The notes under the pieces are model-generated. The model was given only the letters and a program-made list of their open reading frames with translations, did no database searches and was not told where the DNA came from. Positions 1-64,000 of a stretch of 64,000 bases of DNA are shown in pieces. How positions within the stretch are numbered: the stretch's first letter is position 1; each line of letters opens with the position of its first letter. Source of the stretch: Blasia pusilla (lineage: Eukaryota). The DNA lies in the NCBI GenBank assembly GCA_050084515.1, contig CM114271.1, forward strand, positions 26,164,001 to 26,228,000, read 5' to 3'. The position numbers and the translations under genes are program-made.

Positions 1-19
1 ACCTCCTCCGCTGCTTGAC

Positions 20-340
20 CTAGTTAGCATTTCGGTGCACAAAAATGATTTTTTTAATAACTAATTTTTTCAATGAGGATAAATTTTCATTTTATATAAT
101 TTTAAACAAATAACAACACTCCACTCTCCTAAATAACTTCACTTTTTAATTAGAAATCTAAATAATATTCCATTCTCCTGCAAAATTTTAAACAATACCT
201 CCTTTTCCACTTCTCCCACGAAAATAAAGCCCATCAATTAAATTAGTAATTACTTTTAATGGATAAAATCACTTTCCTCGTTCGTTCAAATTGATTTTCT
301 TTCCCAATATATGATTTAAGGGACAAAACTGAATATAGGG
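20..340 (-). mobile_element. Helitron 3'-end remnant
   Basis: CTAG at 20-23 next to a degraded GTGCAC hairpin. The sequence (ccacttctcccacgaaaataa...aaatcactttcc) is homologous to the Helitron end at 38050-38460. Confidence 0.5.
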
Positions 341-849
341 TATTTAGATAGATTTTGAAGATAGATCCATCATCGGGCAATTATCTTACCACTCTAATGA
401 AAAGATAATAATATCCACTTTATTATAAAAACAAAGAAAGGATCATCACAAATATTGCAAGAAAACTTGACAATGTCGAAGGAAGAAGTGGGCCTTGTTA
501 GGAGCAATGTTTAATTAGTGTCTCCCGGTCAATACACGTGTCAGAAAGTAAAAATATTCCCAAGTGGCATGTATAATGCCATAGGCTAGCTTGCTTATCG
601 TAGAAAGATCTCAAAGAAAGGAAATTGCACCCTTAAGGACTTGCTCGACAAATGGGATGGCAACCCCACCCATACAAGGGAAGAGTTTTATTTTGTACCC
701 AAGTTCAAACGGGGTTAATTGATTTACCCTCCAAACTTGCCATAAATTGCAACAGTGCAATTTTCTCAATGTTATTACTCTTTTCAAAGTCCGATTCGAT
801 TAGGGAGGGGCACAATTTAAAAAATTCCATACGATTCTACTGATGGTCT

Positions 850-1514
850 TATGAAAGTTGCCAAATGTACTCATCCCAAGAATCAATATGCATTGAAAAT
901 GTTATGTTAATTCCTTTAGGAGTAGGTGTTCCAAGTCTTCTTTGCAAGAATGTTTCAAGCATGAGGAAGAAAGAAGGTATAGCCAAATTGGAATGAGGAT
1001 ATTTTATGTGTTGTATTTATTATTCCTTTTGTGTGTGGGCATTTTGAATTTTTTGTTTTCCATGAGGATGCACGGTCTATCTAGGGAAGAGAGGGGGTGA
1101 GAAAAATTGGTTCATATCCATATTTATGTGGGGAGTTTCGATAACATTTAAGGCTATTTGCAAAAAAAAACCAACTTAATTCCCGTGGCTTACACAAGCA
1201 TGCTCCAACAATGAGGAAAGCCTAGGTGACACTTCGTTGATGCGGCATAAAAAACCTGATGTGGCATATTACATGTGGCTTGGAAGGTGGCTTCGAAGGT
1301 CGGATGTTGCCTTGGCGCAAAAATGCTTCTCCTCGTTCTCGAAACAATAGGCCCCCTCCTCTACATAGGCAACATGATCCATCAAGGTAGGTGTATCTCC
1401 TTGGAGAAACCTTGAAGCCATAATCGGCGGTACCAACACCCAACTTCCCAAAAAGGCTGCGGGAGCAGATGCAACTGTGGAGGAAAGTCCCACCCCTCCA
1501 AAAGAAATAGGCAA
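850..1514 (-). pseudogene. Non-LTR retrotransposon (CRE/SLACS-like) RT C-terminal remnant
   Basis: The translation gives PISFGGVGLSSTVASAPAAFLGSW, matching the LP..GGLG...A.AAflgS motif, and LQRRLGTP further downstream. The reading frame is disrupted. Confidence 0.4.
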
Positions 1515-1569
1515 GATAGCTTGTCATGAAAGGTAGTCCGAGGTTGGCTGCCCTACCTCAAAAAAATGT

Positions 1570-2180
1570 AGCAGTAGCAACACAGGTTAGTGAAGTAGCA
1601 ACAGCAAGAAGAGGGGGAGCAGGAGCTGCACCAGCAGAAGTGGAGTCCAAAGATGGAACTTGCAGCAGCAAAAGCTATTGCAAAAACAACAGCAGGAGTG
1701 AGTGAGTCCGAGGTTGGAGCAATTGCAATATAGCAAAGGGCAAGACCTGGTTTGCAGCAGCAGGAGTGACTAACTTGTGTGTTGGACATAGAAGAGAGCA
1801 AACCAGAACTTCTGTGTGAGGGCTTCAGTAGAGAGCAAAGGGCAAGACCTGTTTTCCAACAACAGCACCACCACCATCAACAGCAATAGCACCACCACCA
1901 CCACCAATAACAACAACAATTGCAGCAGCAAGGACAACAACAACCAGCCGAGATCCTAAACAGCAGCAGCAAGAGTCCGAGAGTGAGCTCTTGCAGCAGC
2001 AAGAGTAAAAACCTCGGATGGAACCAGGTGCAGCACCAACAAGTGTCCGAGAGCAAAAGCCAACAGCACCACAACCTCGGACAAAACCAGATGCAGCAGG
2101 ATCTCCTTGAGCTGAAACAACAGCAAAAAATCTGAATGGGAGAGCAATGGAGCCTTCTCTGAAGCACAAGCAGCAGCAAA
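1570..2180. repeat. CAG/CAA-rich low-complexity region with degenerate internal repeats
   Basis: Dense cagcagca, caacaa and caccac runs, with recurring gagtccgag and gcaagacctg motifs. Confidence 0.6.
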
Positions 2181-3459
2181 TTGAACAGGCCAGGCTTCGC
2201 CTTGGTAGCAAAGACTCTAAGTCCCTATCTCTCCAACTTGGAATATGAGGGAGAGAATGGCATTAGGTTCCGACTACCCCTTCTCCCCCCTCCACTCCAA
2301 ATCAACGGCCCTGATCAACCCTACTTGATCCAGTGGCTTAAAGTCCCTATTGGGAGTGATATTAGGGCTCTCCTTGTTCGTGAGTCCACGATCAAATCTG
2401 AGCATCCTAGGGCTCACATACACCTCTGATAAAGACCCTTGATTCTCCTAATCCAATTGTTCTGAAATCTCAAATACATAAATTCAAAGGGGGGGTTGGA
2501 GAACGATATGAGGCCATCTAGCTCTAAAAGCCAAACTTTCTTCCCTTATGACAATTTTGGTGCTTTCAACCTAATCCTTTCATTTTCACCATTAGATCTT
2601 CCCCATTTTTTTTATGTTTTAATAACCATCTTGTTTCTTATGAACTAGACGGTTCAGATCTTCATTTTCATGTTGCAGTTTCAAAATAAAAATCCCAAGA
2701 GACATATCATGTTTGGTTTTGAATTCCATCCTCACAAGTTAAAAAACCCTCAAACTTTGCAGATCGCTCCCATGCTTCAACACATGCCCATGAAACTTTT
2801 TAGGACTAGAAAATGAGTATAGAGAAATTTGTGCTCTCCTGCTCACAAACGCGCAAGTCCCATGATGGAGGGGATGGAACATACAATTGGACCACTCGAT
2901 TTGAATGAAACTTTTGAGGGATGTGTGACATCCCACTAGGGGTGATGTGAATGGTTCAGATCATGAAATCTGGCTTTTAAAAAGCCTCCAAAAGTTTCCT
3001 TAGGTTTTAGGGTTTGGAATTTTAACTTAGTCTCGAAAGATCATTAGGCTCTGAAAAATATCCAGCATTATGAAGATATAGAAATACATATCTTGAAAAA
3101 GTTTCAGATTTTTTGGAGGTCTTATGATGAGGGTTTGTCTACATGACCTCACCCAAAGTTTATTTGTGTTTTTTTTAATGTTTTTAAGGAAGGTGTTTTT
3201 TCTTTTCTATGGGACTTTTGATATATATATTTTTATTAAATGTTTACCTAAAATAATATTTTAATGCATTTAGTAACTTGTACCCTTTTATTTTTTCTAC
3301 TTGGATTTTAGATTGTGTCACCCCTTGCTTACATACCATTGCAAATTTGGCAAAAAAAAACCACCCTATCTTAGCGGTGAGTACTTCCAAAATTTGGAAA
3401 AAAATTTAATAAAAGTTCCCCTATCTTTGCTCTCACAAGGGCAAGTAATCCAATGAACA

Positions 3460-3730
3460 GTAAAGTCCCCGAGCCCATAGCTGGGCTAGACGCGAGCCTC
3501 TTGCGGGCTCCGCGTGGTCCGAGCTGCGCGCCCAACTCGTTCGCGATGCGGGAGCCAGCTTGCCGGATGCGAGCTAGAAATTAGGCAACAAAAATGGGCG
3601 TCAGGTTGCATGGACGTGATGCGGGCTATCCTAGCAAGGGCGGAATGCTCGATCGGCGCATCGCGAAGCCCATACCCGTGCCAACATGAACGTGTTCGCG
3701 AAACAAATTTTTTCCGTGCACAACGTAAAC
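3460..3730. mobile_element. GC-rich remnant resembling hAT-family subterminal sequence
   Basis: gagcccatagctgggct and gcgggct motifs are shared with 62240-62340 and with the ends of the 17785-27000 element. No clear TIRs. Confidence 0.3.
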
Positions 3731-4798
3731 CATACTAATCTCTCAAGTAAGAAAAACTAATTCCCCATTTTGATCAAATTTATTTTTCCAAAATATAGTT
3801 TAAATTTCCCTCCAAACTAAGTCGAGAACTAAGTTTGTAAATTCTAAAAGCATTTATAAATGAAAGTTAAAATTTGAGCTTTTAATTATTTTTTTATTAA
3901 ATATAAAAGATAAAACAAATGATAAAATATAAAACATTTGAGGGGGACTGAAAGTTCTTTTCATTAAGAGTGAGAAAAGTTGAACGTCTTTTCATGGAAA
4001 ATTGATGTTATTACTTTAATCTCTTTCCACCCACTTTCTAGCTTAGTCTAGGATAAAATCAAATCAAACTTCAAGAGAATTGAAAAGATTCACACATGGC
4101 CCTCATTAGGAGCTTTTGAAATGAGCCGATCCCATATTAAGAGTTATAACTTTAATAGAAAATTATATTTTATTGGATTTAGTTTCCAAAAAATTTCAAG
4201 AAAATTTACTTCCAACCACGCTTGAAAATTACAAATATTTTCTAAAATAAAATCGATTGCATATATTTTAGTAATAATTTATTAGCCACTCTTCTATTAC
4301 TAACCAATGTTTCTTTCCAAAATTGGAAAATACATTCAAAATTTCCCTCCAACTAAGCTTCAAATTGAAAGATATAAGTAATTTTCATTCTAAGCACCCT
4401 AAAAAAAGTATTCTTCTTTAAATAGGTAACTATACTTATCACCAAGGAGACTTAAGAGATTTCCATAAAGATTGAAAGATCCAAATAAAAAATATATATG
4501 TCTTTATGGTTATGGAATCCTTATTTCCTTCTTTTCAAAAAATATTTTCCCTTGATCATTTCAAAATAAATAATCTCAAGCTTATTACTACGTTCATTTT
4601 TTCGACCCTCATGTAGAAAGAAAGAAAATAAAATAATTATTTTCCTCCAATATTTTCTTTTTCTAAAATAGAGTTAAAACTTCCCTCCCAACCAAACTTG
4701 AAAATAGAAAAAGAATTTAGAACCGAAAGTCTTTTTTATCCTTTAGAAGAATAAATTTTTTTCACTCTTCCACTATTATCCTTCTATATTTCACAAAA

Positions 4799-5290
4799 TC
4801 CATATTATTATGGGAAAGCGTGGCACCTATTCATCCTCGGGTTAGCTAACCCGAGGTTAGACTCGGGCGAAGGGCTCGTGCAAAACAAACCATCCTAAGC
4901 ATAATCGAACCTGGAGCTACACCTTAATAGTGAGTGCACCATCCACTCCACAAGAGTCCCGTGCATGATACATAAGGTATTAATAAATGTTTTAACTTAT
5001 TACCCAAAATAGAGCCTGAGACGTCAGGATCTTGATCTGGGGTGAACTAACTCGAGGATGAATACGCGAGGTGGGAAAGCGACCTTTCATTTTGCAAACA
5101 CTTTTTCTTTTGACACTTGGCACTTTCAGTCAATAAGATCGTCCGCTTCCTGAACCAATAGGATCGTTCGAAATTAATTTTATCTATATTATTATAGGAG
5201 ATTTCCTTTCATTTTGCAAACACTTCTCTTTTTTACACTTAGCACTTTCAACCCATAAGATAGTCTGGTTTCTGAACCACTACAATCGTT
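4799..5290 (+). mobile_element. Two tandem Helitron 5'-end-type units (first interrupted by a MITE)
   Basis: tc(c/t)atattattat(g/a)gga...ttcattttgcaaacac is repeated at 4799/5082 and at 5183. The same unit occurs at 38884 and 39102. Confidence 0.5.
4821..5071. mobile_element. Mutator-like MITE (251 bp) with 10-bp TSD
   Basis: Perfect direct repeat TGGGAAAGCG at 4811-4820 and 5072-5081. Inverted repeats tattcatcctcgggttagctaaccc / ggggtgaactaactcgaggatgaata sit 7 nt inside each end. Confidence 0.75.
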
Positions 5291-6072
5291 CAAAAAATTA
5301 GTTTTAAATAGCATTTGAGAACTTTGAGAGTTAATTATAGCTGATAATTTAAACCTATGCATTCCTCAGGCTAACACCGATACTACGTGATTTCCCCTCC
5401 AAACTAACATTAAAACTTGAAAATTTTATTTGCTTAGGCCCCTTGTATTAGAAAATAATTTTAATATCTTCAAGTGGAAAATATCAAATGTATGAGGGGG
5501 CTTGAATAATATTTATTAAGATTCAGAAAATTTCATAAATAAATTTTTATTTTAAAATGAAAAAAAAGGAAAAAGCTTAATGTATTGCACTTATTGAGAG
5601 CTTCACAAAATGAGTTTAAATGAGCTAATGACCATAATGCTATGATCAAACTAACATTTAAAGATCCAATGTTTAATTTCCAAAATGGAATTCAAAATCA
5701 CCCCCTAACAAGCTTCAAAATTACTTTTTTTCCAAAATAAAATCCCTTCAATACAGTTTAGTAATACTTACATGTCTACTCTTCTTTTAATATCCAACAT
5801 TTTCTTCCCAAATTTGAAAATACATTCTAATTTCCTCTCCAAACTAAGCGTTGTATTGAAAGATATAAAAAAAACTTGTAGACCAAGCATCATAAAAGAA
5901 ACATATAGGGTTTTTTATGATACATATACTTATTTATGAGGGAGACTTTTTGTACAGATTGACCAAATTAATATAAAAATAATTTTGATGATTATAAATC
6001 TATAGTACTAATAGAGGAATTCTTACTTTGTAGTGACACCTCACACAATGAGTCAATGACACCCTAAAATTA

Positions 6073-7000
6073 TTACATTTGTGTCATGAAGTCTTGATAA
6101 CATAAGTTCGATCTACGATAAAAATGAAAATTTGACTTAGATACTCTCCAAGAAGGTTGATCAAAGAGGATTGCCCTATGCTTCACCCCTATTTGCATAT
6201 ATGGGTCTTTTGGACCATGTTTTAGATCCCCATTTTCATCATAAACTTTTTTTTCCTTTGCCACCCATAAAAAATCTCATATGTTAAGACTCATATTGGA
6301 GGTTCTCCAAGCTACCTTGCCCCATTAAAGTGGATACCATTCTTCCGGTCCATAGTCTCCATTCATGTCTGACATAGAGATGCCAAAGATAGCCTCCAAA
6401 GATAAGTTTCCCACATTCGTTTGAGAAGTCAAACTCTACTCTAGGTCTAGAAAGGGTGCAAGAAAGCTTGTCACCATGACTTTGCCTACATACTGATCCA
6501 TATGCATGATGGTCATTGATGGTCCAAAAATTAAAGAAGGGATCTAAAAGTGAACTTCCACCATGCTTTCAACTTTCTAGCATCATAAAATTGTACTCCC
6601 TCCCATAGCTATATGAAGAACTATGAACTCCTCTACAACTCAAGCCAAAGAAAATATCAATATTCTTAGCATTCACAGTGTCTTTTCTAGGCATGACTAG
6701 AACTAAGTGAATCAAAAACTACTTGGTTTGTAACCAAAGTCGTAAGTTATAATTCATCTGTAAGACAAGCCATGTCAACTATGAGCTGTCTTAAGCTTCT
6801 CCATGGAGGGGCTAACACTGTCCAAGAATAAGCCAAAGCTACAATTCTACTTCTCAAGTTCAAAGGTTGGATACAATTGGTCAATATGTTTCCATGCCTT
6901 CGAATCACTCGTATGTCCAACAAGATCATCTGAGCACATATTTTTAGGGGCCCAACACATTAATTCAAATAATGCATGTCATCCTAGAAATATTACCATG
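6073..7000 (-). pseudogene. CACTA/En-Spm Tnp2 (Transposase_21) remnant
   Basis: The translation gives HTSDSKAWKHIDQLYPTFELEK*NCSFGLFLDSVSP (cf. HP.D..AWK...yP.F..e.RN.r.gL..DG.nP) and GVKHRAILFDQPSW. Many stops. Confidence 0.65.
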
Positions 7001-7564
7001 TTACATGTAGTAAGTGTGACAAGACATTTTCCATGTTTGAAAACACTAGAGAAAAACTATCCTAGTCAACAACTAGATGTCAACTATCTTAGTCAACAAC
7101 CATCTACTATTAAAACCTCAATGGTGTAGAACCTTAACCACTTTCACTCGAGTGAAGGTTGCTATCACTATCCTATGCTTTTGCACATGTAAGAACTTTC
7201 AATACATTAATGAAAATCGTATGCCTATTTGGTAGATTTTTTTTTCTAAAATTCATATTTATGATTCTTTTCTTTTAGAAAATAAGTAATAACCCCAAGG
7301 TTGCACACCGATAAAGTCATGTCTACACACATATGTTTTCCCTAAAACAAACATGTCCCTCCTATGGGCCTAAGTTACCATGGCTCAAAGTCAGGCCCGC
7401 CCCACCCGAAATGGAGACCCGGGTTTAGCCAGCCCGCATCCAGCCAAGTACTGCAATTAATCATCCAATTACTCCATAGCAGGTGGGGACTTCAATTCTC
7501 CAAGTCGGAGCAAATCCCCCAGCGAGCAGTGGAGCGAAGGTTCAATTCTCTGCTTGTTTCGTGA

Positions 7565-7832
7565 TCAACTGCACTTTGTTTTCTCCATGAACTTAGAACC
7601 CATAACTTCTTGGTTCGTTTCGTGGGCACCTGCACTTTGTTCATCTTCACGAGCCCACAACTTCTCTTCTCTTCTCGTTTTGTTTCGTTTCATTTCATTT
7701 CGTGAGTACCTGCACTTCGTTATCCCACGAGCCCACAATCCACAACTTCTCGTTTCTTCTTGCCGTGCGCAGTTGCACCCTCGTTTTCTTCACGAGCCGC
7801 AATCCGTAGTCTCTAATTTTGTCTCGTGAGCA
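7565..7832. repeat. Degenerate minisatellite, ~4 copies of ~60-80 bp
   Basis: Recurring tgcactt(t/c)gtt...cacgagcccacaa...ctcgtttcgtg. Confidence 0.6.
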
Positions 7833-7835
7833 GAC

Positions 7836-7992
<157 letters not shown>

Positions 7993-10900
7993 GTCGCTAG
8001 GTCCCATATGCCCCATCGAATCTCTGTGGACAAGAATTCACCCATCCATTCAACCAATAAATTGTTGATTCGTTCTCTCTCTCCTCTCCTGCTCTCACTC
8101 GCCCACTCTGACAACAGCGGCACTGAAGATGGAGGATCTTGAGCAGATGCAATAGATCGATTGGAAAGGGCCTTGGGGTTTGGGTTTTCAACGACGCAGT
8201 TGCATGGATAGAAACCAAGGAAGAAAGAATCACGGAGTGGTAGAAGCGGCCGATGCAGGGGATCTAAGTGCGATTCTCGTTTGGGTTTTCGAGGACGCGT
8301 TGATCGATTGAATCACATGATTCCACAAGATGAGGCAGACTAGCTTTGCCACCACTTTTCTTATTCGGATCCATCCATCCTTGTCTGTATGGGCCCCACC
8401 TTTCCCTTCTTTCTTATTCCCCTTACTTGTCTTCATGTTCCATATTCCCCCATTTTTTCCTCCCTCCATCTCCACTCCCTCCTCATGGACATGTTTGTCC
8501 TAGCTAGCAAGTAGCAATAGACATATACGTTGACACCAACTGTGTCCATAAGCAATATTATTGGTAATGTGAGTTTTATTTAAGTAGTTTTGGTCAAAAG
8601 AAAATTCCTACTAAATTCACATTTGCAATAATTTTTATCCCAAAATATCTAAAGGCTTATATGGAAAAATAAGATTAAATGAGTAAATGAGTTTTTTTGA
8701 AAGAAATGAAATGAGAAATCCAAATTTTCAAATCAAAATATATGAGGTATCTGATTTTCTTAAATTAAAAAATCAATTTTAAAATGTAAGAAAATTAAAG
8801 TTGTCTAGCGATCATAACTCTAGAATTCAAAAAAGTAGATAATTAAATTTATCTTGCAAAAAATTGGTTGTGAGCTCCGTGATATTAGTCAATTTAGTCT
8901 TGATGAATATTTCTTCTTCTTTACTAATAATCTATTTTTGAGATCACATCAAATCTGGCATATATAATCTCTAAATATGTGGATTTATTATTCAAGAAAA
9001 TTAAATTAAAAATAATTTTTGATTATGGAAAATAATCTAGAGTTATGAAGATTATTAAAGCAAATGCATCTTTCATTTAGTGAATAATTTGATTTAAATT
9101 ATAATATTCAAAGTAAAAATTCCTTCTCACTAAATTTCATATTAGATATTTCATGATAGTTTTGGAAAATCTAATATGGATTTTAAATCGATGTAATTTA
9201 AATCAAATTTGGTACATATGATGTTCATATTATTTCACTAATCATTACGACCTCTACATACACTCGTTTTCTTTTCTCATTATCTTACCTATCCATGTGT
9301 CCTTCACGCGAATACTGTAACTAAATCTCTTCTCAAATTCCCCCCTCTCAAGGCCGCACACCAATTTATATATATAAATAGATATATACATATATATGAC
9401 TATAATTATCTTATAAGTCATGAGGATATGTTTTAAGAGGTTTGCTCATAAAATTGGAATTAAACTAAAAAATTCATAATTTCAATCATTTTGTATATTA
9501 ATCATTCATTATATACTCATAACAACCATACGTGTAGGAAACCATACTACCATCAATTTATATTTGCATACGGCACATTACTCGATATGGTTCTTGTGCA
9601 ACTCACAATTTCCAACTCCAAAGAGTCTCCATAGCCTGGACTAGAGCGTAGGGTGCTTTGTTGTCTTTTTCCTACTTAGATGGATTTTCTCTCACCGCCT
9701 ACAGAAACTTTGTCGTCTCCCGATGACAATTGTTTTTTATGCCGCATGATGTCATATATGCAAGCTTGAAAAGTGAAGAGCAGTCTACAATAATAGTATA
9801 TACTAGGTATTGGTTATATTTTATTTATTTATAATTTTAATTCTCCCTCTCTCAAAATGACACGCGTCTACATCATAAGGACAGGTGTCAACATGTTTAG
9901 GGTCAACATGTTTTTTCAAATTCTGTCCTCTTCCAATTATAATAATTTAAATGAAAAAAATCATCCCATAATAATAGAATTATTAGAAAAATAATTATAA
10001 AAATAATATATGTAAGAGGCATGACACTTTCTTTGTGAACATTACAAATCTAAATCAATCCAAGTGAAATACTAACCAAATATTAAATTCAAATGGGGAT
10101 AAATTTCTCAAAACCATAAAATCCAACCATGTACTATACTATTATTAGAAAGTGCTCTTTCATTTTAAATGCCTCTCATAAGCACTCTTCCATTTTCAAC
10201 CGTTAATATTGCTAAGACGTGACGATTGTAAATTAATTTAAAATCATTTTAAATTTTTTTAATTTTACCCTAGTGAAGCCCGTGCACACGTGCTTAACCA
10301 GTATACGTAGAAAAGAAATGCACGGACCTTGGAAGGTTCTCCATGGACGGATTCCTACATAGTATTTTCTGTCCGTTCGACACTTGGCACTCACATCCCG
10401 TGACACGGAATAGGGCTACAGGAGCTAACGTGTATCTGCATCCGGGATTCCGTGCCTCTGTGGTCGGGTCAGGTTGGTTTATGAATTCTCTCATAAAGCG
10501 AGTCCAGTGCCTTCCCGCTGTTAGCGTATATCCGCGTATACGCTAAAGGGCGTAGCGGAGCGAAGGCTGCGTGTTCGGGCGTGGCGACAACAGTGGCTCT
10601 GGCGGCGGAGGCCGTGGCCACTGGAGAGTGCGCACGAGATGCCTCGGAAGTACACGAACAACAATGAGTCCTTTAGAGTTGGTGGCGGGGAGATTTCGTC
10701 TAGCGACGAGTTATTCTATATAAGTGACAATGGTAGGCTAAGCGCCAACATCTGATCTGGCTCTGCATTCGCGCGCACTGTAGCAGCCTAGAGAACAATT
10801 CATGACGAGAGGTTTTTGTGTCAACGAAGTCGTAAAGCGGAAACGAGTGTCCAGTGATGTACGACTGCGCAGCGATTCTTTTTGGAGTAATCGCGTATTT

Positions 10901-11983
10901 TAAGGGAATGGAGATGAGTGCGTCCGACGCGGTCTCGCAATATACTTTTTAGTACTTGTGATATGTGCCACACATTCTTTGGATTTGAAGTGATCGATTT
11001 CCTAAAGCTTATCATAATCTTCTTACGCGAAGAGGACCACGCATCCTGCAGACCTGGATCTCCTCGCTTTCGAATCGCTTTGAGTCTTTGACGGCATTTC
11101 GGAGTCTATCTATGGGAACCGGAATTTTAGAGGCGTAGATGATGTCAGATTTCAAATGAGCTTTGTGCAATCGCAACGTGCGCTGAGCCACGGTACTCGA
11201 GCAGGGGCTACAACTGATTCGGGAATTGTGCGGACTTGCAGATCTTGAACGTGCTTGACGAAAAAGTGCAGATATGGCGATGTCAGGAATCCGATGTCAG
11301 GCGTATGGAATCGGAAGTAGATTCGACTGATGCAGAAATAGTACTTGAGATACTATGGCATGGTAATTACGTTGACAGCTTTGTCGGAATCGAGATTCTC
11401 CAAACTCTTTTCCTCGCGACGCGTTTTACACATAACAAGGACAGTCATCTCATACACGAACTTTTGCAGATGTAATGTCGCGTGGATCGTCATGTGATCT
11501 CGTTTGCCATTTCTTTTCGCACTCTTTACAATTGAAATACTGCTCAGTAATCTAACAGAAATGGACGACAATAAAAGACTAGTGTCCGTCTCGTAATCTC
11601 AAGAAACTTTCTACAAGAGTTTCCCTTCTGTAGTAGTTGCACAAAGAGCACAGACGTGAAAGCAACAGTTGCTCATTTCGACCATCGTCCGCTCCTGACA
11701 TTCTTAGTACCTAGTAACTGTTACATTCTCCTGATGATCCCCGTTTTGTACAGCCTCCTCATTTCTGACGACAGTGAACTACAAAATCACCTACGTGGAA
11801 GTAATGTTTGATTTCGAGACACATCATGCACGCTATGATCAGGGCAGCGTTAGAGACGACGGCCCTGTCGCCGATTTCTGTGATAGGATGTCAGCGGCCT
11901 TAAAATTGATGTCCCGAGCTCGCAATACTACAGGCAAGTCGGGAAGGAAGCACGGGAAGAATCCAGTCATATTGGTAAGAAGT

Positions 11984-12472
11984 CTAGATCGCTTCACCGA
12001 GTTTCGCTTGGGCATTTACTTGCTGCTCAGCCGTGGCTTTCAACTCGAGCTCGCGGTCAGAGAAAGGAGGCACAAATCTCTTCCAGAACCAGTGAGTGCC
12101 CCAGACATGTTGCATTTCTTCGATCGGAATTCCCTTGGTCTCGGGCAAAAAGAAGATGACGAAAATGGTCATGACCAAGATCCACGCAGTGAAGAAAAGG
12201 AAGATACCATACTGCATCTTACAGAGCATGGATAAGAACGCCTGGGCGATCACGAAGGTGAAGAAAAGATTAGTCGACACTGTGATACTTTGTCCTGCAG
12301 ATCGCGTCTCGAGAGGAAAGGTCTCGCTGGGAATCAGCCATCCCAGAGGACCCCATGACCAAGCGAACGCTGAGACATAGACGCAGATTAGCACTACTAT
12401 CACTATAGCGCTTCCGCTGGGGAGCTTACTAGTGTTACTCAACTGTGCTCCAAGGATCACTCCTATCGCCAG
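11984..12472 (-). CDS. STP13: STP exon 4 (489 bp including TAG)
   Basis: CAG acceptor at 12475-12473; LAIGVILG...HWFWKRFV...EAI*. Confidence 0.92.
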
Positions 12473-14582
12473 CTGCACAGTCCCACAGAAATCCAGTCAG
12501 AGGGCTACAATCCTTCCTTCACAGGCTTTATGGGCTTACCTCACTGGCTTGCCCATAAAATTCCGACTAACGCCACCTTCGTACGGACGGCTCGCAATCC
12601 GACGCATCGTGACGTGATGATGCGTGCTACTGCTAGGAAAGGACGTTCATGGTGCAGCAATCTCCCGGTCCAGTCGAGTAAAGATCGAAACTACCCGAAA
12701 GACTGCGAGCCACAGCAGTTACCGCCCGCCACTGGAAATAAAAAAACGGGACAGCTACGGCAATGGAGATAAGAAATGTAGTAAAATCCGAGACGAATAT
12801 CGACGGTTGTTAGTTCCAATCTTCCAAGTTGAGTAGTACTTGTGCAGTCGGTGATTTTATGATATTATCAGAGACAGGGTCGTTTCGCTTATCTGTACCT
12901 GAGCGACGAACATCTGAACTCCGGCTTGCAAGAGCAACACTCTCCGGCCCACCTTATCGACAATGGCGACTGCAACTACGGTAGAGAGCACATTGACGCT
13001 CCCGGTGATGACGGCGGAGTAGAGAGCCGCGCTGGAACCAAATCCCAAAGTTTGAAACAGAACCGGAGCGTAGAACATGATGGCGTTGATGCCGGAGAAT
13101 TGCTGGAAAAGTTGCAACAAGATGGCGATCACGAGCTGAGGACGGTTTCGCCTTTTCAAGATGTTCTTGAACGGGTGCTTAACGAGCGCCGCGACTTCAC
13201 TGGCGAGGACCATGTCGTCGTACTCCGCCTGCACATTAGGAGTGCCTCGGACCTTCTGCAGGATTCGCTTCCCCATCTCCATTTTGCCACGCTCGATCAA
13301 ACTATTGGGGGTCTCCGGAAGCAGCATGCCTCCCAGTGCCAGTAGACCTGCAGGAACTCCGGCCAGCCCGAGCGCCAAGCGCCAACCCCACGGATTAATC
13401 TTCTCTGCTCCGTAGTTGACAAGATTTGCGAACAAAATTCCCACGGTCACTGCGAGCTGGAAGAGAATATTCAGGCCTCCTCGTAGGTGCGTGGGTGCAA
13501 TCTCCGACAGATACAAGGGAACAGCCTGCACCCATTACCATGTGTGAGAGATTTTTCATCACCAAACGGAGACGCTACTTTTTGGCGAAGCAAACAGTCG
13601 GAAGCAGCGAATGATAGCGGCCTCCGACCTTCTGTCGTTGCATGGAAGCTCAACGTCGGAAGTTCATGAAATTGACGAAGTTCTCGACACGACTCGAGAG
13701 GGCCTTGTCTGATGGCCTCACCTGGTTGGCAAAACCGACTCCACAACCGAGTAGAACTCGCCCCAGGATGAGAACTACGATGCTAGGAGCCGCTGCACAC
13801 ATCGTCGTTCCAATCACAAAGCAAACAGCGGCAATTTGCATCGTCGGACGTCGCCCGAGTCGACGAGAGGTGTATGAGGCGAAATAAGTTGCCACCAGGC
13901 CGGCGATGTACAAGCTGGACGTGAAGGCCTGCAGTTTTTGATTGTTGTACTTGCAGTAGTTTCCATCGGGATTATTTGGGTCCGTCTTCCTCGCGAGGAC
14001 TTCGGGGAAGAATTTCGCCAGAAAGGAGTCCATGCTCGTCACACCCCCTGCACCGAACAAGGGAATCCCACACAGTGATCAAAACAAGATCGTAGGAAGC
14101 CTAATCAGGCGCCATCTTGCCATCCTTCCAGCCTCCGTGAGCAGGACCCCAATCTGTCGCATCCTAGAATCTATTTATTATTCACTTCCAACGGAAACGA
14201 ACTGCGACGTTTCTTCCGCCGCAACAAAACTTCAATCGTAACAGTCCATTACAGTCCCGACATCGCGCACTTCATCCCCTCTGAACAATCCCCAGTACCA
14301 CGTAGGAGCTCATCTCATCCAATTCAGTCTCCCTAGAGGTGCAATCGCCACGAATCTTACGAACGACGGTCCGCGCAGAGCTCCAGACGAAGATCCAGAG
14401 ATCAGCGGGAAGAAATAAAGACAGTGCATCGAACTGAGCAACAAACCTGAAATTCCAACATCGTAGCCGAACATGAGACCGCCGCTGGCCGCCAAAATGC
14501 AAGTTAGAATCACGTAGATTGTGACTCTTCCCTCGTAAGGCTTCCGGCCTGGATCCTGCGGAGCTAGCATACCCCCCGCCAT
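11984..14582 (-). CDS. STP13: Sugar transport protein (STP/MST family, MFS hexose/H+ symporter), STP13-like; join(14582..14447,14047..13722,13525..12899,12472..11984), 525 aa
   Basis: Hallmark motifs: [105 protein letters not shown]. All three introns are GT-AG and in phase, at positions typical of plant STPs. The exact orthology label is tentative. Confidence 0.93.
12899..13525 (-). CDS. STP13: STP exon 3 (627 bp)
   Basis: CAG acceptor at 13528-13526; AVPLYLSE...QMFVAQ; GT donor at 12898. Confidence 0.92.
13722..14047 (-). CDS. STP13: STP exon 2 (326 bp)
   Basis: CAG acceptor at 14050-14048; GGVTSMD...GFANQ; GTGAG donor at 13721. Confidence 0.92.
14447..14582 (-). CDS. STP13: STP exon 1 (136 bp)
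   Basis: ATG at 14582; MAGG...GYDVGIS; GT donor at 14446. Confidence 0.9.
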
Positions 14583-14683
14583 CTTCAGACCACCTCTCTG
14601 ACAGTCGCGCACGTCACCGCAGTGCAATTCCGACTCCCCTCGAGCCCCCCGTCGTCAGACTGTCCAGCGCCAGCAGTCGAATC

Positions 14684-14685
<2 letters not shown>

Positions 14686-14714
<29 letters not shown>
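14686..14714. repeat. (GA)n tract in the STP 5' leader
   Basis: CT run on the + strand about 100 nt upstream of the ATG; GAGA-element-like. Confidence 0.7.
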
Positions 14715-14718
<4 letters not shown>

Positions 14719-15467
14719 CACGGCGTGACGATACAGCCACCGAAATTCGAGGTGCGGACAAGCGCCAAGGCAGTCAACACCGCAAGACGGGGGCGGGAGG
14801 AGAAGACCGGGATCCGGAGACGGTCGCTCGTGCCCAGGGAATTTCGACAGCATGCGATCAACTTTACGAGCGAGTGAGCTTCAGTCGCAAGAACACTGGT
14901 ATGAATCGATCCGTCGTCTGCCCCGCCCACCAGCACCTCTCGATCCGTTGTTCGCGTGACTGCAGACCCCCTGACAAATCCCTCACATGAGCCTGCAAAT
15001 CTCGCGATGCCCGACTCCGAACACGAGCTCTCGGAATCGCGGGGCTCTCTTGTCGCTCGCAGACACAGCCGACACGGACTTCGGTCCACTCTTTTTGTCA
15101 GGGCAAGCTTTCGGTGCAACGAGGAGTCCGATTCTCCTGCTTTCTCCCGTCCCTCCGCCGCTTATTTATTTCCTCCATGTCCCATGGGCGATTCTGGCCC
15201 GCCCGCAGGCGCCAGATTCCGTTGCCATGGAGCGTGGGATCGCTCCCGGACCTCGCTTCGCGTGGCGACCGCGGGGTCCTCCAGGCTCGGGCACTTTTCG
15301 TCCGGCGTTTTCTGTCCTCCTCACCGTCTCTTCCCTGCCCGACACTGAGGTGAACCCGTGGGTATCACCTCTCGATTGCCTTTTCTTCTGCGAACATTAA
15401 AAGAACTGGTACATGCGCGTGGATATGAGATAACGGGAAAAACCTTGTCCTCCAATATATAAATAAA

Positions 15468-15607
15468 CTAGTATAACCCCCGTGGTGAAAATCACCGTAG
15501 AAAAAGACTCTGCTCCGTTTATTTAACTCCGCTCTTACACCTGTCGTACGGAGGAGGGTCTTCGAATCCCGTTCTCTTTTAATTATATATAATATATAAA
15601 AAATAGA
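15468..15607 (-). mobile_element. 140-bp mini-Helitron upstream of STP
   Basis: On the minus strand: A|TCTAT... 5' end, a GGTGA-ttt-TCACC hairpin, and a CTAG|T 3' end. The 5' part is homologous to 45036-45090 and 40020-40077. Confidence 0.6.
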
Positions 15608-17784
15608 TATATACAGTATATATATGCCGACGGGAATTCTACATTCTCTTGGGTTATATGTGGGAGAATTTTGGGCCAGAGAAGATTTTATGCGATGATA
15701 ATTCTGTAGTTTGGTGGCATATGAGCTATGTTTTAAATAGTATAGAAATTTATCTTCTCACATCATGCATCCCTCATCCTAATTAGGAATGGAGGAGTGA
15801 GAATAAGGGGGTTTTCCACTGCAACGAAATCTGGTTTATGTAGGTAATTGGACTCGTGGGGACGTGTTTAGCATGCTTGGGCATACCCCTAGTAATACTA
15901 TAATGCTTGCACAACCCGCACTAGCATGCTAACCTGTTTAGAAAAGAAAATGGCTACTGTGATACATTCTCATCCTTTACTATTTTAAACCAAGTGGATA
16001 GTTCTTCATTTTAAAATAATGTATCTTTTTCTTTGCTTTATAGTATCTCGGTTTTTAAAATTTTCCCAAGTCTATAAAAAGAAAGTGACTCATCATCTTT
16101 CCTTATTAGGTTTGGGACCGTTTAGAATTATTTTTCTATTATAAGTACTTTCCCTTTTTCAATTTTAAAATAGATGAAAAAATTAATGGTCCTATCATAT
16201 CTTGCAAAGCCACCTGTAATTTAGTGACTCGCCTTATTGATTTCTATAAAAGGTAATAAAAAAATTTATATTTCTTCTTTGAAATTATTTTTCAATTCTT
16301 TAGAAGATAATTTATCGAGATAATAACTCCCCTTTCCTCAATTTATAGTATACATTTTACTTAAATTTTATTCTAGACTCTAGAGAAAGCAAGAAAATGA
16401 AGAGACACCTCATCGTTCTCTTCTAAGATTTCATGTATTTTTTAGATTCTCTCCAAATTAAATAACTTCATTTATTTCAATCATAATATAGATGAGATCA
16501 TTTATTGCTCCATTCATAGAAAACAATATCTAATTTAGTGACTCACCTTCTTTTTCTTTTCCTATGAAGGAATATGACACATCTTATTTCCTCTGTGAAA
16601 AGAGTTATCCTCTCATCCCTTCCCCATGTAATAGTATAGATAAGTAAGAAGATAGATAAAAAAAAATTCCAATTGAATGAGGTTTCAACTTAAGAATGCC
16701 TATCTTTTCCTAATAAGACAGATATTCATTGTAGAGTGCAACCGCTATCCCTCCTTGCTAGCCCACAAAGAGACCCCAACTTTGAGTCACGTGAGCAACA
16801 GATGTGGGTTGAGTCACAAAAACCCAACCGACCACGATTCATGTCTAGGGGATGTCATTGAAGGAAAAGTTGACAACAACGTACGTTAAACTAAAGGATG
16901 TTTTTAATTGCCAACGGAAAATCTTTTGGAATTTTGTCGAACTTACACAAGGGAGTGGGAAATTAAAAATATGAAGTCGATGTAAGCAAAGCCCTCAAAA
17001 AATGGGGAAAATAGTTCAAATGTTGGTCGAAAGTTGCAAGGGGTGAAGAAATTCCCCCCAAAAAAATTGATTATAAGATCGAAAGTTGCAAGGGACTATG
17101 CAATTCCAAAGAAAATATCAATAAGAAAATCTCAAATAGAATATAAAAATATTGATATTATTATATTGTGAGCTTGGTTTCCAATGATCCTCTCCTCAAA
17201 ATGATTTCAAGGGAATGTTTTTATATTCACTTGGATTATTTCACATAATCGGTTTTGACCTATTGGTCCAAGTAAAAACCTGAAATTCCTATATGACACT
17301 AATGATTTAGTTAAAATAGATATAAATTCAATTATTCTTTTAGTCACCATGACTCCCAAATTCAAAGATGCACATACTACATGGTATCTTGATGGTCATG
17401 ATAAATTTGTAGTAGATGAGCACATGAGAAGGATGGAAATTTTTTAATAAAATTTTTGGATTTGTCAATCCATAATTTTTGTAATAGATGTAAAATATTT
17501 TTGCTTCACATGGTTTTTTGGATTATAAAAATTTTAATTAATAAAGGGAGGATCAAATATGGAGAAAAGTAGTCAAAAAGTTATTGAAGGGTATTTTTTA
17601 TAGGCATATTTTAATTAAGTTGACTAAAAATAGGGAAGGTCAAATAGGGGCCTAGCCGCAAGTGGTATATGGGGCATATGTACTATGACATCCCCAAGAT
17701 TCATGTGTTGTGTAGGTGAGTTGATTAAGCGGTCTAACACTAATCAGCATAATCGGTTCGAAATCTCTCCACATGCGTACCATC

Positions 17785-18270
17785 CAAGGTTGCACGCGAA
17801 CAAAGTCCGTGTCCGTGGACTTGTCCGTACCGAGGACGGACATGTCCGTGCGGGCCCGGGTGCGGGCTCCATGAGCCCGCGTTGCCCACGGCCCGCACCC
17901 GGGCCCGTGCACACCAAGCAATCCGCCCTTCTGGCCAGTGCGCATTATGCCTGACCCCTGTTTTCTGTCGAACCCGCGTCGAGGACAAATTGGGTCGCGT
18001 CGCGCCCTCTAATCCGACGCTTTGGGCCTAGCCCGCATGCGGGCTCTAAGGCCCGCGTACATCCCGCGCGTGGGCTTTGTGGCCCGCAACGGAGCCCGCA
18101 TGCGGGCCTACGAGCCCCCACCCCTGCCCGCATGCGGGCTCTAGGGCCCGCAAGCCCCACCACCCCGCCCACATACGGGCCCGCGAGCCCCCCCCGTAAG
18201 CCCGCCGTAGCCTGCCCTTCCCGCAAACCCCGCGGGGACACGTGGCGGCCTGGGAGTGGTTGGGCCAAGT
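17785..18270. repeat. Left subterminal array (GCCCGC/GCGGGC, TGTCCGT motifs)
   Basis: Dozens of short GC-rich motifs in both orientations, typical of hAT transposase-binding arrays. Confidence 0.75.
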
Positions 18271-18965
18271 TTGAACTTGGCCCCAACTCCCTCCCCTCCC
18301 CTTCCCCCTTTTTTCCCTTTGGGGTAAAACCCATAAGGGAAGGGCCCACAAGGGGTGCAAAAATGTACATATGGGGGGGGGAGTTTAAAAGGTAATTGCC
18401 TAATTAACCCTTATTTTCCCTATTTATCCCAAAAAAAATTGATATTTTGGATTAGGCTCCAAATTTTTATGGTGCCTTGAGAGCTAAGGGCTTTCAAGGT
18501 TACTAGGAATTTTGGAGAAATCCCTTGGGTGCCTTTTGGGAGTACTTGGATTTTATTCGGGACGAACTTGGATATTTATGCTCCTTGTTGCATCTAAAAT
18601 AAACTCCAATTGACTCCACATTAGGTGAGTGTTGGTGAGTGTGGAAATCTCTTGTTTCACTAAACTTGTTTGGTGATTTTGAGATTTCCGATTCATAGAC
18701 CCGAATTTTTTGACTTGTTCCATTGGTTCTCCTTAGCACATCGGGGATGTCGAGGTGATCAAGGAACCTTATCTAAACAAGCCCATATCTACCTATTCCC
18801 TTTGAGAGCCCAACCCTTAACTTCCATCATTCACACGCTAGTACATTCTGAGCCATTTTTTTAGCATCTCACATCATTCTCTTTTCGGTATTTTCTTATC
18901 TCAACCCGTACATTTCTATCCCTTGTATTTTTTTAAGATGTTATTATCTTCTTCATCCAAGGGAA

Positions 18966-20380
18966 ATGTCTAGTGGGGTTGGGTCATCGAGAGCGAGAGA
19001 GAACCGAAATGAGTCCAACGTCGGTGCCAAGAGGCAAAGAGCAACTATGAGGAATAATTTCAACATGGCCGTAAGAGAGGCATAGTTAGACTCGTTTTTC
19101 CATCTTTCTTGAGAGAAGAGGCGATCCTACATTTTGACGGGTATGGATGGTTTACATGACTACACCTTGGAATTGCAGAGATTGTCCAATAGAGTGGCAA
19201 AAGCATTTGACTGGGAAGTAGATGCTGCGGAGGCGAATAGGTTGACTAAATTTTGTGCCCAACAAGGTGTTAACCTGGAGAGAGCATATGTCAATCTCAA
19301 GACATATAAGGATGAGAAGCAGAATGCTGTAGACTCGGCTCTCCTAGAAAGATTTTTTATGGAGTTAAGAAGTGCTCAACGTCTTTTCAAGGGACGTAGT
19401 ACTTCTCTGGGGTTGACATTGACCGTTCCATGTGCAATAACTTTGATTTCCGATAAGAATGTAGTAAGAGGACATGCCTCGAGCGATATTGTGGGAACCG
19501 ATTAACACAAAATCGTGTACCGTTGTAAAATAAATGGAACCCATGGCTTTAGGGAAGAAATATACTATTGCATGAAGGTGTATAAGGAATCATCTCTATC
19601 AGGATCTAGAAAATCGATGATGCGAGAGGAGTTGTTTGCTAGTATTTTACATCGCGGTGTTGTTCGCATGGTGGGAAGGTTGATTGAGGATCCACCACGT
19701 GCCATTTTTCCATATTGGAATGGTGGGCACCTCAAAAATTGGTTGTGAGCATGCCATAACTTGAAGAACAGCGGGGGAATCTAGGAGAGTTGGAAAAGAT
19801 GAGATGTCTCGCAATAACATCAAATGTCGTCCAGCTTGTGGTTGCCCTTCTTGGAATCATGGAGACTGTCCACAAGCTTGGGGTTTTCATACCGACCTCC
19901 ATGCTAGAAACATGTTCATCCATTTTGGATCCAACTCTAGCCCATACATCGACATTAGAGATTGGGGGAATGTCATGTGGACTGATGAAGGCTTAGAGTC
20001 TCCTCATAGATGGTGGCATCAGGAACAAAAAGATCATGTTGGGCATATAGCAGCGGAGTTGACGGTACGGCCTCATAATCTCCCTTTTAGCAAGGCCACT
20101 AAAATCTATGCCTTAGGAATGATTGTGAAGAATTTGAACTATGTAACATACAACCTCTCAGTTGGGAATGCCCAAGCAAACGTGAGATTTACTTATTTGG
20201 AAAGGATTCCAAAGTGGGCATTAGTTCCGAATCCCTCAGAATCGCAAAAGCTTAGAGTTTCTTACTGCATATATTAGAGCAAATGCGAAAGTATTAGGTG
20301 CAGGCGATGTAGATTTGGGATTAAGGCCAATAATAGTGGTTGTATGATTGTAAATCCGTTTGAGGATTGGATATTTTTCA
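18966..20380 (+). pseudogene. Atypical protein kinase cargo gene (disrupted by stops and frameshifts)
   Basis: ATG 18966 is in frame with ORFs 19134 and 19515. Kinase subdomains appear in order: IVYRC (I), YCMKVY (II), REE (III), LHRGVVRMVG (IV), FPYWNGGHL (V), HTDLHARN (VIb), DWG (VII), HIAAEL (VIII), IYALG (IX). Confidence 0.75.
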
Positions 20381-20541
20381 TGAGAAATGAAAGACTTCGT
20401 TCAAAAAGATGAATGTGTGACTATGAAATTTTGTGAATGATGAATCTTGATTGATGTTTGGATGTATCGTGTGCCATCGTATAACTATTATTGGAATCAT
20501 TTCTAAATCACCTTTCTTTTTGTATTTTGGTAAAAGACAAG

Positions 20542-21797
20542 ATGGAGTTGCCACCTCATGAAGACCGTAGCCCTTACGAAAATTAGGACAACGGAAGAGG
20601 GGAATAACCCCTAGATACACTGACACCAGAGATCCCTCCAAAGTTGAACAAGAAGACGGTCTTGCAATTCGTCACGGAAGATGAATTAAAGGTGCACTTG
20701 GATAGCACCATTGACCCACAATTTTTGAAAGGAGAGTTCAAGAAGTTGCGGTTGAAGTGGCCGGAGTGTGCGATTGGAGAATTTTCAAGGAAAGTGGAAG
20801 AGGATGATTGGACAAAGAATTGGGCTTTATTCAATGGCGTAAGAAAATACGAAGACCTCCCCAAGAGAAAGATGAAGTTAGTGAGCAATTTATTTGTTCA
20901 GCTCAAAGTTGCGGAGTTGATGAAGGATATGGAGATCCAGTATGGCGATGTGGATGAGGGGTCTTTGAGAAGAGATAAGAGACCAAGAGAACCCCACGGA
21001 AACACTTTAAACGAGCAAGAGTGGAAGCTTCATCACCACGAGCGTCGTCACGCCATTATCAGCAAGGTAGATTGTCAAGGAGCCCTAGAGCCATACTATC
21101 TTCCTTGGATGGTCAAAGAAGAAATAGTCGTACTAAAGAATATATACAAGACGAGAGTGGAGATGAAGGGCAAGTACAAATGGGGGCAGAGGATAGACGA
21201 GATGGTTTGAATGGCCTCTATGTAGGTCGTAGTACGAGCTTTGATGAGCCCGGGGAGAGTTCTAATCGCCCTATACAAAGCGATGCTCCTCCCCAAACCT
21301 TTCGCATGGAGAGTGCTCCGGATAATAGCGAGGTAATGTCTCGTCTTTCACAGTTGGAGATTTTAATAACAAATTCCCAACGCAATTTTGATTTGGCCGC
21401 GGAATTCAACGTTTTGAAGGGGAAGTATGAACAGCTATTTGAGGAGCACATAAAATTGAAGAAAGAGATGAAGAGGCTCTTGAAAAAATATATTGCCAAA
21501 GATGACCTCCATAGAAGGCAAAGAATTGTAATGGTTGACCACACAAAGAAATGGAGAAGAGCATACGAGAACATCATGGCAAGACAACATCAAGAAAAGG
21601 ATGAATTGTTGCGATGGGGTCTTATGATTTTACACCTTCTCCACCTTTCTCATCTTGAAATAAAATTTGACCCACATGGTCTCCAAGGTGCATCTAGCGG
21701 TCTTGCCAATTTTCAAGCAAATTGGAGTTGGGACCACAAGCTCAAAATTTGGCAAGTCCTTTTTGGACCCGAACCATCGGACCTTCTATCAAAATAA
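20542..21797 (+). pseudogene. Second cargo ORF of unknown function, with a C-terminal coiled coil
   Basis: ATG 20542 is in frame with the 188-aa ORF at 20644 through two TAG/TAA stops. A frameshift near 21210 leads into the 258-aa ORF (LSQLEILI...LKGKYEQLFEEHIKLKKEMKRLL). The 3' end runs into the tandem array. Confidence 0.5.
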
Positions 21798-22330
21798 GGA
21801 TTTTCATTTTTCATCTTGTGCAACTTTGTCATCTTGAGCTGAAATTTGGCCACATTTGTCCCCAAGGTGCATCTAGCACTCTTGCCAAGTTTGAGGCAAA
21901 ATGAAGTTGTAAGAAAAAACTCAAAAATTTCTAACTCCTTTTTGGACCCGAACCATCAGACCTTCTACCAAAATAAGCTTTTTCCATTTTTCATCTTGTC
22001 CCACTTTGTCATCTTGAGCTGCAATTTGGCCAACATGGTCCCCAAGATGGCCCTAGCACTCTTACCAAGTTTTAGGCAAAGTGAAGTTGTGAGCAAAACC
22101 CTAAAAAATTTTAACTCTTTTTTGGACCCGAACCATCAGACCTTCAATGGAAATAGTACTTTTGGCCCCCAACCACTAAACCTTCAATGGAAATAAGGTT
22201 TTTTTCATTTTTCATCATGTCAAACTTTCCCAACTTCCGTTTGTAGCACTCTTGCAAAGTTTTGAGCAAAATGGAGTTGTGACCACGAGCTCAAAAATCA
22301 CACTTACCAATTTCACCTTCAATGTAAAAA
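21620..22330. repeat. 179/180-bp tandem array (~3.5-4 copies) inside the hAT element
   Basis: The anchor tttggacccgaaccatc occurs at 21762, 21941 and 22121. Confidence 0.85.
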
Positions 22331-22526
22331 TAAATGCTTTATTAGCGATAAGTATATAAAAAGGATTTTCATAGAAATGACATTCTTACAATAGTCAACA
22401 CAAAATAATTTTGCCACAACTATCTACTAATCCGTCTCACTAAATTTTGTAATTACTCTTCTAGTCTAGGTCTATGGTTGGGTCGGGTGGATTAAGATGT
22501 AAGCGGTAATTTGGCGGATTAATAGT

Positions 22527-25207
22527 TCAAAGTCGGGTAGATCGGCGACGAGTTCCTATTGCAATTGTTTCATCATGGGAGGAAATGTATGAACTATCCA
22601 TGCCATGATTGATGGGTTGAGAGTTTGGAACCATAGGTATGAGAACATCATTATCATTAGGCTCATCAACTAAGTCCGCCGTTTCAACGCGCAAAGATTG
22701 TGGAGGAGTATCCCGCATAGGTTCACTAGACTCGGTGGAATAATTCTCAACTCCTACTGGTGCAGCAATCTGAGGGTCGTAGGTCATGTTAGGAGAAGTG
22801 CTGGGCAGATTGGCTATGCTTGAAGTCCTCCGTTGTGACTCTTCTTCGTGCTCTCGAATCTAATGTTCCATTTCAAGATCATCTTCATCTCTTCCGAGCC
22901 CTCAGAATCAAAATTTTCAGTGTTGCCGATATGAGTATCATGTCTCCCTTCGATGCCATGAATTCCACATATCACATCTACCTCCTTTAGATCCTCATCT
23001 TGCAAGTCAAGGTTATCTTCATGATTACCATCACGGTTTCTAGCATGCAAGCTAGATTCATTGCCATCTTCTACTACCCTTCTAGCTTGTTCTTGTCCTT
23101 CCCTTTCTGAAAAGTATTGCTTGTACAAGAGCGCTTGTCTTGATTTCCGAGAAACACCCTTGTCTCCAAACCTTGAGTTTGTGTAGATGTAAACCAAATC
23201 CCTGGCACGCTCGTTGGTTAATTTATTCCTGTGCTTGTTGTGGATGAAACCATAACTACTCCAATTTCTTTCCGTTGAAGAAGATGAAACCACTTGTGCT
23301 AATATAGACTTAGCCATAGAGCGCAATGTTGATGCACCTTGACCGTGCATGCTCCATCAATCAGAGGGACATAGTGAATCAACAACTTCCCTACCAAATT
23401 CATCCACAAATATTTCTTGATGGTTCATAATGTTGCCCAACTCTCGCAAGCAAGTTGCCACATAAGAATTAGCCTTGGTGACATTGAGGCCATGCACCCC
23501 CGTTGCATACAGTTTCAGATATTGTTTGAAATCTCTCATGCACCCAGTATTTGAAGTGACATCTTGAACACTATCAAGAAGATTGTAAGGGGCGAGAATG
23601 TAGCCTATTGCATGTAACTTGTTGTGGATAAGTGCCCACTGCCTAGAAATAACATCGACCACCTCTATAGCTCTAGACATTGTGACAAAATAACCGCGAC
23701 GCCTTCCGCCCACTCCGGGCCATGGAGTCACAAGAAAAGAACGAGTCTCTTCTATTATCTAAAAAATATGGCGATAAATACGCCTAGTCATTGCTTTATG
23801 ACCATCACACTCTCTCAATAGAATAATAGTTAGTTGAGCTGCAGCAAATAACTCCTCATCCTCCATCCAAAAATTGTGTCATAGTAGTCTTAATCTCTCG
23901 TGCCTTCTCCCTTTGCCTCGCATCACTGCCATTGAAATACTCCCTAAAAGCATTGGTAGCAACCATGGAGTGGAACGCCTCCCTCAATTCTAAGACGTGT
24001 CCCAATATGATAAAATTTGTTACAAAGCGTGTATTTGCAGGAAGCAACAATCGTCTCTTCATTGGATTGGTTTCCATAAATTTGTCATCACCCAAGTTCT
24101 AGTCTTCACAAATACTACCATCTCACGAGCTTGTGCAAAAATCCTGTCCACCCAAGGCCATTTACCCCACTCTTCACAGACTAGATCAAAATAATGTGAT
24201 AGGCATCCACCCCAAAGAATATGAGGGAACTTTGCTTCGATAAGTTTCCCTGCTGCTCGCTCATTGCTAGCATTTTCGGTCACAAGTTGCAACGTATTTT
24301 CTGGACCGATGCGCATGATAGTCCTCTCTATGTGACATTCCAACCATTCCGCCGTTTGGGATTCCCCTTTGGTGTCTACCGACTCAATCATGACCTCACC
24401 TTGTGGACAGGAGACCATTATGTTCACTAAAGACTCACTTCTCACATTGGTCCAAGAATCCGTTATGATTGTGGCCCCCAAACGTAAATTTTCCAATATG
24501 CCATCCACCTTTTCCTTCACCTTCCCCATATGTTTCTCAAGTAGAGTGGTGCGCAACGAATTGTAACTAGGACCTGAGTAATCCTTCACCTTTGTTGTTT
24601 CCAACACTCCTTCTTTGAAAGCAACTTGCCGTACTACGTTGAATGGTATTCCACATTCGTAGAAACACTTTGCCCACATGTCATTCGTAACTTCTATTCC
24701 TTGGATGTTGAAAGAATCCCTCAGATCAGCTTGCTTCTTCCCAGAATTACTACTCCCTCGAATGGGCCCAACAACTCCTCTGCATTCCTCGAGACTGTCA
24801 CTCCGTAGCATTTCCGCAACCCCATCAACATTTTGTACAACATAAACACTATTTCCTATTTGTTGCGAACCTATTTGTAATGGAGTTGTCTCTTCCACTT
24901 CACTCTAAGGTCTCGCTTCCCTTCTTTGTCCATTTCCCACTAGTACCCTGTTTCGGAGATTCCGTTGCATGCTGGGAGGGACCTTCACACATAATTTGGC
25001 ATGATGGGCATCCTGATTCCTATCCTTTGTCTTTCGTCTCTCTCGTGTAAAATGCTCTACCATCCGCGTGCTATGATAGGTTTTCATAGAATAGGAACAA
25101 TATTTGCACTGCCATGTGCTTGATGTTCCACCTTCGATCTGTACTTCTTCCCAATGTTCCTTCACAATCTGTTGGAGTTCTCTGGCTTTGGTCATGACTA
25201 CAGGCAC
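22527..25207 (-). pseudogene. hAT transposase (BED finger, DUF659/RNase H-like, hATC dimerisation domain), disrupted
   Basis: WQCKYC...RMVEHF (BED); FYECGIPFNVV; ITDSWTN...LVNIMV; GCLSHYFDL; LLLPANTRF; LHAIGYILAP; SSSSTERNWSSYGFIHNKHRNKL...DLVYIYTN. Split by stops and frameshifts. Confidence 0.92.
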
Positions 25208-26284
25208 TCACTAACCCCATCCAACAATATTTGGAAAATTTGTAATAATTTACTCTTGTATTAATTTGTAATATATGGTATAGGGCCCATAGTGATTTTG
25301 TGGGCCCGCGATGTGATTTGGGACACGATGGGCCTTTGCGTGCCTCGATCGGCAAAAGATCACTGGAGTATAGCACAGGATCGTGAAATCTTGTAAAAGA
25401 GTCAATATGTCAACAAGGTAAACCCAACGGGCTCCCTTTCGAGAGGTTTGGTCATAAGATTAGATACCGCCCAATGGGCAGAAGATGATATAAAAGGCGA
25501 GGGCTTACGTATCACGGGTTAAATAGGCAAGATATGCCAACACCCAGTGCTGACTTGTATCGTGGGTGACAAAACCCCTACTATGGGGAATGCTGGAATC
25601 AAAAGCTTTGGGCAACACAGGTTGCCTAGGCTATCGATCAGTAAAATGTATGCAAATTACACCAAATATTGTCCGTGAATGCTCCAATAACAAAACTTGG
25701 AACACTCACTATGAACAAGAAAGATCAATATGCTAACCTAGATAACCGAAATACCTGTAGTATCAAGGTTATCTAGTGGCAAAACATATTCTCACTTATC
25801 AAGTTGAGCTATCTATGGAGAAAAAAAACTTCAAAGAGAGAGAGAGAGAGACATGAAGGGAGGAATGAGATTATGAGGGTATACAAAAATTAAGCAAGTT
25901 TATATAGGTGAGGATGGAAGGAAGAGAATGAACCCTTCTAACTCCCCAAATCATCTACCTCCACTTACAATTGATTACCAAGCCATCTCCATTAATTTTC
26001 TTTAATAAACCTACTTTTATTCTCCTATTAGATTCCTTCTTGACCTATCCTAGCTTCTTGACCTACTTTCAATTTCCAACAGACCTATTTTACAATACAA
26101 CCACCCTATTCAAATCTATTTTAATATTGTCATTCCTTTCTCCACCACTAGGATCCCAAATTCATCAATTACTCTCATTTCTAACTAACCTATATTCTCC
26201 TACAAAAACCTTATTCCAACCTCTCAAACCATCAATCACCCAAACCATAATAGTGACAGAATTTATTTAATACCTCACTTGAAT

Positions 26285-27000
26285 CACAGGGCTCGCCCAC
26301 AACCCGTGGCCCGTACGACCCGCAAGAAGCCCGTGCGTAACCTCGCGACCTCGCGCTCTAGCCCGCACGCAGGCTCTGCGCGGGCTGCAAGCCCGCAGTG
26401 CAGGCCATCTGCAGGCTCAACGGCCCGCCTGCGAGCCCGCGCCCTAGCCCACACTACGGGCCTTGGAGTCCGCGCGCAGGCTTTGCGCGGGCTCTAAGGC
26501 CCGCAACTAGTCTACGCTTGTAGGCTCGGCGGCCCGCATGCGAGCCTACGACCTAGCCTACACGCAGGCTCCAAGGTCCGCAACAAGCCCGTGCGCGGGC
26601 TCCCATGCGGCCGGGCTTCAGGGCCCTCACCCTAGCCCGCAAGCAGCCCGTGCATGGGCATCATCGCCCGCACCTAGCCCGCAAGCAGCCCGGACGCAGG
26701 CTTTAGGGCCCGTACCCTAGCCCGCATGCGGGCTCCAAGGCCCGCAAGCAGCCCGGATGCGGGCTTGAGGGCCCACATCCAAACCCGCACGTCGCACTCG
26801 CTTGCAGCCCACCTTACGACTGAGGCCCGCAACCTAAAGGCACCCTTCATCGGAGCCCGCACCTGTGGCCCGCAAGTGGAGCCCGCGCGGTCGATCTGGG
26901 CGTCACAAATACCCGTGCTCACGCTCGGTGTTCCATGTCCGTGGTCATGTCTAGACATGTCCGTCCCATGGACTGACTTGTCTGTTTTCGTACAACCTTG
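26285..27000. repeat. Right subterminal array of the hAT element
   Basis: Many gcccgca/gcgggct motifs, ending in catgtcc repeats and the TIR. Confidence 0.75.
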
Positions 27001-30000
27001 GTATCATCTCCCCAAGAAGACTCAGCCACTAAGCCGTGACCATTCTCCACCAAGTGCATCCAAATCGTAGCACATCAACTAATCTTCAAGGTGCATCTCG
27101 ATTCCCGAATGGTTCCTTGGCTTAAACTTGAAATATGGTTTACTACTTCTTCCAACACTCGAGCACAAGGGGAGAGAGAGTCTCATCTTATAGGTGCTTT
27201 TGGTATTCTCCTTGGGAGCCTCACTTTCCCAAAATATCCATGTCGGGCCCTTAGTTGTGGCCCTCAACCCAAACATGGTTTGTGTATCGTGAACCGTGTT
27301 TGACAAGCTCATCCCCAAGATAACTTGGCGGAGTCTCATAATTGATTTTGCCTATCTTGACTTCCAAAAACTCACCTTGGATCTTTGTCATGCATTTAGT
27401 GCATATCATGGCCAACGCCTCTTTTCACTACCATCATTTGGTATCTTATAGTTGGCTTTCAGACTCTTTCCGACCTTCGGGCTTTGCGACTAGTCTCATG
27501 ACGTCTTGCCTCGTCCTCTATCCCCTTGCATAGCTATGCCTCCTTTCTCCTAAAGTCGGTCTTAATTAGCATTTGTCCTACGGCCAATTTTTCCAACCTC
27601 TCTAGTCTTGTCATGAACTATTATAGGTTTCCACTTTTGGTAAGTCATACAAAGGTCGCTCTTCCCATAAGTCTTGACCCACAATCATGACTCAATGCTC
27701 AAGTACCTCTTAATGTAATCGTAATAGATTCAGCTATTTGCGACAATATCACTTTTGAAAGATTCTAAGTTGAAAACATAGCTTCTATTAATTCTTAGAC
27801 TTCTAATGGACTTACACATATAGACCAAAATCATCCTAAAATTTTAGTGGTAGAAAGTGGGGGACAATCCCTATGTATTTTTGTATATCCCTATTATAGG
27901 GGATCTATAAATAATGACTAAGATATTTCTTCTATTTTTAAATTTAAAATTTTGAGGCCATACTATAAGGATATCCAAAAATTACTGAAAGAGAATAATT
28001 TTTTTACTGATGAATTGATAATTACTTATTTAATAACTCGTGCAATGCATGAGAAATTGGTTATTCAAACATATAAAAATATTTTTAAAACGAAAATTTT
28101 AGCCAAGAAGTGAAAATTTTAATCTTGGATTTTTAAATCTTTCTATGAGGAGGATGACTCAATTATTCTAATTCTTATTACTTTCCATGTAAATATTTTA
28201 TGTATATATATATATATTCTTTTGGTTCTAATTTATCAGTTATGCATCATATTAATTTATATTTGAAAAAAAAATTTGATTGAAAAAGATTTTAAATTGT
28301 ATGAGAGAGAACATGCATGCCCAAAATTACATCAATTATCACTGTATTAAAAATTGAATGAACGTTTTCTTCCAAGAATAAATTTTATGATAGTAGGCAA
28401 AAGAAAGCACCTTCTATATCAAAAGCTAAAAATTCAACCTAACGCCATAAATAAAAATTAGTGCTTTTGTACTCCTGTGATGCAATGGGCCAAAGGCACT
28501 CTATTGAGCCCTCTTAGAGAAGGCCCATCCTTTTCGTCCCTTGACTGAGAGGGAGGGACTTCTTACAATTAAGTACTTTCCCTCTTTGATCCCCTTTTCT
28601 CTTTCCGGGCCACTTGTGGCCTTTGCGTACTACTTGACTCTTTGAGTCCCCCCTTATTTGTATTCTAATTGGGTTTTCCATCACTCAATTTTTATTGCGG
28701 GCTCTTTTATTCTTGACAAAACATAGTGTCATTCCATATTCCTAATTTTCCCATACCATCCCACTCATTCGCAATCTCCACCCTTTTTTCTCACCTCCAC
28801 TCTTTGAGGAATGGAGAGGGCTGGTCCCAACCCTTGCTTTGTCACTTAGGCTCCTTCCTTCCCCTATCATCTATCTTGTTCTCACATGGTAGATAACGTA
28901 GGTTAGGGGTAATGACAAGGGAATGCACATGGACTCCTTCTCGCTCCTTTAAGATGAAGAGGGATTGATAGGTCCTTATTAGGTCTCTTTAGAGGAACCA
29001 AAAGTCTTTATCCCTCCATATATAGAGGGGAGCTTTACAATTTCATTTCTCCCTTCTCTATTTGTGTGTGAAGGGTTCCTTATAAATCCCTCTTATATAT
29101 ATATCGAAAAGTGCTCAATCTCTCCCTCTTTCCTACCCCCAATAAAAAATTCAACCTTCTCTATCCTTCTCTGGATTATTGAAACTTACACATGTCAACA
29201 AGAATCCTTATAAACCCTTCATTGAACATTTAGAACTTTTTATCTTCTCTTTCCTTTTAGAAAATTTGTCCTTTTTTCTTTCTTTCCCTCCAAATCCCTT
29301 TTTCTCTTCCCCTCTCCTATTGAAAATTTTAATACTTAAAAACTTCTCATGATGCCCAATCTTATTGAATTTTTTTTCCCTTTTTCTTCTCTATTTAAAA
29401 TTAAAACTTATCTCTTCTCCCTTCGATCTCTTCTAAAAAATTAAAGACACAAAAAAGGAATCTCTCATTGAAAATATATCTTTTTCTTCTCCTCTCGTAA
29501 TGAAAATTTCTCCTTTTCTTTTCCACTATCCTTATGACATTCAACCCTTTAAATCATTTTCTTCTTAAGTCTTATATTTTTGAGAAATTATTTTGTTTCC
29601 TCTTCCCCTTATTTGATGATTATTTTCTCTTTTTATTTTTTATTAAATTTTGAATATTTCTTGATATTTTGTATTTAACCGAGGACACATTGCATGATCA
29701 TTGATGTATGCCCAAGTTCAAGACAACCCTTGAGGTTTCATAGAGTAATATGTCAAAAAAGGAGCATGTGCTCAAATAAATAAACTCAATATTTAGGTTG
29801 TTACGTCTTTTGGAACATAACGAAGAATACTCAAAGAAGACAAACATCAATCCTAAAAGCTCAAGGATAATCTATTTAGGACCAAGGCAACTTGAATGTG
29901 TAGGTTATCCATTGTTTTTGGCTCATTTGGAGCTATATTAAAAAACTTACCGCTACATGTAAATTCTATATTTTGAGAAGATTTGGATTTCCCTTTGGGA

Positions 30001-30345
30001 AAATATCCCATAACCCACTATCATAAGTTAAGGTTGAGGAAGTGACTAGCGTGCACAAGCTCCGAGATGTCACCCAAACTATCCTATACATCATGTGAGA
30101 CCGCAACCTGTTATTTTGACCCTATTTACTTTCTTTTTTTGTTTTTTTCAGACCCTATTTATTTTTTTCAAAGTTTTTTAATTCCCTTGCCAACATTTTA
30201 TAATTTCCTTTTTTTTAATATTAATATCCCTTTAGTTATTACCATTATTCCAAAAGTAAACCCCAATACAGGCTAAGTGGGAAATTGTTACAATCAGAAT
30301 TAAGAAAATAAGAATACAGGAAAGATACCATTCAATGCTTTTTAT

Positions 30346-33300
30346 TTATGAGGATGTTTTCTTCTCCTTCATAAAAACATCCAAATTTTTTTGATCATGT
30401 AGGTCTAACACCCATACATCTCTTACACCTTGTTTATATGTCATTGTGACACAAGCTATTACCATATCTAAATCTATCCATTGCACATTGTTGTTATCAT
30501 AAGTAAAGCGAACACCACTATTGTTTATAGGTGTGAACCAATTGAATAGGCATTGTACAGATGTAGCTTCTCCTCCATCTTCTGTCAAGTTCTTAGGGCA
30601 TTCTTCTTTCATCCAAAGCCACTTCATGTCCTATTTTGGCAAACCCCTTCCCTACCCTCCTCCTCAATTTCTGAACTTTCCCTAACAAAACTTTATATAC
30701 ATCCTCTCTCCATACTAGAAGCAGGTATATCTTTTGTCTTCTTGCCCCTTTTCTTAGATAATCCAGATTGAGAGGTTGATTTGTACAACATATCTTCTCT
30801 AAAGAGAACACCAAAAATACTACCAATATCTAAAATGCACGAAATTCCAGGTGCATCACATGGCCTTACGGTTGGCCTCACAACACTGAATGCTAACAAA
30901 CTCTTAACTTTAAGAAGTCTATCCTTTGATAGCATCGGATTTCCTACTAGTTAACTGACTAATGTTGATTTATAAATAAGTCTACCTTCATGTGTAACAG
31001 TGGCATCAATCTTCCTCGTCCGTCTTGAAACATCAGAAGCATCACCCACTATGTCTTGGACAACTTCACTCATAACATGCCTTAGTTCATGACCAACCAT
31101 ATCAACATCTGGAACACCATCATCAAGGGTGTCATCATCACTTGGAATAACACAATGCACTTTTGGATCATCCCACATAACCTGATCATTATCCAATGAC
31201 TGGATAAGTGGAAAACCTGCACTCACTTCATGTGTATTATTCACTTGTTCATGTTGACTCCTAGCTTCTTCAAACACAACTTCTGGATTTGGAGCCGCCA
31301 CTGCTAAGTCTTGGCAATCTTTCAACCACATCTGTTTCTCTGCATCCCATGGCCTAATCCACCAGATTGGATCTGCTTCCCTTAATACTAGAATGTGGAC
31401 ACATCTGCAACATCACACACATGTTCCTTGTTCTTGCAGCCCTTCCTTTAAGGCTTCCACTATCACTTCATTAGTTGAAACCAATGAGTAATCACCTAAA
31501 TCAGCTAACCTTTCATTAGGTTGTAAGGGATGAAGAGCATGCCAAATAAATTTCTGCTTCTTATGCCTCCATAATTTTATGTTTTCCTCTCCAAATTCAA
31601 AAGTGGCAAGGCGGTTCAAGCCTGCATCAAAATCTAACAATGTGCCGAAGTCATAACTTCTTTCATGCCCACTCATACCTCCAACCTTTGAAAAAAACAA
31701 TTCGCAGCAATCTGATCCAAGGAGATGTAGAGGGACAGGTAGCGTAGGAAACCTATCACAAAATAAGAAAATAAGTAATACAACATAGTGACATGAAAGT
31801 TGAATGTCATGGAAGGCTTCTAAACTAAGCATGTTTTTCTCTGAAAACTGAACACAATTTCTTGCAATTGAGTGAGTGCCATGCCTTAGCCATAGCCTCC
31901 ATAATCTAAGGAAAAAGGAAACCTTTCCACATAATTGTATACGATCATGCAATCCCAAGGACAAAGAATAAAGCACATCTATGTAATCAGCCAAAAACTC
32001 TAAGTATAATTGTGTGCCGAGAGTTCGCTCACATAAAATATCTCTCCTCTCTCCTACGTATCTCAATAACTTCTATACTTGCCTGCTAGCAATTTTTTGA
32101 GGTCTTGCCCAATGTTTTCTATCTCTTTGACACACATCATGAAAATTCAACCTATGTTCATCAAATGAGTAAAGTTTATAAACAAGCATGACAAGCTCTA
32201 AGGTTGCAATATGATCTCCTAGCACCAATGGAAGACTCATCCGGTCTAGTGGATTAATGGATTACCATTATGTGCTGGGTCTTGATCACCAAGACCATAA
32301 ATATCACCATTAGGAAGCATAGAAGCAGAAAGAACCCATCCTTCCCAGCCCATAGTAAACCTCTCCTCCTCTCCATGTTTACCTAGATAATCCTCCATCA
32401 TTAACTTCCACATGCGTGAGTCTCCATCACTAGCATGACCAATGAGAGGACCAATAATTGATCTACAATTTTTATCCCAATACCCTCTCATCATGTCCCA
32501 ATGATCTCTAACCCAACTAGCTTTAAAAGTATTACATGTGGGAATACAACAAAGAGCAAGTTTTGGCAATCTCAAGTAGTGGATTGACATTCACAACTCT
32601 AGCATAAACTCCACACACACTTGATTGGAAGGTGGACATTATCTTGTTATACCCATCCTCTCCAACACCAACTTTGACCTCCATATATTTTGGCCATATA
32701 TTTTGGCTATTTCAGAAAAAAATTCATGCCTCATCCCGACACGAAAAGGTACCAGCTTTGCTCATTCTCTTGTCAAAGTTCTCAAGCTTGGACCACAAAG
32801 GTTCATAGCCCTCAAACGGGCTACTGGTCTTCCTCCATTTTGTAATAAGGCTTGACTAATAGCTTTAGTACCTTTAGGAAACCACACCCTTCTCACTTCG
32901 ATTCATATTTCTACCCACATCTGTCAAAAAATCCCAAAGCGCTGATTTGCCACCAAAGGATCCTCTTCTCCATGCTGTAATTATGTTTCTACATAATGCT
33001 AAAATATCTCTCCTATTTGTCACCTCGTACAACATAACATTCAAGTTTGTCTTCCTAGTATTTAAAGAACACACTCGCTTACGAGCACACCAGAGCTCCC
33101 ACTTATCTCGTCTTCTAGCTTTCAATGCTACTTGAGATGCCTCTCTTAATTCTGGAGAGTTTAAATAATCTAATCTAATTTTGAGCAAAGTATCTCTATG
33201 CCCACGTTTGTAAGCAGAATTAATACTTCTAGTAGCTCTTTTCCTGAAGTCATCCATTTGACGAATGTTGTAGCATTGCTCACAACAAAGATCCTTGAAC

Positions 33301-34750
33301 TCACCTCCCAAGGTTGAATGGTAAGCACACTGTCTGTGCCTAAAGGTTCCCTTTATAAGCACTTGTTGTTTGATAGTGGGATTATAAACTAGCCTATACA
33401 TATGTGATTCTCAAATCCACATATTTCCCATGAGCTGGTCATGTACCAAGGGTTTGATATCTATACCAGTCCATCGTACATTACTGTCCTTAACCAATAC
33501 CCCCAAAAAATGGTAGAAAGGTGGAAATGTATGTCTTCACCTTCATTTGTCTCACCTCCAAAAAAGCCTTGGATTGTTCGTTGCCTTTTGGTGTCCCTTG
33601 CATCAGCCTTCTTTGGTCTCCCAGGCCTAGATGTTCTAATCTGGATAGAAACTTCAGCAATCGACTCTTGTACATTCCTTATATGGTCACGGGATCGGAG
33701 ATGTTCACGTAGGTTGTGCTCTAAGTTATTTTGTTGCGAAACTAGTTGGAACCTACAACCGCAATAAACACATCTAACTCTGTATTTCTCTGACCTCACA
33801 CTAATGTCAGTAGTATCTCCCTCAATCTCAAAGGGTTTCTCGTCATTTGTATCCTCTATATTGCAAAGGTTCACAATGATCACTCCCTGGTCTATTGTAC
33901 ATCTAGCTTTCACAGGGGCACAGTCATCTTGTCTCCAAGTCACTGTTCGCCAACATAGTTTTCGGACTAAACACCGATTCTTATGGTGTTTTTTGGTTTT
34001 CATGTGCTTAGATCTATGGTTTAGAAAGAGGTTCATGATGCAACTTTTTTTTCAGTCCCCTTTGCTATTCTTGCCTTCAATTGGCACTCCATACACTCAA
34101 GGCGGGATTGTGTAATATCCCCCTCATCCCATGTCAACACACGCCATCTATGGTCTTCCCAACCATATTGCTTGGTCCAACTCTCAAGTTTCACTATCTC
34201 TGACTTTGAGATGTCTAAAGCTTCTAGTTTCATGAATGATGATCTGAGAATTGCCCACTCCTAAAGTATTGTAGGGATCCCCAATGGAATATTCTAATGG
34301 GACCCATTCATCTCTGAATCCTCATGGGGAGTACAAGGGGTAGGACCTGAAGGAGTGTCTGGCAAACTTACATCGGTCTCTATTGTTGACTTGATTTTGC
34401 TACCTTGGCTCTCTATGTGTTCTTCCACAAAGCCTTCTATGTATCGTTTCTCAATCATGATGATCCCAGTAGTATGGAAATCATGCACTTGCATAATTGA
34501 TTCCATGTTCTCATCTACGACAATATTATACTCTGGATCCCAAAAACCCTAAATCCTTCCCTCAAAAATGTTAGTTTGGTCAATCAAGTTTCGGAACCAA
34601 GTTAGAGTGGCATCATGCTCATATTTTACAGGTGCTTTCAAAATTGGGGGTAGGTTCAATCCACGTTTAATATAGGTTCAAATTCTTAGTGTAGAAGTTT
34701 TCCCTTTAAAACCATCAAGACTAGCCATCAAGTCCAAATCCAGAAATACT
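30346..34750 (-). pseudogene. P-element/THAP9-type DDE transposase with N-terminal C2H2-like zinc fingers, disrupted
   Basis: Motifs in order: ECMEC...H...H; RCVYC...HLRSRDH; GG...NLCGPSLRTL (cf. LPS.rTL); GHASDGDSR; QDPAHN (DxxH); GTQLYLEF; GSDCCELFFSKVGG (cf. QD.LE.FFS). Many stops and frameshifts. Confidence 0.65.
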
Positions 34751-34805
34751 TACAATATCACAACATCCATTAACATGTATTACTACATACGTCATCCAAG
34801 TGCAT

Positions 34806-36105
34806 TCAAAAAGATTCTGTAGTCTCTAATATGTAGTGACATATTACAGCCATATGGGACTTATGGCTTAGTTCTTGTCCTTGACTTTCTACCGCTCCCA
34901 AACAACAATGCAATGGAAGGGAATTCAACAAGCAACCAAACCTTATACTTGGGCATATCTTCAGCCCCAATGTTGCATTGCTCTTAACATGGCAAAACTC
35001 AAAACACAATTGAATTACACCACCACTTGAAGCTTCCCTCTCTTTTACACAGACCACAAATTTCACCATCTCTGGATCACTCATTCCTACACATATGCCA
35101 TTTTCATCATGGCATATGTATAGAGTGCACTGTAAGACAACACCAGGGACACTCATCCACATTAGGATGGTCTTACGAGTTCCAAGTCCTAACTTCCAAT
35201 TTTTCCATGTGCAATATATGTGTCTTTCGGTTGGGTTGTAACACCACCTTGGAAAGACCCATGCTTGCACACTACTCCTAAAAAGGGAGTCTTTGTGGCA
35301 TATTAAGGAGGCAACATCAAGAGGAATACTCTTTAGCATGCAAAATAATTCAAAGCCAAACAAGCCTCTCAGAATCGATCGGGTATCTATCGATTCCGAG
35401 GGTCCACTTCCATAATTTAATTCAATGTATATTACTCATAACTGAATTCAATGTATGTTACTCACCCAAGTATGAGCAAGCCTCTCTCTCTCCAATAAGA
35501 ATCCTTCCAAATCCCTTCACCTGTAGAAACACATTTAATTTTTTAAAGTTCTCAAACAAGTTTATCTATTATCAGAACATATTTGCAAAGGAATTCCAAC
35601 TTCCTAACAGTCACACATTCATTCTTGAGCAAAGGGATACCAAAATTACAACATTCACCTAAACAAACTTGATTCAACGGGATATTGTCGAAGAAGGAGG
35701 CGTTGGATGTCGCGTCGAATGATAGGGAGCTGTTGGTGTGGGCGCTGGAGTTGGAGATGTTGGCACTAGAGTTGGAATTCTTGGAGTCACACATGGATTT
35801 CCTGAATGAGAACTTGCAGCCCCCGGATGATGATCCAGATTCCTTGCTCCCTACATCACCGATTTGCTGCAAGGTATCGTTGATCATCATGTTCAATTCA
35901 CAAGCACGACGATGCTCAGTGTTCAAGCCGGGAAACTTATTGACAAAGAACACGCAGTGCGAATTCTTTTGATCTGAACCAACAACATAAATCTGACAAC
36001 AACAATGTCGAACAAAGTCCTACAATGTGAACACAACCCATTGCATGATTTTTGAGTCCAATGACAAGAATCTAAACTCGAACCATTGTTGGAGGGGGAT
36101 AGCAA
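34806..36105 (-). pseudogene. Cys-rich fragmented coding sequence upstream of the P-like transposase
   Basis: ORF 35953..35552 (133 aa with a Ser-rich tail), plus out-of-frame pieces such as ECPWCCLTVHSIH...WHMC...ICGLCK. No family recognised. Confidence 0.3.
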
Positions 36106-37301
36106 AAATATTCAAGCAAGTCATCAGGAAGGAACGCTAGTTTGCGCATGGAATGAAACAACATTGATGTGAGCTGAAACCTATTGCAAGAGTTTGATAA
36201 CTACAATGCTAAGGCAAGCTTCCTAAACACAGATTGGGTTTGTGCCATGAGAGCAACTAGCGTTCACCAACATTCATCCTGATAGAGAAGGCTAATGTTG
36301 GAATTTGATCAATGCCCGTTCATTACCATGTGGTCTGCGAGGGTAGTGCACATCAAGCGGCGCCCGAAAATAGAGAAGAGAAACCGAGAAAGGAAATTTT
36401 AGAAAGCTTTTGCAGCTTTCCCTCGCACTCCAAATCTTGATACAAAAGCAAAAATATGGATAGAAACTTACCTTCTTTGTGCTACGAAGATTGGGTTGAG
36501 CAAGAAATTGAAGGATCACACTCGGTTATCACTAAGTGCGATGGCTTCCCGCTGGTCTACTCACACATTGCATGCAGAAAAAAATGTAAAAAATGGCAAA
36601 GCTTCGCCCAAAAAGATCAACACTGCTCCACGAGAGAAATGAGAAATGGGGGCAGTCCTCCCCGACTACCCCTCGCAACCCCCCCTCCCCCCTTTTGACA
36701 GCTCAGATCCAATCCCTAAGATCAACGACTCTCCTATGATGCAAGATGAATGCAATCTTGTCCCTCCATTTCCTTAGATCCTAAACCGTCGATCTATTAA
36801 TATTTATTATTTCTGCTTTAGCCTTTTTTTCTTCTTCCTTTTTCATGTATGGATTTCACTCTCTCCTAAAAAAAATCCATAGTCTTATAACATGTGATCT
36901 CAAGTTGGGATAAAATTTTCAAGGCTAGAATATGATTTAATTTCATGTGTGTTTTTCACTTTCTCCTCTAAAAAATTCATATATATATATATATCCAATA
37001 ATTAAGTGACATTTGTCGTTAAGTGATTTCATTGCCCCTTGCTTATAAATTTCATTATAGTTACAACTTGTTGAATAGATTGGACCCTACATTATAATAA
37101 GACCACTAAAATATTTTTCTCAACCCTTCAGGCTATAATTGCTTACTTATAACATTATGATTTATACAATAAAAAAAAACCCCTTTGGCTGGTCGCTCAT
37201 GTTAAAGTAATACGGCTGGGTGACGACCCCGACTGCATAAGTCACCAAGGAGAATGTGTGGGGAAAGTATAGAGGCATATCTAAGGAGGGAGAGTGGAGC
37301 T

Positions 37302-37604
37302 CATAGTTGCACAAGAACGGACATGGACAAACAAGTCTAGACATATCTATGAACATAGATTGCAAGAGGGGAGGCCCACACTTATAGCTCACAATGGAAG
37401 GCAAGGAAGGGGCAAGCGGGGCAATAAGAGGGGAGGAACTGGAGGTAGGGGGCGGGGGCAGGCAAGAAGAAACATGAAATAACATAACAAAGAGGCAAGT
37501 GGAGGGAATGAGGAAAAAAGGGGAGTTAGGGACCCACATGGACAAGTCCTTCCATAAGACGGACGTATGTACACGGACATGGAGTTTATCCACATGCAAC
37601 TTTG
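37302..37604 (+). mobile_element. hAT-family MITE (303 bp)
   Basis: TIRs CATAGTTGCA / TGCAACTTTG; TSD GTGGAGCT / TTGGAGCT; interior homologous to 43102-43516. Confidence 0.85.
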
Positions 37605-38049
37605 TTGGAGCTCATTTTCTTTTAGAAAAATCATAGATCAAACTCTCTAACACTACATGTCATTTTTTCAAGCCTAAAATTTTTTCTACAAAAACATTTT
37701 TTTAATAATTAAAATTAAAATTATATAAAAGTTACAAAATATATAATTAGACATAAATAAATTTCAAGCATCGAGAGCATTTGCGTGTATGGCTTTGGGG
37801 ATCCACAGAAATAGAAATAATTCATATTAGTGTTGAGAGAAAGAAAAATATCTTCTACACAATGATTTGTAAATTTGAGCATTGTCGATTTCTACCTGTA
37901 GTGTGAAGTAGAGAATTCTTCTTGATTCACGTAAATTTCAATTTCTCTCTATGTTGTTGCTTGATTATGCTTAATATGAAACTTTCAACCTTTGGTCCTA
38001 CATTGGGCCTTGTATAACTTCTTTTCATTGATTAAGCTACTTATTTTCA

Positions 38050-40077
38050 CTAGTTAACATGCCCGTGCTTGCGCACGAAATTGATTTTTTTAATTAGTAG
38101 TCTAACTTGTGCCCGAAAATGAATCTCCTTATAATTTAGAAATATTTTGTATTTATAAATTTAAGTATAATCTCCATTTTTTTAAATCTTAAAAGAGTGA
38201 TACCATTTCACTTTTGAATAATACCGAACTCTTGTAAATAATTTCACTCCTCCATAACCATTTCCATTAAGTTAAAACATTTTCAAGGGGTGGTCAAGGT
38301 TACATTAGTTCGTTAGGGGGTCCCTTAAGCGAATTCCTCCCATTTCTTCTCTTCCATTTCCACTTTTCCTACGAAAATAACATCCACTTACTAAATTCTA
38401 AGTTAAGTTTAATTAGCTAAATCATTTCCTTTTTCCATTCAAATTCAATTTCCTTTCCCAAACTATGGAATATGAATTAACATGATTATTTTTTTAAATA
38501 ATCATATTTTTCATTTCAAAATTTAAATATACTTCTTATTTTCTTAAATCTCAAAAGAATAATAACATTTGGCTCTTCTAAGTAATTCCACTCCTCACTT
38601 AAAATTTAAATGACGTTCCAATCCCCTCAATGATTCCACCCTTCCATAAAATTTAGAAAGTATTTACTTCATTTCCATTAAAATATATTTTCCCTATCAA
38701 ATATGAGTCAAGGAATAAAATTATACTTTTTGGTTATTTTTAATTCCCTTAAATTTTATTTTTCTACCCATCTTATAAGGTCGAGGAAAAAATTTCTATC
38801 CGGTCTACCCATGTTGCCTATTTTGTCCTATTTCTTACTATTTTGTTGTATCGTGCATATGGGTTCACCCATTATCTATTCTATCTATATTATTATGGAA
38901 GAGTGCCTTCTTGATTTGCAAACACTTCTATGTTTGACACGTGGCAATTGGGTTGCAAGAAAATGTTTCACATGATACACGTTGTAAAATGAGCTTGAAT
39001 TTATGTGCATCATCATTAATCCATTCCCTTCACGGGCTATACACTAACAAAGCTCTTCAAACACTTTTTATTTCTTGTGCATCTCACGGGCACCTTACTA
39101 GTTATTATTACGGGAGAGTGTCTTCTTGATTTGCAAACACCCCCATGTTTGACACGTGGCAATTGGGCAGCAAGAAAATGTTTGAATCTATATGCAACAT
39201 CTTTAATCCCTTCCCTTCACGAGCAACAAGAAACAAAGTTACGAGCAACAAGAAAAAAAGTTTGAATCTATATGCAACATCTTTAATCCCTTCCCTTCAC
39301 GAGCTATACACTAAAAAAAGCTCTTCAAGCATTTTTTGTTTCTTGTGCATCGCAGAGGCACCTTACTAGTCATATAGATAAGGCATCCACAACGATTTAT
39401 GCAAAAGTTTGAGTGGATCATACCTTATAGCAACCCTACAAAAATGAATCAAATATGAGAGGGAAATTTTAACATCAAAGTAATTTTCATCCAAACCTAG
39501 ACTAAAAACTTTTCACTTGTTCCAAATATATAGCTAGCTTTGTCTGAAGGAGTTAAACTACAAGAGTGAGTGGAAACAACTTTCACTACATAATACAAGT
39601 TTAAACATCTTACACTATTACGGCAAAATAAGACATAACAAATGACATGAGCAAGAAAATGTTTCAATAACATAAGCATCAACAAATTTTCTCTTAAACT
39701 TTTGAGCAATATTATTATTTTCCAAATGCTAAGCATTATCAAGATTTTCTCATACATTTTTAACATGAAAATGATTCAAAAATTCTTTTCTTTCCTTGAC
39801 AAGTCTAAATCTTTTGCTTGTTTTCTTTTATGGCCACTACTATTAAACTAACTAGTGGGTGTTCTTGGAATGCACATATTAATGATGGGTAATTGAAATT
39901 ATCCATTACTAGTATAATGCTCATGCTATGCACGAGTGAGGGGAAATTTTTCTTGCACCCGTTAAGTAATTTTAAGTAATCCTTAAACACATGCCAATAA
40001 TAGACTAGTTTTGAAAGGATATGTGTCGAACACCGGAGGAGGGTTTCCCTAACCCCATCCTCTCTAAATAATATAGA
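38050..40077 (-). mobile_element. Non-autonomous Helitron (composite, ~2 kb)
   Basis: Minus-strand 5' end A|TCTATATTATT at 40077. The 3' hairpin CGTGC-gcaa-GCACG is followed by CTAG|T at 38050. There are extra internal CTAG ends near 39848 and 39910. Confidence 0.65.
38884..39369 (+). mobile_element. Head-to-tail tandem of two mini-Helitron units nested in opposite orientation
   Basis: Units 38884-39101 and 39102-39369 each read (tc)tattatta...ttgatttgcaaacac...gtgcatc(t/g)ca(c/g)(g/a)ggcaccttaCTAG. Confidence 0.65.
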
Positions 40078-41099
40078 TAATAGTAAAATGTGTTACTATT
40101 CACTTAATCGACCCCTAATTGGGTAAGGTGTCGAAGAATAGGTGATAAGCATTCAAGAGGGCACTCTTGCATGACAATATAGATTAAATTCTAGATAAAT
40201 ATTGACATACTTTCTTGGGAAGACTAATGGTGCCTATCATCTATACTATTATTTGCGGAGTGGTCTATGCTGGTTCTAACATGACGACACTTTGGGAACA
40301 CGACACGCTTTCTTAAACCTTATGCATATTGTATTTGGGCAAAATACGTATTCACAAAAAGGCGTATACATATGGGATAGGACATATATGCATGGGACAT
40401 GGCAAGGTGGTCAAAGACACTTACTAGTATTATTTTTATATATATGAATCTTAAACTAAATATTTCATATACGAATACAATTTTACACGTCACATTATTT
40501 GATCCCTTCCCTTCTCCGAAGAATCTGTTGTACCCAGTAACGAGTCCCGGAGCCTTACGACCGTTCAGTGTAGATCGACGGCCAGATAGGGCAGGTACCC
40601 TCGTGGAGCGCCAGGTGGATACTGCCGAGAAGTCATCGACAGGTGTCCAGCGCAGGTGACATAGGTCAGGCCGGAAAGTGCCCCAAGTCAAACCTGAAAA
40701 CCTTCACGAATAGAGACTGTCCACGTGTCCAGACGTAGATCTCTTGAAGCGTGTGCGCGGGGAACTCTTTGGTCTTCTGGTCCATCACATCATACGTTGG
40801 TAGGATATTCTTTTCTTATGAATTCTTGACGATTTAATAATTTTTATTATTTGGGATAATTGTTACGCCTACTTACCATATCTTCTATGTTTTTACTATC
40901 TTGAATAAGAAACTATTATTTTTCAGTTCTTTCAAAATGTTTTTGTATTAGTATCAATTTGGGGTGTGTGGGATTATTGCATAACAAGGAGAAAAAGCAA
41001 GAGACGACAACGAAAGGATTGGTGATTATGAAATTCAACAATTGTTAAAACATGTGGTTGATTTCTTATAACAAAGATTTATGGTTATATGTCATCTAC

Positions 41100-43020
41100 A
41101 TTTGGTTTTTAGCTTAGTGAATTGCAATGTGGCTATTACAATGCAATTGAACTTGATATTCGCTGATGGGTCTGCTTAGTCATATCGTTCCCTTTGCAGC
41201 TTTGTTGCCTCGGTAGCTACCATATACTCGACCTTTATAATGGACGAAGCAACGATAGATTGCAACGTAGACTTCCAACTTATAGGACCACTTGCCAATT
41301 TATATAAGCACATAACTTGTTGTGGATCTCGTCTTGTCCAAGTCTCCGAAAAAATGATAATCCACAAATCCTATCATATTTCCTCTTCTCTCATGTTCTC
41401 CATGAAACATAATCTCAACATACATAATCCCCTTCAAACATCAAAGAATCCACTTCATAACCTCCCAATGCTCCTTCCCCAAATTTTTCATATATTTGCT
41501 TACCACACTCACAACATACGAGAAGTCTAATCTAGTACACACTATTGCTTATAGCAAATTTCCCACCACACTTGCATAAGGGATAGTAGACATGTATCGC
41601 CTCTCATCTTCTATGATAAGACATAATTTTGAAGAGAGATTGAAATTAGCAATCGAAGGAGTGCTCATTAACTTTGCGTCGTCCATGCGAAAACATGCAA
41701 AGACCTTCTTGATACACTTCCTATGAGACATCCAAAATAGATGCTTCTTCCTATCTTCGTAGAATCCTTTGTGTGGAACCTAGATCCTTCGTATCAAAAT
41801 CTTTGTTGAGTTGTATCTTCAGTCTATTAATGTTGGATAAAAGCATCAAATCTTTTGTATCATTGCTTAGGATTTTATTTTATGGTCCATAGAATAAAAT
41901 TTTCAATCTATACATAAGATCTTTTTTTGTCGACCTAAAAACCTTCTACTTAATGCATGTAGATTTCCTCTTCTAACCCTAAATGGAAAAAAACCAGTTA
42001 TGAAATCTAACTAGTCTAGCTCCAAATTGTAGAATGCAATGATGGCTAATATGACATGAAAAAATCTGAAGTAATCTTTAGCAACAAGAAGAAGATCTCA
42101 TTGAATTTGATGCCTTCCTTCTTAGTATACCTCATTCCTACAAGTCTTGTCCAAGGATCCAATTTTTTACTCATGGTCTTGCTTTGCATGGACATATGCA
42201 AGGCATCCAAATAGTTTGAGTTTAGCTAGAATATTCTAACACTTTACCATGCCATCTCTCCTTAAGAGTTTTGCACTCAATATTAATGGAGGATGAAAGA
42301 TTTACCCGAAACCATGTAGTGTTTACTTCCTATACGGAAAATCTCTTCTCCAATCTAGAATTTTTTTATAATACTCCATGCTCTCTCCAACAATGGTTGT
42401 TTCATCTACTCTCCTATTCCATTTTGTTGAGGTGTACCTGTAGTAGTAAAGTGATGAATGATTCTTTCATTCTTGGAAATTTTCATGAATTCATATGACT
42501 TCTACTCTCCTCCATTATCAAATTTCAAGCACTTGAACTTCCTTCCCACTTGCTTTTCCATCATTATTGTCCACTATTTGAAGATTTTGAATACTTTTGA
42601 CTTATGCTTTATCCTGTATACCCACAATTTTTTAGAGTAACTATTAAAAAATGAAACACAATACCATGCCCATACATTTGAGGAAATCGATGGAGTTCCA
42701 TAGATCTTTGAATGTAGATGATCCAAAATCCTTTTTATGTTAAGGATTGTAGTGCTTAAACTCACTTGGCATTGATTGTCAAAGACGAAATGTTCATAGA
42801 AATCCAATTTGAAGGATTTAACACCCTTCATAAATTATTATTTACATAGTTTTGTAAATCTTTCATCACTTTGTGTAAAACCTCTACCATTACTCTCACC
42901 AATTTTCCCCTCAAAATCCTTGAAAGGATGCCATAGTGACTCTCATGGCCATCTTGCAAGATTAACTCTCGTTCTCTATCACTAAGCCAAATATCAATAC
43001 AATCAACAGCCAAGTTTGTG
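41100..43020 (-). pseudogene. Ty1/Copia pol remnant (integrase, RT, RNase H)
   Basis: LDHLHSKIYG..., YSKKLWVYRIKHKSKVF (integrase); MSTIPYASVVGNL (RT); GPISWKSTLQSIVASSIIKVEYMVATEA (RNase H). Heavily degraded. Confidence 0.85.
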
Positions 43021-43101
43021 GTATCCTAATCTAAACTTGGCCCTCATATAAATTTCTCCATAAGTAGCACGACAATGATGGCTTCTTGGCACTACCGCAA
43101 T

Positions 43102-43516
43102 CATGGTTGCATAAAAACAGACAAGTCCATCACTAGGACGGACATGGACGGACAAGTGTGGACATAGCTATGGAAATGGATTTCAAGAGGTGGGGCCCAC
43201 ACTTATAGCTCATTGTGGAAGGCAAGGCAAGGGTAGGTGGGGCAATAAAGGGGGAAGGGAGTGGAGTTGGAAGAAGGAAGAAACATAAAATTGCGTAAGA
43301 TGGAGGCAAGTAGGGGGAATGAGAAAGAAGAAAACATTGAAACGTTGAACATACTTTGATTCTTCTAAATTTTCTTTCTATGTTTCATTCATTCACAATA
43401 TATGAGTAAGAAGGGGAAGGCGGGGCCTACATGGACAAGTCCTTCCAAAGGACAGGCGTATGTCCACGAAAATGGACATGTTTGCGGAACACAGACTTTT
43501 TCCACCTGCAACCTTG
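43102..43516 (+). mobile_element. hAT-family MITE (415 bp)
   Basis: TIRs CATGGTTGCA / TGCAACCTTG; TSD ACCGCAAT / ACCGTAAC. Confidence 0.85.
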
Positions 43517-43859
43517 ACCGTAACTTCCTCCTCCTCAATGATGCAATGTGATCATGATCGAACGGCCTAGTGTGTTGGTGCATTTTGTTAATTGTTAATG
43601 ATTTCATGCGACGATGAACCGCACGACATGACAATGCTACAATGCAATACGGATAAGGATGTCAAGGCACATTCATGATCAACTCAATTGAAGCAACTAA
43701 CTAATGGAACTTTCATTTCATGAGCATTGTATTTGGTTCAAAAACATCAATGATAATTTCCCTCGAGCTCCTTGGTAACTTTCTAACAATCTTAAGTGTG
43801 ACAGCAAAGAGCGTGTCAATTTGCAATAATGCATGATATGCACTAACTCCAATGCAGAA

Positions 43860-44050
43860 GACTTGAGATCATGTGAATGTAAGCTTGAGTTGCACCTAAG
43901 AAAAATGCATTGGCAATATGGTCATTGAGTGGCAATGCAAAATTCATGATCAAATTGTGAAGAAACATCCACAAATTATTAAAATTAGTGAAAAATGAGA
44001 GGATTGACTTTGTGAGACCCACAACCCTTAAGAACTTCACAATATATTTT
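43860..44050 (+). pseudogene. Highly degraded hAT transposase fragment
   Basis: NAKFMIKL*RNIHKLLKLVKNERIDFVRPTTLKNFTIYF resembles the hAT AK.i..fi.nH...L...eL.RP..TRF region. Confidence 0.4.
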
Positions 44051-44249
44051 TTTAGCTCTCATATTGCCACATCACAAAATCCTCTTGCTCCATACGGCAT
44101 GCCTCCCTATGAGTCCGTAACGTCAAATCAAATCCTATGGCGTAGATGAACCCTATAGATAAGGTTGGCCACTACCAACGTCATCTTCACATTTTCCTTC
44201 ACTCTTCCAGCTTTGTTCATTTTTTTGCAATATTTTTTGCATTGCGTTC

Positions 44250-44470
44250 TTTCTTAAAGATATGAAACCTAAAAGCTTTAGTCTATCATTGGAAAAAAAT
44301 ATTATACAATCCCTGGCGTTGATTTTCTAAACATTTGATAATGTTTCCACTTGTATTCCACATCTTTTTAGCACCCACTTCACATTACCCTCACCAAGAA
44401 CATCATGTTTCCCCAATCTCCAACCTTGATGCAAGGACCATAGCTAGTTTGACTCAAAATGAGTCAAGAT
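44250..44470 (-). pseudogene. Fragment of the same atypical kinase family as 18966-20380
   Basis: ILTHFESN / SYGPCIKVGDWGNMM (one frameshift) aligns with MFIHFGSNSSPYIDIRDWGNVM. Confidence 0.55.
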
Positions 44471-45035
44471 TTCCTTCTTCCCTGCAATACACAGAGCAGG
44501 GAAAGATTTTTGAAGGCTCGGAATGGTCCAATTGATAGAACCGATAAGTCAAGTGTGAAGAAATATGTCAACGAGAGAAACATGGTGGATTTTTAATCCC
44601 AAATATCTATTGAGAAGAGACAATCATATCTTCGTAGGGGTTTGGAGGATTGAGAAACTAAGTTTACTAAGAGTTTACAGAGAAACAAAGTTTACATGCA
44701 TTTTTAGTTTTAAAACATTTTAAAGTTTCCATTGGCTTAAAAAGGAACACAAAAATTTTCAACCTCGTCGATATTTATCTACATCCAAGTAGATTTTTCC
44801 TAGAATTGGGAATTCTTTTATATTTATACATGTAAACAAAGATTTTATAAGGATTTCAATGGCCTTTTTTATTTTTTTTTTTTTTTTCACATAATGCAGA
44901 CAAAATTTCTTGATGGTCTTTACTTTTAAGGAAATGCTCTACTTCCTCTAACTTGAAAAGATGGAATATCAACCCAAACTACAAAAATAAATGGAAGAAA
45001 ATGAGGAAAAAGAAGTGGAGATTTGGGGACACTTA

Positions 45036-45260
45036 TCTATATTATTAAAAGAGCGTGGGGTTAGAGAAACCCTCCTCACATGTTGACACTTATTCTTTCA
45101 AACCACCCTCTGTTGACACGTGTCACATTCAAAGAATAGTTAAATTAAAAAACCAAATACTTAAGGGATGGAAAACGTGTAACATTTAATGGAAAAACTG
45201 AATAAACAAGGCATCTATACTATTATTGGAGAGTCCCTAACTAAAAGTTTAACAAGAAAG
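45036..45260 (+). mobile_element. Helitron 5'-end remnants (two TC starts, 45036 and 45214)
   Basis: A|TCTATATTATTAAAAGAG...GGGGTTAGAGAAACCCTC is homologous to the 40077 and 15607 ends. Confidence 0.5.
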
Positions 45261-46619
45261 TCGCCATAGTATAGAATTTGAAACGAGTGAGGAGATGGGA
45301 CGAAAACCGATCTCGACTATCCACACAGGCGGAGGAAAAGGCGACACCGAATTCGTTTGTAGCGGCGGGATTCCCGGAGCTGCCTTTCGGAGGAAAACAT
45401 GAGAGGCGCGAAATGCGAAGCTTCGAGAGTGCCGCTGGAAAACTCTTGGCCGCGGAAGAGAAGATGCAGAAAATACGAGGTGACGGGAGACCCATCCGGA
45501 TTAAAACAAATAAGGGGTATTCGTGGAAGAGAAGATTCGTGAGGCGAAGAAAGAGAGCTCCGAACGCCGTGAATGCGGGACGAGGAGAAGGTAGAATGGC
45601 ACAGTACCCGGAGCTGGAAGCTCATCGCGGTGTGGGATGGACGGCCGGCGCTGTGAGGCCCAGGCCAAACGACAGCACAATGAAACGCCGGTCTATTGTG
45701 GCTTTCTTTCATCTAGGCTCCTTCCAGTTCGCTTTTCTTCGGCAAATGAAATCTTCTCTGGTGCTTCCTTTCCTTTTGGCTCTCCCAGATCACTTTTCCT
45801 AGCGCAGTGTGCAGTTCTGCACATGGATGTCTGGTAGTGTTTGTCATCCGTCCTCAACGTATGGCAGAATGGGGGCTAGACGACATACCGGTACGATCCT
45901 TACTTACATAGGCAGACACTGTGCAGATTCTCTGTACCGAGTATTAGTGATCTTCCCGTGCAATCTTCGAGAGCTCCGGCTTGTCCGTACGCACCGTCCG
46001 ATTGGGCATTGGCTCCTGCGATGGTGGTAGGAGTTGCACCGAAGGAGTGAGACGAAACAACTCTAGATCCGAGACGCTCCCAACAGAACTGTTCCGCATG
46101 TCAGTGGATGGATGTGGAATCGAGGTGATTCAGCCGTGAAAAAGGAATGAGTAGTCGTTTGCTCAGGTTCAGGTTTGGCAGAGTTGAGTATACCTTGAGA
46201 CAGACTGGTGCGGGCGGTTGATCGGTGATGCAGGCTGTTTGGTCGTTTGGGAACTCATGTTTGGAAACTCGACTGCGGGGCAGCTCTTGACAGAGCCGTT
46301 GGACGCAAACCCTGTGTGATCAGTTCAACCGTCTGACTGGGGATTCTAATCGTAAACCAAGATGTTCAATTTGACTGCCAGCTCCATTTCACAATTTGAC
46401 TTACACCTCGAACACCGATTTGACTTCCATTCATGACAGGCAAGCATGTTCACCTGAGAGATCTGCACTTCAAGAATCAGCAGCAAGTGAAAAATCTCCT
46501 AGGACGTGTTCGGACTTTCAGCCAGATTCGGTCCTCGTATAGATGGGAATCCAAACTCCATCTATATTGTCATTCATCACATATCTGATCACACACAAAA
46601 GCCATTTCATGCATATTAG

Positions 46620-46800
46620 GGATCTCGCAGCCAGTGAGGAAAGTGCCCTCGACAGGCACAACCAGCGCCATGAATAACCAACCACTTGATTTCACTATCC
46701 TCGAAAATAGCGATTTCCCAGCGAGGGAGGAAGGTGCCCTCGACAGGCACAACCAGCACTACCAATAGCCTACCACCTGATTTCGCTACACTAGAAACCA
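46620..46800. repeat. 91-bp tandem duplication
   Basis: gtgccctcgacaggcacaaccagc is identical at 46643 and 46734, with diverged flanks. Confidence 0.8.
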
Positions 46801-47602
46801 ATGTAGATCGAAGTTTTTGTGCTGATTCTTTTGCGAGAAAGTCTAGAGCACGTGAGGTACGGGTGTAAAAGTGACGTTGGACACAGCAAGACGTGAAACA
46901 AGCCATTCATTCAACATAAGTGCACACGCTAACATGGCCTATTCTCACGACAAGCCCTCACTGGCACTCTGTTTGATTCCACCTTCATTACATACGAGTC
47001 CTCGTTCTTTGTCCAGATCAGCTTCTCAAGAGCACAAATACTTGTATAGAAAGCTTCAAACAAGCACTGCTCTCATGGTATGGAAATTGCACACCATATC
47101 TAGTAGTGAAACTGGGAATTGGAGTCGAACGCGATATATTCCAGTGTATACACCTCGGTCAGAATCACACATCGGTAATCTACCGCTCCCGCTAACACTC
47201 CTATACACACAGAGTAGTGAGCTCCATCGACTGACAGATGAAGGAAGCAAATGTCGGACTGAGCTATGCACAGATTACTCCATGATACCGGAGAGAGATG
47301 TCTGACAAAATCTCACTTCTACATGTCTGAGAAACAACACAAGTTGTCTTTGATGGTATCTCTAGAAACATTTCACCGTCTGATTTAACTTGACAGCCAC
47401 TTTCAATGGTTCTTTGAGACTCACTGGTTACAAGGAGCACGGGCAAAGATGAACAAGACAAGTTGGTCTCAAGCAGTGAACCATTTGATAGAGGCACTAA
47501 ACCTCAGACGTATCTTCGAGAAACTATGTCACATGTCGTACGATTTGCCCGGAGGATATGGATACGTAAGGATTTATGAAACCAAAGAAAGCAGAAGGAA
47601 GG

Positions 47603-48634
47603 CTACATGTTAGTGGTTAAGGGCCCTTGGAGTTGAAGAATTTGGGTGTGGAGACCTCTAACAGAATGAAAACATTGCATCACATGACGCTTTAGTTGCG
47701 AAAGAAGAGAAGAGAAGTGAGTTTCCTCACTCTTCACTGCCTCCACTAGTGCCTGAATGCATCCCACGTTCGTCTCCATTTCGATTTCACCGTTTTGGGA
47801 CTTTGCCTTATTCTTCAGCACTCGAATGAGCAGATCTAGCATTGGGGTTGGGAACGAAAACTCCAGAGACAAAGCTTTATCGAGGCAGAGGACTTCATCT
47901 AGGGATCTCTCTTCCTCTGAAATCGGCTGGATGGCTTGCAACTGGTAGCATGCTCGGGTGCAAGAGAGGCCACGTAGAAGCTTCACCACAACAGATCCTC
48001 CGAATCCTTCACGTAATCTGTGCTCATCTAGCCTCCTTTCTTCGAGAGAAATTTTATCCAACAAAAGGCTGTATCCGCTCCATGCAGTGTCAAACGCCCA
48101 CGAGAAGTCCTCCTTACATGCCTTCGTATCTGCCTTGTGCTTTCTCAGCACACGGAGTACATGCTTGACTTCATTGGCAGTTGGGGGCTCGGACGCTGAT
48201 AGTAGTTGCATCACCATGCGCATAGTCCGATCATTTCCAGCCTCCACTCTCTTGATGCTATTTCCGAGCCATTTGTAGAACTTGAGAGTGTTCAGGCTGT
48301 AGAAGAGTTGAGCACTCATGTAGCCGGTGAGAGCTTTCTGCGAGAGCCAGCCAGAGTTCTTCTTGTGGATCCTCAAAAGCATATTCAGGACTTGCTTGTC
48401 TTTCTCCTGTAGAAGGGTGGTCACAGACATCCATTGAGCGAAATTCTTCGAAGCAGAGTGGATCGATTTTGTCAGCCTGTTGAGTAGAACTTCGTTGCTT
48501 ATATAAGTGGAGGAGCTGGCGAACTCCTCCTCCACAGTCCCTAGACTGAAATCGAATTCGAATTGAGGCGGACCTTCGAAGCTGGCCTGCATCTTCTTGT
48601 CTCCAGAAGCTTGCGGATGTAAGTCCTGCGACAT
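47603..48634 (-). CDS. Intronless 343-aa helical protein, BPS1/ROH1 (DUF793)-like
   Basis: Long clean ORF in CpG-retaining DNA. QWMS..LLQE.....LNMLL......GW...ALTGY......SLNTL.....LGNSIKRVEAG and the C-terminal LSQLKRHVMQCFHSVRGLHTQIL fit the BPS1/ROH1-type pattern. The family call is tentative. Confidence 0.65.
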   Translation of the reverse strand: MSQDLHPQASGDKKMQASFEGPPQFEFDFSLGTVEEEFASSSTYISNEVLLNRLTKSIHSASKNFAQWMSVTTLLQEKDKQVLNMLLRIHKKNSGWLSQKALTGYMSAQLFYSLNTLKFYKWLGNSIKRVEAGNDRTMRMVMQLLSASEPPTANEVKHVLRVLRKHKADTKACKEDFSWAFDTAWSGYSLLLDKISLEERRLDEHRLREGFGGSVVVKLLRGLSCTRACYQLQAIQPISEEERSLDEVLCLDKALSLEFSFPTPMLDLLIRVLKNKAKSQNGEIEMETNVGCIQALVEAVKSEETHFSSLLSQLKRHVMQCFHSVRGLHTQILQLQGPLTTNM

Positions 48635-50921
48635 GAAATGAAGCCCAAGAACAAAACTTCAAGAATCCGTGCAAAGGAAGATCAAATTACCAGTCTCGCG
48701 CGGAAGCAGGCTCGAACTCACAATGTCTAAGAGATAGCGCGCAGCTCGGAGAAGGCACAGGAGAAGCGGCGTGAGAAATGCATGCTTGACAGACGAGAGT
48801 TTCACTGTCGCTAAGGGAGAAGGAATTACATGAGATCTTGTCAATGCTGTCCTCAGCTTGGTAACATCTCTGAGAAATTCCAGACTACCAGAATGCCGTT
48901 CTCGTGAATCGCCGAGCATGGAGCCTTCTGTGTCCGACTTCATCTACTCGTTGGAAAGGTTCGTGCGCAAACTTCCTTTTTGCGTTCTTGCATGTTCCTC
49001 CCGATCAAATAGTAAGTCCGACAGTGCCACAACTGTCTATCGATTCCGCTCGAAGTCCCTCGTGCTCGTGCTCGTGCTCGTGCCAGGACTCGACATGCGA
49101 CGCTTCGTCCCCACCCCAAACCTTCAAAATGCCATCGCAAGGTGCACAACGGGCAGAGCTTTGTACACGATGGGAACCCAACACGGCCGGTGCTCCTGAC
49201 TTCACAAAGAGTAGCGGTAGATCTAGCAGGTGTTCCGCAAGAGTAGACGGTATATACAAGAGTCGAGCTCGTTACAGGCAGCAGCACTCAGGCATGAGAA
49301 CTGAATCGCAATGTTCACAGAATGGGGACAGTCACCCACTTCCCTATTTTGGTGGACCTACATGGAAAGCTTCTCCAAATGCGCAGCGGTTGGTTGGTTC
49401 CTCCGGCGTTTCTGAGATTTCTCGCAAGAGGTAAGTAAACATGAAGAGGAGAGGAAAAGGTATGGCGCTTTCCATCCTGGTCGCAATCATAGCTTCTGCT
49501 GCGTCCATGCATTAGACTCACCTAAGACTAGTAAGTAACAATCCATGAGACAACGACTAACGAGTCCCAACCAAATAATGTCATTGCTGCATCCGCAACA
49601 CCACACATACCTCTGTCGTACTCGCAGATCTTTACGTCAGTAGCAAGTACATCGCCCATTAACTGCACACTGGAAAGCTTTACCAGACAACAAGTGGCTT
49701 CTGTTTTTTAAGACAAAAACAGACAACAGAATTATCTTTTTTTACGATTATCCTCTCTCGCTTTGGCTTCCTCTTCTCCTCGTCCTCCTCGTCCTCAATC
49801 CTACCTCTTCTAAGCTTGAACTGCAGGGATACGCCATACAAAGATAGCCAGGAAAACGAACCCGATTGAGCTCCAGAGAATTCTGGTGGATCTAGACAGT
49901 AAGCGACGAAACCTCCTGGCTTCTTCCACGGAGGTTCATTCGCTCACAAGCGCATGGATGTCCGCTGGCAATCGGAACTCCTGGAAGGAAGCTCAAGTAG
50001 GATGGTGCATGCACGGAGGATCCCTTTCCATTCCTTTTCCAACTACTGCCACCACTTTTGATTGCCTCGCTATTCTCGGAGGTAGCCAATGGCTCGAAAA
50101 GCGGGACCGCGGTACGTTATCCGTGGGTGCCAGATTCCCGATGTAGCTCCTCACCTACCTTCCTTTTCTCGGATGCATTACTGCAAGGATTAGCAAGTAA
50201 TAATTTGGAGCTGCGGGCAAATTTGAAGCGGCAGTCAGCACTCGGATTTTCCGAGGGAAGGCAGCAGAGTCGAGCATCAGAGTTATGATGCACCGAAGGT
50301 CATGAGCATACTGTTGCTGTCCGGCCCATAGTTCCGAGAGTAGTAAATGCCGGATTGTTCAGAAACAACGAGTACGAGCTGCAGCTCCCTGCCACTTCTT
50401 GCCGTTAATGAACAGGCCTCCCAGATGCAAAATGGCCTGCAGGGTTTTACCTCCTTTCAAATCATTTCCGTCAGGTGGGCCACTAACAAGCATCTGACAT
50501 TGTTATGTGTCGCCTCTGCATTCGTACCTTGCTCTGTGCGCTCAAGCTTTAGAGATTCAACCATTTCTTTTTCGCTTTCTTTTGCATCGCCGTCATCATG
50601 TGGTGCGCAGTCCCCTCCTGGCGCTTCTCGGACTTGCGCAGTACAATCTGACACCCTTACCTTCGCTGAAATTCAGCAGGAAACCCCACCCATCTGCACC
50701 CAGCAGCGGCACACCAATGTGATTGTGATGCTGCTTCGCCAATCACCTTCCAATTTATCACCCACCTCTGTCCCAAGTCCTGATGATCCTCGCCACCCGT
50801 CTCTTTTCCTTCTGGAACTTTATCATGATTCTCAATGACTCGATCTAACTTTATCTGTCAGATCCTCCATTGTATTCTCTCTCACTCTCTCTCCTGTGAA
50901 ATAAATCACAGCACTCATTCA

Positions 50922-50928
<7 letters not shown>

Positions 50929-50962
<34 letters not shown>
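50929..50962. repeat. (CT)n microsatellite
   Basis: Perfect CT run. Confidence 0.9.
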
Positions 50963-50965
<3 letters not shown>

Positions 50966-51084
50966 GATCTCTCGCTCTCTCAACGGTCCTGTCCTTCGTT
51001 CCCTCGACCCATGCGAAGATTTTATCTTTAGGCTTTTCAAAAGCGCCACCGCATTATGGTTTTCAATGAACGTTCCGCGACAGG

Positions 51085-51085
51085 A

Positions 51086-51119
<34 letters not shown>

Positions 51120-51137
51120 GCTGCTGCTGCTGCTGTT
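51085..51137. repeat. Compound (GTT)n(GCT)n microsatellite
   Basis: Seen directly in the sequence. Confidence 0.9.
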
Positions 51138-51341
51138 CCTGATCCAATGTTGTCAACCCTCTGCTGTGCTCGCGGCCAAATCTCCTTCCCGCGGCCAATC
51201 CACCGCTCGCCACCTACGAGCCGAATCAAATGTATACAAATGATTGTCTCCAGTCCCCCGCCGGTCAAATTTCATCGGATGCGTAACCCCTCCGGTCCAC
51301 CATAACACCCTGACTCAAGTACCGATAATGATGATCGAGAT

Positions 51342-51602
51342 TCCTCCTCCTCCTCCTCCTCCTCCTCTTTCTCTTTACCGCGGACTACTCACATCTCTTG
51401 AACCTCTTCTCCTCGCCTCTGCTTTCCCAGTCTACTGTTCCTCTCCTCTGCTCTACCAGAGAATTGCGCACTAACAGCGATTCGACCCTGAGCCTATGAT
51501 TTGCGCGTATCGAGTAGCGTCATTCGTAGCCTATTAGCTGCTTATGAGGAGTAGTTTCGTAGTAGTAGTAGCAGTAGTAGTCGTCGTCGTCGTCGTCGTC
51601 GA
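51342..51602. repeat. (CCT)n and (TAG)n(TCG)n microsatellites
   Basis: Runs at 51342-51367 and 51558-51602. Confidence 0.8.
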
Positions 51603-52306
51603 GTAGTGCTACAGATCTGTGGTTTCTCCGTTATCATGAGAGCTGCGCATGAATGTGGGGAAGGGGGTACCATTCCGACCGCAGAGCTGTGAGAACTCGC
51701 AGTAGCCAACAGGTCCCAGGGATTGCGCTCCCGATGTCGTGAAAAGTGAGACATCGGCTTCCACTGCGTGAACGCGAGAGTTATGAGAGCCACGAATCTC
51801 ACTGCTCACAATTCTTCCTCCGCTCGCAGAGCACAATTCTTACGTTGAATGCGAAGCCTGAACAACCAAGACCCCAAATCGAGTGTCGAGGGTTTGGTCG
51901 GAAAGCGCAACGCCCATTAAGAAAGGAGGACGCTCGGAGCCTCCGAGAATCGACTCCATAACCTGAATGCGGCCCAATGTGTGTGTGGTGGTGAAAAATA
52001 CATGATGTGCAAACTACTGCTCTCCGTCATTTGGCAGAAAGGAGAAAAAAAGGTGACGGGGACTCTTAATAATGAGAACTTCATTCTCCATTTTGTGTTG
52101 AACTTGTGCAGAAAACTCTCTTTTTTATTTCGGTGTCATGTCTCGAAGAGTTCGAAGAATGCAAATCACGAAGATGTTCTCTAATGATAGCATAGATTTC
52201 GAGCATGAGAAAATGTAAGGACTTGAGTTTTCTCATAACGTGGAAACTTCCCATGAAACTGCAGAGAGTTTGCACTTCCACCATTGAACTACTTCTGAAT
52301 GCTAAC

Positions 52307-52385
52307 ACCTAAGCTTATCTCCATACTAGAGTAATATGACATGTAACCTAAGCTTATCTCCATACTAGAGTAATATGACATGTAA
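52307..52385. repeat. Perfect 39-bp tandem duplication
   Basis: acctaagcttatctccatactagagtaatatgacatgta occurs at 52307 and 52346. Confidence 0.9.
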
Positions 52386-52619
52386 GATACTCATCCTGCA
52401 CTAATGTGAAAAAAAAAGTATTTCTCTTACTAAACATGCTCCTCTTGATTTTGAAACCAAATCAATATTTTCATAAAGACGCTTATCTTACTGGATTCGG
52501 CTTGTGCTCTATAGACCTTGTTGGAACATCAATTGGGGTTTAAATTTCACCTTCCATTGGTTTGGACCAGGCAATCTTCCCACTCTTTTGTGCTTGGATG
52601 AAGATATCGTTAGTCCACA

Positions 52620-53800
52620 CTAGAGCATATGCATCCAATTTGCAAATCACTGTAGCTATAGTATAGTCGTGCAAATCCCGAGACTCGAAAAATTGAGAAT
52701 TGGACTCGCAAATTGAGACAACGATACGATTAGAAAGTTTCGTTTGCTTACATTCGCATGTCGCTTGCAAGGAGTCATTAATGACTCGCAACATTTTTGC
52801 ACCTTTACGAGTGATTTTGAGTCTGTGTAGTTGCATATAAGTTGCAAAAAATGACCAATTTGTGATTTTTTCACTCAAAAAGTAGTGGTTCACCAAATTG
52901 CAAAGTTGTTGTTTTTTGCTCCTTTTTCACCCTATTCGGACTCATCTTTGGGTCTATAACACATTGCTCCTAGGGGGATTCAATGCCTACCAACTTTTTC
53001 TTAAGGATAGCTTTGATTTTTTTCTCTTCATTTCTCATAATTTACAATCAATAATTTAGGAAAAATTTATACCATTAAGCAAACATGCATATGCCACGAC
53101 GAGAAAAAATTAGTCAATAGAGATTAAGAAATAACTTAAGGTCCATTTAGTTCCCGAGTGACGCACACACAATGTTGCCTTCTCTATTTTGAAGATTTGG
53201 GGAGTTAAGAGTTTAAGAGGTCACTCCCTCTTAGATGTACGGATCCCTCCATTTAAGACTTCAATCCATTTTTTTATCATGTGTAGCACATACACATAGC
53301 ATAGTAACTTATAATAGTATGAACCTCACTCATCTTCATGTCCTTCATCATCCAAAATCATTTCCTATCCTAAAAAATGTCAAGACTTAGCTCTACCATT
53401 GCAAGAAACTAAAGGAGAGGAGTCTTAGAAAGTTAGGAGGGAAAGCGGAAATAGATCGGTTTAGAGGAAAAAGAGATAGTCATTGGTTTCAAGACTTGTA
53501 GAAAACTACTTGCAATTTTTGAGTCTCTAGCAAATCCAATGCAAGCCCCTATAGTTGTAGTTTCTAAGTTCTAGAAGCCGTAATTTGTGAGTTTTACTCA
53601 CAATCACATTTGCAAGTGAGTTCCAAGCTCAATGCAAGTCATTGCAAAAGCAATGGCATAAATGGAAGTCTTGTCTTGCAAAAAAAAAGACTCATAGAGT
53701 TGCAATAAAGTCGCACAAATTGGACTCACGAACTGGTAATTGCAATGGACTCACAAAGTAGCCACTCTTGACAAAAATGGACCCGCAATGGAGCTATGTC
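52620..53800. mobile_element. Probable degraded non-autonomous DNA transposon with GACTCGCAA/TTGCAA subterminal repeats
   Basis: Motif clusters at 52630-52910 and 53490-53790 flank an AT-rich core. No TIR or TSD resolved. Confidence 0.3.
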
Positions 53801-56144
53801 GACACCTCAATCCCTAGTAGTAATAAAACATGGATGGTGGAGGAATAAATTTCTATCAATATTACCTAAGGTTTCCACGTATCGATCAAAGGAGATACTA
53901 GTTTGAATTTCTTGTACAACCACCAAAAAATGTTTCCAATTTTCATCAATGTAGAAGTGGACAAATAAAACTCTGATGATGAAAATTGACATTAAATTTT
54001 CATCATCAGAGTGCACGTGGAATTAAAGCACTTACCAGCTCACTATGTCTCTTGCTTCACTTATCAAAATACTCTCAAATTTACCTCTACGTTTTGAATA
54101 TTTTCACTTGGACCAGAGTTGTAAATATCTCGATGCAAATATATGATCTATAAATGAATTGGAAATTTAACCACAATAGAGCTACAACTCTTCGAAAGCA
54201 TAGCAGAATAACAAATACCTTACAATTAAGTGTATCTCTTCTAAGAAATCAAAAATAAAATATAATTACTTATCCCCCCCCCCCTCCCCCCCAAAACTAT
54301 GATCCCCAAATAGATCGGGAGTTCTTCTCTTGATCTATCTTTGACATAGCATCGAAAATTGTATCATGTTCAGTCCCCTTCATTATGAAATCTCCTTGTC
54401 ACGCTACTCTATGCCTCCACCACCACTTCACTTTTACCTTCCATGACAAAGGGGGCACACTAGTTAGAACCATATAAATGAAAATATTCAAGAGAGGATC
54501 TCGTAGTTGTTAGAGTGGATATATGACATCATCAAAATAAAATAAAGAAACCCTAAAAATAATACGTGTTAGGATGATTTTATGAGTGGAATTATGACTC
54601 TTTATTTTCATTCTAAGCGTTGTAATATTCATCTGCAGATTTCCCAATAAATTTAGAGGGATAAGGTGAGAAGATAAAACTTCTATAGAAGAGGAAATAG
54701 AAATTGAATCTTTATGATATAGTAGAAAATGCTATGCACATTAATATTCACCCCATGATCTTTTTAGAATATATTAAATAGCTATTTTTCATATTCTCCA
54801 TATTTTTATTTTCAACTTATGCTTATTTCTATATCCTCAATATCATACTAAAAATTCTCCCAACAAGTTTCCAATGGTCTAATTTATCTTTTTCTTTCAT
54901 TATATGAATTTATATGTCCATATCTTTGTTTGTAACCTATCAATGAATGTATACTTTCATCTCTTGCTTGTATATACATTAAGTATATAATAAGAATAAT
55001 AATGTGAAATCTTAGCACATGTTGTATTCAATTTCCTTGCATGTTATGGATATATAGGCTCTCAAATTTGTCATATTATAATTATGAGCTCTAGAGAAAT
55101 ATTGGACAATATCCAGACATCAAAATTATTTCTTAAAACATCATAATTGGATTTCTTTCTAATGTTTTGAATCTAATGCCGAAGTTTCCTATTTGTTGTC
55201 TTTTTTTTTTTTAGTCTTATTAATCGGTCAATTTTCTATGTTCAATTTTTTGTCTATTATTTGTCCAAAAACATTTCATGGCCTTTCTTTATCATTACAA
55301 ACCTTCCTATTAAGAGGGAATCATCTTCTAATTTTGAATTATTCATTATAGGAATAATTCAAAATTAATAGATTATCAAAATTTCCAAGGGTTCTATGTG
55401 CACTTTATGCTCCAATGATTACATTGGTGCAACTTTAATTCCTATTTATAAGCACACAAAAAATTGCACTATTGAATGGGGTTTAAATTCTAAGAAATTG
55501 ACACTAAATATTCAAGAAAATCATTAAAAAAATAAAAACCAATATAAGTGCCTCTATAATTAAATCCTAAATCGAAGATTATTTTCCTTTTATTTAAATT
55601 TTGGAGATGCAACTACTTTTGAAACCTTACGCATATATTTATGTGATATCTTATATTAATAATCCACAAGGGAAAAATGTCAAATTTGGCATATGAAAAC
55701 CAAAACTAGAACTTTTACAAAGAATTTTTTAATGATTATGCATCCATACCCATATATATATATTGGTTATCATAAACATGTGTTGAGGATCCTTCTATAC
55801 TAAGAATCCTAACACATCTATATATATAAATGACTGGGCACTCTCACGCATCATATATGCACTATGAACTTATAAAAAGCTTATCTCCAATTTGTTAAAA
55901 CACCATTCATTCTTAATGTTGTTCATTACTCACATAATGTTATACATTGCAATAGCAGCAAGAGGTATGAGAAAAATGCAATAGAGTCTAAATGTATGAT
56001 TTGCGATTAAACCTAGCCCACTCTTTCTTAAGAAAATCCAAGCTTACTACATGAGCATAGTTACATTGTATCATGGATCCCAATAGGCTCTATTCTAAGG
56101 AAGATGAGCTCCAAATGAGGATATAAGGAATATCCCCCCCCCCA

Positions 56145-56399
56145 AAAGGTTGCATATGTACAAAATATGTGTCTGCGAACATGTCCATGTGCATGGACCA
56201 ACGTTTGTCTCATAAAAGGACTTGTCCATGATGACCTTATTCTTTCTTATCCTCCTCATTTTCCTCCGTGATCCGCACTTTCTCATTTATTCCTTCTCCC
56301 ACCTCCACTCTCTTCCCCCTTATTGCCCCGCCCTTGCCTTGCCTTGCCTTGCCTTCCATCATGAACTATAAGTGTAGGCCCACATTTTGCAATCCATGT
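56145..56399 (-). mobile_element. Truncated hAT-family MITE
   Basis: TIR (A)AAGGTTGCA at 56145; the sequence is the reverse complement of the 37302/43102 MITE interior. Confidence 0.7.
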
Positions 56400-58399
56400 A
56401 GGTCATCATGATATCCTAAAATGAGAATTATAGAGCACTTGTTGATCTCGATGTAATTTTAACTCTCTCTTTAAAATTTATGTCAAGATAGATGTCTAGG
56501 CTATATTCCATGGTTTTAAAAAATCTTCTTTTAGGAAAAAAAAAAAAAAATTTTTCATTATTGGATGCATTTAAAATTTTAGGCATGAAAAATAATTATA
56601 TAATAAATGTGATTTTATCCAAATCATAATATATTAAATCATCTATTCTTGTAAATCTGAGAATAATGTGCTCTACAATTTTATTTTCTCCAACTAAGTC
56701 TAGTATAATTCCACATATTTTGCTCTAACATAAAATTTTGAATTTTTAACAAGTTTAATATTGTCAATAGTGTTCCTATATATGGATTGAAACTAAGCTA
56801 ATAATATCAATCTCACAAAGTAAAAAATAAAATCAAACTCCTTTACATGTTGCATTAATTGCAGATTTATATTCAATCTCTATTTGTGAATGTTACTAGA
56901 TGATAATAAACCAATGCGTTATTTCTTTCAAACCCAACTTAGAAATGCATAATTTCACTTCAAGACTTAGAAGTATTTAATTTAAAACATCTTTCAAGAT
57001 ATTGATTTAAAATTCATTGTGATCTTGTCCAAAATTTTCTAATCAACATCCATAAACTTCTCTAATTATAAAAATTGAGAGGGATTATAAGAAATTCCTC
57101 ACTAGATACAAATAGATATTAACTCCTTGTATTTTATTATCCTTCTCATGTTATTCGAGCATAGTCTACCAATTGATGGAAGATACGTACAAGATGTGAC
57201 TTACCAAAACATCTTCATTTTTCATTATCTTATCCTTCTCCAATGTAGAAATTGGACAAATTTTTATTATTCCATACTTTAAGTAAATAGATTTTAAACA
57301 TTTATTTCATTGTTTTTGTAAAAACCATTTTTATCGCCATCTACGTATAACTTTACATAAAGGAAGTTTTTGAGTTTTCCCTAGTCCTTTGTATAAATAA
57401 CGATAGTTCTTCTTTGTTTAATTTTTTGAATCATATATTCATATCTCATAATAACAAGGAGATTACCAACATATAATGAATATTTCAAAATACAACTCAT
57501 TCTTCTCAAAAGTAGAGAGTAAAGAATGTGAATAAGAATATTTGGAACCAAACACTCACAAGAATTTTATGATCTAGCCATATAAAGATTATCATTATTC
57601 TAATTACATGAATTTTTTTAACATATACAAGCCATAAATTTTTTGAAGTAAATATATAAATAAAACATAGTTTTATGAAAAATATATTAAGAATTCTCAA
57701 AAATAGATGTCATTTGTACATAATATATCCTAAATTCCTAATAATTTATGGTTTATCTATCACATATATCCATAAAATGTGTGAAAGTGAGCTTAATAAG
57801 TATTAATAATAATATATAATTTTCCACACTATAAATTCATAATTTTTGCGCACCACATTCTTACAGGATATATATTCATATTTAACCTTAAACATTTTTA
57901 CATAAGTTACATAATCCAACATGATATGTATAGGGCTTTTATCACATGTATAGTTGTTTGGACATTCATATATCTACATGATAGTATGTGGAATTTTGGT
58001 ACAAAAATATGTACCAAAAATATGAAAATTCAGTTAAATTAAACTTAAGTAGGTTTTGCAAATATCTATGTAGTTCTATTATTTTTTATCCTTCCCAAAA
58101 ATTCATGCTATTTTTTACGTCCTTTAGAAAAAGACCCTATTTCCATAACTAGCAATCGAATTAAAATTTAGGATTGAGGGGAGTCAAGTATATCATTTCA
58201 AAAAATGCATATTCATTACAAAAACATCTATACTATAGAGTGTCTACGCAACTAAATAACAAAATTTTCAACAACATGGAGAGAATAGATTCTCCCACCA
58301 TGGACAACATATTATGAAGACTAGCCAATTAAGTAGATTAGGGAGAGTGAAGAAATTAATTATGTTTGGATTAGGGAAAGTGGGCAATTAAAGAAGGCT

Positions 58400-60700
58400 C
58401 TATGTGAGTTCCATTGCTCCACTATCTCCAAAATCTGAACTCCATCCCACTTATTCCTCATTCAAATTTTGGTTGATATGGGAGGAAGATTTCTGCAACT
58501 ATCGGTACATCTACATTCTTTTTTTAAATTCAGGACTCCGGGAGGGTGTCAAGCTTGAAACCATTCCCAAGTATGTCATGGTATGTTAAGCAATAGGACC
58601 AATTGTCAAATTTCTAATCTCTAAGCTAATACCACTCATGTGGGGGTGCATGTTGCCCACAAAATTTCCCAAAGAAACGATTCTTTGGGAAATACAACTC
58701 TTAACACACTTATTGTCAATGGCATGTACTCATCCCTGCAACGCAATGCATCAAGGACAACATTATCTTTCTTGGACTTGTGGATGAATTTGCATATTCA
58801 TAGGCACTAAGGTAGCATGCCAATCGTAGTTGTTTCAACGAAATGCAATCATATATGTGTCTAAAAATACATGTCAATGAGTGATATATTGTTAGTGTAC
58901 ACTCGAATTTCATGAAGCCCCAAGTAATGGCACCACTTCCACAAAAAATGAACCACCTTATACAAATATTTCTAATGAGTTAGCCATGTATGCTTAATAT
59001 CCATAGGCTTTTTGCTTTCATACGTTGTGTGTCTCCCTTCTTACTTAAGCATTCCTACAATCACGTAGTCACTCGCATTTATATGCACCTTGAACAATTT
59101 GTCAAACTTCAATAGCTTCAACACATATTATTATGAGAAGATGTCTTTCATTCCATTACATATTGTATCGGCTTCTTGGATCCATGTGGTGTTGGCAAAC
59201 TTTGTGGTCCAATCCGTAAGAGATCTCACAAGCCTTCCTTACATAGGTCTAGTAGAATTCGACTCATCCAATGAACCTTCTCATCCTCGTCAGTGTGAAA
59301 GGATTTTTCCACTCATAAATAAATTTGACTCTTTCCATGTTACAATTTTTTCAGTCTGCACTAATCACGAGACCCTAAAACTTGATATTGGTCGAGCCGA
59401 ATTCACTCTTCTCCACATTGCAATATAGCTTGTTTCCCCTAAGTGTTGAAAAAATTGCCTCCAAGTGTGCAAGGTGCTTCTCTAGTGATTTTGAGTAAAT
59501 CAATATGTCTTCAATATAAATTATGTAACTACTATAAATCCAAAGGAATCGTATCTCGTCCTACACACGATCTTCTCTATATCAACCTCCACTATTCGAA
59601 TCTGGTAATAGTATGACTTCAAGTCAATCCTATTGAAGAAACTTGATAGTCTATCAAAGTGGTCATCCATCCTTAGAAAATAATAGTTATTCTTTACCGT
59701 TACTTTATCAAGTGCTTGATAGTCAAAATATAGGCTCAACTTCCCATCCTTCTTCTTTAAAAAGAGAACTGGCATTCCATAAGATAACTTACTAGTTTGA
59801 ATGTAGCAATTTTATGAGTGTTGGTCTCGAGTGAGATTTGTACATGTGTATATCCATTATTGGACATTGCTTATTGTAGATCTTGTGGCATACTTATCAC
59901 CTCTTGACTAGTGTGGTATTGATCCATCCCAATAATGCTCTCCAAACTAGCTTTGGGAGTACCGCACACTCACCTATTCACTGAAAAAAATGTATTCCAC
60001 CAAAGTCTCATATGCATTAAAAATCACACCTCCAACACCCTCATAAGCATCGATGCAAATTGGCTAAATATCAATATCCTCCAAGGTAAGACATCACCAC
60101 CTCATGGATTTTTTGGTAACAAATCGTATATAAGAGCTCTCCAATCAATCGCGTTGTGGGAGGAATAGAATTGGAATGGATTACTTGGAAGTTACGCTAA
60201 AAATGTCTAAGCAGAATCATGCTAAGTCCTCACGCACCCCTTGCTTGTTACCACCTCACACCTTCAATACCTCTCATACCTACACGCATACCTTTGACAC
60301 ATGTCCCGCCTTAAAGCCCCCACTATCTCCTTCTTCGGAAAATCCTTACAAACAGCCTCTGCAAAAAATTGGTTGAAATTTTTGCAATGTCTTGGATTTG
60401 TGAATTATCTTCAGATGCATATAAAGATATATCCGAGTGGCAAGCACGGCTATTGAAACTCCATTGGATTATTGGAAAAGTTGCGAGAAAAACCCATAAA
60501 ATTCCCATAAATGTAAACTAAACTCCATTAGATTATCTTCCTCTAGATTAGATAAGGGACATGAGATTTAGAGACCCATACATGTGAGCCACCATTAAAT
60601 GTGAGAAGTTACACCACATCCACAAGTGCCAAATTTGGTGGTTCATAAGTGTGCATCACCATCATATATGAGAAGAGACACTAGGTCCGTAGTTGCCAAA
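58400..60700 (-). pseudogene. Ty3/Gypsy gag-pol remnant
   Basis: PVLFLKKKDGKLSLYFDYQALDKVTVKNNY...DRL...IDLKSYYYQIRI (RT); VVHFLWKWCHYLG...VYTN and KDNVVLDAL (RNase H). Degraded upstream gag/protease. Confidence 0.85.
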
Positions 60701-62166
60701 CCTTACTATGGAGTACATTTTCTAGATTCTACCTCCATATGGAGCATTTTTGGAAAAAAAATCACACACGTCGAAAAAGGAAAAATACCTCTTTTTAGTA
60801 CAAATATCTACGAAAAATTCCTCTCTTCTTTGGAGAATCTTCTACACAAATTTAAAAGACATTAGGTTTGAACCACCAAACTCTTTATGTGGAAAAAATA
60901 AGGAGGCATAGGGTTTGAACCACGTTACTCTCTCTAAAGAAAAGTGAAGAGACCTCTCGTTTGAGGTATCAAACTACCTCTATAGAAAAATAATAGATAT
61001 TTGGTTCGAGCCACCATACTCTTCTATGAAGAATCTTTATCTAAATTCTCCTCTACGGAGAATATGTGGGCATATAGAATCTATATGGAAAAAAATTTCC
61101 AAACTCTATTCACAACCACGAAAATACCATTAATCTTAAAATTTCATGTTTGTCCCACTAGTTGAATCATATCTTCATAATTTGGCTATATTGATTTTTA
61201 ACTTCACCAAACTCAGATTTTTAATTTCTAGTTGACAAAAAAAAAAAAAAATAGTTACAAATCAACAACACAGTTCTCTTGAATTGGCTGATCTTTGCCC
61301 AATGCCCACTTAATTAAATCGATAACTGATTCAATTTCTCACCAATTTATCTCACGGAAATCCATCCTTCAAATCTGATCTCCAATTTCTCTGCTCTTGA
61401 CCAATTCTATCAAAAAATTGAGAAGCCTCTCTTTAATTCTTCTCCAATTTTTTGCATTCTCATATAATTTCTTCAATTTTTAAATTCAATCTCGATTTCA
61501 TTAATTCTTCTGCCCCATGTCCTCCTCGTTAGTCAAGATCAAACCTCCAATCATAGAAGCACACACAAGCACATTCAAATGGGCACCTCGCAAGGGATTG
61601 ATATCAAATTCACTATTCAAAATCTCTCATTCATTATAAAATCACTGTAAAGGCTTTTGGCAAGAGTATTTTTATTAATATAAAAGGATGAGAATCATGG
61701 TCTCTCCCTCTACTAATCGGTAACTACCAACACTCAAACCTCATTAGATCTAATGAGAAATACATAAAAATCTATAAATGTATGGGCATCGCAAGAGCTT
61801 ATGTTGTATATATAATGAAACTAGGGTATTTCTGTATATAATCCTAGCCCACCCTCAACTCAAGTAAATCCAAGCATCACATAAGGCTACTACTCAAATG
61901 TGTATATGGATCTAAGCATAACATAAGAACAAGATCTCATTGACCCTCCCAAGGGATATCCCCCTCCTTGAGCACTCATGTGTGACATTCGCACACATAT
62001 CACCCCCTACTACCAAGTCACTAACAACTTGGAGTACAAAATGTACTCACTTCAAGTTTTTGCATGGAAACAAACTTGTTAATCCATGGGACAGACAAAT
62101 CCGCAGATATGCCAAATTGACTTCCGGCCCACTTTTTTGTGATATCCACGTCGCACACGCGAGAAT

Positions 62167-62423
62167 CAAGGTTGTACGAAAATGGACAAGTCTGGACATG
62201 TCCCACGGACATGCTGCTCGATGACCCGTGGCCCGCATCCGAGCAACCTCTTGAAGCCCGTAGAGCCCATAGCGGGCACCTGGGCTGGTCGAGCCCGCAT
62301 TGGTTTTGTGCCCGCTATGGGCTTGGCGAGTTCTAGGGGCGAGCCGCACGTACCCGAGCCTGCACAGCCATGTCCGTCCTTGGACATGTCCTCACACACG
62401 GACTATGTCCGTGTGCGACCTTG
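62167..62423. mobile_element. hAT MITE (257 bp) closely related to the ends of the 17785-27000 element
   Basis: CAAGGTTGTACGAAAA is identical to the right TIR of the large element. The other end is GTGCGACCTTG, the interior is GCCCGC-rich, and the TSD is partial (GCGAGAAT/GAAGGAAT). Confidence 0.8.
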
Positions 62424-62479
62424 GAAGGAATAGGTGCGAGCTTGGATTAAGGGTGAAGGGCAAGGATCAAATGGGTGTG

Positions 62480-63460
62480 GAAGCTGAGGGCCTACGCTTG
62501 GTCTACATTGAGCCCACCTAGCTTGTTGCGGCTCAACACGAGCCAATGCGGGCTAAGCGTGGGCCCATAGCCCACACACCCGCTTGGCCTCGGGCTGGCC
62601 AATGTACATGTGGGTCCATTGCGGGCTCAACGCAGGCCAAGAAGGCTCGATGCAAAAAAAGAAAACATATATGAGAAAGGTGTGGGCTTGGTATAGGACG
62701 TGGGTTGGATGTAGGCTAGATAACAAGTCGCAAGAACTAGCAGCGGGTCGTTGGGCTAGGATGTGAGTTTTTCGAGCTTGGATCTACATTGTAGGCGGCG
62801 AGAACTTGGGCCAACACGGACATGTCCATCATAGGGATAGACAACCCAAGTGGTGTCATGCAAACCCAAGGCACAATGTAATACCACATGACACTTCTAA
62901 ATTAAACGGGCACCCACTAAAGGTCTCTCTACCACCTCATACAAAGGGAAGTGTGGGTGACCTAAACACATATACCACCACATGAGAGTAGGTCACATAT
63001 AACCTCCCAAGATAGGAACACAACATAATCCCTCCAAGAAATTTTGGACAGATCTGGGAACATACCATCCCACACCCGTTGTCACATCGTAGCCCACATC
63101 TCAATCACAACCATCCTCCACTTCCCTACATCCAGCCCATAATCCTTTCCCGCGCCCTATTTGCATCTAGCACATGCAAGCTAGACGTAGGCCAGCGTAG
63201 TCTACATCCTACCCGCATGGGCCCAAAAAAACTTTAAAATTTTAATTTTTTTTCAAAAAAAAATCCCTCTTGCGCCAGGCTTTCACCTTGCCCGGAACCC
63301 CTCTTGCATGAGCTGGATGCGGGCCATAATTGTAAGAGGGATATGGACGAAGGAGGATGTGGTGCAAGATCGGGTGTGGGCAAGGCGGTTAGGTCCACGT
63401 GGACAAGTTCGTCCCTAAGACAAAAAAGTCCGGGGACGCAGACTTTGTCTATGTGTAATC
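62480..63460. mobile_element. Older degraded hAT-family derivative
   Basis: gcgggct, ggacatgtcc and ggacaagt motifs, with a degenerate TIR-like end (gactttgtctatgtgtaatccta) near 63460. Confidence 0.35.
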
Positions 63461-64000
63461 CTACTAATATTACAATTATATATAAGGAATATTAGATGCA
63501 AGGCCTATGAGTAAAGAGAAATTGATAACCATGGTCTTGTTACTTCTATAGAAAACCACATCTTTTTCTTTTAAAAATTTTAACTACAAAAATATAAGAT
63601 AACCGTTATTGTATATAGGTGAGGTCCTATATACTTAGAGAGTAACATGGTTTTTGGGGTTCTTCCCCTTTGCAATGACGATGCTCAATTGTATCTATCC
63701 ATAGTTTTTGGAGCTACCTATGACAAAGATGAAGAAGGGATGTGAGAAGTAACCTATCTTTGTGAGAAGGTTAGTTTATTTCCAAAATTCTATAAAGATT
63801 GACTCAATTGGTTATTGAAAGGGTACATGCAAATTAAATGTGATATTGCATATACTTATCTTTATCTTTTTCTATGGCATTTGACAACAAGCTAGTTGCA
63901 GATGGTTGGTTTCTTTTGTGATTTTTTAAAATAATATAACCAATAACCTCAAGAAAATAGAATGAGACATAGAAAATTTGAAAAGCATAGAAGAAAAAGG

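Follow-up and report, generated by a model that had tools for sequence, protein, structure and literature searches.

A hAT element occupies positions 17785–27000 (9,216 bp) of the window, by which we mean the whole 64,000-nucleotide stretch of Blasia pusilla DNA analyzed here, and is delimited by terminal inverted repeats (TIRs) and a target site duplication (TSD). Between its ends lie a decayed kinase-like gene and a second gene in two frames (ORF2), both on the plus strand, followed by a tandem array and a decayed hAT transposase gene on the minus strand.

The left TIR, CAAGGTTGCACG (17785–17796, plus strand), and the right TIR, CAAGGTTGTACG (26989–27000, minus strand), are 12 bp long and alike at 11 of 12 positions, in keeping with the short TIRs of hAT elements. 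Directly flush with both ends, the octamers GTACCATC (17777–17784) and GTATCATC (27001–27008) were read from the sequence and agree at seven of eight positions, as an 8-bp hAT duplication would. The original prediction had described a 9.2-kb unit that was bounded by these repeats and inserted in one piece; the ends, the TSD and the genomic reads at the left end (see below) all agree with that description, and the data support insertion of 17785–27000 as a single unit.

Each TIR forms the outer edge of a GC-rich subterminal arm of 0.6–0.75 kb. The left arm (17785–18400; GC 0.66) contains TGTCCGT and GCCCGC(A) repeats, with 15 GCCCGC motifs in 616 bp, and the right arm (26251–27000; GC 0.65) contains 20 such motifs in 750 bp as well as short tandem repeats with periods of 31 and 42 bp. 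GCCCGC density is 24–27 per kb in the arms versus 0.13 per kb in the interior. The sequence CAAGGTTGYACG, allowing at most one mismatch, occurs five times in the window compared with 0.29 expected, and none of 100 shuffles reached five. The ends of the element are of the CAAGGTTG type. Related MITE-like ends are present in the window at 7296, at 43516 and in a 257-bp element at 62167–62423, which shows that ends of this kind are mobile. A candidate inner pair of ends, a 25-nt inverted repeat at 22606–22630 and 26214–26238, was rejected, because it exceeds chance expectation only slightly and the similarity stops at its borders.

Transposase, ORF2 and tandem array

The transposase gene (22527–25207, minus strand) is broken, with eight internal stops in a single-frame read-through of 22814–25207, and its parts can be followed along the minus strand. 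A BED-like CxxC…HxxxxH pattern is visible in the sequence at 24905–25207, where Pfam gave no match at E values up to 0.1. It is followed by a DUF659 part (24059–24904; Pfam E 5.4e-36), a frame-shifted middle (23856–24098), an additional piece (23357–23758), a Dimer_Tnp_hAT domain (PF05699; 22814–23356; Pfam 31.6 bits, cut-off 21.4) and a tail (22527–22859). The gene is collinear with a 795-amino-acid BED/DUF659/hATC protein, P0009 (25% identity over 550 amino acids, E 5e-47), in which a zf-BED domain is present. The blocks TDSW, CLSHYFDL and STERNWS align with ADGW, CAAHCIDL and CERNWS of P0009; these blocks are the putative carriers of the catalytic D, D and E of the RNase-H-like core. Taken with the TIRs and TSD, the DUF659 and Dimer_Tnp_hAT domains and the collinearity with P0009 identify the element as a hAT. 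When the transposase read-through was the query in a word-based search of proteins, one of 6,195 candidates matched, and it came from Centaurea. Scanning metagenomes for the DUF659 piece yielded two matches (L001 and L002), each 46 residues long at 39%.

ORF2 (20542–21626, plus strand) is represented by two open reading frames, 20608–21210 and 20979–21797, of 200 and 272 amino acids; the longest open reading frame in any of 300 shuffles was 192 amino acids. The gene may start at the ATG at 20542, with two in-frame stops downstream of it. Its C-terminal half resembles a coiled coil, and the Pfam matches were sub-threshold coiled-coil families. No protein atlas entry matched ORF2 at 0.9 or above, the best score being 0.80, at lead level or below, and the single-sequence AlphaFold2 model was unusable (pLDDT 28.8).

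The tandem array was predicted to sit between the convergent 3′ ends of the genes, and it was located there, at 21627–22145, with a period of 179 bp, 2.9 copies and 83% matches. Its genomic read depth is approximately twice that of its neighbors, and the array is thus a more abundant repeat. Break points in the genomic reads, with 69 reads breaking at 21617 and 88 at 21801, show that most other copies of the element differ from the window copy at the array.

Kinase-like gene and its relatives

The kinase-like gene (19143–20277, plus strand) consists of an N-terminal extension (19143–19502) followed by a complete kinase domain. It was originally described as looking full length. That description suits the domain, which is complete and uninterrupted in alignment with proteins of the liverwort genus Riccia, but not the coding sequence of the window copy, which has no open reading frame: there are two stops (TAA at 19503–19505 and TGA at 19746–19748) and at least two frameshifts, near 19772 and 19883.

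When searched against Pfam, the pieces of the window kinase scored 18.6 and 17.0 bits with PF07714 (PK_Tyr_Ser-Thr), below the cut-off of 23.1, and did not match PF00069 (Pkinase). In tblastn, the Riccia proteins P0004–P0007 cover 19287–20223 at 26–38% identity, with E values down to 5.7e-25. One of these relatives, P0005, exceeds the Pfam cut-off for Pkinase (51.8 bits; cut-off 31.7), and the window gene is assigned to the kinases transitively, because it is homologous to P0005. A PDB search matched P0005 to MAPK6 and B-Raf, and the protein atlas contains a kinase-fold model for it with a pTM of 0.80. Near the Riccia kinase the atlas also placed two Streptophyta clusters, one of 55 members (491 amino acids; TM 0.84) retrieved by structure and one of 64 members retrieved by features.

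Six catalytic positions were checked (β3 Lys, αC Glu, the Asp of H-R-D, the following Asn, the Asp of D-F-G and the Glu of A-P-E), and the residues are present: CMK, MREEL, HTDLHARN, DWG and AAEL in the window copy correspond to CVK, DREIL, HCDLHIGN, DWG and APEL in P0005, the loop of which aligns with HRDLKPAN and DFG of MAPK6. Departures from the canonical kinase motifs are Arg to Thr or Cys, Lys to His and Phe to Trp, and the window copy has a degenerate Gly-rich loop. The spacing from FPYWNGG to H-x-D is 53 residues in both the window copy and P0005. The kinase domain and N-terminal extension are together collinear with the Riccia proteins, rather than forming a gene fragment or chimera as in Pack-type capture.

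Relatives of the kinase were found in Riccia fluitans and R. sorocarpa only, and these share the N-terminal extension. With the C-lobe as query against 1.84 billion representatives, two sequences reached E 0.001; one of these, P0003, is a repeat protein that matched spuriously, and it was rejected as a relative. None of the 138 candidates from a word-based protein search with the N-terminal half scored, and a metagenome scan based on a small alignment found no relative among 586 pattern matches. Protein searches with the N-terminal half and the C-lobe did not recover a close host-type kinase. In annotation, the Riccia relatives appear as hypothetical proteins labeled “protein kinase domain-containing” (R1flu_028521, R1flu_006866 and R1flu_001133 with cluster mates, and R1sor_017346). 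Motifs that they have in common with the window kinase are FPYWNGG, H-x-D-L-H-x-x-N, DWG, GHIA-x-EL and KAT-x-x-YALG. In R. fluitans there are at least six fragmentary annotated loci on five chromosome-size contigs. The Riccia proteins are dispersed, fragmentary and repeat-like; they are only 26–38% identical to the window kinase. Judging from these comparisons, the kinase has probably evolved for a long time apart from ordinary plant kinases; the Riccia relative with the same N-terminal extension is dispersed, and the catalytic residues are kept in both.

Copies and transcripts of the element in raw reads

Whole-genome raw reads of Blasia pusilla (run X11) were placed on the window at 80% likeness or above (9,056 reads). 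Summed depth was 96–147 in the kinase bins, 106–130 in the ORF2 bins and 115–166 in the transposase bins, compared with 1.3–10 in four flank bins, so that the interior of the element is covered approximately 10–100 times more deeply than its flanks. The ratio of kinase to transposase depth was approximately 0.84, as measured with short reads that do not span both genes; no read or listed contig joined the kinase and transposase of another copy, so that the evidence from equal depth is indirect. At the left end, 233 reads (74 + 159) break at 17784/17785, and the letters beyond agree at 0.35; these reads run into unlike flanks, which indicates many different insertion sites. More than half of all placed reads (5,421 of 9,056) are less than 90% like the window copy, so the family is old. 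The GC-rich arms have a depth of about 15, which is 5–10 times below the interior; sequencing bias, fast divergence or the existence of copies with other arms may account for this.

The same reads bear on whether the kinase and ORF2 were acquired by this copy alone. The best-supported break points listed were at 17784/17785, 17822/17826 and 21617/21801, and none of them flanks the kinase block. A check for independent termini turned up neither inverted nor direct repeats belonging to the kinase/ORF2 block; the best match had an E value of 0.7. At both kinase frame changes, other copies restore the missing base: a G absent here after 19772 is present in 29 of 115 reads, and a T absent after 19883 is present in 63 of 136. 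Depth is thus about equal across the genes, the edges of the block lack strongly supported break points, the block has no own termini and the frame is restored in other copies. On these grounds, the kinase gene and ORF2 appear to belong to the standing content of the family and not to be a private capture by the window copy. The original prediction of a standing accessory module, rather than a one-off capture, is borne out to this extent; the support concerns cargo at the level of the family, and an accessory function forms no part of it.

Transcription was assessed with raw RNA reads from runs X14 and X15, at low depth (148 and 223 reads, respectively). Over the nine bins of 18444–21692, summed depth with the first mate on the minus strand was 18.0 versus 0.8 on the plus strand in X14, and 28.4 versus 1.9 in X15. 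Strand bias was reversed over the transposase block, save for one bin. On the assumption that the libraries were stranded in the usual way, both gene blocks are transcribed in the sense direction. Part of the RNA depth comes from single chimeric transcripts, judging by loose ends (agreement 1.0) at 21665, 21773 and 24414.

Comparison with known elements and alternative readings

The well-studied plant elements Ac, Tam3 and Tag1 are 3–5 kb long and have a transposase as their sole gene. The window element resembles them in its 8-bp TSD, short TIRs, subterminal repeat arms and hAT-dimerization transposase, to which a putative BED finger may be added, but differs in its length of 9.2 kb and its two extra genes. 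A kinase and an uncharacterized second gene beside the transposase are unusual for a hAT. Few cut-and-paste transposons have a second, enzyme-coding gene, and every such gene has given a pointer to how the element deals with its host, the TET/JBP dioxygenases of fungal elements being an example; a kinase retained by a family of plant hATs would add a new case.

The background statement of the original prediction, that typical hATs encode a transposase only, needs qualifying: histone H3 and TET/JBP hATs are published exceptions (PMC6710886, PMC12730594). In Pseudocercospora fijiensis, DUF659-type hATs of 9.5 kb with an 8-bp TSD carry an intron-less histone H3 gene that has been amplified to hundreds of copies (PMC6710886). 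These elements of P. fijiensis and related Dothideomycetes are a close anatomical match to the window element: a DUF659-type transposase, a length of ~9.5 kb, short TIRs, an 8-bp TSD and a whole cellular-type gene between the ends that was amplified with the element (PMC6710886). The fungal cargo, as described there, is a housekeeping gene with an intact host parent, and the copies are inactivated by RIP (PMC6710886); the window element instead belongs to a land plant and contains a divergent kinase, for which no close host-type relative was found in our protein searches, as well as the extra ORF2. Rust fungi provide further parallels, namely hAT7 elements with TET/JBP and IS3EU elements with an alpha-kinase (PMC12730594). 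These are likewise cut-and-paste elements in which an enzyme gene beside the transposase is a family trait, and the IS3EU kinase gene is also opposite in orientation to the transposase (PMC12730594). IS3EU, however, is fungal, belongs to another superfamily and carries an alpha-kinase, whereas the window kinase is of the ePK type (Pkinase) in a plant hAT, and hAT7 is fungal with a dioxygenase cargo and a 7-bp TSD rather than the 8-bp TSD seen here (PMC12730594). Our literature searches returned no description of a kinase-bearing hAT, though such a family could be recorded in Repbase or in supplementary material to PMC12730594 or PMC6710886.

Our preferred reading, which we consider reasonably probable, is that 17785–27000 represents an old, inactivated member of a multi-copy land-plant hAT family with the kinase and ORF2 as family cargo. 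A full-length element of this family would contain three genes, for a divergent protein kinase, ORF2 and the transposase; the first two would be read inward from the left arm and the transposase inward from the right arm, making them convergent. The likeliest way of working, which we nevertheless hold at well below even odds, is that the kinase produced by intact copies is active and in the service of the element. Its substrate would be the transposase, ORF2 or a host factor, the phosphorylation of which would tune transposition or silencing; otherwise, the kinase would be carried as dead weight. More tentatively still, and with some doubt, we hypothesized that a hAT lineage common at least to Blasia pusilla and Riccia may keep a very atypical, catalytically competent kinase and a coiled-coil partner as a selected module that controls transposition or blunts silencing. 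If true, the lineage would be the first among hATs to bear a kinase, and plants would have a signaling enzyme that belongs to a transposon; orphan “protein kinase domain-containing” gene models of liverworts would be explained as transposon genes.

Passive ancient capture is a serious rival to a serving kinase, and we give it a real, if minority, chance. An ancestral hAT would have taken up the kinase and ORF2 from the host or another element, and the cargo would have been copied since then without serving the element. The histone H3 genes of fungal hATs set a precedent of the same anatomy (PMC6710886), the kinase of the window copy decays like the rest of the element, and equal read depth fits transduplication as well as it fits a functional reading. 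The kinase is, however, far from all ordinary kinases, with Riccia providing the only relatives at E 0.001 among the 1.84 billion representatives. Moreover, at 26–38% identity the window copy and Riccia still share the N-terminal extension as well as the catalytic Lys, Asp, Asn, Asp and Glu, a pattern that an unconstrained gene would hardly maintain; the bias of kinase RNA reads toward the sense strand also speaks against a passive cargo. Even if the cargo is passive, the element remains, for plants, a clear case of a hAT that has transduplicated a whole gene.

A nested or composite origin, in which this one hAT copy received its kinase/ORF2 block as a separate mobile element or as a piece of host DNA, is disfavored and seems very improbable. 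The interior is long for a hAT, and the 179-bp array beside ORF2 is more abundant than its neighbors (~2×) and differs among copies, as a composite might. The block itself, however, has neither termini nor duplications of its own, its edges show no well-supported break points, and its depth equals that of the transposase, being neither 1× nor much higher. The remaining reading, that a host kinase gene and a transposase relic lie by chance between two MITE-like ends with no relation to each other, could appeal to the frequency of related ends in the window (7296, 43516 and 62167–62423) but is scarcely credible given the 7/8 TSD flush with both ends, the repetition of the whole interior at ~10–100 times the flanks and the shared GCCCGC-rich build of the two arms.

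Anatomy of the hAT element

The identity of the element as a hAT transposon, its anatomy and its presence in multiple copies were established from the window, which originates from a land plant, and from genomic reads. The element spans 9,216 bp (17785–27000), with CAAGGTTGCACG as its first bases and CAAGGTTGTACG, in reverse complement, as its last. The window contains five matches to this end pattern, where 0.29 are expected, and none of 100 shuffles reached five. The octamers GTACCATC and GTATCATC flank the element, which agrees with the original prediction of a hAT unit bounded by TIRs and a TSD. GC-rich arms lie inside each end (616 bp, GC 0.66; 750 bp, GC 0.65); GCCCGC(A) motifs are dense in the arms (24–27 per kb; interior, 0.13 per kb), where TGTCCGT-type motifs also adjoin the TIRs. 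The element thus has the usual plant hAT build, in which the TIRs are short, the duplication is 8 bp long and repeats lie in subterminal position.

The transposase gene is on the minus strand, with matches to DUF659 (24059–24904; E 5.4e-36) and the hAT dimerisation domain (22814–23356; 31.6 bits, cut-off 21.4). When 22814–25207 was read through with X replacing stops, 550 residues aligned collinearly with a BED/DUF659/hATC protein of 795 aa from Centaurea solstitialis (25% identity, E 5e-47), and the blocks TDSW, CLSHYFDL and STERNWS were paired with ADGW, CAAHCIDL and CERNWS, respectively. The gene is broken by eight internal stops in a single frame, and its segment 23856–24098 is in a different frame from the rest. 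A 25-nt inverted repeat (22606–22630 / 26214–26238, 92% complementary) flanks the transposase gene; it exceeds chance for the region only marginally and does not extend.

Two host genes lie nearby: an STP-type sugar transporter gene of at least two exons (11984–13534, minus strand; Sugar_tr, E 4e-62 and 4.5e-30) and a 351-aa ORF (47603–48658, minus strand) with a sub-threshold match to the plant family DUF677. A 257-bp element without genes (62167–62423) resembles a MITE-like derivative of this hAT family: each of its ends has the CAAGGTTGTACG tip and subterminal motifs of the GGACATGTCC type, although the octamers on its two sides agree at only 5/8. Two more such ends, each single, are present at 7296–7430 (plus strand, CAAGGTTGCACA) and 43420–43516 (minus strand, CAAGGTTGCAGG); ATGTCC-type motifs and GC-rich sequence follow them.

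The kinase-like gene and ORF2

The kinase-like gene runs on the plus strand from an ATG at 19143 to 20277 when read through two stops (TAA, 19503; TGA, 19746) and two changes of frame, one near 19772 and the other near 19883. Alone, the window copy is only weakly kinase-like (PF07714, 18.6 bits, below the cut-off of 23.1). When the C-lobe was searched exhaustively against 1.84 billion representatives with HMMER, two matches reached E ≤ 0.001: one to a 261-aa Riccia fluitans protein and a spurious one to a repeat protein, which was rejected. With the 261-aa protein as the query, three more Riccia proteins were found among 381 candidates. One Riccia relative, P0005, exceeds the Pfam Pkinase cut-off (51.8 vs 31.7 bits), matches the solved structures of MAPK6 (E 1e-8) and B-Raf (E 4e-6) and has a kinase-fold model in the protein atlas (pTM 0.80).

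In tblastn searches with the four Riccia proteins, matches to the window were confined to 19287–20223 (26–38% identity, best E 5.7e-25) and extended N-terminal of the kinase domain. The window kinase and its relatives have in common FPYWNGG, H-(T/C)-D-L-H-x-x-N, DWG, GHIA-x-EL and KAT-x-x-YALG. The beta-3 Lys, alpha-C Glu, catalytic Asp and Asn, DFG Asp and APE Glu are kept, and the HRDLK Arg and Lys and the DFG Phe are substituted. The kinase homology is real, if very divergent. The spacing from FPYWNGG to H-x-D is 53 residues in both the window kinase and the Riccia relative, indicating that no intron interrupts the domain. The gene had been described as a full-length-looking, apparently intronless kinase that decays like the transposase; the lack of an interrupting intron in the domain is borne out, and with two stops and two frame changes the window copy is not intact. 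The Riccia fluitans relatives comprise at least six fragmentary gene models (75–263 aa) on five chromosome-size contigs, which is the annotation look of a dispersed repeat. The kinase has probably had a long history separate from host kinases.

ORF2 lies downstream on the same strand as two overlapping parts in different frames (20608–21210, 200 aa; 20979–21797, 272 aa), both longer than any ORF obtained when that half of the element was shuffled 300 times (maximum 192 aa). Pfam gave nothing beyond sub-threshold coiled-coil families, the protein atlas gave no identification (top score 0.80), and the AlphaFold2 single-sequence model was unusable (pLDDT 28.8). The predicted 180-bp array between the convergent 3' ends was found as a 179-bp unit repeated 2.9 times (21627–22145), overlapping the 3' end of the second ORF2 frame.

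The three coding parts are amplified about equally

Approximately 2 billion letters of X11, a genomic raw-read run with the same species label as the window, were aligned to 17000–27800 with a likeness threshold of 80%, which placed 9,056 reads. Depths, summed over both directions, were 6.4, 10.0, 6.3 and 1.3 in four flank bins, 66 and 40 in the end bins, approximately 15 in the GC-rich arms, 91–95 upstream of the kinase, 96–147 over the kinase, 102 in the kinase–ORF2 interval, 106–130 over ORF2, 245 over the array and 115–166 over the transposase. By these depths, the kinase and ORF2 are repeated at 0.8–0.85 times the level of the transposase and 10–100 times that of the flanks, and all three coding parts are amplified about equally. 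Genome-wide, the abundance of the array unit is approximately double that of the remaining element. Genomic cover of the arm bins 18083–18443 and 26386–26746 is 5–10 times below that of the interior or tips, which may reflect GC or sequencing bias, fast divergence or repeat turnover, or subfamilies with other arms.

At the break point 17784/17785, 74 and 159 reads enter the flanks with a mutual agreement of 0.35, which indicates many insertion sites; the break point 17822/17826 comes from relatives that have nothing but the tip in common with the element. A third break point, 21617/21801, marks sequence unlike that of most other copies: 69 reads diverge after 21617 (mutual agreement 0.91) and 88 come in unlike ahead of 21801, so in the window copy the first 179-bp unit appears to have replaced the 3' end that ORF2 usually has. 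None of these, the best-supported break points listed for X11, brackets the kinase block. A nested insertion, considered in the original prediction, is not supported: a search of the cargo borders for repeats of their own found none.

Depth and break points, which come from short reads that do not place kinase and transposase on one molecule in another copy, favor the standing place of the cargo in the family, as originally proposed, and we infer a canonical full-length element of kinase, ORF2 and transposase. Extra bases occur in other copies exactly at the two frame changes of the window kinase (G after 19772 in 29 of 115 reads; T after 19883 in 63 of 136), so their frame is open at these sites. 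Likeness to the window copy is at least 99% in only 30 of the 9,056 reads and below 90% in 5,421; the family is therefore old, and the window copy is one decayed member.

Transcription and possible roles of the cargo

Two RNA raw-read runs, X14 and X15, placed 148 and 223 reads, nearly all less than 95% alike and therefore derived from other copies. Over 18444–21692 (nine bins summed), first mates lay mainly on the minus strand (X14, 18.0 vs 0.8 on plus; X15, 28.4 vs 1.9). In the transposase bins, the values were 5.4 on minus and 8.9 on plus for X14 and 5.4 and 6.1 for X15, with the minus-side depth almost wholly in bin 24220–24580, where loose ends agree at 1.0, which points to one chimeric transcript. 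If the libraries are ordinary stranded ones, the change of strand from one convergent block to the other is consistent with both being transcribed in sense. Loose ends were in perfect mutual agreement (1.0; 7–25 reads) at 21665–21773, 24414–24580 (antisense to the transposase) and 19345–19433, which suggests single transcripts elsewhere in the genome with short exon-like pieces of the hAT family.

The cargo may be a selected accessory gene. It may also be the passive outcome of one old capture, which has a close precedent in 9.5-kb fungal hATs, DUF659-type like the element, with histone H3 as their cargo (PMC6710886). Against passive capture, the catalytic residues and N-terminal extension are kept between the window plant and Riccia at approximately one-third identity, and the kinase block has sense RNA, if the libraries are ordinary stranded ones. 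This conservation and RNA make constraint on the kinase the likelier reading. Tentatively, and with more doubt than confidence, an element-encoded kinase could act on the transposase, ORF2 or a host silencing factor.

A literature search, with Repbase reports and paper supplements outside its scope, found no protein-kinase hAT and no comparable plant element, in line with the original prediction, which knew of no described kinase-bearing hAT family but allowed for one. Cut-and-paste transposons that retain an enzyme gene are known (PMC12730594): hAT7, like other fungal superfamilies, has TET/JBP, and IS3EU has a gene for an alpha-kinase that runs opposite to its transposase.
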